This document shows, piece by piece, positions 1 to 64,000 of a DNA stretch of 64,000 bases. The notes under the pieces were generated by a model that was not told the origin of the DNA, searched no databases, and was given only the letters and a program-made list of their open reading frames with translations. The first letter of the stretch is position 1. The number at the start of each line of letters is the position of its first letter. This stretch comes from Octopus sinensis (lineage: Eukaryota). The stretch covers positions 82,460,001 through 82,524,000 of the forward strand of contig NC_043002.1 of NCBI RefSeq assembly GCF_006345805.1, written 5' to 3'. A program made the position numbers and the translations under genes.

Positions 1-405
1 TCAGTCACCATATTTTATTCCATAAGAACTGTCGCTGAAGAGCGCACGGTTACATTTTCAGACGAAGCTGCAGTGTACAGAAGGTGTGGGTAGCCTTGTT
101 CTGCTGCACTCAGAAGGCAGTGGACAAAGAGGACCAAGAGAAAGTCAAAAACTTGAAGAGATTCTGAAGGTTACGTACACGGACGGGTCGCCCACGTGGA
201 AAGTAAGCCCGAGAGTCTCAGAGCAGCACGGTTCATGGACAAATACTTTAGATATCGCCTTCCGTACATGCTTAGGGAATGCACAGATTCAAAGCAAATG
301 GTGGTGTATTAACGATGTGGCCAACCTGGGCACATAGCGAAGTATTGCATGCAGGGAAATGAGGGGAGGGAAATTATTGCGCCAATTATTTCCCCGTAAA
401 ACCCC

Positions 406-821
406 GGTACTACTTAAGAAGAGCGGTCCCGGTGCGCGCACACGCGCATCGGAGCTAGCTAGTCGTGACTAGTCGATCCTACAACGACTATCTAGCGTAG
501 TATAAAAACACAAAATAATTTTTTTACACAAATAAATAATTTTTTGGCGTAACTTCGGTATAAATACTAGAAATACCGGATACATTTCAAGAAAGTGTTT
601 TTTTTATATATATGGGTGGTTAGGGTTAGTGATGGGAGAAAAGGGTTCCTGTTATATTCAGAAATGTAAACAAAACACTTCCGGTACTTATACCGAAGGA
701 TCGCCTAATTGTTTTTAAACAAAGTAAACAAAACACAAAGGATCGACTAGTCATGACTATCAAGTGCAGATGCACGAGTACGGGAGTGCGCGCACCGAGA
801 CCACTCTTCTTAAGTAGTACC
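406..821. mobile_element. GGTAC-family MITE (long CpG-rich TIRs)
   Basis: Begins GGTACTACTTAAGAAGAGCGGTCCCGGTGCGCGC and ends with its near reverse complement; no matching TSD at this copy. Confidence 0.8.
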
Positions 822-829
822 GAGGAGCA

Positions 830-1262
830 GTTATCGTGAAATCCGGGTGGAGTAAAGGGGAAGGAAAATGACCGGAAAGGAGAGGAAGTGAACTCAGGAA
901 TCAACAGAAAGGGCCACGAAAATGACGTCACGTCAGGAAGAGACAGGTTAAAGACGTCATCTTCCATCCAGGATCAGCAACGCGGTTAATTCGTGTGCTG
1001 GAAACGTTTGCAGAGTAGAATATGAGTCGATTTTGTTAAAATAATCTGGAGAAAATTTGAAAAAATGTTGAGGGAAGTTGTTGATAGAAAAGAACAAAGG
1101 AAAACCCTGGAACGAACCGCCATCTATTGGGGAATTAAAGAAAGACAATCATATCAAGGGAAATAACTTCTACAACACCTCAACCTCGGTTCTTTTCAAT
1201 TATTAATTAAGGTGCTTAATTACTGATCACTGACTCGCAGTTTATATCCGAATACGGTAAGT
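830..1262 (+). promoter_or_regulatory. Type-A promoter / non-coding first exon of ZNF-a
   Basis: CCGGAA 872-877, TGACGTCA 923-930, CCGCCATCTATTGG 1117-1130, donor aatacg|GTAAGT at 1257; second donor-like copy at 1591. Confidence 0.65.
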
Positions 1263-2011
1263 TGACAAAGATTTACTTTAAGGCGGTAATAGTGATAATA
1301 CTACTACTAATAATAATGTAAATAATAGAATTATGTGAACCTCTCGATGTCACAGTAATTATTTTTCGAAGCGAAAACGTAACAACAGGAAAATATATTT
1401 CTTCGACTTAAATAATAACTTTGAAACTGAAATGTTGATTTGTTCATTATGAAATACTATGACCGACTGTTACATGTGATAGAACTGAAATTAATTGGTA
1501 TAATGAGAATAAAACAGCGTAATTAATTAGTAAAATGTGAGGAGTCCACACTAATACATGTTATGTTGTTTATGAGGCATTGATAAAAAGGTAAGTTGAT
1601 AAAGATTTACTGTAATGTTATATTAATAATCGTAATGATGATGATGATTTCAAAACTGGCCCAGGGTCAGCAATCTTTAATACGAGCGATAAGTCGATCG
1701 CATGGGTCCCGGTTTTTTTCCGAAAGAGATGAAAGACAAAGTCGATCTCATCCGTATTTGAACTCAGGACTTTCCACCAAGGTTGGCTTTGTATTTCATT
1801 CCATTCCGTGTGAAGAAAATAATAATTATGATGATGATAATAGTAACTTTTTGATAATTAAAACAATAACCTTTCGTGCTTTTGACCTGAAAATTGGCGG
1901 GAGGGCATAAGTGAATTACATAGACCCTAGTACTTGATTGCTTGTAATTTTTTCTACCTGGAAATGATGAAAGGCGACCTTGATGTGATTTGAACTTTGA
2001 GAGTAATGATG

Positions 2012-2741
2012 CGATCTTTACACTTTGACCGGCAGATTTTAAAAATAATTTCTATGTAACTATAAAATTTTAAACTTCGTGTACTGGTAGAATGTGTTTA
2101 TAAATCATCTTTTTCTCTTGGCTTTCTTGAGAAAATTCCGTAGTTTGTAACATACTTGTTGTTTAAGTTTTTGCATTTCGGCAATTTCAACCAATTAATG
2201 ACGTCTATTGAGGTGAAAACGATTTCTGCCGTAACAGTTTCTGGCGGCGTTATATGAAAATGTTCCTGTTACATATTATACATTCGTTTAAGAAACAGAT
2301 TGGGTTTATTTACATTTCTGAAGAAAAAAAGATGCCCTTCCCTCCAACCCCAACCCTAAAACAGATTGAAATGCAATAGATCGATACTAGGGTCATAATT
2401 ATGGGTGGACACTGAAAAGGGAACGGTTTTGTTATCCAGCTCTGTTTACGAGTGACCCCTCAGTTTATGGCACAGGGTATCTTTTTTCTCATAAAAAACG
2501 GACATTTTCGTATGACGCCGCCATTAAATGTTACGGCAGAAATCGTTTTCACCTTTGATTGGTTGAAATTGCCAAAATGCAAGAAATTAAACAACAAATA
2601 TGTTTCAAACTACAGAATTTTCTCAAGAAAGCTAAGAGAAAAAGATGTTTTATGTAACACATTCTACCAGTTTACGAAGTTTAAAATTTTTTAGTCACGT
2701 AGAAATTATTTTAAAATCTGCCAGTCAAAGCGAAAAGAGCC
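2012..2741. mobile_element. GGATC-family (Merlin-like) foldback MITE
   Basis: Long inverted arms; flanks TAATGATG / TAATGATA (7 of 8 match). Confidence 0.75.
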
Positions 2742-3457
2742 TAATGATATGTAGGGGACTGCCCATGGGCTCATCATAGACAACATGAAGGCAGGGACCT
2801 TCACTGCTGGCTAGCTAGTGAGCTGGTTCAGAAAAGGGAATTCCGGTCGGGTAACATGAAGTCTTAAATCAAACATTTTTCTGAAAGGTAGAGGTGAAGT
2901 GTGTAGTAAACTTCTGTGGGTATACCAATGTTTCAACGCCTCAATGAACTCTGACCCCTGTAAACATTGACATTAAATGGCTGACAGTGTTCATGTTGTA
3001 AAATTTGCAATGTTGAATTATTATGTCACTTAACTATTCTCTTTATCTTACTGTTTCTTTTCCTCTTTCAGAATATCACATCATGTTGACATAAAAGAAA
3101 TCTTGTCGTTCAGATGTGCCTTTTGATATTTTTATGGACTTTCACCAACTAAAGGAAGACAATATATTTATAAGGAGCATTCATCAATACATCAACCTTT
3201 TTATATTGATATAATCTATGACAAACAACAGCAAAATATTTTTCTTGTCTTCACTGTCTGGAATGTAGAGGAGGTGATTGCTTTACAAGTTTGGATAACT
3301 TTACGAAGGACCTGACAGTTTTCAGCTGCTAATTTAGATATTAAGTAAGATCACAGATGAAAGAAGCATAGCATTAAATTATTCCCTGAAAATACTAACT
3401 GAACTGAACACAAACATATTCATAGAAAAGAAAAAAAACAATATTATTGTGATATTT

Positions 3458-5299
3458 ATGTCAAATTATTCTCCCATAATGAATAATTTATCTAAATCTA
3501 AAAACACTGGTACAAGAGAGAAACCATATTCCTGTGATGTCTGTGGAAAATCATTCTCTCGAAGAGGTAACTTGACCGTTCACAGACATATTCATACGGG
3601 TGAGAAGCCATATCATTGTGATGTCTGTGGAAAATCATTTTCTCGGAGAAGTCACTTGTCTGTTCACAAACATACACATACAGGAGAGAAGCCATATCAG
3701 TGCAATACGTGTGGTAAATCATTCTCTTGTAATAATCATTTAACTACTCATAGACGTATTCATACTGGTGAAAAACCATATCCCTGCGATTTATGTGATA
3801 AATCATTTTCTCAAATTAATGCTTTAACTAGACACAAACGTGTTCATACAGGTGAGAAGCCATATCATTGTGATATCTGTGGTAAATCATTTGCTGCAAA
3901 CGGTAACTTGATGATTCACAAGCGTGTTCATACTGGGGAAAAACCATACCACTGTGATATCTGTGGTAAATCATTTTCTGATAATAGCACTTTAACTAAA
4001 CACAAAACTACACATACAGGAGAGAAACCATATGGTTGTGATATCTGTGGTAAATCATTCTCTAGAAATAGTGACTTAACTAGTCACAAAGGTATACATA
4101 CGGGAGAGATGCCATATCATTGTAATACTTGTGGGAAATCATTTTCTAAAAATAGCACTTTAACTAGTCACAAACGTATTCACACAGGTGAGAAACCATA
4201 TCGCTGTGATATCTGTGGTAAATCATTTTCTGAAAATAGCACTTTAACTAGACATGAACGTATTCATACAGGTGAGAAGCCATATCAATGTATTATCTGC
4301 GGTAAATCATTTTCTGAAAATAGTCTCTTGACTAGACACAGACGTATTCATACTGGGGAAAAACCATATCCTTGTGATATCTGTGGCAAATCATTTTCCG
4401 TAAGTAGCAGTGTAACTAGTCACAAGCGTATTCATACAGGAGAGAAGCCATATTATTGTAATATCTGTGGTAAATCATTCACTGCAAACAGTGACTTGAC
4501 TAAACACAAGCACGTTCATACTGGAGAGAAGCCATATCACTGTGATATCTGTGGTGGGTCATTTTCTAATTCCAGTTACATGAAAAGGCACAAACGTATT
4601 CATAGAACTGAGAAGCCATATCACTGTGATACATGTGGCAAATCATTCTCTAAATGTAGTGTCTTAACAAAACACCAGCGTGTTCATACAGGAGAGAAAC
4701 CATATCATTGTGATACCTGTGGTAAATCATTCTCTAGAAATAGTGAATTGACTAAACATAAACGTATTCATACTGGGGAAAAACCATATCACTGTGATAT
4801 CTGTGGTAAAACATTCTCTCAAAGTAATGGCTTAACTAAACACAAGCGTGTTCACACTGGAGAGAAACCATATCATTGTGATACCTGTGGTAAATCCTTC
4901 TCTTGTAGTAGTCTATTGACTAATCATAAACGTATTCATACTGGAGAGAAGCCATATCACTGTGACATTTGTGGTAAATCATTTTCTAAAAATAGCACTT
5001 TAGCTAGTCACAAACGTATTCATACGGGTGAGAAGCCATACCATTGTAATATCTGTGGTAAATCATTTTCTGAAAATAGCACTTTAACTTGTCACAAGCG
5101 TATTCATACAGGTGAGAAGCCATATCAGTGTGACATTTGTGGTAAATCATTTTCTGAAAATAGCACTTTAACTAGTCACAAATATACTCATGCAGGGAAG
5201 AAGCCATATCATTGTGACATCTGTGGTAAATCATTCTCTTGTAGTAGCCACTTGACTAAACACAAACGCATTCATACAGGGGAGAAATTATATCCATGA
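3458..5299 (+). CDS. ZNF-a: C2H2 zinc-finger protein, 21 tandem fingers, no effector domain
   Basis: 21 Cx2Cx12Hx3H repeats with TGEKPY linkers. First ATG at 3458 (ORF track starts at GTG 3449). Conserved acceptor tttcAG|aatatcacatc at 3070-3071. Confidence 0.95.
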
Positions 5300-5630
5300 G
5301 ATATCTGTGGTTAATCATTCTCTTTTAATACTCACTTGACTAATCATAAACTTCTTCATACTGGGGGAAAAACCACATCACTGTGATATCTGTGGTGAAT
5401 AATTCTTTCAAAATGGCCACTTCAGTACACATGTGAGTATTCACACACAACTGTAACTGTACCAGTATTGAAATTTATTACAATACGACAACAATAATTT
5501 CTATTTTTCTTTGCTAAACGGCGTTTTTTTTTGTATCTCTTCAAATTTGATGTTATCAACTTTAAGTTCTTGAATATGAACCTGAATGCCGTGTATATAT
5601 GGAAATATATCAACACAACAATGCCTTTGA

Positions 5631-5741
<111 letters not shown>

Positions 5742-6082
5742 TAAAATTTGTTACATGCCTAAAATTACTTCTAGTTTTTCTGTGAAGAGACAGGGATTTT
5801 TTTTATCTCTTCAAATTTCATGGTATCAGCTTCAATTTCATCAATGTCAACATCAAATTCAGCAAAGACTTTGATTTCTGAAGATGGTCATGCTGGATTT
5901 ATGAGGAATTTGTTATGAGAGAATAAAGAAACGGGAATATTGAATAAAAACTGAACCAAACTGAAATTGGTTTTGTCTATGTACTTTCATCATCGTCGTC
6001 ATTTTCATCATCATCATCCTTCAACGATAATTTTTCTTTATATGCTGGCATGGGTGGGACAGTTTGATGCTGTGTGCTTTAT

Positions 6083-6600
6083 ATCATCATCATCATTTAA
6101 CATCCGCCTTCCAAGCTAGCATGGGTTGGATGATTTGACTGAGGTCTGGTGAACCTAATGGCTGTACTAGGCTCCTTTCTGATCTGGCAGAGTTTCTACA
6201 GCTGGATGCCCTTCCTAATGCCAACCACTCTGAGAGTGTAGTGGGTGCTTTTATGTGTCACTGGCATGAGGAACAGTCAGGCAGTACTGGCAATGACCAT
6301 GCTCAAATGGTGTTTTTTACGTGCCGCCTGCACAGGAACCAGTCTAGTGGCACAGGCAATGACCTCGCTCAAATACTTTTTCATGTGCCAGTAAGGCAAT
6401 GCTAGTAACGATCATGCTCAAATGGTGCTTTTTACCTGCCACACAGCATATATATATATTGGCATTAGGAAGGGCATCCAGCTGTAGAAACACTGACAGA
6501 TCAGACTGGAGCCTGGTGCAGCCTTCTGGCTTCCCAGATCCCGGTCGAACCGTCCAACATATGCTAGCATGGAAAACGGACGTTAAATGATGATGATGAT
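6083..6600. mobile_element. Two 5'-truncated RTE LINE 3' UTR copies in inverted orientation
   Basis: (CAT)n...catgggttgga on the left and ...ggacgttaaatgatgatgat on the right; same sequence as the 3' end of the RTE at 41607. Confidence 0.75.
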
Positions 6601-6836
6601 ATATATATATATATATATACACACATGTAAATTCATGTGTGTGTGTATGTATGCATATCTAATACTCTAAATGTGAATATCAGTGTGTCACACTTTTTCA
6701 ACTTTACTCCTAGAGGCCGTAGTCCAACATATCATACCATTTTGGAATCAGGCTCAATCTGTGGGTAAATTAAGAACTTTCCAGGGCGAATCTGGACCTG
6801 TAAGCCTGAAATTTTGGATTCCCAGGTTATCATTAC

Positions 6837-7227
6837 GGATCTTTTCGGTTTCACCAGCAGTTTTTTCTAGTGGTGTCATATGAAATTGTCACCCATAATT
6901 ATGACCCTAATATTGATCTGTTGCATTTCAATCTGTTTTAGGGGTGGGGGAAGGGTATCATTTTTTCTTCACAAATGTAAATAAACCCAATCTGTTTCTT
7001 AAACGAGGGACATATTCATATGGCACAATGTTTTCACCTCAATAGACGTCATTGATTGGTTGAAATTGAAAAAAAAACAACAAATATCTTACAAACTATA
7101 GAACTTTCTCAAAAAAGCCAAGAGAAAAAGATGTTTTATAAACACATTCTACCAGTATACGAAGTTTAAAAGTGTTTAGTTACATAGAAATTATTTTTAA
7201 AAACTGCCGTTCAAACCGAAAAGATCC
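6837..7227. mobile_element. GGATC-family (Merlin-like) MITE
   Basis: TIR GGATCTTTTCGGTTT...AAACCGAAAAGATCC with an exact 8-bp TSD ATCATTAC. GG termini with an 8-9 bp TSD fit the Merlin/IS1016 superfamily. Confidence 0.85.
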
Positions 7228-8392
7228 ATCATTACTACTCTTGTTTTTGGTGATTTTCTTTTTTTTACATGATTTTTGGGATGAATTTCTTTGCATGATA
7301 ACAATTTCTAATAACTGGATCCATGAAAACTTCACAGAAAATATAAAAAATGTAGGCATCTATAAAAAGAGACTTCATTTAATAACTATCAAATAATTAT
7401 CCCATAGTTATTGGTGTATACACCACTGACTGTTGCCTCATAAATTCTGGATAAATGGATGCTTTTTGACAAAAGTTTCAACAAATAATCACTTAGATCC
7501 TGTTGATTGAATGTATGGGAAGATTTGATGGAAAAAGTTTTTCCAAGGGGTTGGGGAAAGAAGTTTGGGAAAATACACACAACCCAACATTTTCTCCTTT
7601 GTAACTTTCAGGAAAATGTGCATTTTTATTTCATGCAATTACCTTTCAAACGGCATAGATTATGATTACTGAAGTTGAGGGGGAGTGGTGGCTATACATC
7701 TGTAGTTATGCCTAATTTTGTATAAGCAGAACCCTGGGAAATTCTACGAAATTCAAAAAAATGGAAGCATCTTTAAAAGTAACACAATTACAGTGTGGAA
7801 AAGTAAAACTAATATCCAATATTGGCTGAGGATGGTAATTAATTATATTGTAGGAAAGTAAAAGTAACATCCAATATTTGCTGTAGTTATGTATGTGTAT
7901 ACTCTGAAAATACACTCTTTTTTTTTGTTTCAATCATTTGACTGTGACCATACTGGAGCACCGCCTTTATAGCCGAGCAAATCGACACCAGAGCATATTC
8001 TTTGTAAGCCTAGTACTTATTCTATTGGTCTCTTTTGCCGAACCGCTAAGTTATGGGGACGTAAACACACCAGCATCGGGTGATGTGTAATGTTGTATGG
8101 TGTGGTGTGGTGTGATGATGTGAGGTGGGGAAAGCACGGGTGGGGTGTGGATTCGGCTGAGGGTTGGGGTTTGTGGATAGGCACAGACAGGCAACATTTT
8201 TCTTTGCAAGTTCCATATTTTCAATGACTTTATCATATATCACCCAAAACGATGAGTTTTCCAGTGTTTTCTTTATGAGAATGGTTTCATTCTCTTTCAC
8301 TATTATTCTCTATCCACTCTGTTCACTCTATCTTTACGCATCCTCTTTACGGGGTCAACGACGCAGTTAATTTATGTGCTGGAAAAGGAGTA

Positions 8393-9118
8393 GGATCTTT
8401 TCCTCTTGAACGACAGTTTTCAACACAATTTCTTGTTAACTAAACACTTTTAAACTTCGTATACTGGGTAGAATGTGTCAAAATAAAACATTTTTTTCTC
8501 TTGGCTTTCTTGAGAAAATTGTAATTTGTAAGTTTAACGTAGTTTAATTTTTCGAATTGTAACCAATCCTATGGCCTCTATTGAGCTAAAATCATTTGCT
8601 GCGTCTAAAACTGAGACAACATCCTGTCACTAACCCTAACCCTAAATTTTAGCCTTTCGTTTTTTTTTTCTTAATTGTTAAAAAAATTTTATTGTTACGC
8701 GTGTGTCTAAAATTACTCGTTTTGGTTTTGTTTTGAGTTTTTGCTTTCGTTTTTTTTTTTCTGAATTGTTAAATTAAAATTATTTTCCATTGCTTTCGTT
8801 TTTTTTTTTTTCCTAATTGTCATCCTTAAATTAATTTAACAATTAAGAAACAATAAAAACGAAAGGCTAAAATTTAGGGTTAGTGACAGGATGTTGTCTG
8901 TTTTAGACGCAGCAAATGATTTTAGCTCAATAGAGGCGATTGATTGGTTAAAATTCGAAAAATTAAACTACATTAAACTGAAAAAATTACAATTTTCTCA
9001 AGAAAGCCAAGAGAAAAAAATGTTTTAGTTTCACACATTGTACTAGTATAACGAAGTTTAAAAGTGTTTAGTTAACAAGAAATTGTGTTGAAAACTGCCG
9101 TTCAAGAAGAAAAGATCT
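8393..9118. mobile_element. GGATC-family foldback MITE with ~290-bp arms
   Basis: The arms are reverse complements; flanked by a 55-bp direct repeat. Confidence 0.8.
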
Positions 9119-9229
9119 GCATCCTCTTTAAGATGTCAACGACGCAGTTAATTTATGTGCTGGAAAAAGAGTAGACTTTATTAAAATAATCTGGTGTAAA
9201 TTTGGAAAAACTCAAAGGTAAGTTATTGA

Positions 9230-9414
9230 CAGAATGGGACAAAGAAAAACACTGGAACGAAACCAACAAGTCAGCAGAGCCATCTATTGGAGAATTAAAG
9301 AAATACAATCATACGAAGGGAAGTAACTTCTACAACACAGTTCCCTTAATTTATTAATTAGTGCATTTAATTAGCGATCACTGGACTCGCATTTTATATC
9401 CGAATACGGTAAGT
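9230..9414 (+). promoter_or_regulatory. Type-A first exon of ZNF-b
   Basis: GAGCCATCTATTGG 9277-9290; donor aatacg|GTAAGT at 9409; second copy GTAAGC at 9726. Confidence 0.65.
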
Positions 9415-10554
9415 TTACAAAGATTCACTTTAAGGCTGTAATGGTGATAATAATACTACGAATAGCAATATAAATAATAGAATTATGTAAACCTCTCGCT
9501 GTCACTAATTATTTCGAAGCGGAAACTAACAGCATTAGGAAATTATATTTGCTCGTCTTAATTAATAACTTCCAAATTGAAATGTTGATCGGTTGTTAAT
9601 GGAAAGCGATTATCGACTGTTATATATGATATAAGGGAAATTAATTTGTAAAATGAGAGTAAATAGGGTTAAGGAAACCGACTGAAAAATACCACATTAA
9701 TTTATGTTGAGGCCTTGAAAAAACGGTAAGCTGAGAGATTTCCTTTAAGGTTAAACTAATACTTGTAATGGTGATGATGGAGTACTATTTAAGAAGAGTG
9801 GTTTTAAGTGTTGACACAGGACCAACATTTGTCGAGAGAAGCGGGAAGTCAATTTACATGGATCTGGGTATTTCCCGAATGGTACGAAAAGCAAAGTCGA
9901 CCTCGGCCGTATTTGAAGTCAGTAATTTCTCCCGAGGCCGACTTCGTTCCATTCGGTGTGAATACAATAACGGCGCACATTGCGGAGACGTAAGCCGACC
10001 CCTTCCGCACTGGTTTTGGCTATGGAGATTCCGATTCAGAACAAAAAAAAAAAAAAATTATTGGCAAAACTTGCAACTTCATAATTTCGATTTTCCCTTC
10101 ATTTTTTTTCATTTTTCACTTCCTTCATAAATTTGTTTGAGTGAGATATGTAGAAAAATACGGAGATTAAAAAAAAAAATAACTATAATAAAATTATCCC
10201 AACCCCTTCCCGATTCTACGGCCTTTAGATAGGGGTTAAACTAAAGCGTTAAATCCGGTCAAAAAAACAAAAAAAAAAATTTGTGTTTATGTTACAACAT
10301 ATAGAATTTTCTCAATAAAGCCAAGAAAAAAAATGATGTTTTATAAACACATTCTACCAGAATACGAAGTTTAAAAGTGTTTAGTTAACTAGAAATTGTG
10401 TTGAAAAGTGCCGTTCAAAAGGAAAAGATCCAACAGAAGTTACTACATGTTGTACACCTGTTGCACTTTTTTTTTTTAGTTGCTCGGGTCAAACATTTTA
10501 GTTGCAAGAGAAAGCCATAACAGAAAAAGATTTATACGTTCGATACAACATCAA

Positions 10555-11062
10555 GGTGCTATTTAAGAAGAGTGGTCCCGGTGCGCGTACTGGCGCTAGC
10601 TAGTTGTGACTAGTCGATCCTGCAACGACTACCTAGCAAAAGTAAATAAAACAACATAAATAATTTTTTTTTTAAAAGGGATCTTTTCGGTTTGAACGGC
10701 AGTTTTTAACATAATTTCCACGTAACTAAACACTTTTAAACTTCGTGTACTGGTAGAATGTGTTTATAAAACATCTTTTTCTCTTAGCTTTACTGAGAAA
10801 ATTCTATAGTTTGTAAGATATTTGTTGTTTTATTTTCTGCAATTTCAACCAATCAATGACGTCTATTGAGGTGAAAACATTCTGTGCCGTATGAATATGT
10901 CCCTCGTTTAAGAAACAGTTAGTTTATTTACATCTGTGAAGAAAAAAAAAAGATACCCATCCCCCCACCCCTAACCCTAAAACAGATTGAAATACAATAG
11001 ATCGATACTAGGGTCATAATTATGGGTGACAATTTCATATGACACCGCAAGAAAAAACTGTC
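10555..11062. mobile_element. GGTAC left arm joined to a truncated GGATC MITE in ZNF-b intron 1
   Basis: GGTGCTATTTAAGAAGAGTGGTCCCGG at 10555; GGATCTTTTCGG at 10679; right end missing, abuts the conserved acceptor block. Confidence 0.7.
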
Positions 11063-11611
11063 ATTTATATACAGAATGTTGTAAAACTTTCAAAGCCTCA
11101 ATGGATTCTGACCCATGCAAACATAGACATTGAATGGATGACAGTGTTGATGTAATATTTGCAATGTTGAATTACTATGTCGTTTAATGATTCTCTTTAT
11201 CTCACTGCTTCTTTTTCTATTTCAGAATATCACATCATGTTGACGTTAAAGAAATTTCTTCATTTAGACATGCCTCTGATATTTTTGTTGACTTTCATCA
11301 ATTAAAGGAAGACCATATATTCATAAGGCACATTCATCAACGCATCAACTTCTTTGTATAAATGAAATCCTCAATGAACGATGGGAAAATATTTCTTCTT
11401 GGCTATGCAATTAACAGCAACGTTTATTTCCCTTCACTGTCTGGAATGTAGTGGAGATGGTCAATTTACAGATTAATTAAGCTTGGATAACTTTGCAAAC
11501 GAATTAACAGTTTACATCTTTTGTTTTGGTTATTAAGAGTGGACACAAGCACTCATACAAACGAAAAAAACAATATCATTGTGATAAGTATGACAAAATT
11601 ATTCTCTCATA

Positions 11612-12832
11612 ATGAATAATTTAACTAAACCAAAAAATCCAGATACAAGAGAGAAACCATATCACTGTGATGTCTGTGGTGAATTATTCTCTCGAAGTAG
11701 TAACTTGACTCATCATAAATGTATTCAAACTGGGGAAAAACTATATGAGTGTGACACCTGTGGTAAATTATTTTCTCAAGATAGCTCTTTAGCTGCTCAT
11801 AAATGTATTCATACAGGAGAGAAGGAATATCATTGTGACATCTGTGGTGGATCATTCTCTACAAATGGTCAGTTGACTAATCATAAATGTTCTCATACTG
11901 GGGAAAAACCATATCAGTGTGATAATTGTGGTAAATTATTTTCTCAATCCAGTCTCTTGAAATCACACAGACATATTCATACAGGTGAGAAGCTATATCA
12001 TTGTAATATCTGTGGTAAATCATTCTCCAGAAATAGTAACTTGACTAGGCACAAAGCCATTCATATTGGGAAAGAATTATGTGAGTGTGATACCTGTGGT
12101 AAATCATTTTCTGACAGTGGTACTTTAAATCGTCACAAACGTATTCATACTGGGGAAAAACCATATCGGTGTGATATCTGTGGTAAATCATTTTCTCAAA
12201 GTGGTGACTTGCCTAAACACAAACGTACTCATACAGGTGAGAAGCCATTTCATTGTAATATCTGTGGTAAATCATTCTCTAGAAATAGTCACTTGACTAG
12301 ACACAAGCGTATTCATACAGGGGAAAAACCATATCACTGTGATATCTGTGGTGAATCATTTTCTGAAAATAGCACTTTAACTACTCACAAACGTATTCAT
12401 ACAGGTGAGAAGACATATCATTGTAATATCTGTGGTAGATCATTTTCTGGAAGTAGTGACTTGCTTAAACACAAACGTACACATACAGGAGAGAAGCCAT
12501 ATCATTGTAATATCTGTGGTAAATCATTTTCTGAAAGTAACTGTTTAACTAGGCACAAACGTATTCATACTGGGGAAAAACCATATCATTGTGAAATCTG
12601 TGGTAAATCATTTTCTCACGACAATAGTTTAACTAGTCACAAGCGTACTCATACAGGTGAGAAGCCATATCATTGTAATATCTGTGGTGACTCATTTTCC
12701 GATAATAGCACTTTAACTAGACACAAGCGCATTCATACGGGAGAGAAGCCATATCATTGTGATGTCTGTGGTAGATCATTCTCTCAAAAAGGCCACTTAA
12801 ATACACATGTGAGTATTCATACACAGGTGTAA
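11612..12832 (+). CDS. ZNF-b: C2H2 zinc-finger protein, 14 finger units (first lacks the last His), ends HTQV
   Basis: Finger repeats in the ORF; acceptor AG at 11224-11225. Confidence 0.95.
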   Translation: MNNLTKPKNPDTREKPYHCDVCGELFSRSSNLTHHKCIQTGEKLYECDTCGKLFSQDSSLAAHKCIHTGEKEYHCDICGGSFSTNGQLTNHKCSHTGEKPYQCDNCGKLFSQSSLLKSHRHIHTGEKLYHCNICGKSFSRNSNLTRHKAIHIGKELCECDTCGKSFSDSGTLNRHKRIHTGEKPYRCDICGKSFSQSGDLPKHKRTHTGEKPFHCNICGKSFSRNSHLTRHKRIHTGEKPYHCDICGESFSENSTLTTHKRIHTGEKTYHCNICGRSFSGSSDLLKHKRTHTGEKPYHCNICGKSFSESNCLTRHKRIHTGEKPYHCEICGKSFSHDNSLTSHKRTHTGEKPYHCNICGDSFSDNSTLTRHKRIHTGEKPYHCDVCGRSFSQKGHLNTHVSIHTQV

Positions 12833-13819
12833 CAGTACCAATATCAAAATTTATTACAACAGGACAACAATTATGAATATTTTGTCTGCTAATATTTTGT
12901 TATCAACTTCAATTCCATCACTGTCAATATGAAATTCATGAATATGAACCTCAGTATCATGTATGTGTCTAAATATATTAAAACAGTGATGATTTTTGAG
13001 GAATTTCTTACAAGAGAATACAGGAATGGGAATAATGAATAAAAGCTTTAAGAGACATTGAGTTTGTTTTTGTGTTTTCATCATCACCATCCTCATCCAC
13101 TCTCAAAGTGGTGACTTGACTAAACACAAAGCTATGCATACAGGAGAGAAGCCATATCATTGTAATATCTGTGGTGAGTCCTTCTTTGAAAAAGGCCTCT
13201 TAAGTACACGTGTGAGTATTCATACACAAGTGTAACTATCAATATCAAAATTTATTACAACATGACAACAATTATGAATATTTTGTCTGCTAAAAGACAG
13301 GGCTTATTCCTCTTCAAGCTTGACATTATCAACTTCAGTTTCTTGGATGTCAACATGAAATTCATGAATCTCAACTTCAATATCATTTATATATCTAAAT
13401 AATATCAACACAGAGATGACTTTGATTTCTGAAGAGGATTGTGCTGGATTTTTGAAGAATTTGTTATAAGAGAATAAAGGAATGGGAATAAGGAATAAAA
13501 GTTTTAAGTGACATTGATTTTGTCTTTGTTGTGTTTTCATCATCAACATCATCATACTTTACCATCCATTTTGTATGCAGGCTTGGGTGGTAAAGTGTGA
13601 TATGAGCTGGCAAGTCAGAGTGCTGCTCCATGTTCCAGTCAGACTTGGATTGTGTAGTTCTATATTTGAGAGATTAGGAATTATGTATATTATTTACTTT
13701 AGACTGATATTTGTCCTCATCTTGTTAACAATATTTCAACTGATATACTCTCCAGCCTTCATCAGGTGTCTTGGGGAAATACCTTAGGAATGAGAACCCA
13801 GGTTCAAAATTTCCCCAAT

Positions 13820-13863
13820 ACACCTGATGAAGGCTAGAGAGTATATCAGCTGAAACGTTGTGT
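13820..13863 (+). ncRNA. Minimal type-I hammerhead ribozyme motif (Penelope/retrozyme type)
   Basis: Stem I ACAC/GTGT, CTGATGA 13824-13830, stem II GGCT/AGCT, GAAA 13852-13855, palindromic ACGT stem III, UH = TT. Confidence 0.6.
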
Positions 13864-14299
13864 GCGCAACACGATGAGGACAAATATCAGTCAAATGTGG
13901 ATTTGGCTTGGTTTCTTTGGTTATATGCTCTTAAGATACATGGCACATTTTATAAATATGCCTGTTCAAGTATTGTAACAGTATGAAACAAGTAGTAGCG
14001 CTTTCAGTTGTGTATTTAATTTGATATATATATGTGTGTGTGTGTGTGAACAGGATGTCAGTCTGATAGCTAGAATAAGTGTATATATTTCTTGTATTTT
14101 GAGCTTATTTTTGTAGGGGACAGAAGCATGGACTCCCTGCTACAGACAAATAAAAAATCTTGAAACCTTTCAAATGTGGTGTTTGCGCAACATATGCAAC
14201 CAAAAGACAAGTGCGTATAAAGTATATGCAGTAATGTACAAATGTCTGGGAAGTGAACAGTGTATGAGTCAGATACATGCTTGCGTGTGAATGGAGGGG

Positions 14300-14660
14300 A
14301 GAAAGATCAGGTGTAGTGTTGGCGAATCTCAAGAAGCATGGAAGTTTGGAAGGATGCAGTGCTCCGACAACTAACAACTGATGCTGGCAGTTTGTTCCAT
14401 GCTTCAGCAACTCTTAGCGTGAAAAAATGTTTCCGAAAGTCATGGGAGCTGTGCTGTTTTCTGACTTTGTAAACATGTCCACGGGTGTTAGATGGATGGA
14501 GTTTGAAAAGGTGCTCAGAGTTATTGTTAGTAAGATGGTTAATAATTTTACGGGTGTCTGCCAGATGTCGGAGTTTTAATGTATCCATGCCCAGGGAAGT
14601 AAGGCATTCAGAATATGGCAAATGCCTAATGGAGGGTATTCTCTTGGTTGCACGTCGCTG
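14300..14660 (-). mobile_element. CR1/L2-type LINE ORF2 C-terminal remnant
   Basis: Translation ...TRGHVYKVRKQHSSHDFRKHFFTLRVAEAWNKLPASVV... matches the typical CR1-group C-terminus. Confidence 0.7.
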
Positions 14661-14884
14661 AACGGCTTCCAGGCGATTAACGATGACTGTTCATCTATTG
14701 CTTCATAACCATCCATTCAGTTGGGGTGAGGATGTCATGAGGCCGCCCTCTCCTTCCCCTTTCTTATCATTAAAGCTAATTACACTTTGAGTATCCCACA
14801 TGTGATGTGGCATTCTATCCACTGAGACATCTGGAGTACTCATCATGACCCACCCTTTCTATCTCCCACCATGTTGTGGACCTT

Positions 14885-15210
14885 GAGACCCCCTTCGGTC
14901 ACGACACAGACCATGGGATTGCACCTAGAAAGTTACCCTCCCAGGCACAAGTCCGGGCAAGGATGTTATGGAAGACCAGCAGTCGCCCATGCATACCGGC
15001 CTTCCCTCTCCATGCCACTAAAGTTATCCAAGGGAAACGCAAAGGCCAATACAGCTTGGCACCCGTGGTGTCGCAACTCATTTCTACAGCTGAGTGAACT
15101 GGAGCAACGTGAAATAAAGTGTCTTGCTCAAGAATACAACACACAGCCCGGTCTAGGATTCGAACTCACAACCTCATGATCGTAAGCTCGACACTCTAAC
15201 CACTGAGCCT
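14885..15210 (-). mobile_element. tRNA-derived SINE (family 3)
   Basis: Reverse-complement head with A/B-box-like sequence (tcagtggttag ... ggttgtgagttcgaatcc); homologs at 35603-35930 and 34645-34850. Confidence 0.7.
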
Positions 15211-15243
15211 GGACCTTAAGCTATACGTAAAATTTAAAAAAGT

Positions 15244-15470
15244 GGTGAGCTGGCAGACACATTAGTGCGCTGGGATAAATGCTTAGCAGTATTTCGTCTG
15301 TCATTATGTTCTGAGTTCAAATTACGCCGAGGTAGACTTTGCCTTTCATCCTTTCAGGGTCAACAAATAAAGTACCACTTTTGCACTGGGGTCAATGTAA
15401 TTGACTTAATCCCTTTGTCTGTCCTTGTTTGTTCCCTCTATGTTTAGCCCCTTGTGGGCAATAAAGAAAT
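15244..15470 (+). mobile_element. tRNA-derived SINE (family 2)
   Basis: gagctggcag...gttctgagttcaaatt...ctttgcctttcatcctttc; same family as the copies at 25846-26313. Confidence 0.7.
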
Positions 15471-15879
15471 ATATACGTAAAATTAACCAGGAACAAAAGT
15501 GTTGTTTATTCTGCTCTCATCAACTACACATGTTTGGGGCGAACACAAATGGCCATCTGAATTCTCAGCCCTCCCTCGTGACTAATCAGAATTCCCTTCT
15601 TTGCTCACTAGCTAGATTGCAGTGAAATTCCTGTCTATAAGACTGTCACCACTTCGAGAGAATGATTTACCAGATATTGCAATGATATGGCTTCTCTCCT
15701 GTATGTGTACGTATGTGGCAATGTCCCACACATATCTGAAGCAACAATAATGGACCTTAGCCCATCTGTGTCATCATTATATATGTGTGTGTATGGCAGT
15801 CACTGAAGATGGTTTCAATATTTATATTTGAAGAAGACTTAGGAGAGTAATAGAAAGAAAAAAAGAGAGAACACTAAGA

Positions 15880-16390
15880 AGAGCTGCATCTATTTGCAGT
15901 GGATGTGTGAATGTAATATGAGTCCAGAAATGGATTTTGCTATGAAGTCACAATGGGGACATTGATGACTTTGATTGAGTGAATGTGTCTGTTGGTTGCA
16001 GGATATAGGTCCGCTATTGTTCTTTTTCATGGCATCGTGACACATTTTACACCATACAGATGGATCTAGGCAATGACTTTCCCAAGATATCACATCAAGC
16101 TGTAGAGATTTTATTTATTGCTTAAACTTATCCGTATATGTAAGGAAACGTTTTCCTCTGCCACTTGTTGGCCTTACAGAAGAATTTTTGGAATGCGATC
16201 ATTTCGTCTTTGGAAAACATGTCCTACCCATCTGCACTGAATTCTCATCCGTATGCCTTGGATACTGGTCATATCACATTTTACTAAGATTTGATGTCTT
16301 ATCTTGCCATTTTGCTGCATATGTTGTGGTGCAAACACCACATGCGAAAAAATTTCAACCTTTCTATTTCTTCGTAGAAGGGAGTCCATG
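15880..16390 (-). mobile_element. Decayed RTE-type LINE C-terminus, co-duplicated with the ZNF 3' flanks
   Basis: Translation RWVGHVFQRRNDRIPKILL...CPHCDFIAKS; homologs at 26790-27290 (+) and near 30900-30990. Confidence 0.6.
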
Positions 16391-16578
16391 CTTCTGCCTC
16401 ATATAAAAATATACTCAAAATACAAGATTTCTATTCCCTTATTTTAGTTGTCAGACTGATATCCTGTTCACACAAATACATATATCAAATTAAATACACA
16501 ACTGAAAGAGCTACTACTTGTTTCATACTGTTACAATACTTGAACAGGAATATTTATAAAATGCGCCATGTATCTTAA

Positions 16579-16799
16579 CCCTTTCATTAGCGTATTTATT
16601 TTGAGATGTTCTATGTTTCCTTCAATTATTTTAGATATAACAAAGAATTTAGTAAAATAACTTAATTATCATTAAGCTAGTGTTAGGAACATAAATTGTG
16701 ACTAAGGTTTGGTGGAAGATTTTAATTCAAAATTTATGATAACAAGACATTTGTACTACAGAGCCAGAACCGGTTTCAGCTGGGTTGGTATTGAAAGGG
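16579..16799. mobile_element. piggyBac-type MITE
   Basis: TTAA|CCCTTTC...GAAAGGG|TTAA. Confidence 0.85.
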
Positions 16800-17404
16800 T
16801 TAAGGGCATACAGCCAAAGAAAGCAAGCCCAATCTGACAGGAACGTGGAGCAGCACTCTGGCTTGCCAGCTCATGTCACACTATCCCATCCAAGCCTGCA
16901 TAGAAGACGGATGCTAACAATGGATGTTAGAGGATGATGATGAAAACACAACAAAGACAAAATCAATGTCACTTAAAACTTTTATTCCTTATTCCCATTC
17001 CTTTATTCTCTTATAACAAATTCCTCAAAAATCCAGCACAATCATCTTCAGAAATCAAAGTCATCTCTGTGTTGATATATTTAGATATATAAATGATATT
17101 GAAGTTGATATTCATGAATTTCATGTTGACATTGATGAAATCATCAAACTTGGAGAGGAATAAATCCTGTCTTTTAGCAGACAAAACATTCATAATAGTT
17201 GTCATACTGTAATAAGTTTTGATATTGATCCTGTTACACTTGTATATGAATACTCAAATGTCTACTTAAGTGACATTTTTTAAAGAATGACTCACCACAG
17301 ATATTACAATGATATGGCTTCTCTCCTGTATGAATACATTTGTGACTAGATAAGATGTTATTTTGAGAAAATTATTCACTACAGACATCACACTGATATG
17401 GTTT

Positions 17405-18811
17405 TTACCCAGTATGAATGCATTTGTGACTAGTCAAATGATCATTCCTAGAGAATGATTTACCATAGATATCACACGAATATGGTTTTTCCCCAGTATG
17501 AATACGTTTGTGCCTAATCAAGTGACCACTTTCAGAAAATGATTTAACACAGACATCACACGGATATGGTTTTTCCCCTGTATGAATACGTTTGTGACCA
17601 GTCAAATGACTATTTCTAGTGAATGATTTACCACAGATATTACAATGATATGGTTTCTCACCTGTATGTGTAAGTTTGTGTTTAGTCAAGTCACTACTTT
17701 GAGAGAATGATTTACCACAGATATCACAATGATATGGCTTCTCTCCTGTATGAATACGTTTGTGCCTAGTTAAATTAGTATTAAGAGAGAATGATTCACC
17801 ACAGATATCACAGCGATATGGTTTTTCCCCAGTATGAATACGTTTGTGCAAAGGCAAGTGACATCTTTCAGAAAATGATTTACCACAGATGTCACAATGA
17901 AATGGTTTTTCTCCAGTATGAATATGTTTGTGACGGGTCAAGTTATCATTTCTAGAGAATGACTTATCACAGACATGACAGTGAAATGGCTTCTCTCCTG
18001 TATGTGTACGTATGTGACTGGTCAAGTTACCACTTTGAGAGAATGATTCACCACAGATATCACAATGATATGGTCGATCCCCAGGATGAATACGTTTGTG
18101 ACTAGTCAAGTGACTGTTTTCAGAAAATAATTTACCACAGATATCACAGTGATATGGTTTTTCCCCAGTGTGAATTCGTATGTGACTAGTCAAGGTCCAA
18201 CTTGTAGAGAATGATTTACCACAAATATCACAGTGATATGGTTTCTCTACTGTGTGAATACGTTTGTGACAAATTAAAGTGGTATTATGAGAAAATGATT
18301 CACCACAGATATCACACTGATATGGTTTTTCCCCAGTATGGATACGTTTATGTTTAGTCAAGTCACTATTACAAGAAAATGATTTACCACAGATATCAAG
18401 ATGATATAGCTTCTCTCCCATGTGTGTACATTTGTGACTAGTTAAGGTGCCATTTTGAGAAAATGATTTACCACAGACATCACACGGATATGGATTTTCC
18501 CCTGAATGGGTACGTTTGTGTGCAAACAAGTCACCACATCGAGAGAATGATTTATTACAGGTATTGCAATGATATGGCTTCTCTCCTGTATGTGTACGTA
18601 TGTGAATAGTCAAGGAACCACTTTGAGAGAATGATTTACCACAGACATCACAGTGATGTGGTTTCTCTCCTGTATCAATGCATTTGTGTTTGGTTAAGAC
18701 TCTTTCTTCAGTGAATGATTTACCACAGATATCACAGTGATATGGCTTCTTACCTGAATCAGGTTTGTTTGGTTTTCTTAAATCATTCATTATAAGATAA
18801 TAATTTCTCAT
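17405..18811 (-). CDS. ZNF-c: C2H2 zinc-finger protein, 16 units (13 intact)
   Basis: Finger repeats; units 1, 5 and 16 each lack a Zn ligand. First ATG at 18811; minus-strand acceptor at 19228-19229. Confidence 0.93.
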
Positions 18812-19875
18812 ACGTATCACAATGATAATGATTTTTTCAATTCTATGAATATATCTGTGTTCAGTTGTGTCAGTATTTTCGGAGAATAATTTAACACTGT
18901 GTTTCTTTCATCTGTATTCTTGCTTAATATCTAAAACGGCAGATGTAAACAGTTAAAACTTTTGTAAATTTATCCAAGCTTAATAAACCAAGCAATCACT
19001 TCCTCTACATTCCAGGCTGTGAAGACAAGTGAATGTTGCTGTTAATTCCATTATCCAGAAGAAATATTTTCCCATCATTTGTTGAAGAATTTATTCATAC
19101 AAAGAAGTTGATGTGTTGATGAATGTGCCTTATGAATATATGGTCTTCCTTTAATTGATGAAAGCCAAAAATATCAGAGGCACATCTGAATGAAGAAATT
19201 TCTTTTACGTCAACATGATGTGATATTCTGAAATAGAAAATGAAGCAGTGAGATAAAGAGAATCCTTAAACGACATAGTAATTCAACATTGCAAATCTTA
19301 CATCAACACTGTCATCCATTTAATGTCTATGTTAACATGGGTCAGAATCCATTGAGGCATTGAAAGTTTTACAACATTCTGTCTATAGATGAATTGCTTC
19401 AACATTTCTCTAAATACTTACCCGTTTTCCACTCATTTCACTTGTTTCCCCTGTGAAGTGGCATGGCTCAATGGTTAGGGTATATGGCTCCCTAGTCAGT
19501 AGGGTATACGCCTCCAATCGTCAGGTTGCAAGTTCGATTCCCAGTCACACATCGTGTCTCCAAGTTTCTCTCAAAAATGCTAAGAGCAAAACACGTTTTA
19601 TATGACACATTATACAAGTGTCCTAAGTTTGAAAGTGTTTAGTTACAAAAAATTATTTTTTAAATATGTAGGTCAAAAGGTGAAGATCCCTTTTCTGTTT
19701 TAGGGGGACGACATCCAAATTGACGCTGGTGAAATCAAAACGGACAACATATTCAATAGGGAAGAAAACGAAATTAAGGCTGACGATGGGGGCATTTGAA
19801 AGGGAGAAACCCTATGAATTAAATTAACTACACTGAACATGGTTCCTGCATTTGTGGGCAATGTGTTGTATAGTC

Positions 19876-20285
19876 GGATCTTTTCGGTTTGAACGGTAGT
19901 TTTTTAAAATAATTTCCACGTAACTAAACACTTTTAAACTTCGTATACTGGTAGAATGTGTTTATAAAACATCTTTTTCTCTTGGCTTTATTGAGAAAAT
20001 TCTATGGTTTGTAAGATATTTGTTTTTGTGTTTTTTCCTTCAATTTCTGCAATTTCAACCAATCAATGACGTCTATTGAAGTAAAAAACATTCTGTGCCG
20101 TATGAACATGTCCCTCGTTTAAGAAACAGATTGGGTTTATTTACATTTGTGAAGAAAAAAAGATACCCTTCCCCCCACCCCTAAAACAGATTGAAATGCA
20201 ATAGATCGATACTAGGGTTATAATTATGGGTAACAAATTTCATATGACACCGCTAGAAAAACTGCCGTTCAAACCGAAAAGATCC
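19876..20285. mobile_element. GGATC-family MITE between ZNF-c and the ZNF-d promoter
   Basis: Both TIRs present, but the flanks (gtatagtc / caaagttg) do not match. Confidence 0.8.
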
Positions 20286-20419
20286 CAAAGTTGTTTTCTT
20301 TTACTATGAGCTCTGTGTGTTTGTACCTAACCATTTTTCGGGTGATCTTATACGGGGATGTGTCCTGACTACACCTTCTTCGAATCACTTGGTGGAAATG
20401 TGAAGGTGAAGTTGTTCAC

Positions 20420-20613
20420 AGAATTAGACAAAGAAAAAACACTGAACTGAATCCAACCAGTTAGTAGAGCCATCTATTGGAGAATTAAAAAAAATACAAT
20501 CATATAAAGGGAAATAACTGCTGCAACACTTGAAACAAGCGCCATTTCAATTATCCATTAAGGTTCTTAATTACTGACCACTGACTCGTTGTTTATATCT
20601 GAATACGGTAAGT
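20420..20613 (+). promoter_or_regulatory. Type-A first exon of ZNF-d
   Basis: GAGCCATCTATTGG 20467-20480; donor at 20608; second copy at 20934. Confidence 0.65.
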
Positions 20614-21072
20614 TGACAAAGATATACTCTAAGGCTATAAAGGTGATAATGATAATAATGTAAATAACAGAATTATGTTAACCTCTCTATTTCACAGTAA
20701 TTATTTCGAAGCGAGAGCAGAACAGCATCAGGAAAATATATTTCCTCGACTTAATGATTTCCAAACTGAAATGTCGACCTGTTGTTTATGAAAATAACAT
20801 GTAATATAAAAGAAATTCGTTGGTAAAATGAGAGTAATGTAGCATAATTAATTAGTAAAATGAGAGGAAACCTATTAGAGAATACCACATTAATTAGTGT
20901 TGTCTTGTTTGTTAATGAGGCACTGATAAAACGGTAAGTTGATAAAGACTTACTTTAAGGTTATATTAATAATAGTAATGATGATGATGATGGTTTGAAA
21001 TTTTGGCCCAGGACCAGCATTGTTTGAGGCGAGCAGAAAGTCGATTACAAGCACACCATATACCTTTAACGG

Positions 21073-21589
21073 GGTACTATTTAAGATGAGTGCTTCCGGT
21101 GCGCGCATCCGAGATGGCTAGTCGTGATTAGTCGATTCTATAACGACTACCTAGCGCGAGTGCGCATATGCTAATTAATAGATGTTTTTTTTTTAAACAA
21201 TATAAATAATTTTTTTACACTCGTAGTGTGTTATTTTTATTTAATTTGTTGGTACAAGTCGCGTAGACTAGTGAATTGTCGCCTGTAGTGGTCTACTTTG
21301 AAAAAAAAAATGTTTGAATGTCCTTAAGGTTGTTTTGCTTTTTTTTCAATGCTTCTAATTGTTTTGTAACGAAAAAAAAAAACGCAATTGTCTTTAAAAT
21401 AATATACACCGTATATCGTTGAAAAATATTACCTAAGCTTCAGTAGGGGCTCGCTATTAACTTAGTTTTTGCAGTGTTGCGCTAATCAGCTCATTTGCAC
21501 ACGCAAGTCACTGTAGGATCGACTACCTACGACTGGCTACCGCGGATGCGCGTGTGCGCGCACCGGGTCCAGTCTACGCGACTAGTACC
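21073..21589. mobile_element. GGTAC-family MITE with left and right arms of different subtypes
   Basis: Left GGTACTATTTAAGATGAG; right GGGTCCAGTCTACGCGACTAGTACC; no TSD. Confidence 0.65.
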
Positions 21590-22740
21590 GTGATGTAGAT
21601 TACGATGATAATACTTTTCAGATTGTGTAGATTACGATTACATACGAATTTGTTGTGTAAAACTTTTTCGGAGACGGTGGGATATAGAAGAGTTTCGAAT
21701 AATTCACACACCTCGGTCTTCTTTCCTCATAATTGTTTTTCGATGAAATTTTTTTGAAATGCCTTTCCGGAGATATAAATTACGATTATATCGGAATTTG
21801 TTGGGATAAACTTTTCTACTGTCTTTGAAACAAATTTAAAAGCAGCTCATCCTCTGCTGGTCGTTTAGTATGCAGGAATTAGCAGTCATCACATGGCTTT
21901 ATCCTAAGATCTGTAGTTTGATAAACAAGGCTATCTTTAGTTTTAGATACATTTATCTGTGGGATTAATCATAAAAGTAAGACAATCCACAGAAACAGGA
22001 AAATAGACTTGAGAATCAAGACACATCCCCGTGTAAGGACACCCGAAAAATGGTTCAGTACAAAGACACAGAGCTCACAGTAAAAGAAAACAACTTTGTA
22101 AAATTCAAGTGCTTTTAGGATACCATAGATATGCAAGTACCGAATCCAATTTGTGACCATCACTCCATCTCAGCAGGAATTCCATATCGTGGGGTTCTTG
22201 TTAACTGTTTTGCATATATCATCATCATCATTTAATGTCTGTCTTCCATGCTAGCATGTGTTTGACAGTTTGAGAGAAGCTGGTAAGACAGAGGACTGCA
22301 CCAAGCATAACTGTCTGCTTTGGCAGGGTTTCTACAGCTGGGTACCCTTCCTAATGCCAACCGCTTTACAGCGTGGAGGGGGGATGCTTTTTACATGGCA
22401 TCAGCACATATATACATGTATGTGTGTTTCTGTCTTGACATTCTGTGATGCTTGTAAATGATTGTCACCATCATGGAAGCGATGTCCTTTCTTTCCCATA
22501 TTCTGTGTAAACATGTTTCAACTCGGTGGAATATCACTTCACTTGGGAACAGGTGAGGATTGGCAACAGGAAGGGCATCCAGCTGTAGAATATCTGCCTC
22601 TGCATAATCCATCTGATCCAATGAAGCATGGAAAAGTAGATGTTAAAACGATGACAATGATGATGGTCCTGTTCAGTAAAGGAGCTTCTAAATAGGCTGC
22701 ACAAGCTGCTAGAAATAGCAGCCAAATATTTCTGAAATCT

Positions 22741-23125
22741 TTATATATAAAAGTGAAGTTGTGTGTCTGTCTCCTACGATTTAGATTCCTAACTACTCCC
22801 ACATTTTGCGGTGCAGTGTAACCAAAAGCGGGTATCTTATAGTCGTGATTCATATCGAGCCCTTCTGGGTATTAGCGCATGTCTACGATTTAAAAAAAAA
22901 TTTAACATAATTTTTCCGCATTTTTAATGCATTTTCGCTCGGTTTATATAAGGGAAGTAACTCTCTAAAAAATGTATTATTAAATCTCAGAACGTAAAAA
23001 GCTACAGTAACACCCCCCTTTGTGGTTAACCATATTGAGATGTCTATTATACTTTACATCTCTAAAAATGCTTATATGGTTATTTCCCTTACAAACCCGA
23101 GCAATGCCGGGCGATACTGCTAGTA
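22741..23125 (-). mobile_element. Helentron-associated (HINE/DINE-1-like) non-autonomous element
   Basis: Reverse-complement start tactagcagtatcgcccggcattgctcggg; end with cagacacac...tatata. Confidence 0.6.
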
Positions 23126-24449
23126 TTAAATAAAGTATATTGAACCATGTATTTGCTTTTGAAGTAAGTGGTCTTGTGTTCATTCCCATTATGTGGTATC
23201 TGGGCCAAGTGTCTTATATTATAGCCCTGGGCCAACTAAAGCCTTGTGAGGGGATTTGCTACATGGAAAGTGTATCATTTACGGAATTATGTGTGTCTGT
23301 CTCTGTGTTTGACTCCCTTTCCTGCCATAAAGCACTTGACTATGGGCATTAGTTTGCTTATATCCTTGTGACTTAGTAATTGGGCATATATGACTGGTGG
23401 AATATGTATCAAACTTAAATATATATACTGGAGTTGGTTCATTTGACTGAACACTTCAAAGAAGTATTCCAGCATGGCCACGGTCCACTTGGTGAACCAG
23501 TAACTGGCACTCTGTGTTTTAGTTTATCCAATCAACTAAAAAGCCTGCTCATGAAAGTAACATGCAAATGGCTGAGCATTCCACAGACATGGGGAGCCTT
23601 AATATAGTCTTCAAGGAGGCACAGCATGACACAGATGGTGAGAAGACTGGCCCTTTGAATTACAGGTTAAACTCATTTTTGACACCTGAGTGGACTGATG
23701 CAAAGTGAAATAAAATGGCTTGGAGACTCATTGCACCACTGTTTATCAAACTCACAACTTTACAATTGTGAGTGAAATACCCTAACCACTAAGCCATGCC
23801 ACTTCACAGGTGAAACAAGTGAAAGGAGGGAAGAGAAAGAAAACAGATAAATAATTAGAGAAATGTAGAAACGCTTCGTCTATATACAGAATGTTGTAAA
23901 ACTTTCAATGCCTCAATGGATTCTGACCCATGCAAACATAGACATTAAATGGATGACAGTGTTGATGTTGTAATATTTGCAATGTTGAATTACTATGTCG
24001 TTTAATAATTATCTTTATCTCACTGCTTCTTTTTCTATTTCAGAATATCACATCATGTTGACGTTAAAGAAATTCCTTCATTCAGACACGTCTCTGATAT
24101 TTTTATTGACTTTCATCAATTAAAGGAAGACCATACATTCATCAACGCATCAACTTTTTTGTATAAATAAAATCTTCAACAAATGATGGGAAAATATTTC
24201 TTCTGGACAATGTAATTAACAGCAACATTTACTGGTTTTCGTTATTTGGAATGTAGAGGAGATGATTCCTTTAAAGTTTGAGGTTGAATAACTTTATGAA
24301 AGAGTTAACAGTTTACATTTTCTGTTTTAGATTTTAAGTAAAATCACTGATGAAAGAAATGTAGCATTAATTTTTTCTCTGACAATTATGTCACAACTGA
24401 ACACAAACATGTTCACAGAAATGAAATAAACACTATCATTGTGATATGT

Positions 24450-25688
24450 ATGACAAATTATCCTCTCATGATGAATCATTTAAATAAACCAAAAAACACT
24501 GATGCAGGAGAGAGGCCATATCACTCTTATATCCATGGTAAATCATTTTCTGAAAATGATTTGACTAGTCATAAATGTATCCATACTGGGGAAAAGCCAT
24601 ATCCGTGTGACGTCTGTGGTAAATCATTTTCTCATAATAGCTCTTTAACTCACCACAAGCGTATTCATACAGGTGAGAAGCCATATCATTGTAACATTTG
24701 TGGTATATCATTCTCTGAAAATAATAATTTGACTAGGCACAAACGCATTCATACTGGGGAAAAACCATATCGCTGTGATATCTGTGGTAAATCATTTTCT
24801 GATAATAGCACTTTAACTAGTCACAATTATACTCATACAGGAGAGAAACCATATCGTTGTGATATCTGTGGTAAATCATTTTCTAGAAGTAGTGAGTTCA
24901 TTACACACAAACGTATTCATACAGGAGAGAAGCCATATCATTGTAATATCTGTGGTAAATCATTCTCTAGTCAGAGTCCTTTGACTAATCACAGGCGTAT
25001 TCATACTGGGGAAAAACCATATCAGTGTGATATCTGTGGTAATTCATTTTCTCAAATTTTCTCTTTAACTAATCACAAACGTATTCATACAGGAGAGAAG
25101 CCATATCATTGTAATATCTGTGGTATTTCATTCTCTAGTAAAAGTCCCTTGACTAATCACAGACGTATTCATACTGGGGAAAAACCATATCAGTGTGATA
25201 TCTGTGGTAAATCATTTTCTCATAAAAGCACTTTAAATTGTCACAAACGTATTCATACAGGAGAGAAACCCTATCACTGTGATATTTGTGGTAAATCATT
25301 TTCTCAAAGTGGAGACTTGTCTAGACACAAACCTACACATACAGGAGAGAAAACATATCATTGTAATATCTGTGGTAAATCATTCTCTAGAAATAGTCAT
25401 TTGACTAGTCACAGACATATTCATACTGGGGAAAAACCATATCACTGTGACATCTGTGGTAAATCATTTTCTAATTGTAGCACTTTTACTTGTCACAAAC
25501 GTATTCATACAGGGGAAAAACCATATCACTGTGACATCTGTGGTAAATCATTTTCTAACAGTAGCACTTTTACTTGTCACAAACGTATTCATACTGGGGA
25601 GAAACCATATCATTGTAATATCTGTGGTAAATGTTTCTCTCAAAAAGGACACTTAAGTACACATGTGAGTATTCATACACAAGTGTAA
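24450..25688 (+). CDS. ZNF-d: C2H2 zinc-finger protein, 13 intact fingers plus 1 degenerate, ends HTQV
   Basis: Finger repeats; first ATG at 24450; acceptor AG at 24042-24043. Confidence 0.95.
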
Positions 25689-25845
25689 CATTATGAAAAT
25701 TGAAATTTATTAGAGCAGGACAACAATTATGAATATTTTGTCTGCTAAAAGACAGGGTTCATTCCTCTTCAAGCTTGATGTTATCAACTTCAAGTTCATG
25801 GATGGCAATATGAAATTCATGAATAACAACTTCAATATAATGTAT

Positions 25846-26313
25846 CTGCTTCTTTACTACCCACAAGGGGCTGAACATGGAGGGGGCAAACAAGGACAGA
25901 CAAATGGATTAAGTCGATTACATCAACCCAGTGCGTAACTGGTACTTAATTTAGTGTGGCAAGCTGGCAGAAACGTTAGCACGCCGGGCAAAATGCATGG
26001 CCGTATTTTGTCTGCCGTTACGTTCTGAGTTCAAATTCCGCCAAGGTCAACTTTGCCTTTCATCCTTTCGGGGTTGATAAATTAAGGACCAGTTACGCAG
26101 TGGGTTCGATGTAATTGACTTAATCCATTTGTTTGTCCTCTCGGTGTTTAGCCCTGCTTGGGTAGCAAAGAAATAGGTACTTAATTTATCAACCCTGCAA
26201 GGATGAAAGGCAAAGTCGACATCAACAGAATTTGAACTCAGAACGTAACGGCAAACGAAATACGGCCACGCATTTCGCCCGGCGTGCTAATGTTTCTGCC
26301 AGCTCGCCGCCTT
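25846..26313. mobile_element. Family-2 SINE (-) with a second copy (+, 25954-26175) nested inside
   Basis: Outer 16-bp TSD CTTCAATATAATGTAT (25830-25845, 26314-26329); inner 13-bp TSD GGTACTTAATTTA (25941-25953, 26176-26188). Confidence 0.85.
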
Positions 26314-26400
26314 CTTCAATATAATGTATATATCAACACAACAATGACTTTGATTTCTGAAGATGATTGTACTGGATTTTTGAGGAATTTATTTTGAGAG

Positions 26401-26427
26401 AATAAAGGAATGAGAATAAGGAATAAA
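26401..26427 (+). terminator. Paired poly(A) signals in the conserved ZNF 3' block (ZNF-d copy)
   Basis: AATAAA at 26401 and 26422. The same gagAATAAAgg...gAATAAAa arrangement recurs after other ZNFs (e.g. 13473 and 13494). Confidence 0.5.
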
Positions 26428-27419
26428 AGTTTTCAGTGACATTGATTTTGTTTTTGTTGTGCTTTCTTCATAATCATCATCATCCATTTTCTTCACAGGT
26501 AAGGGTGAGACAGTGTGACATGAGTGCTGCTCCGTGTTCCAGTCAGATTTGGCTTGGTTTCTCTTGCTGTATGCCCTTAACATACATGGCGTATTTTATG
26601 AATATGCCTATTCAAGTATTGTTGTAGTATGAAATGAATAGTAGCTCTTTCTGTTGTGGATTTCTTTCGATATATATATATGTGTGTGTGAACCCGATTT
26701 ATACATTCCTTGTATTTTGACCATAGTTCTGTATGGAGCAGAAGCATGGACTCCCTTCTAGAGAGAAATAAAAAAAAACTTTAAACTTTTTTTACATGTG
26801 GTGTTTGCACAATGTATGCAACAAAATGGTAAGTTAAGGCATCAAATGTAAAAATCTTAGGAAAATGTGATATGTCCAGTATCCAAAGCATATTGATGAA
26901 AATTCAGTGCAGATGGTTAGGACATGTTTTTCAAATGGAAAATGATCGCTTTCCAAAAATTCTTCTGTAAGGCCAACTAGTAGCGGGATATCATGGCAGA
27001 GGAAGACCTGTCCTTAGGTGTAAGGATAAGTTGAAGCAATCAATAAAATCTATGCAGATTGATTTGACATGTTGGGAAAGCCATTGCCTAGATCCATCTG
27101 TATGGTGTAAAGTGTGTCATGATGTCGTGAAGAATTTGAGTTGATGAAAATGAACAATAGCAGGCCTATATCCTGCAACCGATAGACACATTTGCACCAT
27201 AAAAATCCTCAGTGTCCCCATTGTGACTTCATTGCAAAATCCATTTCTGGACTCAAATTCCCTTCACACATCCATTGCAAATAGATGCAACTTCTTTGTT
27301 ACTTTCTTTTACTCACTTTAACTTCAAGTCTTCTCCTTCAAACATGCATACATTGAAACCGACTGGTGCAACCGTCATCATCATCGTCCTCAGCAATATA
27401 TATATATATATATATATAT

Positions 27420-28130
27420 GCTGACGGAGCATGACATGAAAAGCTCTGCAGTTGGTCTCAAGATGAACTGCATGTAAACGAAGTTCATGCGGTCAGACAA
27501 CGTACCAACAGGTCGAATGGTGATTGCCAGTGATGAAATAGAGAGGTAAAGGAATATGTCTACCTGGGACAGGAAGTGAATATGTGCTGAGATATCGAAA
27601 AGATCTCACGGAGAGTAAGGGCTGGATGGAAGGCGTTTAATGGCATAAGGAATGTGCTCAAGGGAAGGTTGGACAGGACCACCTGCACCAACCTCATCAA
27701 CAGTACAGTTCTACCTGCAATGTTATATGGTAGTGAAACATGGGCTACCACAAAGAGAGAAGAGCAGAGACTGGTAACGGCTCAAAGAGCCATGGAAAGG
27801 TCAATGCTTGGTATCTCGTTGAGAGAGCACATTAGTAGCGAGATCATCAGAAAGAAGTCGAGCGTGAGGGATGTCATCGCAGAGTATACACGCAGCAAAT
27901 ATAGATGGGCTGGACACGTCGCCCGGCTCACTGATAATCGGTGGACCTGCGCAGTTATCAAGTGGTACCCGCGTGAGCGGAGACAACCACCCAGAAGGCC
28001 TCCATGACGGTGGAGTTACTATTTCAGGAGGATGATTGGGATCACATGGATGAGAAAGGCATGATCCAGAGAGGAGTGGGCAGCGTGCTGTGACCAGCGG
28101 TGTCAAATGAACTGGTTGGTCAAGGTGATA
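27420..28130 (+). mobile_element. RTE-1-like LINE 3' fragment
   Basis: Translation VLPAMLYGSETW...RAMERSMLGISLRE...WAGHVARLTDNRWT, typical of the RTE clade. Confidence 0.8.
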
Positions 28131-28178
28131 TATATATATATACATACGTGTATATATATATATACACGTATATATATA

Positions 28179-28969
28179 TACTAGCAGCATAGCCCGGCGT
28201 TGCCTGGGTATGTAAGAGCCCCTAGTAGGCAACGACTAATCCCAATCTAGTCCTTTCCCTGTAGGGAATGAAGGCGCATGTGTAGGTTGCAATGTCTTCT
28301 CTTCACTCCCAAATAACTATGAAACAGCTATCGATAATTCAACCCAACCAGGAAGAAATTACATTCAAGACTTTACCCCCAGCACCACCACTTCCGCTAA
28401 TAGCTGCTGCAGCCGCAAGTTATTCGAATACTTTTTTTGTTTACACTTTCTTTATAACTACTACCCCAAACGTTTTACCTTAAATTTTTGACGTACCCTA
28501 AGGGTCCTCGGACGCTACTTGCAAACTCTTGGTTTATTATAAACTGCTTTTGTCGTGTGCACCAAAAAACCTTTTCCATTCGTTTGTTCAGTTTGGTCAC
28601 TTTTGACTTTTTCGTTGTTGTCACTCACATTGCTGCCCGCTTTTTTGCCGTTTTTGCACATTTTTATACATTTTGGGATACTTACCCCACGTGTTCTGAG
28701 AGTTAAAAAGGTCGAGTTGCGTCCCCTAGACAGTCTGTAGAAAATGTGTTGCATATAAAAAGCTTACGTTCTCGACCCATGTCGAATTTATCGATTTTTT
28801 TTTCAGAACTGGGGGAACTTTTCAAAATTTTCGCTTAGTTTTGAATTATGACATTGGGCTATGTGTGTGTCAAGTTTCATCAGAATCGGTTGAAAGCCGT
28901 GGTCAGGGTGAGGGTACAACCTGACAGACACACAGACAGACAAACTGCCGTTTATATATATAGAGAGAT
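28179..28969 (+). mobile_element. HINE/DINE-1-like element in a (TA)n tract
   Basis: Start tactagcagcatagcccggcgttgcctggg; end cagacagacaaactgccgtttatatatatagagagat. Confidence 0.65.
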
Positions 28970-30069
28970 ATACACGTATATATATATATATATATATATG
29001 TAAAAAAATACAAACTGGGACAAGAACGCAAAACATTTAGAAGACGATACAAAAAACACGGATGGGACATTCGAACCCTTCAATCTTCAGTCAAGAACCG
29101 GATCATCCTCACGATTTCGGCTGATTAATCGTGAGATTGCTCCGATCTGGCCAGCCCCAAAGGAAAATCTAAGCCAAGCGCATTAGATTCCTTGGAAGAA
29201 AGCCTCGAATGTATACAAAACAAGGACGGAAAAACGGACAATGTTACACGAATAATAATACAAAAATACATAAAAACAATAATGATAATAATAATAACAA
29301 AAACAGGACGTTACAGACAGGCGTCTTTCAACAGGACGAGTAAACTTTGAGCTGGCGTGTTAGAAAAATGCCTTAGGGCAGAGAGAAAAAAATGTGTCTT
29401 GCCGTGACGACTGCTATGCACGAAAGGCCAGCAATCGGTCAGTCAGTCACGTGTGAGGAAAAGAGGGACAGATGAATTAAGGTGGAGAAGAGAGAATACA
29501 CACGTATATATACACAAACATAGATATATAAATGATGACACATATGGGTTGAGGTTCGTTTTCATTGTTTCAGATACGTTTTTTTATTGTTGAACAAATC
29601 AATTACATTTGGTAAAGATTTTCAGGTGAATTATGAGTGAAATTTAGCATTTCGGATTTTTTATACAAACAGTATAGGACTCGTATTGACTCTACCAGTT
29701 CAGACAGTGTTATTATTTATACTACACTACACCCAGGTCCTTCCCTGTGTTGGCTTTTGAACCTACGGTCAGCCATGGACAGCATTATGACTTTATATAT
29801 GTGTCGTATATTTTGTTTATTCTTGTGAATGTATGCATAAGTGGAAGTGTGTAAGTATACATGTATGTATGTGTTTATGTACATATTTGTCTGTATTTAT
29901 ATGTGTAATCAATGCTGGTGTGTTTACGTCTCCGTTTGGTAAAAGCGTCTGATAGAATAAGTACTAGGCTTACAAAGAATAAGTCCTGGGTTCTATTTGC
30001 TTGACTAAAGGCGGTGCTCCAGCATGGCCGCAGTCAAATGACTGAAACAAGTAAAAGAGTATGTCTACA

Positions 30070-30470
30070 GCTATTCCATGACATCAGGACAGTATTCAAG
30101 AGTAACACAATACTTCGCAAATATCTCCTTCAAGTAAAACTACCACCAGAAGAGAATATGACCAAAAACTGCGTGTACTCCATCCCATGCAGCTGTGGTA
30201 GGTTTTACAAAGGTGAAACATGCCGTCTCCTCAAAATAAGGGTAGAGGAACATTGTAAAGCTGTGACACAGGGAGATATTGATAAATCGGGTATAGCTGA
30301 TTATGCATGGAAAAATGGAGACCACCTCCCACTGTGGGATGAAGTTAAAATAATAGACTGAGAACACCACAGGAATATACGAAAACTAAAAGAAGCAGCA
30401 CATATGCTAGGACACAACAACCTCCTAAGCAGACCGAGTGCAGATGTGAATAGCATATAGGAAACGGTAT
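30070..30470 (+). mobile_element. Penelope-like element GIY-YIG endonuclease remnant
   Basis: Translation CVYSIPCSCGRFYKGETCRLLKIRVEEH...EAAH, with in-frame stops. Confidence 0.75.
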
Positions 30471-31252
30471 AAAGGAAGGATAGGAAAATATCAAATTTAT
30501 AAGAGTGAATTTTAGGTCTTATAAATCTAATATTCTCCTAAGCACATAACAAGTGATGAGCGATAAGATACAGTCACTTGAGTAAGGAATGACCATGTTT
30601 CTTTTTCTCTTTTAATAATGCTTGTTGTTCTTGTTTCAACCATGGCTGCCTCTGCGTAGTTATTTATTTTGTAAAACAGTAAGGGGAGAGGGTTGCTAGC
30701 ACATCACCCTCTACTCATATTTTTCCCATCCACACATTTACCAATATGGGGCCCTAACAAAATCTGATAATAGGTACAGATGCAAATCTATCCAATTACT
30801 TGTCACCTTTTAAAATGTGGCATAACTTGGTGATCGGTCGACTTAAAACACCTTTCTTCATCTTGATTGTATTTGTTAACTTGACGACAAGGCCAAGGAG
30901 AGCTCTGATTGGCTGTATGTAAATGAGTTCATTTTACTAAGATTTTTACATTGAATGTCTTATCTTGCCATTTTGTTGCATATATTGAGCAAACACCACA
31001 TGCGAAAAAGTTTCAATTTTTCTATTTCTTCGTAGAAGGGAGTCCATGCTTCTGCCTCACATAAAAATATACTCAAAATACAAGATTTCTATTCACATAT
31101 TTTAGTTGTCAGACTGATATCATGTTCACACAAATACATATATATATATATATACATATCAAATTAAATACACAACTGAAAGCACTACTACTTGTTTCAT
31201 ACTGTTATGATACTTGAACACGAATATTTATAAAATGCGCCATGTATCTTAA

Positions 31253-31473
31253 CCCTTTCATTACTGTATTTATTTTGAGATGTTCTGTGTTTCCTTCAAT
31301 TATTTTAGATATAACAAAGAATTTAGTAAAATAACTTAATTATCATTAAGCTAGTGTTAGGAACATAAATTGTGACTAAGGTTTGGTGGAAGATTTTAAT
31401 TCAAAATTTATGAAAACAAGACATTTGTACTACAAAGCCAGAACCGGTTTCAGCTGGGTTGGTATTGAAAGGG
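31253..31473. mobile_element. piggyBac-type MITE, at the same paralogous site as 16579-16799
   Basis: TTAA TSD, CCCTTTC TIR, same flanking context. Confidence 0.85.
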
Positions 31474-32185
31474 TTAAGGGCATACAGCCAAAGAAACCAA
31501 GCCCAATCTGACAGGAATGTGGAGCAGCACTCTGGCTTGCCAGCTCATGTCACACTATCCCATCCAAGCCTGCATAGAAGATGGATGCTAAAAATGGATG
31601 TTAGAGGATGATGATGATGATGATGATGATGATAAAGATGAAAACAACAAAGACAAAATCAATGTCATTTAAGACTTTTTTTCATTATTCTCATTTCTTT
31701 ATTCACTCATAACAAATAACTCAAAAATTCCAGCACAATCATCTTCAAAAATCAAAGCCATTTCTGTGTTGATACGTTTTCATATTTACATGGTATTGAA
31801 GTTGATATTCATGAATCTCATATTGACAGTGATGAAATTGAAGTTGATGATGTCAAGTTTGAATAGGAATAAACCCGGTCTTTTATCAGACAAAATATTC
31901 GTAATTGTTGTCCTGTTGTAATAAATTTTGATATTGATATTGTTACACTTGTGTATGAATACTCACGTGTAGTTTAGTGGTGTTTTGGAAAGAATGACTC
32001 ACCAGATATCACAATGGTATGGCTTTTGTCCTGTATGAATACGTTTGCGACTAGTTAGTGTTATTATGAGAAAATGATTTACCACAGATATGAAAATTAT
32101 ATAGTTTTTTGCCAATATGAATATAAACATATTCACAAGGCAAGTGACTGTTTTTAGAAAATGATTTACCACAGATATCACAGTG

Positions 32186-33346
32186 TTATGGTTTTTCACC
32201 AATATGAATGCGTTTGTGACTAGTCAAGTTACTATTTCTAAAGAATGACGTACCACAGACATTACAATGATACGCTTTCTCTCCTGTGTGTGTAAGTTTG
32301 TGTTTAATCAACTCACCACTTTGAGTGAAACATTTACCACAGGTATCACAATGATATGGCTTCTCCCCTGTATGAATACGTTTGTGACGAGTTAAGTCGC
32401 TATTTTGAGAAAATGATTTACCACAGATATCACACTGATATGGTTTTTCTCCAGTATGACTGCGTTTGTGACTAGTCAAGTTACTAGAAGACAAGGATTT
32501 ACCACAGATGTCACAATGATATGGCTTTTCTCCTGTGTGTGAAAGTTTGTGTTTAACCAAGGCATCACTCCGAGAGTAAGATTCACCACAGATATGACAA
32601 CAATATGGCTTCTCTCCTGTATGCGTATGTTTGTGACAATTTAAGCTGCCATTTTGAGAAAATGATTTACCACAGATATCACACTGATATGGTTTTTCCC
32701 CAGTGTGAACACGTATGTGACTAGTCAAGTTACTATTTCTAGAGAATGATTTGCCACAGATATTACAATGATATGCTTTCTCTCCTGTATGTGTAAGTTT
32801 GTGTTTAGTCAAGTTACTATTTAGAGAGAAAGATTTACCACAGATATCACAGTGATATGGCTTCTCTCCTGTATGAATATGCTCGTGACTAGTTAAAGAA
32901 CTATTATGAGAAAATGATTCACCACAGATATCACACTTATATGGTTTTTCTCCAGTATGAATTCGTTTGTGTCTAGTCAAGTGACTGTTTTCGGAAAATG
33001 CTTTACCACAGATGTCACAATGATATGGTTTTTCTCCTGTATGTGTACGTTTGTGTCTAAACAAGTCACCTCTTCGAGAAAACGATTTACCACAGGTATT
33101 GCAATGATATGGCTTCTCTCCTGTATGTGTACGTATGTGAATAGTCAAGGAACCACTTTGAGAGAATGATTTACCACAGACATCACAGTGATGTGGTTTC
33201 TCTCCTGTATCAATGCACTTGTGTTTGGTTAAGACTCTTTCTTCAGTGAATGATTTACCACAAATATCACAGTGATATGGCTTCTCACTTGAATCAGGTT
33301 TGTTTGGTTTTCTTAAAACATTCATTATAAGATAATAATTTCTCAT
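32186..33346 (-). CDS. ZNF-e: C2H2 zinc-finger protein, 13 units; close paralog of ZNF-c
   Basis: Finger repeats; N-terminal ~110 aa nearly identical to ZNF-c; minus-strand acceptor at 33758-33759. Confidence 0.93.
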
Positions 33347-35212
33347 ACGTATCACAATGATAATGATTTTTTCAATTCTATGAATATATCTGTGTTCAGT
33401 TGTGTCAGTATTTTCAGAGAATAATTTAACACTGTGTTTCTTTCATCTGTATTCTTGCTTAATATCTAAAACGGCAGATGTAAACAGTTAAAACTTTTGT
33501 AAACTTATCCAAGCTTAATTAACCAAGCAATCACTTCCACTACATTCCAGGCTGTGAAGACAAGTGAATGTTGCTATCAATTCCATCGTACAAAAGAAAT
33601 ATTTTCCCATCATTTGTTGAAGATTTTATTCATACAAAGAAGTTGATGAATGTGCCTTATGAATATATGATCTTCCTTTAATTGATGAAAGTCAACAGAA
33701 ATATCAGGGGCATGTCTAAATGAAGAAATTTCTTTAACGTCAATATGATGTGATATTCTGAAATAGAAAAAGAAGCAGTGAGATAAAGAGAATCCTTAAA
33801 CGACATAGTAATTCAACATTGCAAATCTTACAACATCAACACTGTCATCCATTTAATGTCTGTTTGCATGGGTCGGAATCCATTGAGGCTTTGAAAGTTT
33901 TACAACATTCTGTATATAGATGAATCGTTTCAACATTTCTCTAAATATTTACCTGTTTTCCTCTCATTTCACTTGTGAAGTGGCATGGCTAGGTGGTTAG
34001 GGTATATGCCTCCAATTGTAAGGTTGTGAGTTCAATTCCCAGTCACACATTGTGTCCCCAAACCATTTTATTTCACTTTCCCTCAGTCCACTCAGGTGTC
34101 AAAAATGAGTTTAACCTGTAATTCAAAGGGCCAGTCTTCTCACCATCTGTGTCATGCTGTGCCTCCTTGAAGACGATATTAAGGGTCCCCATATCAGTGG
34201 AATGCTCAGCCATTTGCATGTTAATTCCATGAGCAGGCTTTTTAGTTGATTAGATAAACTAAAACACAGAGTGCCAGTTACTGTTTCACCCAGTGGACTG
34301 TGGCCATGCTGGAATACTTCTTTGAAGTGTTTTGTCAAATGAGTCAATTCCAGTTGATATTTAAGAAAGGTGCATATTCTATCAATCTCATTTGCCCAAC
34401 CTCTAAGTCACAGGGATGTAAACAAACACCCATAATCAAGTGCTATGTGGCAGGGAGGGGAAACACAGAGACACACACACACACACACACGTATAATTAG
34501 GAAGTACACCCGCACGATTTTCACTAAGGAAAAAAAAAAACGGATTTTTTGCATGGAATCAAGTATCCTGATCTTGTAATGAGCCACAAACTGGCAAATT
34601 AATGGTGGGATGGGAAACCAGACCCCCACCACCACCACCTGTTGTGACCCCCTTCGGTCATGAATGACCATGGGATTGCACCTAGAAAGTTACCCTCCCC
34701 CGAGGCACAAGTCTGGGCAAGGTTGTCTATGGAAGACCACCAGTCGCCCATGCATATTGGCCTCCCCTCTCCATGCCACCTACGTTATCCAAGGGAGAGG
34801 CAAAGGGGCCGATACAGCTTGGTACCAGTGACATCGCAGCTCATTTATTAACGTGCAAGTGGATGAGCACTCAACAGACACGTGTACCCTTAACGTAGTT
34901 CCCGGGGAGGTTCAGCGTGACAAGGCTGGCCCTTTGAAATGCAGGTACAATAGAAACAGGAAAAAAGAGTGAGAGAAAGTTGTGGTGAAAGAGTACAGCA
35001 GGGTTCAAGAAGCAGATTGGGTTTATTTACATTTTTGAAGAAAAAAATGCTCCTAACCCTAAAACAGATTGAAATGCAATAGATCGATACTAGGGTCATA
35101 ATTATGGGTGACAATTTCGTATGACACCGTTAGGAAAAACTGCCGTTCAAACCGAAAAGATCCCAGAAATGTAGTAGTATCATACTTACAGCCTCAAAGT
35201 AAATCTTTATCA

Positions 35213-35400
35213 ACTTACCGTATTCAGATATAAACAGCAAGGCAGAGACCGGTAATAAATCACTTCAATAAATAACTGATTTGCACATTGTTGGAAGTGT
35301 TCTATAAGTTATTTCCCTTTATATGGTTGTATTCAATTCTCCACTAGATGGCGGTACAGACTGGTTCAATTCGTTTTTGTCTTCCTTTGTCTCATTCTAG
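35213..35400 (-). promoter_or_regulatory. Type-A first exon of ZNF-e
   Basis: CCACTAGATGGCGG 35341-35354 (plus strand); minus-strand donor aatacg|GTAAGT at 35218. Confidence 0.65.
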
Positions 35401-36017
35401 CAACAAATTCCCTTCACTTTTTTTTTCTTCAAATTTTCACCAGATTATTTGCAGCTAGGCATTTTCATTCCCAAACTGAGCACCCTTTAATTTTGCTCAG
35501 ACTGCTTTCAATTTTAGTGTATCAATGTAACTCTGAATTTTGATTACGATAAACCAATTATTTTATCTCGTAAATTAAAGAATCTGATTTCCTGTTCACA
35601 TACATACACACACAAATTGAGACTCTCCTTCGGTCATGACTGACTGTGGGATTGCACCTAGAAAGTCCCCCTCCAAGGCACAAGGCTGGGCAAGGTGGTT
35701 TTTATGGAAGACCAGCAGTCGCTCATGCATACCGGCTTCCCAAGGCAAAGGGGCCAATACAGCTTGGCACCAGTAATGTCACAACACATTTCTACAGCTG
35801 AGTTAACTGGAGCAACCTGAAATAAAGTGTCTTGCTTAAGAACACAACATGCAGCCCGGTCTGGGATTCAAACTCACAACCTCACGATCGTAAACTCGAC
35901 ACTCTAACCACTGAGTCATGCGCCTTCACACACAAATACATCAAATTAAATACATAAATGAAAGAGCTACTTCTAGTCTCATGCACTTACGATCGTTGAA
36001 CAGGCATATATATAAAA

Positions 36018-36358
36018 TACTAGCACTACGATCTGGCAACGCCAGGTCATAGTGCTAGTGCATGCATACATACACTCAAATACTGTCCAAATCTCCGACC
36101 AATCAAATGCAGCTAGCTGGCATTCAATTGGCAAGTTTTGGGTATTTTGATTGGGTTTTGGATAGAAAATTCACAAAAAAGTCACTTCTATTGATTTTTT
36201 AATGGCTTTGCGGGGTGACTGGGGAAATGTAAAGATGTGCACGACCATCCTTGGGCGGTTTTGAATGACCATAGAAAGTGCGAGCCCTCTAACTGAAAAA
36301 TTGTGGATTTGTATAAAGGACACACACACAGACAGACATTTTACCGTTTATATATAGA
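36018..36358 (+). mobile_element. HINE-like element
   Basis: Start tactagcactacgatctggcaacgccagg; end cagacagacattttaccgtttatatatag; interrupts the conserved tataaaat/gccatg flank. Confidence 0.55.
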
Positions 36359-36803
36359 AAAATGCCATGTATATTTAAGGGCATACAACCAGAGCAGCAC
36401 TCTGTTTGGGAGGCTCATGTCACACTTCCCCACTCATGCCTGCAAAGAAAATGGACGTTAAAGCATAATGATGATGATGAAAACAGAACGGAGCCAAAAT
36501 CAATGACACTTAAAACTATTATTCATTATATCCATTCCTTTATTCTCCAAAAATAAATTCTTGAAAAATCCAGCACAATCATCTTCAGGAATCAAGGTCA
36601 TTACTGTGTTCATATATTTCCATATACACATAACGAGGTTCATATTCATAAATTTTATATTAACATTGGTGAAATTGAAGTTGATCACACCAAGCTTGAA
36701 GATAAATAAACCTTGTCTTTTAACAAAAATATTCATAATCGTTTTCCTGCTGTAATAAATATTGATATTGTTACACTTGTGTATGAATACTCACATGTGT
36801 ACT

Positions 36804-37649
36804 TCAGTGGTGTTTTGGGAAGAATGACTCACCACAGATATCACACTGATTTGGGTTTTCTCCAGCATGAATACGTTTGTGACTAGTCAAGTGACTATTT
36901 CTAGAGAATGAGGTTCCACAGATACTACAAAAATATGCTTTCTCTCCTGTATGTGTAGGTTGGTGTTTAAGCAAGTGACCTTTTTGAGAGAAAGATTTAC
37001 AACAAATATTACAATGATATGGCTTTTCTCCCGTATGTGTAGTTTTGTGTTTACTCAAATCACCACGTTGAGAGAATGATTTACCACAGATCTCACAATG
37101 GTATGGCTTCTCACCCGTATGAATACGTTTGTGTATTTTTAGGTGACCCGATTCAGAGAACGATTTATCACAGATATCACAGTGAAATGGTTTTTCCCCG
37201 GTATGAATACGTATATGAATAGTCAGCTTACTATTTTCAGAAAATGATTTACCACAGATGTCACATTTATGAGGTCTTTCCCCAGTATGAATACGTCTGT
37301 GACTAGTCAATTGACTGTTTCTAGAGAATGATTTGCTACAGATATCACAATGAAATGGTTTCTCTCCTGTATGTGTAGGTCTGTGTTTAATCAAGTCACC
37401 ACTCTGAGTGAATGATTTACCACAGATATTGCAATGATATGGCTTCTCCCCTGTATGCGTACGTACGTGACGGGTCAACACAATACTTTGAGAGAATGAT
37501 TTACCACAGACATTACAGTGATACGGTTTCACCTTTGTCTGAATGCATTTCTGTTTAGTTAAGACTCTTTCTTCAGTGAAAGGCTTCTCTTCTGTATCCG
37601 GGATTTTTGGTTTATTTACATTACTCATTTTAAGAGAATAATTTGTCAT
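36804..37649 (-). CDS. ZNF-f: C2H2 zinc-finger protein, 8 intact fingers plus half-fingers at both ends
   Basis: Finger repeats; first ATG at 37649 (the track start 37769 is TTG); acceptor at 37858-37859. Confidence 0.9.
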   Translation of the reverse strand: MTNYSLKMSNVNKPKIPDTEEKPFTEERVLTKQKCIQTKVKPYHCNVCGKSFSQSIVLTRHVRTHTGEKPYHCNICGKSFTQSGDLIKHRPTHTGEKPFHCDICSKSFSRNSQLTSHRRIHTGERPHKCDICGKSFSENSKLTIHIRIHTGEKPFHCDICDKSFSESGHLKIHKRIHTGEKPYHCEICGKSFSQRGDLSKHKTTHTGEKPYHCNICCKSFSQKGHLLKHQPTHTGEKAYFCSICGTSFSRNSHLTSHKRIHAGENPNQCDICGESFFPKHH

Positions 37650-38269
37650 ACATGATACAAAGATGTCTTTTTTATTCCAATGAATGTGTTTGCATTCAGT
37701 TGTGTCACTGTTTTCAGAGAATAATTTAATGGTATGTTTCTTTCTTCTCCGATCTTGCTGAATATCCAAAACAGAAGATGTAGACTGTCAAGTCCTTTGT
37801 AAATTCCTTGCCTTCCTTTAATCAATGAAGCGGAACAAAATTATCAGATGTGATACTCTGGAATAGGAAAAGATGCAGTAATAATGAGAGGATGGATGGT
37901 TAAATGACATAATAATTCAACATGGCAACATCAACACTGTCATCCATTTAATGTCTATGTTTGCATGGGTCAGAATTCATTGAGGCATTGAAACTTTTAC
38001 AACATTTTGTCTATAGGCGCAATATTTATATTTTCCTCATTTTTTCTTTGCTTTCAATTGTTGCCCCTGTGAAGTGGCATGGTCCAATTGTTAGAGTAAG
38101 GCTGTGAGTTTGATACCCAGTAGAACACTGTGTCCCCAAGGCACTTTATTTCACATTGCCTCAGTCCACTCAGCTGAATTTGTTTAAAAGGGAGAAGAAA
38201 AGTTTTTCCAAACAAATTCCGATATAATCGTAATCTATACCACCAGAAAGGTATATATTTATATATATA

Positions 38270-38951
38270 TATACTACTAGCGAACAGTGGTCCCGGTGCG
38301 CGCACACGCGCATCAGTGCAAGCTAGTCGATCCTACAACGACTACCTAGCAAAGTAAATAAAACACAACAACACAAAGTAAATATCACAAAAACACAAAG
38401 TAAGGATCGACTAGTCATGACGAGCCGGCGCGGATGCGCGTGTCCGTACACAGGGACCACTATTCGCTAGCAGAACCATAGGTACTCCTAGCAAACTGTG
38501 GTCCCGGTGTTGGGCTCGCGCATCCGCACTAGCTAGACGTAAGTAGCCAATCCTAGGACTTTTAAACCCTAACCCTAACCTTAGTTTGTTTATAAAAATA
38601 ATTGGCATAACTTCGGTATAAGTACCGGATACATTTCGAAAGTGTTTTTTTCATATATATGGGGGGTCTGTGTGAGGGTTAGGGGTGGGAGAAAAGGGTT
38701 TCCGTTATCTTCAGAAATGTAAACAAAGTCACGTGTGTACATATACCGAAGGATCGCCAAATAATTTATTTACTTAGTTTAAAAAATTATTTCCTTTGCA
38801 TTTTATTTACTTTGTTCGAAAAATATTTAATTTTCTTTGATATGTATTCAGCCTTGAAATACAAACATACGCGCAAGTCGTTGTAGGATCGACTACTTAC
38901 GACTACCTAGCGCGAGTGCGCGCACCGGGACCACTGTTCACTAGTAGTACC
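38270..38951. mobile_element. Two tandem GGTAC-family MITEs (38270-38477, 38481-38951) in ZNF-f intron 1
   Basis: Two TIR pairs of the ctagcgaacagtggtcccgg type. Confidence 0.75.
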
Positions 38952-39164
38952 GAATTTCGTTATCCTCACTTTTGAATATGTTTTAGCAGGTATAAGATTG
39001 CTTTCATTGTTTGGTTGGTAATGTGGTGATTAGACGTGGGCTGCAATGTAAATGAAGAATAAAGATTCACTAAATAGGACCAATAACCATTTTAATTTTG
39101 TTGATTCGTTGCAAGACGTTGCGGCATTCTGGTAAAAACAGGAGAGAATACATTGTCAGATGGT

Positions 39165-39450
39165 ACTTACTGTGAGAAGGGCCTCGCGACACCATGTGTT
39201 GGGAGTCGAAGCAAAGAGAGCCAGCAGCATCAGTTCTAGGGCAGTGAGGGACCTGACTTGCCAAAAGGAAAAGAGGAACAGTCTTGGCAATTGGTTTCCT
39301 TTATACGTCTTTTATAATTTCCATTAGAGGCTGTTGTGCTTTGCACATGCGTCGTCGCTACCTGCTTTGTCTCTTCCGGTTTTTTTTAATGTTTAGCCCT
39401 GAGACAATCCAAGGGGACACGACAGGAATGATACGTTGTTGTACATCTCG
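39165..39450 (-). promoter_or_regulatory. Type-B first exon / promoter of ZNF-f
   Basis: Reverse-complement homolog of 55050-55408; ETS-like CCGGAA at 39374-39379; donor caca|GTAAGT at 39170. Confidence 0.6.
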
Positions 39451-40049
39451 ATTTCATCATGGTCAACTTCGATATCATCTCTAAGACCGTCACCCCCCAA
39501 AAACACCCTTTAAAAATTTTGGCGTAACTTCGGTATAGGTACAGGAAGTACCGTATACATTTCAAGAAATTGTTTTTTTTATATATATGGGGGGTTAGGG
39601 TTAGGGTTGGGAGAAAAGGGTTTCTGTCACCTTCAGAAATGTAAGCAAAGTCACTTACGGTACCTATACCGAAGGATCGCCAAATTTTTTTTGTCGACCG
39701 CCTCCCCCCCTTTCCGGTTACTTGGAATACGAATCTGCAAAATAATCGACATTTCTAAATTAGAACCCCCCCCCCCACACCCACCCGACCCCATTCCTTG
39801 CATTTTAAACTTTTTTCACAATTCCTCCTGCCCCGAAGTATGCGGGGAAAATACGCACATTATGATTCTGAAAAAATGTTGGGGGAAAAAAGTCAAAACT
39901 GAAGTAGTTAGGGTGGGAAACGGGGGAATTTCACAATACCAATTTTCCTGAACCTCCGTATCCGAAAACGGGTGTTTTTGGCAACAACAATTACAAAACT
40001 TAACAAATTCCGGAGAAAATGGTGTGGGGATGGGTGGAAGTTTTTCCTA

Positions 40050-41136
40050 TGTAATGAGTTTTTGTATGACCATACATTAACGTCAAGGATTACCTGTGTA
40101 GCAATATCGTTCCCTCATTGCTATCTTCACTGTTTGAGAAGAGTATTAAGAATAATCTCATTCGAGATTACAAACATCTTCGGCTAGTTTAACATTGTTG
40201 TAAACACTAATCCGATTGGCTGACACGTGGTCTCTACTACGTTCGCACCGCTGGTTGTCACGTGACGCGATTTGCCTCCGCTTATTTTTGCGCCATTGTT
40301 CCAAGCAGCCAATCACAGCTTTCCATTTCTGAAGTTCGTTTTGAGCCATATAAACCTTATATAAAGAAGGGTTCTCAGACAAATATTCGTCTTTGGTTCA
40401 AGTCCTTCTCAGGGCTAACCTCTGGCCACAGAGTTCGTCTTTGGTTCTAGTTCTTTTCAGAACGGACCTCTGACCACACAGAGCATACTCGACCATGTTC
40501 CAGTTCGAAAGGCAGGCGACCACCATTATATCAAGAGGAAAATAACCAAGCAGGATATATAATGAAGACGCAGCAAAAACCAAGCGACAGACACAACTCA
40601 TCGCCAAACATCGAAGATTTAATTTGTACACAAGACAACTACAGATTCAACTATAGCGGTTAGGTGAAAATCTCACCACGGGAAAAACGGCTACAGTTAA
40701 TATATCTGGAAGTATATTCATATCAAGAGAAAGATAAACACAACGAGTGATTCAATTAATCTCAACTACGAGACGCAACATCTTGATATGGAACTCTTAC
40801 ACACCATGTACCTCATAAACGGTAAATCAATTATCTGTCTTGAGTTCTAGTTCTTCTAAGAACTACCTTAAGCCATCTGCTACTACCTGTTGCTAGGCTG
40901 ATACCAACAACATGAACTGTGAACCAAATTCCATTGTTATTCCTCTGGTCAGTACCTTTTATGCCTCACAAACACACAGACACGAAAACATGCTAACACT
41001 TACAAACTTCCAACCAACATGATTGTAAAATATGTAAAATAAATAATGTATATATCTCAAAAAGAAATCTTGTTGTCCTTCCACTTATGTGCTATTGCCG
41101 CTGTATGTATTATATGGTCAGTAATAACTCATTAAG
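40050..41136 (+). mobile_element. Possible solo LTR / promoter-like insertion
   Basis: TGTAATGAGTT...tatgaccata at the start vs tatggtca...aactcatta at the end; internal CCAAT, CACGTG, TATATAAA and AATAAA; no TSD found. Confidence 0.4.
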
Positions 41137-41530
41137 AAGGGGATCACGTGCGATTGTATTCCCTATACGATACGACTGCATGTGATCCTATTTTTATACC
41201 TGTAACAATATTGTAAATGAATATAAACAGGTACTGCTGTGTGTTAAGAAGCTTACTTCCTAACCACATAGTTTGAGGTTCAGTCCCAATGCATGGCATT
41301 TTAAAGAAATGTCTTGTAATATAGCCTCAGGCTGACTGAATCCTTGTGAGTGGATTTAGTAGGTGGATACTGAAACACGCCCTTTGCATACAGATATCGG
41401 TGTAGGTGTGTGTGTCCCACCACCACCACCACTTGTACCTGAACAAGGAATTAACTATGTACGTGTACGTAAATAAGTAGACACATATATTAGAATAAGG
41501 GTGCCTGCCCAAGTGTGTTTGCATATTTAG

Positions 41531-41561
<31 letters not shown>

Positions 41562-41606
41562 TATATATATATATATACATATATATATAGATATATATGT
41601 ACATAT

Positions 41607-43450
41607 ATCATCATCATCATCGTTTAACGTCCGTTTTCCGCGCTAGCACGGGTTGGACGGTTCGACCGCGGTCTGGGAAGCCACGGGCTGCACCAGGCTC
41701 CAGTCTGATCTGGCAGTGTTTCTACAGTTGGATGCCCTTCCTAACGCCAACCACTCCGCGAGTTTAGTGGGTGCTTTTTACGTGCCACCGGCACAGGTGC
41801 CAGGGGAGTCTGGCATTGGCCACGATCGGTTGGTGCTTTTAACATGCCACCGGCATGGAAGCCAGTCAAGGCGGCGCTGGCATTGGCCACGTTCGGATGG
41901 TGCTTTTTATGTGCCACCGGCACAGAAGCCAGTCGAGGTGGCGCAGGTATCGGCCATGTTCGGATGGTGCTTTTTATGTGCTACCGGCACAGAAGCTAGT
42001 TGATGCGGCGCTGGCATCGGCCACGTTCAGATGGTGCTTTTTATGTGCCACCGGCACAGGTATCACAACTACTATTTCCATTGATATTTATTTCGATGTT
42101 CATGTACTTGACTCAATAGGTCTCCTCAAGTACAGCGGGATGTTCTGGAATCCAAGGTACTTTGAATGGGCAAGCGCTATGCGGGACTGGTGCAGGAAGC
42201 AGCCCGGGTCTTTGCAGTCACAGCATATCTCAAGAGATCTCGGTCCTTCGTCATTGCATCTGTGAGGCCCAACGCTCTGAGGTCATGCTTGATTACCTCA
42301 TCCCATGTCTTCCTGGGTCTACCTCTCCCCCTGATACCTTCAACTGTTTGGGAGTGGCACTTCTTCACACATCTCTCCTCATCCATCCGCAGTACATGAC
42401 CATACCATCGCAAGCGTCGCTCTTGCACACCACATCTGATGCTTCTTATGTCCAGCATTTCTCTCAGGGTGCTTACCCTTTGTCGTGCACGCACACTGAC
42501 ATTACACATCCAGCGGATCATGCTAGCTTCATTTCTTTCAAGTCTACGCATGTCCTCTGCAGTTACAGCCCATGTTTCACTACCATGAAGCATGGCAGTT
42601 CGCACACATGCATCATACAATCTACCTTTCACTCTGAGCGAGAGACCCTTTGTCGCCAGTAGGGGTAGGAGCTTCGTATTCTAGTGGTGACACTCTCTGA
42701 GCGTCCACCTCCACTACTAACTTGGTCACCCAGGTAGTGGAAACTATCAACTACTTCTAGTTTCTCCCCCTGGAGTGTGATGGAATCTGTTTTGTGAGTA
42801 TCTGTGGTGTCTATTGTCTCTGTGCATCTGCCGCACATGAAAGCTATCTTATCAGTTAATTTCCCTTTGATGTTGCTGCACCACTTATGCGTCCCTAGCT
42901 TACACTGGGTACATCTTATGGAGTTTCTACCTACACCTTTCCTACAGATCGAGCAGGGCCACCTGCCTGAGGGGGTGTGTACTGAGTTCGCCTTTCTTAC
43001 TATAACTTTGGTCTTTGCTACATTTACTCTAAGGCCCTTTGATTCTGACCCTTGCTTCCACACCTGAAATTTCTTTTCTAGTTCCGGTAGTGATTCTGCT
43101 ATGAGAGCCAGGTCATCAGCATAGAGGAGCTCCCAGGGGCAACCTGTCTTGAATTCTTCTGTTATTGCCTGGAGGACTATGATGAATAAAAGGGGACTGA
43201 GGGCTGAGCCTTGGTGTACACCTACTTCTACCCGGAATTCTTCACTATATTCGTTGCCAATTCTAACTTTGCTGACAGCCTCTCTGTATAGGGCCTGTAC
43301 AGCCCTTATTAGCCATTCGTCAATCTCCAGTTTCCGCATCGACCACCAGATAAGGGATCGGGGGACCCTGTCAAAGGCTTTCTCCAAGTCCACAAAAGCT
43401 ATGTAGAGAGGTTTATCTTTAGCTAGGTACTTCTGCAGTTGTCGGACCAA
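41607..43450 (-). mobile_element. 5'-truncated RTE-clade LINE (RT with Cys-rich insert, minisatellite 3' UTR, (GAT)n tail)
   Basis: Translation FVDLEKAFDRVP...GVHQGSALSPLLF...LLYADDL...RLRWYGHV; frameshifted. Confidence 0.9.
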
Positions 43451-43589
43451 CTTTTGGCTACCTGGTACAGTTCCCTGCTACCCCCATCCCTCCATGCTTT
43501 CCAGGCCTGTTTCTTTGCACTAATGGCTTTATATATATATATATATGTATATATATATGTATATGTATATATATATGTATATATATATA

Positions 43590-44008
43590 CAAATCAAAAT
43601 AGATGAACATCAATGGAATTTGTATCTTTGTGGTACCAGTGCCGGTGGCACACAAGAAAACCATCCGAACGTGGCCGTAGCCAGTACCGCATCGACTGAC
43701 CTCCATGCTGTGGGCACGTAACAAACACCATCCGATTGTAGCCGTTTGCCAGCCTCATCTGGCACGTGTGTCGGTGGCACATAAAAACACCATCCGAGCG
43801 TGGCCGTCTGCCAGCCTCGTCTGGTACCTGTGTCGGTGGCACATAAGATAACCCACTACACTCTCGGAGTGGTTGGCGTTAGGAAGGGCATCCAGCTGTA
43901 GAAACACTGCCAGATCTGACTGGCTTGGTGCAGCCTTCGGGCTCCCCAGACCCCAGTTGAACCGTCCAACCCATGCTAGCATGGAAAGCGGACGTTAAAT
44001 GATGATGA

Positions 44009-44064
<56 letters not shown>

Positions 44065-44112
44065 GTACATACATATATATATATATATATACACACATAT
44101 ATATATATATAC

Positions 44113-44170
<58 letters not shown>

Positions 44171-44428
44171 CATCATCATCATCACCGTCGTTTAACTTCC
44201 GTTCTCCATGCTAGCATGGGTTGGACGGTTCGACTGGGGATCTGGGAAGCCAGAAGGCTGCACCAGGCTCCAGTCTGATCTGGCAGTGTTTCTACAGCTG
44301 ATGCCCTTCCTAACGCCAACCACTCCGTGAGTGTAGTGGGTGCTTTTTATGTGCCATCTGCACAGGTGCCAGGCGAGGCTGGCAATGGCCACGATCGGAT
44401 TGGTGCATTTTACGTGCCACTGGCACCA
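43590..44428. mobile_element. Tail-to-tail RTE 3' UTR copies around a (TA)n tract
   Basis: Plus copy ends with (GAT)n near 44010; minus copy starts with (CAT)n near 44170. Confidence 0.75.
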
Positions 44429-45040
44429 ATACTACTAATAAGACAACAGTCCACACTAGTTTACTGTGCTAAATACTTCACACTTTTTACATGTTCTGAG
44501 AAAAAAAACAACACTTTTTATCTCACTGTATCAATAAAATAAATATTAGTAATATAATGGGTTGATTCAGCTGCCTGCATTAATTATTACAAGAAATTAT
44601 AAAAGAAATGTTAATTTTCTAATAACTTTCCAGTCTATTCTTTAAATATTCCAATTTCTATCCATGTAGTAGAGTGGAGGCACATGGCTTAGTGGTTAGG
44701 GTGTCAGCATCATGATCATAAGATTGGGGCGACGCGTTGTGTTCTTGAGCAAAACACTTCATTTCACATTGCTCCAGTCCACTCAGCGGGCAAAAATGAG
44801 TAATGCTGTGATGGACTGGCGTCCCATCCAGCTGAGGAACACATACGCCTTAGGAACCGGGAAACCGGGCCCATGAGCCTGGCTAGTACAGTAGCAAAGT
44901 GCTTGAAATATCCAACAGCTAAAGGGGATGGATGTCATTGACTCCTAAATCTACTTGAAAATGATTTCTACCAGAAAAGCTGTCAAAAACATACACAGTT
45001 ACGTACAAAAATAAAACCAGAATAAAATTTGCTAATTTTA

Positions 45041-45443
45041 GGCGTAGGAGCGGCTGTGTGGTAAGTAGCTTGCTTATGAACCACATGGTTCTGGGTTCAG
45101 TCCCACTGCATGGCACCTTGGGCATGTGTCTTCTACTATAGCCTCGGGCCGACCAAAGCCTTGTGAGTGGATTTGGTAGAAAGAAGTCTGTCATATATAT
45201 GTATATGTATGTGTGTGTGTATATATATATATGTATATGTGTGCGTGTATATTTTTGCCCCCCCAACATCGCTTGACAACCGATAGTGGTGTGTTTACGT
45301 CCCTGTATCTTAGCGGTTCAGCAAAAGAGACCGATAGAATAAGTACTAGGCTTACAAAGAATAAGTCCTGGGGTCGATCCGCCCGACTAAAGGCAGTGCT
45401 CCAGCATGGCCGCAGCCAAATTACTGAAACAAGTAAAAGAGTA
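45041..45443 (+). mobile_element. tRNA-derived SINE (family 1)
   Basis: ggcgtaggagcggctgtgtggtaag...gggttcagtccca; homologs at 51567-51925 (-), 59005-59346 (-), 60029-60430 (+) and 63150-63540 (+). Confidence 0.8.
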
Positions 45444-45841
45444 ATAAATGAAAATAAAATAAAAAACTGTTTCCATGCATTTTCAATGATATAAGATTCT
45501 TTCAAATACTGTATTATGTAGCATTCAAGTCAGAATAGTATATAGTGTAAGCGTTCAAACGTCATCACCCTCTCTCCAAATTCTGCAGCATTTTACATGG
45601 GATTTTTGGTCCACCAAAGTCGTCTTGATTTATAAGTCAACCTATCTTCTTTGACTTGTAAATCTTTGATTGGAAAAATTTGACTTGTATACCAGAAAAT
45701 GCAGTAGTTTGTTCTTACTCAAATGTCTTCTTTGCATCACACAATTTTAAATAATAGTTCTTACTAAAATGGTTTCTGCTTCTTTGAAGTTCTTCTGTAA
45801 ATTTCTGATATCAGTATCAGTATATATATACATATACATAT

Positions 45842-45914
<73 letters not shown>

Positions 45915-46927
45915 CATATATATATATATATCATCATCATCGTTTAACGTCCGTTCTCCATGCTAGCATGGGTTGGACGGTTCGACCAGGGATCTGGGAA
46001 GCCAGAAGGCTGCACCAGGCTCCGGTCTTATCTGGCAATGTTTCTACAGCTGGATGCTCTTCCTAACGCCAACCACTCCGTGAGTGTAGTGGGTGCTTTT
46101 TACATGCCACCTGCACTGGTGCAAGGCGAGGCTGGCATCGGCCACGGTCGGATTGGTGCATTTTACGTGCCACCTGCACGGAGGCCAGTCGAGGCGGCAC
46201 TGGCTTCGGCCACGATTCGGATGGTGCATTTTACGTGCCACCGACACGGAAGCCAGTAATTTTATATATATCCATACACCTAATTTTCTACCCTCATGCA
46301 TACACAAACACACTCATCTATATATATAATTGTGTGGATATGTATCTATGTACATACACACTCATGTTCTCTCTCCCCCTCTCCCTTTCTCATCCCCTCT
46401 GCTCCTCTCCCTCTCTATTGTAATTCTAATTCAAGTTTTTGTTTCTTTCTTGTTTTACCGTTTGACATTCAAATTACTCTTTCAAATGTAATGATTTATT
46501 TATTCGCATTGTTTCAAATTAATCATGCATTAGCCAGTAGCTTTGAGATTTCATTGATGTGATTGCTACCTTTTAAATTATCATTGTAGGGTTGTTGTGA
46601 GAGGCAAAATCTGGTCGGGCCAAATGCTAAAGCATTACATAATAATTTTCCAAGAATAATTCCAATCTCTTTAAACTCACAGTACTCATAACCAATTTGA
46701 GTAAGAAAAAAGAGGATTTGAATCACAGATCAATTCTTGCTGGGCAGCTATAATATATTATGATTACAGTAAAGTATATTTACCATTCCCTTTTCTCAAA
46801 TGAATTGCTATAAGTTTATTTCTTCTGTTTTAATTTACTATTTAATCTTCATAAGATAATATATCATTATCAATCACTTAGTGTCAAAGGGATTAGATTA
46901 TTTCACTAATGTTCACAACAGCAAAGG

Positions 46928-47705
46928 TCATCATCATCATCATCATCGTTTAACGTCCGTTCTCCATGCTAGCATGGGTTGGACGGTTCGACCGGGGATC
47001 TGGGAAGCCAGAAGGCTGCACCAGGCTCCAGTCTTATCTGGCAATGATTCTACAGCTGGATGCCCTTCCTAACGCCAACCACTCCGTGAGTGTAGTGGGT
47101 GCTTTTTACGTGCCACCTGTACAGGTGCCAGGCGAGGCTGGCAATGGCCACGGTCGGATTGGTGTATTTTACGTGCCACCGGCACGGAAGCCAGTCGAGG
47201 CGGCGCTGGCATCGGCCACGAGTTGGATAGTGCTTTTTACGTACCACCAGACCAGGGATCCTGGCTGGTTCTATTCAATTTCGATTTCGCTTGCCCCAAC
47301 ATGTCTTCGCAAGCAAAGGGGGTTGGCATGGGTGCCTGTCGTCGGATGAGGTTCTATATCGACTTCGCTTGCCTCAACAGGTCTTTGTGTCCAAGGGAGG
47401 AAAGGCATTCATAAGTGGGCTGGGCTCACTTGTCCTGCCTGGTCTTCTCACGTACAGCATATTTCCAAAGGTCTCGGTCGCTGGTCATTTCCTCAGTGAG
47501 GCCTAAAGTTCGAAGGTCGTGCTTCACCACCTCGTCCCAGGTTTTCCTGGGTCTACCTCTTCCACGGGTTCCCTCAACTGCTAGGATTGGCACTTTCTCA
47601 CACACCTATCTTCATCCATTCTCGCCACATGACCATACCAGCGCAATCGTCTCTCTTGCACACCACAACTGAGGCTTCTTAGGTACAACATTTCTCTCAA
47701 GGTAC
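46928..47705 (-). mobile_element. Second 5'-truncated RTE LINE copy
   Basis: Translation [37 protein letters not shown], plus 3' UTR and tail. Confidence 0.8.
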
Positions 47706-47827
47706 TAAATACATATATATATACACACACATATATATATACATACACATATATATATGTATATATACATACATATATATATATATACATACATATATAT
47801 ATATATATACATACATATATATATAAT

Positions 47828-47885
<58 letters not shown>

Positions 47886-47910
47886 TATATATATATACAT
47901 ATACATATAC

Positions 47911-47945
<35 letters not shown>

Positions 47946-47956
47946 CATACATATAC

Positions 47957-48009
<53 letters not shown>

Positions 48010-48288
48010 ATTCATATGACAAATATGCCGAAAAATTGGACATATTGTAGATTAACCACATAATTTTTTCACAATACGCATGCTACTGTGAAAAAATTAT
48101 GTGGTTAATGGACAATATGTCCAATTTTTCGGCATTAGAATTTTTTTCGTTTGCCCTTATCTATGAATTGTTTATAAATTTAACCTTTAAAGGTATTTTT
48201 TAATATGCTGGCCATTGATAAAATTTTTTTTGGAAAAGAATTTTTTTTGAAAAAAGTTTTATCCTACATTAGATATATATATATTTAT

Positions 48289-48335
<47 letters not shown>

Positions 48336-48640
48336 TATATATATACACATATATATGTATATGTATATATATATACATAAATATATATACATAGTGGAGG
48401 CGCAACTATGTACGTATATCTAAATAAGTAGACATATATGTTAGTATAAGAGTCCCTGCCATGTGTTTGCGTATATATGCATATATACACATACATACAT
48501 ATACATATGCATGTTTATATATCCAAATACACACAACACGTGTGTGTTTTGCTATTGTGTACATATGTATACGAGTATGAGCATACATGTGTGTCAGTAT
48601 ATGTATCAGTCTATGTCTATATGTGTACAAGTGTATATTG
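47706..48640. repeat. (TA)n/(TATACA)n microsatellite field
   Basis: Directly visible; similar tracts at 44011-44170 and 45820-45930. Confidence 0.95.
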
Positions 48641-49571
48641 AAATATCTTTTTGTCTACTTCAAGGAACCCTTGTCAACCATTTCAGAAACAATGTAGATA
48701 TGTACAACCCTTAGTTTCAGCTTCTTTGGCGAAATCAGGTCGGTTGAGTTATCTGGCACCATGTTCTTTTTTATGAGAAGTTCTGATTTCTAATTCCTAG
48801 CTCTATTTACCTGATCAAAACAGTTGTTTTGCAAGGGGTAACATTTTTGCTCATCGGTAAGGAAAATGTCTGCAACAGCTATAGTGAACTACAACACATC
48901 TGTGTTATTAACTATTCTTCCACTATGACTTTGATTACTCTCGGAGTGGTTGGCATTAGGAAGGGCATCCAGTTGTAGAAACTCTGTCAAATCAAGATTG
49001 GAGCCTGGTGCAGCCATCTGGTTCGTCAGCCCTCAGTCAAAATCGTCCAACCCATGCTAGCATGGAAAGCGGATGTTAAACGATGATGATGATGATATAT
49101 AATGTAAAAAGCACCCACTACACTCTCGGAGTGGTTGGTGTTAGGAAGGGCATCTAGCTGTAGAAACTCTGCCAAATCAAGATTGGACCCTGGTGCAGCC
49201 ATCTGGTTCGCCTGCCCCTAGTCAAACCATCCAACCCATGCCAGCATAGAAAGCAGATGTTAAACGATGATGATGATGATGATGAAAAGAGAACAAAGCC
49301 AAACTGAATTATTATTCATTATTCGCATTCCTTTATTCCCTCAAAATCCAGCACAATCATCTTCGGGAATCAATGGCATGGCTGTGTTCATATATTTCCA
49401 TATACACATGATAATGAGGTCCATATTCACGAATTTCATTTTGACATTAATGGAACAGAAGTTGATAACATCAAACTTGAAGATAAATAAACCTTGTCTT
49501 TTAACACAAAATATTCATAATTGTTTTCCTGCTGTAATAAATATTGATATTGTTACACTTGTGTATGAATA

Positions 49572-50093
49572 CTGCAAATCCCCGAGTATAGTCCGCCCTT
49601 GAGTATAATACGCAGGGGATTTTTAGGGGGCTGTACCTCTGAAAAACCTAAACCTTGTGTATAATACACACCTCTTCTCTAACTTGAGTTGTGCGTAATT
49701 AAGCCAGCAGCACCTAGTCGAACAAACACTTCCGTGCATGGGTAATACAATAATGGTGATGTTCTTAACTGTTATATGGGAATGTAAATATGTTTGCAAA
49801 TTGTTTTTGTTACATGTTATTCTGTGTTCTGAATACTTTTATTTTAATAAATGTTGCTTACTGCAAGTTAGGGGCGATTCTTTTATGGCTTCATTGCTTT
49901 CAGGCTTAGCTTCAGGTATTTTCGCGCCCGACATCACAAAATGCGTCTGAATAAACATTGCCGGACAGCAAATAGAGACTCGGACATTGCTTAGAAAATA
50001 TTTTTCATTTTTAACCTCATATATAGGATGCACTAGGGATTTTGACCTTTACATTTTGGGAAAAAACTGCGGATTATACTCGAGGATTTACGG
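49572..50093. mobile_element. Tc1/mariner-type MITE just after the ZNF-g stop codon
   Basis: TA|CTGCAAATCCCCGAGTATA...TATACTCGAGGATTTACGG|TA; absent at the paralogous ZNF-f site. Confidence 0.85.
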
Positions 50094-50109
50094 TACTCAC
50101 ATCTGTACT

Positions 50110-50982
50110 TCAGTGGCGTTTTGGAAAGAATGACTCACCACAGATATCACACTGATATGGGTTTTCTCCAGCATGAATACCTTTGTGACTAGTCAAGTGA
50201 CTATTTCTAGAGAATGAGGTTCCACAGATACTACAAAAATATGCTTTCTCTCCTGTATGTGTACGCTTGTGTTTAAGCAAGTGACCTTTTTGAGAGAAAG
50301 ATTTACAACAGATATTACAATGATATGGCTTCTCTCCTGTATGACTACGTTTGTGAATAATTAAAGTGTTATTTTCAGCAAATGATTTACCACAAATATC
50401 ACACTGATATGGCTTCTCTCCTGTATGTGTAGTTTTGTGTTTACTCAAATCACCACGTCGAGAGAATGATTTACCACAGATATCACAAGGGTATGGCTTC
50501 TCACCCGTATGAATACGTTTGTGTATATTTAGGTGACCCGATTCAGAGAACGATTTATCACAGATATCACAGTGAAATGGTTTTTCCCCGGTATGAATAC
50601 GCTTATGAATAGTCAGCTTACTAGTTTCAGAAAATGATTTACCACAGATGTCACATTTATGAGGTCTTTCCCCAGTATGAACACGTCGGTGCCTAGTCAA
50701 TTGACTGTTTCTAGAGAATGATTTACCACAGATATCACAATGAAATGGTTTCTCTCCTGTATGTGTAGGTCTGTGTTTAATCAAGTCACCACTCTGAGTG
50801 AATGATTTACCACAGATATTGCAATGATATGGTTTCTCCCCTGTATGCGTACGTACGTGACGGGTCAACACAATACTTTGAGAGAATGATTTACCACAGA
50901 CATTACAGTGATATGGCTTCTCTCCTGTATCAGGGATTTTTGGTTTATTTACATTACTCATTTTAAGAGAATAATTTGTCAT
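50110..50982 (-). CDS. ZNF-g: C2H2 zinc-finger protein, 9 intact fingers plus a partial one; close paralog of ZNF-f
   Basis: Finger repeats; first ATG at 50982; acceptor at 51360-51361. Confidence 0.92.
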   Translation of the reverse strand: MTNYSLKMSNVNKPKIPDTGEKPYHCNVCGKSFSQSIVLTRHVRTHTGEKPYHCNICGKSFTQSGDLIKHRPTHTGEKPFHCDICGKSFSRNSQLTRHRRVHTGERPHKCDICGKSFSETSKLTIHKRIHTGEKPFHCDICDKSFSESGHLNIHKRIHTGEKPYPCDICGKSFSRRGDLSKHKTTHTGEKPYQCDICGKSFAENNTLIIHKRSHTGEKPYHCNICCKSFSQKGHLLKHKRTHTGEKAYFCSICGTSFSRNSHLTSHKGIHAGENPYQCDICGESFFPKRH

Positions 50983-52925
50983 ACACGACACAAAGATGTC
51001 TATTTTATTCCAATGAATATGGTAGAATTCAGTTGTGTCATTATTTTCAGAGAATAATTTAATATTATATTTTTTTATCTCTGATTTTGTTTAATATCCA
51101 AAACAGATGAAAACTGTCAAGTCCTTTGTAAAGTTAATCAAGTTTATTTAACCTGTAATGCAATCATCTCCTCTACATTCCACACAGTGAAGACAAGAAA
51201 ACGTTGCTGTTAATTCCATTGTCCAGAAGAAATATTTTCCAATTCTTTATCATAAATTTTTACTTATATAAAGTAGCTGATTTATTGATGAAAGTGCTTT
51301 GTAAATGCCTCGTCTTCCTTTAATTGATGATGCGGAATAAAATCATCGGATGTGATATTCTGAAATAGGAAAAGATACAATAAGAAAAGAGAAGATGGAT
51401 GGTTAAATGACATAATAATTCAACATGGCAAACATTACATTAACTTTCATCCATTAAATGTCTACGTTTGCACGGACCAGAATCCATTGAGACATAGAAA
51501 CTTTTTCAACATTTTGTCCATGGGTGAATTGTTTTTATATTTCTCTATTTTTTTTTATTCGTTTCAGTTATTTGACTGCAGCCATGCTGGAGCACTGCCT
51601 TTAGTCGAGAAAATCGACCCCAGGACTTATTCTTTGTAATCCTAGTACTTATTCTATCGGTCTCTTTTGCCAAACCGCTAAGTTACGTGGACGTAAACAC
51701 ACCAGCATCAGTTGTCAAGCGATGTTGGGGGGACAAACACATACATATATATATACACATATATACGACGAGCTTCTTTCAGCTTCCGTCTACCAAATCC
51801 ACTCACAAGGCTTTGGTCAGCCAGAGGCTATAGTAGAAGACATTTGCCCAAGGTGCCACGCAGTGGGACTGAACCCGGAACCATGTGGTTGGTAAGCAAG
51901 CTACTTACCATACAGCCACTCCTATGCCTATTTATTTATATTTTCCTCATTGTTTCTTTGCTTTAAATTGTTTCCCCTGTAAAGTGGCAAGGTCTAATGG
52001 TAAGGGCAAGGCTGTGAATCTGATACCCAGTGACACACTGTGTCCCCAAGGCACTTTATTTCACATTGCTCCAGTCCACTCAGCTGGCAAAAATAAGTTG
52101 CAGCTGTAATTCAAAGGGCCATCCTTGTCGTATTGTATGTCATGCTGAATGTTCCTGAGGACTATGTTAAGGGTCCACATGTCTGTAGAACACGCAGCCA
52201 TTTGCATGTTACTTCTAACACAAAGACACACATAATTGTAGGAATGAAAGTTTCCATGCACCAAATTCCCTCATAAGGCTTTAGTTGGCCCAGGGCTATA
52301 GTAGAAGGCACTTTGTCCAGCTGCCTCATAGTGGGGATGAACACAGGACCACTTGCTTTGAAAGCAAATACATGGTTCAATATCCTTTATTTATAATTTA
52401 GAGAAATATTTGGCTGCTATTTCCAGCAGCTTGTGTGATCTATGTAAAAGCTCTTTTACTGAACAAGACCATCATCATTGTCAGCATTTTAACATCCCCT
52501 CTTCCGAGCTTGAGGCAGATATTCTACAGCTGGATGTCCTTCCTGTTGCCAATCCTCATCTGTTTCCAAGTAAAATGATATTCCACCAAGTCCAAACATA
52601 TTTACACAGAATATTGGAAAGAAAGAACATCGCCTCCATGAGGATAAGGCTTCAGTTGGCCCAGGGCTATAGTAGAAGGCACTTTGTCGAGATGCCACAT
52701 AGTGTGGGTCAACACAGGACCACTCGGTTTGAAAGCAAATACATGTACCTAAAACTACAGATAGCTTTCTTTGTCATGTTACAGGTCTTAGGATAAAAGC
52801 CATGTGATGACTGCTATTTCTAGCATAATAAAAGACCAGCAGAGGATGAGTTTTAGTGGGTATATGATTGTTTTCATTGTTTGGTTGGTAATATGGTGAT
52901 TAGACGTGGGTTACATGTAAATGAA

Positions 52926-53805
52926 GGTACTACTTAAGAAGAGTGGTCCCGGTGCGCACACTCGCGCAGGCTAGTCGATCCTACGACTACCTAGCAAAGT
53001 AAATAAAACACAAAATAAATAATGTATCTTTTCGGTTTGAACGGCAGTTTTTTAAAATAATTTCCACGTAACTAAACACTTTTAAACTTCGTATACTGGT
53101 AGAATGTATTTATAAAACATCTTTTTCTCTTGGCTTTATTGAGAAAATTCTATAGTTTGTAAAACAAAGTAACGATCGACTAGTCACGACTAGCTAGCGC
53201 GGATACGCGAGTGCGCGCCCCGGGACCACTCGGTACTACATGAGAACAGTGGTCCCGGTGCGGACTAGTCGATCCTTACTTTGTGTTTTATTTACTTTGT
53301 GTTTGGCATAACTTCGGTGTAAGTACCGGATACATTTCGAGAAAGTGTTTTTTTTATATATGGGTTAGGGGTGGGAGAAAAGGGTTTGTTATCTTCAGAA
53401 ATATAAACACAGTCACACATTTCAAAAAAGTATTTTTTTTATATATGGAGGGTTAGGGTTAGGGTTTGTGTTAGGGGTAGGAGAAAAGGGTTTCTGTTAT
53501 CTTCAGAAATGTAAACAAAGTCACGTGTGTACATATACCGAAATATCGCCACATACTCTAACCCCCCATATATAAAAAAAAACACTTTTTTGAAATGTAT
53601 CTGGTACTTCCGGAAGTACACCGTACTTGTACCGTAAGATCGCCCTGTTTTATTTACTTTGTTTAACAAAAATTATCTATTTTGGGTTTTATTTACTTTG
53701 CTAAGTAGTCGTAGTAGGATCGACTAGTCACGACTAGATAGCGCAGATGCGCGCACCGGGACCACTGTTCGCTAGTAGTACTGATCACTCTTCTTAAGTA
53801 GTACC
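52926..53805. mobile_element. GGTAC MITE containing a GGATC fragment and a nested GGTAC copy (53232-53781)
   Basis: A 9-bp TSD GTAAATGAA is recovered after removing the adjacent hAT; single-copy site at 39048-39056. Confidence 0.8.
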
Positions 53806-53811
53806 GTAAAT

Positions 53812-54008
53812 CAGTGGTTTTCAACCAGGGTTCCACGGAACCTTAGGGTTCCGCAAGAAGTTACAAAACTGCTAAAATCGGCAGTAATTTTTAATTCTCC
53901 TGTGCAGATATGTGTGCATAAGACTATTAAACTATTGCACAGGGGTTCCTCGAGCCAGTGGAATGTTTCCTTGGGGTTCCGCTCTAGCAAAAAGTTTGAA
54001 AAGCACTG
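53812..54008. mobile_element. hAT-type MITE
   Basis: CAGTGGTTTTCAAC...TTGAAAAGCACTG; 8-bp flanks CCGTAAAT / CCGTAAGT. Confidence 0.8.
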
Positions 54009-54058
54009 CCGTAAGTGAAGAATAAAGATTCACTAAATAGGACCAAAAACAATTTTAA

Positions 54059-54367
54059 GGTACTACTAGCGAACAGTGGTCCCGGTGCGCGCTCTCGCAT
54101 ACTCGCGCATCCGCAGCCAGCTAGTCGATCCTTACTTTGTTTTTGTGTTTTATTTACTTTGTTTAAAGAATTATTTACTTCTTGTTTTTGTGTTATATTT
54201 ACTTTGTTTAACAAAAATTATTTACTTTGTTTAAAAAAATTATTTTGTTTACAAAATTTATTTATTTTGTGTTTTATTTACTTTTCTAGGTAGCCGTTCT
54301 AGGGTCGACTACTTACGACTAGATAGCGCGACTGCGCCCACCGAGACCACTGTTCACTAGTAGTACC
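54059..54367. mobile_element. GGTAC MITE X (left inversion junction)
   Basis: Complete TIR pair; preceded by CAATTTTAA. Confidence 0.85.
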
Positions 54368-54488
54368 GAAATGTTTTAATGAAATATACGTTTTGAGATC
54401 AAATTTTTATATAATTTTACGAACATCATGTAGGAAATTACCTTAATGTTACTTTTTCTTATTACAACCTTAAAATAAATCTTTATCA

Positions 54489-54630
54489 ACTTACCGTATT
54501 CTCATGCATCAGTGCCCGATATTAAATCACAAGGAATATTTAAATTTTCCACTGCTGTAAAAGTTATTCCCCTTTAAACGATTAAATTTCTCCGATTCTC
54601 CCCGAGATGGCTCTACGCGCTAGAAATCAC
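54489..54630 (-). promoter_or_regulatory. Type-A first exon, now facing ZNF-g
   Basis: AGATGGC core in 54600-54613; minus-strand donor aatacg|GTAAGT at 54494. Confidence 0.6.
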
Positions 54631-55049
54631 CTTAGAGTCGGATCATGGCTGCTATTTTCAGCACGGTGGTATCTCGTAGATACCCTAATCTATAATTTAA
54701 ATAATTAAGACCAAATATCTTACAAACCATAGAATTTTCTCAAGAACGCCAAGAGAAAAAGATGTTTTATAAACACATTCTACCAGTATACGAGGTGGAT
54801 CTTTTCGGTTTGAACGGCAGTTTTTAACATAATTTCTAGGTAACTAAACAATTTTAAAGATCCTACGAGGTTTAAAATTTTTTAGTTACGTAGAAATAAT
54901 TTTAAAAATCTGCCGGTCAATCCGAAAACATCCAATAATTTTTTTAATAAAGTAAAATGCCACACAAAAACACAAAGTAAGGATCGACTAGTCACGACTA
55001 ACAAGCGTGTGTACGCAAGTGCGCACACCGGGACCCCTGTTCTCAAGTA

Positions 55050-55331
55050 GTACCCAACAACGTAGCATTCTCGTCGTGTCTCCTTGGATTGTCTCAGGGC
55101 TAAACATAAAAAAAACCGGAAAGAGACAAAGCAGGCAGCGACGACGCATGTGCAAAGCACAACAGCTTTTAATGGAAATTATGAAAGACGCATAAAGGAA
55201 CTCAATAGCCAAAACTGTTCCTCTTTTCCTTTTGGCAAGTCAGGTCCCTCACTGCCCTAGAACTGATGCTGCTGGCTCTCTTTGCTTCGACTCCCAACAC
55301 ATGGTGTCGCGAGGCCCTTCTCACAGTAAGT
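55050..55331 (+). promoter_or_regulatory. Type-B first exon, now facing ZNF-h
   Basis: CCGGAA 55116-55121; donor caca|GTAAGT at 55326; homolog of the ZNF-f cassette. Confidence 0.6.
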
Positions 55332-55409
55332 ACCATCTGACAATGTATTCTCTCCTGTTTTTACCAGAATGCCGCAACGTCTTGCAACGAATCAACAAAA
55401 TTAAAATTG

Positions 55410-56038
55410 GGTATTACTAGCGAAGACTGGACCCGGTGCTCGCACAGTCGCGCGTCCGCGCTAGCTTGTCGTAAGTAGTCGATCCTACAACGACTTGCGC
55501 GTATGCAAATGAGTTGATTTTACAGAATAGAATAAAAGAATTTTTAAAAAAAAGTAAATAAATTATTTCTTAGAACAATGTATATGATTTTTTTATACAA
55601 ATCAAATAAAATGTGTGTGATATATTCTTTTAGTTTTCATATTCTTAATTTTTAATCGTGTGTGTGTGTGTATACACACCGATACAAATAGATATTATAT
55701 ATGTGTTTATGTGTGATATATTCTTTTACTAGTTTTTAGTTTTTGGACAGCATCCATAGTAGGTACATCATTATATATATATATGTGTGTGTGTATGTGA
55801 GTATATATATATATATGTGTGTGTGTATGTGCGCATATTTTCTTGTTTGTTTATTTACACTAAACCCCCCACCCCTTTGTCTTGATCATTAATTAGATCC
55901 ATTGGTTGTCTTCCAACCTACAACACAACTCATTTGCATACGCGCAAGTCATTGTAGGATCGATTACTTACGACTAGCTAGTGCGGACACGCGTCTGCGT
56001 GTGGGCGCGCACCGTGTCCAGTCTTCGCTAGTAGTACC
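55410..56038. mobile_element. GGTAC MITE Y (right inversion junction)
   Basis: Complete TIR pair of the gaagactgga subtype; preceded by TTAAAATTG. Confidence 0.85.
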
Positions 56039-57055
56039 TGTTTATTGAAGAACCGCAGTGACCTATGCATACCAGTCTAGCCTTTCAATGCCACCAATGT
56101 TATCCAAGGGTTAGGCACAGATTGATAGAGCAGAGCAATCGATACAGAGTATGTACAAAAATGCCTAAGAGTTTTTGTTTGATTTGGCTGTTATTTCTAG
56201 CATGTGTGTAGCCTGCTAGTAGGCCGTAGACTCGGGAGTGCAGGAGGTTCTTGTAATTTTTTGTTTTTCCTGAAAAGTTGAAATTTTGCAACCAAATTTA
56301 TTCAGAATCATAAGCTCCGTATTTCTCTAAGTATTTTCTCCCCAAAAACTTCTGAAGATAGTGAAAAGTGAAGAAATGGGTGGGTGTGGGTAATTGAAAT
56401 TATGAAATAGGGATTTTGCAAGTTCTTAAAAGAATTATTTTTCAGAATTGTAATCTCCATAGCCGAAAACGTGGGTTTCATTAAAAAACAAAACTTTTCA
56501 GTGGTGGTTTCAGATGTTTAGGCATACCAGTCTTTCAACAACTGAGTGAATTCTGACCCATATGAAACTAGGCATTAAATGAATGACAGTGTTGATGCTG
56601 TAATATTTGCAATGTTGAATTACTATATCATTTATCTTTCACTCGTTATCTTACTGCTTCTTTTCTTATTTCAGAATATCCCACCTTGTTGAACTGAAAG
56701 AAATTTCTTCATTGAGATGTACCTTTGATAGTTTTATCAACTTTTATTGACTAAAGGAAGATGATATATTTATAAGGAGCCTTCATCAATACATCGCCCT
56801 TTTTATATTGATATAATCTATGTCAAACAACGGCGAAATGTTTTTCTTGTCTTCACTGTCTGGAATGTAGAGGAGGTGATTGCTTTAGAAGTTGAATAAC
56901 TTTACGAAGGACTTGACAGTTTTCACCTGCTAATTTAGATATTAAGTAAGATCACAGCTGAAAAACATAGCATTAAATTATTCCCTGAAAATAGGAACTG
57001 AACTGAACACAAAAATATTCATAGAAATGAAAAAAACAATATCTTTGTGATATAT

Positions 57056-58549
57056 ATGAGAAATTATTCTCTCAGAATGAGTAATTTAATAAAATCTAAA
57101 AACCCTGATACAAGAGAGAAACCATATTCCTGTGATGTCTGTGGAAAATCATTCTCTCGAAGAACTCACTTCACCATTCACAAACGTATACATACAGGGA
57201 AGAAGCCATATCAGTGTGATATCTGTGGTGAATCATTCTCTAGAATTGGTCACTTGACTAGTCACAGACGTAGCCATACTGGGGAAAAACCATATCATTG
57301 TGATTTGTGTGGTAAATCTTTTTCTGAAAAGAGCACTTTAACTAGTCATAAACGCATTCATACAGGAGAGAAGCCATATCATTGTAAGATCTGCGGTAAA
57401 TCATTTTCTGATGCCAGTCACTTAAAAAGGCACACACGTATTCATACAGGTGAGAAGCCATATCACTGTGATATCTGTGGTAAATCATTCTCTTGTAGTA
57501 GCCACTTGTCTGATCATAAACGTATTCATACGGGTGAGAAGCCATATCATTGTGATATCTGTGGTAAATCATTCTTTTGTAGTAGCAACTTGTCTAAACA
57601 TAAACGTATTCATACAGGAGAGAAGCCGTATCACTGTAATATCTGTGGTAAATCGTTTTCTGGAAATTGCAATTTAACTAGTCACAAGCGTATTCATACA
57701 GGAGAGAAGCCGTATCACTGTAATATCTGTGGTAAATCATTCACTTTTAAAAGTCAGTTGACTAATCATGAGCCTGTTCATACAGGAGTGAAACCATATC
57801 CTTGTGATATCTGTGGCAAATCATTCTCTGAAAATGGCAGTTTAACAATTCACAAGCGTGTTCATACGGGTGAGAAACCATATCGTTGTGATAACTGTGG
57901 TAAATCATTCCCTTCTAACAGTCACTTGGCTAATCATAAGCGTATTCATTCTGGAGAAAAACCATATCACTGTGATATATGTGACAAATCATTCTCTCAG
58001 AGTAGTGGCTTAAGTAATCACCAGCGCGTTCACTCTGGAGAGAAACCATATTATTGTGATATCTGTGGTAACTCATTTCCTTGTAATAGAAACTTGTCTA
58101 AACATAGACGTATTCATACAGGAGAGAAGCCATATCACTGTGATATCTGTGGTAAATCGTTTTCTGAAAATAGCAATTTAACTGTTCACAAGCGTACACA
58201 TACAGGAGAGACACCATATCATTGTAATATCTGTGGTAAATCTTTCACTACTAAAAGTCACCTGACTAGACACAAACGCATTCATACAGGAGTGAAACCA
58301 TATCCTTGTGATATCTGTGGCAAATCATTCTCTCAAAGTTGCAAATTAACTGTTCACAAGCGTATTCATACAGGAGAGAAACCATATCAGTGTAATATCT
58401 GTGGCAAATCATTCTCTGAAGGAGGTGTCTTAACTAGACATCAGCCTGTTCATACAGGGGAGAGACCATATCAGTGTGATATCTGTGGTAAATCATTCTC
58501 ACGGAAATCCCACTTAAGTAGACATAAGAGTATACACACACAAGTGTGA
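57056..58549 (+). CDS. ZNF-h: C2H2 zinc-finger protein, 17 fingers, ends HTQV; flanks paralogous to ZNF-a
   Basis: Finger repeats; first ATG at 57056; acceptor AG at 56673-56674; 5' UTR and 3' flank align with ZNF-a. Confidence 0.95.
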   Translation: MRNYSLRMSNLIKSKNPDTREKPYSCDVCGKSFSRRTHFTIHKRIHTGKKPYQCDICGESFSRIGHLTSHRRSHTGEKPYHCDLCGKSFSEKSTLTSHKRIHTGEKPYHCKICGKSFSDASHLKRHTRIHTGEKPYHCDICGKSFSCSSHLSDHKRIHTGEKPYHCDICGKSFFCSSNLSKHKRIHTGEKPYHCNICGKSFSGNCNLTSHKRIHTGEKPYHCNICGKSFTFKSQLTNHEPVHTGVKPYPCDICGKSFSENGSLTIHKRVHTGEKPYRCDNCGKSFPSNSHLANHKRIHSGEKPYHCDICDKSFSQSSGLSNHQRVHSGEKPYYCDICGNSFPCNRNLSKHRRIHTGEKPYHCDICGKSFSENSNLTVHKRTHTGETPYHCNICGKSFTTKSHLTRHKRIHTGVKPYPCDICGKSFSQSCKLTVHKRIHTGEKPYQCNICGKSFSEGGVLTRHQPVHTGERPYQCDICGKSFSRKSHLSRHKSIHTQV

Positions 58550-60664
58550 CTGTATAAGTATTAAAATTTATTACAACATGCCTAAAATTACTTCTAGTTT
58601 TTCTGAAAAGAGACAGGGATTTTTTTTTATCTCTTCAAATTTCATGGTATCAACTTCAGTTTCATCAATGTCAACATCAAATTCAGCAAAGACTTTGATT
58701 TCTGAAGATGGTCATGCTGGATTTATGAGGAATTTGTTATGAGAGAATAAAGGAATGGGAATAATGAATAAAAGGGTAAACTGAAATTGGTTTTGTCTAT
58801 GTACTTTCATCAATGTTTACGTTATCATTATCATCATCCTTTAGCGATAATTTTATCTATACGCTGGCATAAGCTGTGACATGAGGTGGCAAGCCATAGT
58901 TCTGCACTAGGTTCCGGTCCGATTTGTTTGGGTTTCTCTGGATGTATTCTCCTAATGCTAACCAGTTTACAGTTTATGCTGTGTGCTTTATATATACACT
59001 TTTGCTTTTTTTATTCATTTGACTGCGGCCATGCTGGAGCACCGCCTTTAATCGAGCAACTCGACCCTGGGACCTATTCTTTTGTAAGCCCAGTACTTAT
59101 TCTATCGGTCTCTTTTTGTCGAACCGCTAAGTAATGGGGACATAAACACACCAGCATCGGTTGTCAAGCAATGCTAGAGGGACAAATACGATGGGCTTCT
59201 TTCAGTTTCCGTCTACCAAATCCACTCACAAGGCTTTGGTCGGCCCGAGGCTACAGTAGAAGACACTTGCACAAGATGCCACGCAGTGGGACTGAACCCG
59301 TAGCCATATGGTTGGTAAGCAAGCTACTTGCCACACAGCCACTCCTATATATAATTTATTTTCTTGTTTTTATTGGATAGTATGTGAAGCATGTTTTTTA
59401 TATAGCAATATTATTATTATTATACTTTTCTAGTTATGTATATCCTCTGATGAGGCCTTTGGTTATTTAAACATACAAATATAATCTTTAATGCCTAGGA
59501 CTATGTTACAATAGCATCCATAGGCAATTTAAGTTGGATTGACTTTTGACCATAGGCTGTAACAGCTGTAAGGAGCAGTTTATTTGTAATATTTTTTTGC
59601 CTATTGATGTATGTTGTTTTGTTCGATTTTCATGTTCTCATTTGTATAATTAATAAATAATGTGAAATTGTAATATCGTAAGTTCATGATCGAAATGAAT
59701 TTGTTCCTCCATTTTCTTATTTATATATATATCATCATCATCATTGTTTAACGTCTGTTTTCCATGCTAGCATGGGTTGGACGGTTCAACTGAGGTCTGG
59801 GAAGCCAGAAGGCTGCGCCAGGCCCAGTCAGATCTGGCAGTGTTTGTACAGCTGGAGGCCCTTCCTAACGCCAACCACTCCGTGAGTGTAGTGGGTATGC
59901 TTTTCACGTACCACCTGCACAGGTGCCACACGAGGCTGGCAAACAGCCACGATCGGATGGTACATTTTACGTGCCACCAGCATATATATATATATATACA
60001 CATGCACATAAATATATATATACACATAGGCGCAGGAGTGGCTGTTTGGTAAGTAGCTTGCTAACCAACCACATGGTTCCGGGTTCAGTCCCACTGCGTG
60101 GCATCTTGGGCAAGTGTCTTCTGCTATAGCCCCGGGCCGACCAATGCCTTGTGAGTGGATTTGGTAGACGGAAACTGAAAGAAGCCTGTCGTATATATGT
60201 ATATATATATGTGTGTGAATATGTTTGTGTGTCTGTGTTTGTTCCCCTAGCATTGCTTGACAACTGATGCTGGTGTGTTTACGTCCCCGTCACTTAGCGG
60301 TTCGGCAAAAGAGACCGATAGAATAAGTACTGGGCTTACAAAGAATAAGTCCCGGGGTCGAGTTGCTCGACTAAAGGCGGTGCTCCAGCATGGCCGCAGT
60401 CAAATGACTGAAACGAGTAAAAAGAGTAAAGAGTAATATGTATATTCATGTGTGTGTATGTATGCATATCTAATACTATAAATGCGAATATCAGTGTGTC
60501 ACACTTTTTCAACTTTACTCCTAGAGGCCATAGCCCAACATATGATACCATTTTGTAATCAGGGTGAATTAAGAATATTCCAGGGCGAATCTGGACCTGT
60601 AATCCTGATATTTTGGGTTCCCAACTGAAAACTTCACCAAAAGTATAAAAAATGTGAGAATCAC

Positions 60665-60960
60665 TTGGAAGCAGAGATCCTTACTGGTCCAAGAAAGGGA
60701 GAAAGAGTTTTAATACTAAGAATCCCCTTAATTCCTCCAGATTTTCCTTTTGAATTCAAAAGACTTCAGTTTCTAGTAAGAATGAGCTATGCAATATTAA
60801 TCAGAAAGTCCCAAGGACAATCATCAAAAGTACCTGGGCGTCATCATATGGGACTCTGCTTTTCTCACGGCCAGTTCTATGTTTGTTGTTCAAGGGTTGG
60901 GAATGGAAACAAAGCTATTTGCACTGGCCCTGAATGGGAAGACCAAAAACGTTGTTTTTG
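60665..60960 (+). mobile_element. Helitron PIF1-helicase C-terminal remnant
   Basis: Translation EAEILTG...RIPLIPPDFPFEFKRLQFLVRMSYA...KSQGQS...CFSHGQFYVCCSRV. Confidence 0.8.
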
Positions 60961-61139
60961 TCATGCAGCTTTGCAATCATTGTTTTGATGAAAACTCAAA
61001 ATTGTTTGAGAAATATTGGTCTAGTTTAATAAAATTTAATATGTACTCAATACGTGAAGGTCCAATCAAGAGCGCTCCACAGGGATTAGCTTAAAAGCCA
61101 TCCAATAGGGCAGCTTTTAAGCTAGTACATATATATATC

Positions 61140-61428
61140 ACGTGACCGACCAGGCTATCAGATGTTGCTACACATCGCTGGTCACAATGCGCTTCACAGT
61201 GTTTTAGCCTTCAAATGACGCCACCCTGCTGGCTAAGCGAGCAGGCCAACAGAAGAAAGAGTGAAAGTTGCGGCGAAAGAGTACAGCATGGATGGCCTGC
61301 CGGAGCCTCGTGGAGCTTTTTAGGTGTTTTCGCTCAATAAACACTCACCACGCCTGGTCTGGGAATCGAAACTGCGATCCTATGACCGCGATTCCGCTGC
61401 CCTAACCACTGTGCCATTGCGCCCCCAC
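61140..61428 (-). mobile_element. tRNA-derived SINE
   Basis: Reverse-complement head ggcgcaatggcacagtggttagggc...gtttcgattccc. Confidence 0.7.
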
Positions 61429-62333
61429 ATATATATATATATATACACACACAAAGTAAATCCTTCAGCACATCTCATGGTTGGTCAGTATAAATTATTC
61501 CACAGGTAAGGAAATGAGTGTGATGGGTGGAAATTCATTCGGCCAGCAGCGATGATGGAAAAAAAACTATTAAATAGATATCTTGGCAATTGCCAAGAAA
61601 TCAGATTCTGAAGGACATGTCGCTCAGCCAGAGAGTAAGAATGAAAAAAATTGGGGTGGAGCAGGGGAAATTGATATTTTAAAACGTGTTTTTTGACCAA
61701 AATTGTGATCTCCGATATCAAAATGCATATGAGATTAAAGGGGGTGGGAAGGTTACATGTCTATGTGGAGTGCTCAGCCACTTGCTCGTTAATTCCATGA
61801 GCAGGCTGCTCGGTTGAATGTATCAACTGGAAACTGCATCGTTGCAACTGATCGAGTGCCAGTGAAATACAGACCGTTCAACTTTACGAATCTATTTGGT
61901 AGACTTTGGACAGAAATTTCATTTACAAGGTATCAGTGAAAAAATTTGCAAAGGAAGAGGACATCCTCATCTTGTAAGAAACAAAAATATGAAGAGGAAG
62001 ACAAATTTCAAACCAGAGTGAGGAGAAGATTTTGGATTGGTCGTTAAAGGAGGCAAACCGTTGTACCTTACTCCCGAGGCATATGGGTCAGGCACAAATG
62101 CTTTAGATGTCGCATTCTGTACATGCTTAGGGAATACATGGAACCAAATGCAATGTTAGTGTGTTAACGATGTGGCCAAACTAGGTACATAGCGATGTGT
62201 TGCAAGGTGGGAAATGAGGAGAGTTTCCCCACGAAATTAACTGAAAGGGCACCACCGATCGTTGTTTGGAATAAAGTTTATGGTAATGGTGTGGGAAGCA
62301 TGAGCCCTTTTTGATACCGTTAGTACAACCATG

Positions 62334-62751
62334 GGATCTTTCGGTTTGAACGGCAGTTTTTTCTAGCGGTGTCATATGAAATTGTCACCAATAATTATGA
62401 CCATAGTATCGATCTATTGCATTTCAATGTTTTAGGGTTAGTTAGGGGTGGTGGTGGGGAGGGTATCTTTTTTTCTTCAGAAATGTAAATAAACCCAATC
62501 TGTTTCTTAAACGAGGGACATATTCATATGGCACAGAATGTTTTTTTTACCTCAATAGACGTCATTGATTGGTTGAAATTGTAGAAATTGAAGAAAAAAA
62601 AACAACAAATATCTTACAAACTATAGAATTTTCTCAATAAAGCCCAGAGAAAAAGATGTTTTATAAACACATTCTACCAGTATACGAAGTTTAAAAGTGT
62701 TTAGTTACATGGAAATTACTTTAAAAACTGTCATTCAAACCGAAAAGATCC
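62334..62751. mobile_element. GGATC-family (Merlin-like) MITE
   Basis: Full TIRs with an exact 8-bp TSD CAACCATG. Confidence 0.85.
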
Positions 62752-63112
62752 CAACCATGCATGTAGTAGTAAAATTTAAAAGGAAGGAAGAATACAAGGA
62801 TGTCAAATTTCTGTAAATAAACGTATGTGATGGGTAGGAATCAGAAAGGAAGAAAGAAGGTATAATGACATACGTGCACAAACATGTACATATGCATGTG
62901 CATGTATGCATACATTTAAACACACACATATATACATACACATGCATGCTCAGACTAATACAAGACCCACATTAAACTCCTCACTCATATCACTATCGAA
63001 CCAAGAGTTTAACTAGGGTCTGTCCATCGCACTTCCTTAGCGTTACCTGCCACTCATTGGGTCTTCTAGATACCAGTACCTCTCATATATATATACTTAT
63101 ATGTATATGAAC

Positions 63113-63146
<34 letters not shown>

Positions 63147-64000
63147 GTAGGCACAGGAGTGGCTGTGTGGTAAGTTGCTTGCTTTCCAACCACATGGTTC
63201 TGGGTTTGTTCCTACTGCATGGCACCTTGGGCAAGTGTATTCTACTATAGCCTCGGGCCGACCAAAGTCTTGTGAGTGGATTAGGTAGACAGAATCTGAA
63301 AGAAGCCTGTTGTATATATGTATATATATATATGTATGTGCGTGTTTATGTTTGACCACCAACATTGCTTGACAACCGATGGTGGTGTGTTTATGTCCGT
63401 GTAACTTAGAGGTTTGGCAAAAGAGACCGATAGAACAAGTACTAGGCTTACAAAGAATGAGTTCTGGGTTCGATTTGCTCGACTAAAGGCAGTGCTCCAG
63501 CATGTTTGCAGTCAAATGACTGAAACATGTAGAAGAGAGTGTGTATATATATACATATATTTCTTTACTACCCGCAAAGGGCTAAACACAGAGGGGACAA
63601 ACAAGGACAGACAAACGGATATGTATACATATATATGTGTATATATATATGTAGTGGACTGGATGTGATGTGCCATATCAATCAATATGAAATAGCCCAC
63701 AACTAAATGTAGTGTACATATATAACACTTCAAGGTTCTGACATCAAAGTAACCAGTGAACATGGAAGAATTAACACCAAGAAGTGTTATTTACATATAT
63801 CTATTTGTTTACCTGAGGCATAAGAGAAACAGATAGAAAATTCTCTGTTATATAGGCTATGTTTAGTAATGTAGGTCAAACCTTAAACAAAGGTCTGACC
63901 TTTCCTTGACCAGTACAGGTCCTAGGGTGTGGAGTGTTTCCTCATCAATCAACTAGTGTTGTGGATTTGACAAGCAACAAGCCAGTGGATTTGGTTTCAA

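What the first reader, a model, noticed from the sequence alone, without database searches (positions are those of the whole stretch)
54050..55409. MITE-end-mediated inversion of a bidirectional promoter that swapped first exons between two ZNF genes
Seen: 54017-54058 matches the ZNF-f intron (about 39052-39095) in direct orientation. The continuation of that intron and the type-B exon then appears reverse-complemented at 55050-55408. The 9-mer CAATTTTAA (54050-54058) abuts the first base of MITE X, and its exact reverse complement TTAAAATTG (55401-55409) abuts the first base of MITE Y. The ZNF-f locus has a single copy (CCATTTTAA, 39087-39095). Nine bp is the TSD length of this MITE family (see 52926). 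The other ends of X and Y share no TSD, and X and Y are different TIR subtypes. Established: this is the pattern expected from reversed-ends alternative transposition, as described for Ac/Ds, where two neighbouring element ends insert into a nearby target and invert the intervening DNA. Inference: before the event, type B fed ZNF-g (as it does its paralog ZNF-f) and type A fed ZNF-h (as it does its paralog ZNF-a). Now A (donor 54494) faces ZNF-g and B (donor 55326) faces ZNF-h. Both genes keep a usable donor-acceptor pair, so this would be a lossless promoter swap that rewires TF expression.
Basis: partly seen in the sequence, partly recalled or inferred. Interest (0 to 1): 0.92.

Follow-up and report, generated by a model that had tools for sequence, protein, structure and literature searches.

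The report
MITE-mediated flip of a promoter block
A 1.35-kb block between two head-to-head zinc-finger genes, holding two oppositely pointing putative first exons, has been turned around, and its junctions carry the base-exact scar of a transposition that used one end from each of two neighbouring miniature transposons; whether this changed gene expression is untested.

Summary
The intron of ZNF-f runs continuously across one copy of a 9-mer (CCATTTTAA). In the g/h locus the same sequence breaks there. The left part (54011-54058) stays in direct orientation. The continuation (55055-55409, holding the 'type B' exon) lies 1.35 kb away and is reverse-complemented.

Each junction sits on the terminal base of a MITE (X at 54059, Y at 55410). 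Each carries CAATTTTAA or its exact reverse complement. Nine bp is this family's target-site duplication length. Of 171 terminus pairs in the window, only this pair matches 9/9.

X lies inside the inverted block and Y just outside. Each element keeps its own TIR subtype, and their other flanks do not match. This is the published signature of reversed-ends (alternative) transposition, and it argues against recombination between repeats.

The exon swap follows from the geometry and fits the paralogue tree (f+g and a+h are sisters). It is not shown. There are no transcripts, no second genome and no reads. The type A exon here is no closer to ZNF-a's copy than to the others.

Verdict: a well-supported natural example of a known mechanism, probably in an octopod ZNF cluster. 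The regulatory consequence is plausible but untested.

The parts
54011..54058 (-). Last piece of ZNF-g intron 1 still colinear with ZNF-f (f 39048-39095). It ends at the left breakpoint.
   Evidence: blastn 93.8% direct; 3 mismatches in 48
54050..54058 (.). Target-site duplication copy 1, CAATTTTAA, abutting the X terminus
54059..54367 (.). MITE X (309 bp). Both ends are the 'GAACAGTGGTC' subtype. It lies inside the inverted block. Its own flanks are not a TSD (4/9).
   Evidence: TIR 40 nt, 88% (I6)
54368..54494 (-). Start of the intron downstream of the type A donor. The sequence is unique in the window.
54495..54625 (-). Type A putative non-coding first exon. Its donor ...GAATACG|GTAAGT now points at ZNF-g (acceptor 51359). 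The 5' limit is approximate.
   Evidence: Aligns with the A exons of a, b, d and e. The 18-mer donor motif has 7 copies, all pointing at a ZNF gene, against 0.06 expected.
54626..54711 (.). Unique spacer between the 5' sides of A and B (putative shared promoter DNA)
   Evidence: No other match in the window
54712..55054 (.). MITE W. Its left end is missing. Its right terminus abuts the end of the f homology at 55055.
55055..55325 (+). Type B upstream region plus putative first exon, inverted relative to ZNF-f (f 39441-39171). Its donor ACA|GTAAGT now points at ZNF-h (acceptor 56675).
55326..55400 (+). First 75 bp of the ancestral g/f intron, now the start of the h intron
   Evidence: Identical to f 39096-39170
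55401..55409 (.). Target-site duplication copy 2, TTAAAATTG (exact reverse complement of copy 1), abutting the Y terminus
55410..56038 (.). MITE Y (629 bp). It has long TIRs and both ends are the 'GAAGACTGGAC' subtype. It lies just outside the inverted block. Its own flanks are not a TSD (5/9).
   Evidence: I1 and I5
39048..39441 (-). Uninverted reference in paralogue ZNF-f: intron, single target CCATTTTAA (39087-39095), and the B exon on the minus strand
52926..53805 (.). MITE M1 with nested M2 (53232-53781). These are ordinary insertions that establish the 9-bp TSD (GTAAATGAA; the empty site is f 39049-39057).
51353..51359 (-). First bases of ZNF-g exon 2, starting at 51359 on the minus strand, just after the acceptor (TTTCAG|AATATCA)
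   Evidence: The acceptor is invariant in all eight paralogues
56675..56681 (+). First bases of ZNF-h exon 2, starting at 56675, just after the acceptor (TTTCAG|AATATCC)
   Evidence: in-frame stops upstream of the ATG

Best explanation
The window is a cluster of eight C2H2 zinc-finger genes, probably from an octopod.

Before the event, the interval between ZNF-g (minus strand) and ZNF-h (plus strand) read as follows: g intron, single target CAATTTTAA, rest of the intron, B exon on the minus strand (feeding g, as in its sister ZNF-f), MITE W, A exon on the plus strand (feeding h), MITE X, an unknown spacer, MITE Y, and the h acceptor. X and Y had one terminus each facing the other.

A transposase cut those two facing termini, X's present left end and Y's left end, as if they belonged to one element. 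It inserted them into the target about 1 kb away in the g intron with a 9-bp staggered cut. The spacer was lost. Everything from X to the target (now 54059-55409, 1,351 bp) was inverted. The 9-mer was duplicated in inverted orientation, one copy against each participating terminus.

Shown: the inversion, its base-exact junctions and the transposition scar.

Inferred: the mechanism (reversed-ends alternative transposition) and the consequence. The non-coding first exon A with its upstream DNA now faces ZNF-g, and B now faces ZNF-h. Both proteins are unchanged because the coding sequence starts in exon 2.
For: (1) There is a colinear paralogue reference with a single target copy. In g/h the 9-mer is duplicated and inverted, exactly at two MITE termini.

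(2) Both copies share CAATTTTAA, against CCATTTTAA in f. They therefore copy each other.

(3) Nine bp is the family's TSD length, shown by M1 and M2 with empty-site controls.

(4) X-left/Y-left is the only 9/9 pair among 171 terminus pairs, with about 0.01 expected.

(6) X and Y are not chimeric. X-left matches X-right 35/40 and Y-left matches Y-right 34/40, against 28-33/40 between elements. Each keeps its own subtype motif at both ends. Their interiors are unrelated.

(7) The non-participating flanks do not match: X-right versus rc(Y-right) is 2/9.

(8) For the swap: the tree of exon-2 leaders gives (f,g) and (a,h) at 100% support. f uses B. A-type donors serve a, b, d and e. All eight genes share one acceptor. 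In-frame stops show the first exons are non-coding.
Against: There is one assembly and no reads, so a mis-assembly cannot be formally excluded.

No orthologous locus could be fetched. This genome's ZNFs are absent from the protein collection.

The lost spacer and the original TSD partners of X and Y are unobservable by construction.

X and Y belong to different TIR subtypes (31/40 identical at the participating ends). One transposase must have accepted both. No transposase gene lies in the window.

Several other family copies in the window also lack TSDs: 406-821, 38270-38477 and 38481-38951. 'No TSD' is therefore weak evidence on its own.

For the swap there are no transcript data. A_g is the most divergent A exon (65-68%) and is not closest to ZNF-a's copy. 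The a/h homology ends 154 bp upstream of the acceptor.
Confidence: 0.7

Rival explanations
1. Cut, flip and re-ligate. X first inserted normally at the target, making an ordinary direct TSD. Later a transposase cut X's right end and Y's left end. The released segment between them (54368-55409) was re-joined upside down by end-joining. The consequence for the exons is the same. The duplication would have a different origin and no spacer would be lost.
For: It gives the same order: t|X ... t'|Y. It still explains why both breakpoints are at MITE termini.
Against: It predicts that X's right flank is the reverse complement of Y's TSD (CAATAAACA). The observed flank is GAAATGTTT, a 2/9 match. The t'|Y junction is perfect, so a footprint that erased only the other junction must be assumed.
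Confidence: 0.12
2. Ectopic (non-allelic homologous) recombination between two inverted MITE copies, one of which had inserted at the target.
For: It would also leave t and t' at the left ends of the two elements. This is the mechanism shown for the Galileo inversions in Drosophila buzzatii (PMC2775673).
Against: It requires chimeric elements and exchanged TSDs at both pairs of ends. X and Y each have matching own-subtype ends. The second flank pair matches 2/9. The elements share only about 80% identity over about 60-100 bp of TIR and have unrelated interiors.
Confidence: 0.03
3. Assembly artefact: a contig piece was placed in the wrong orientation between repeats.
For: The region is dense in repeats, and only one assembly was seen.
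Against: A mis-orientation would not create a second, inverted copy of a 9-mer exactly at two different MITE termini. X and Y are not near-identical repeats that could confuse an assembler. The B copy is not a pasted copy of f: it has 13 mismatches in its upstream 159 bp.
Confidence: 0.05
4. TE-independent inversion by staggered breaks or replication template switching, with the MITEs as bystanders or later colonisers.
For: Staggered-break inversions leave inverted duplications at their ends (from general knowledge; not checked here).
Against: Both junctions fall on the terminal base of a MITE, and the duplication has exactly the family's TSD length. This coincidence is not expected without a transposase.
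Confidence: 0.03

Closest known systems
Reversed-ends (alternative) transposition of maize Ac/fAc. It produces inversions, and chimeric genes between the p1 and p2 paralogues (PMC1592236; bioRxiv 10.1101/2021.03.08.434479; PMC9910405).
   Same: Two termini from different, neighbouring class II elements act together. They insert into a nearby target. The segment from one element to the target is inverted. One TE ends up inside and one just outside. A TSD of family length lies at both participating termini. Regulatory and exon parts of linked paralogues are re-paired.
   Different: Here it is a natural, historical event inferred from a single sequence, in an animal. It involves non-autonomous MITEs of two TIR subtypes with a 9-bp TSD (Ac has 8 bp). 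The inversion is very small (1.35 kb). The transposase is unknown, and the progenitor allele has not been observed.
P-element hybrid element insertion in Drosophila (Gray, Tanaka and Sved 1996, as cited in PMC2775673)
   Same: An aberrant transposition using ends of two element copies, giving inversions with a TSD at the new junctions.
   Different: Hybrid element insertion uses copies on sister chromatids or homologues, usually the same element. X and Y are different elements on one chromatid.
Galileo-mediated natural inversions in Drosophila buzzatii (PMC2775673)
   Same: A natural inversion with a TIR transposon at each breakpoint, diagnosed from TSD patterns against an uninverted reference.
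   Different: Those arose by ectopic recombination, with chimeric copies and both TSD pairs exchanged. Here the copies are not chimeric and only one new TSD pair exists.

Membership tests
Reversed-ends / alternative transposition inversion | A class II element at each breakpoint, one inside the inverted segment and one just outside it | tested here: met
   X (54059-54367) is inside and Y (55410-56038) is just outside. The criterion was read.
Reversed-ends / alternative transposition inversion | A new duplication of the family's TSD length at the two participating termini, in inverted orientation, with a single copy in the unrearranged sequence | tested here: met
   CAATTTTAA and TTAAAATTG match 9/9. 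ZNF-f has one copy. The family TSD is 9 bp from M1 and M2.
Reversed-ends / alternative transposition inversion | The non-participating ends keep unrelated old flanks, and the elements are not chimeric | tested here: met
   The other flank pair matches 2/9. Within-element TIR identity exceeds between-element identity.
Reversed-ends / alternative transposition inversion | A progenitor with the two termini facing each other, and loss of the DNA between them | not testable with these tools
   This needs an uninverted allele or an outgroup. None could be fetched.
Reversed-ends / alternative transposition inversion | A cut-and-paste transposase that recognises both termini | not testable with these tools
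   No transposase ORF is in the window. The participating ends match 14/16 over the first 16 nt and 31/40 over 40 nt. The superfamily is unassigned; from memory, a 9-bp TSD fits Mutator-like or Merlin elements.
NAHR between inverted repeats | Chimeric flanking copies with both TSD pairs exchanged | tested here: not met
MITE (non-autonomous TIR element) | Short, with terminal inverted repeats, a TSD on ordinary insertions, and no coding capacity | tested here: met
   X is 309 bp and Y is 629 bp, both with TIRs. M1 and M2 have a 9-bp TSD. No ORF of 150 aa or more lies in them.
Bidirectional promoter with alternative non-coding first exons | Divergent transcription starts less than 1 kb apart, with spliced transcripts joining each first exon to its gene | not testable with these tools
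   Indirect evidence only. There are consensus GTAAGT donors on opposite strands. The 5' sides are about 430 bp apart, 343 bp of which is MITE W. The A donor motif is conserved. The acceptor is invariant. A 194-bp tract is identical between the two B copies.

The most novel reading that the evidence does not exclude
Reversed-ends transposition by abundant MITEs may be a recurrent, natural way in which expanding cephalopod ZNF clusters re-pair promoters and first exons with gene bodies. Here it would have produced a fixed, protein-neutral promoter exchange that changed where or when two transcription factors are expressed.
Probability: 0.15. Interest if true: 0.8.

Novelty: new member of a known kind. 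Interest (0 to 1): 0.6.

Why it matters
Alternative transposition is well documented in engineered or monitored maize, rice and Drosophila stocks. Base-resolved natural examples in animal genomes do not turn up readily: a full-text search for alternative transposition plus MITE, inversion and promoter returned no comparable case.

This case has an internal control, a paralogue that preserves the empty site. That lets the mechanism be read from a single sequence. If the two first exons are real, the inversion exchanges the regulatory inputs of two neighbouring transcription-factor genes without touching either protein. It would be a concrete route by which transposons diversify expression inside fast-expanding ZNF clusters.

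The signature is also easy to search for genome-wide: two family termini within a few kb whose flanks are reverse complements of each other.

Tried and rejected
(1) Fetching orthologous or other-individual loci failed. Exact look-up of eight ATG-start ZNF proteins found none in the collection. A full-length ZNF-g search was swamped by generic C2H2 proteins. A search on its N-terminal 48 residues gave one weak hit. A metagenome scan with a 30-mer of the B exon gave no hits. No cross-genome test was therefore possible.

(2) I used ZNF-a as an uninverted reference for the other breakpoint. The a/h homology starts only 154 bp upstream of the acceptor. A_g versus A_a is 65% over 173 bp. This gave no support and no contradiction.

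(3) I suspected a second inverted A exon at the c/d locus relative to e. The shared flank (35003-35165) is a dispersed repeat with at least six copies, so I dropped this.

(4) I considered reading 54059-55054 as a single 996-bp element, because the X-left and W-right arms pair at 82-93%. Its flanks are not a TSD, and the similarity is family-wide.

(5) I considered capture of a copy of f's B exon between MITEs. That would not explain why the copy starts exactly at the 9-mer where the g homology stops.

(6) An Rfam scan of 50000-58000 found nothing.

(7) The best named hit of the RT ORF (42632-43450, minus strand) is Octopus vulgaris at 71%. This suggests an octopod or cephalopod origin and nothing more.

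Full report
**What the window is.** The window holds eight intron-containing C2H2 zinc-finger genes:

| Gene | Coordinates | Strand |
|---|---|---|
| a | 3449-5299 | + |
| b | 11612-12832 | + |
| c | 17405-18820 | - |
| d | 24441-25688 | + |
| e | 32186-33355 | - |
| f | 36804-37769 | - |
| g | 50110-50991 | - |
| h | 57047-58549 | + |

The genes sit among MITEs, SINE-like repeats and a decayed reverse transcriptase. The best named relative of that reverse transcriptase is an Octopus vulgaris protein at 71% identity. An octopod or other cephalopod origin is therefore likely but not proven.

All eight genes share an invariant splice acceptor, TTTCAG|AATATC, about 380 nt upstream of the start codon. 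The leader has in-frame stops. Whatever lies upstream is therefore a non-coding first exon.

ZNF-f and ZNF-g are sister paralogues: 91% identical in the coding exon and colinear through the intron. The colinearity runs up to g position 54058 (f 39095).

The continuation of the f sequence (f 39087-39441) covers the rest of the intron, a GTAAGT donor and the 'type B' exon with its upstream DNA. In the g/h locus it reappears at 55409-55055, reverse-complemented, at 95% identity.

Joining 54011-54058 to the reverse complement of 55055-55400 restores one colinear alignment to f. It has 16 mismatches and two 1-bp gaps in 393 columns.

The two pieces overlap by exactly nine bases. CAATTTTAA (54050-54058) touches the first base of MITE X (54059). 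TTAAAATTG (55401-55409) touches the first base of MITE Y (55410). ZNF-f has one copy, CCATTTTAA. The two g/h copies share the A at position 2 that f lacks, so they are copies of each other.

**Nine bp is the family's duplication length.** Two ordinary insertions in the same intron show this:
- M1 (52926-53805) is flanked by GTAAATGAA, which is single-copy in f (39049-39057).
- M2 is nested in M1's terminus with a 7/9 duplication.

I compared the flanks of 19 termini pairwise, in the geometry expected for the two ends of one transposition event. X-left/Y-left was the only 9/9 pair. M1's own ends came next at 7/9. About 0.01 such 9/9 pairs are expected by chance.

**One coordinate correction.** X ends at 54367, not 54370.

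**Mechanism.** The layout is t|X ... inverted DNA ... t'|Y. One element lies inside the inverted block and the other just outside. The duplication sits at the two termini at the breakpoints. This is the published description of reversed-ends transposition inversions in maize (bioRxiv 10.1101/2021.03.08.434479).

Working the reaction backwards gives a unique progenitor order:
1. g intron
2. single target
3. rest of the intron
4. B exon on the minus strand
5. MITE W
6. A exon on the plus strand
7. X, with its present left terminus facing right
8. a spacer, now lost
9. Y
10. the h acceptor

**The main rival is recombination between inverted copies.** It predicts chimeric elements and a second, exchanged TSD pair (PMC2775673). 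Neither is seen:
- X's two ends share one subtype (GAACAGTGGTC, 35/40 identical).
- Y's two ends share another (GAAGACTGGAC, 34/40 identical).
- Between-element identity is 28-33/40.
- The interiors of X and Y are unrelated.
- X's right flank versus the reverse complement of Y's right flank matches 2/9.

**A second rival** is normal insertion of X, followed by excision of the inter-element segment and its re-ligation upside down. It fails the same 2/9 test unless a footprint erased one junction while leaving the other perfect. I keep it at about 0.12.

**An assembly error is unlikely.** It would not manufacture an inverted 9-mer at two different MITE termini. The B copy is also not a pasted copy of f, because its upstream 159 bp carries 13 mismatches.

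**Weak points of the mechanism:**
- Only one assembly was available.
- There is no uninverted allele or outgroup.
- The window holds no transposase gene.
- The two participating ends belong to different subtypes.
- Several other family copies in the window also lack TSDs, so 'no TSD' is not special on its own.

**The exon swap.** The 'type A' element is a real, conserved feature. It is a block of roughly 130 nt ending in ACGGTAAGTTGATAAAGA. That motif occurs seven times against 0.06 expected. Every copy points at a ZNF gene: a twice, b, d twice, e, and now g.

Type B occurs only upstream of f and, inverted, facing h. A tree of the exon-2 leaders groups (f,g), (a,h) and (c,e), each with 100% support. 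The reconstructed progenitor (B to g, A to h) therefore gives sister genes the same first-exon type, and the present arrangement does not.

Against over-reading it:
- A_g is the most divergent A copy. It is 65-68% identical to the others, which are 73-85% identical to one another.
- A_g is no closer to ZNF-a's copy than to any other.
- The a/h homology stops 154 bp upstream of the acceptor.
- No transcript evidence is available.

The 5' sides of A and B lie about 430 bp apart, of which 343 bp is the truncated MITE W. 'Bidirectional promoter' is plausible but untested.

**An unexpected detail.** A run of 194 consecutive bases is identical between f (39089-39282) and the inverted copy (55400-55214). 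The rest of the f/g non-coding sequence is about 9-15% diverged. The chance of such a run at 9% divergence is about 1e-8.

The tract covers the last seven bases of the duplicated 9-mer, the first 75 bp of the intron and the 3' 112 bp of exon B. It begins two bases inside the end of homology set by the inversion. The simplest reading is gene conversion between the two B copies after the inversion. Strong constraint is the alternative.

**Comparison and verdict.** The event works like reversed-ends Ac/fAc transposition. That mechanism is known to invert DNA and to re-pair regulatory and coding parts of linked paralogues (PMC1592236).

Every sequence-level criterion that could be tested here is met. 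The progenitor configuration and the transposase cannot be tested with these tools.

It is a new, natural and unusually clean member of a known kind. The structural finding is well supported and the regulatory consequence is open. I score interest at 0.6.

Noticed in passing
window 55214-55400 and 39089-39282: A 194-bp tract is perfectly identical between the two B copies (the 3' part of the exon, 75 bp of intron and 7 bp of the TSD) in a background of about 9-15% divergence. It starts 2 bp inside the inversion breakpoint. This suggests gene conversion after the inversion, or strong constraint.
   Followed up: partly
window 406-821; 21073-21589; 38270-38477; 38481-38951: Other copies of the same MITE family have no recognisable 9-bp TSD (1-5 of 9). 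The 21073/21589 pair has ends of two different subtypes. F1 and F2 sit 3 bp apart. These may be relics of further aberrant transposition or deletion events.
   Followed up: partly
window 54712-55054: MITE W lacks its left end. Its intact right terminus marks exactly where the f/g homology stops (f 39441). A deletion or second rearrangement therefore touched the DNA between the A and B exons.
   Followed up: partly
window 1254-1271 and 1588-1605; 20605-20622 and 20931-20948: ZNF-a and ZNF-d each have two A-type donors about 330 bp apart, belonging to two sequence subgroups (A1 and A2). These may be alternative first exons. The g copy has only the A1 type.
   Followed up: no
window 18820-20400: ZNF-c has no recognisable A- or B-type first exon upstream, although its sister ZNF-e has an A exon 1.8 kb upstream.
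   Followed up: partly
window 53812-54008: A 197-bp MITE of a different family (CAGTGG...CACTG ends, 8-bp TSD CCGTAAAT/CCGTAAGT, hAT-like from memory) inserted at the edge of M1. It splits M1's right TSD copy.
   Followed up: partly
window 42177-43450 (minus strand): A reverse-transcriptase remnant is split into two adjacent ORFs (273 and 151 aa). The best named relative is an Octopus vulgaris protein at 71% identity. This is the only taxonomic clue obtained.
   Followed up: partly
window 37640-37770 and the exon-2 leader of ZNF-f: ZNF-f has a deletion of roughly 130 nt in its exon-2 leader relative to g. It also has a partial first finger (…[24 protein letters not shown]…). It may be decaying.
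   Followed up: no
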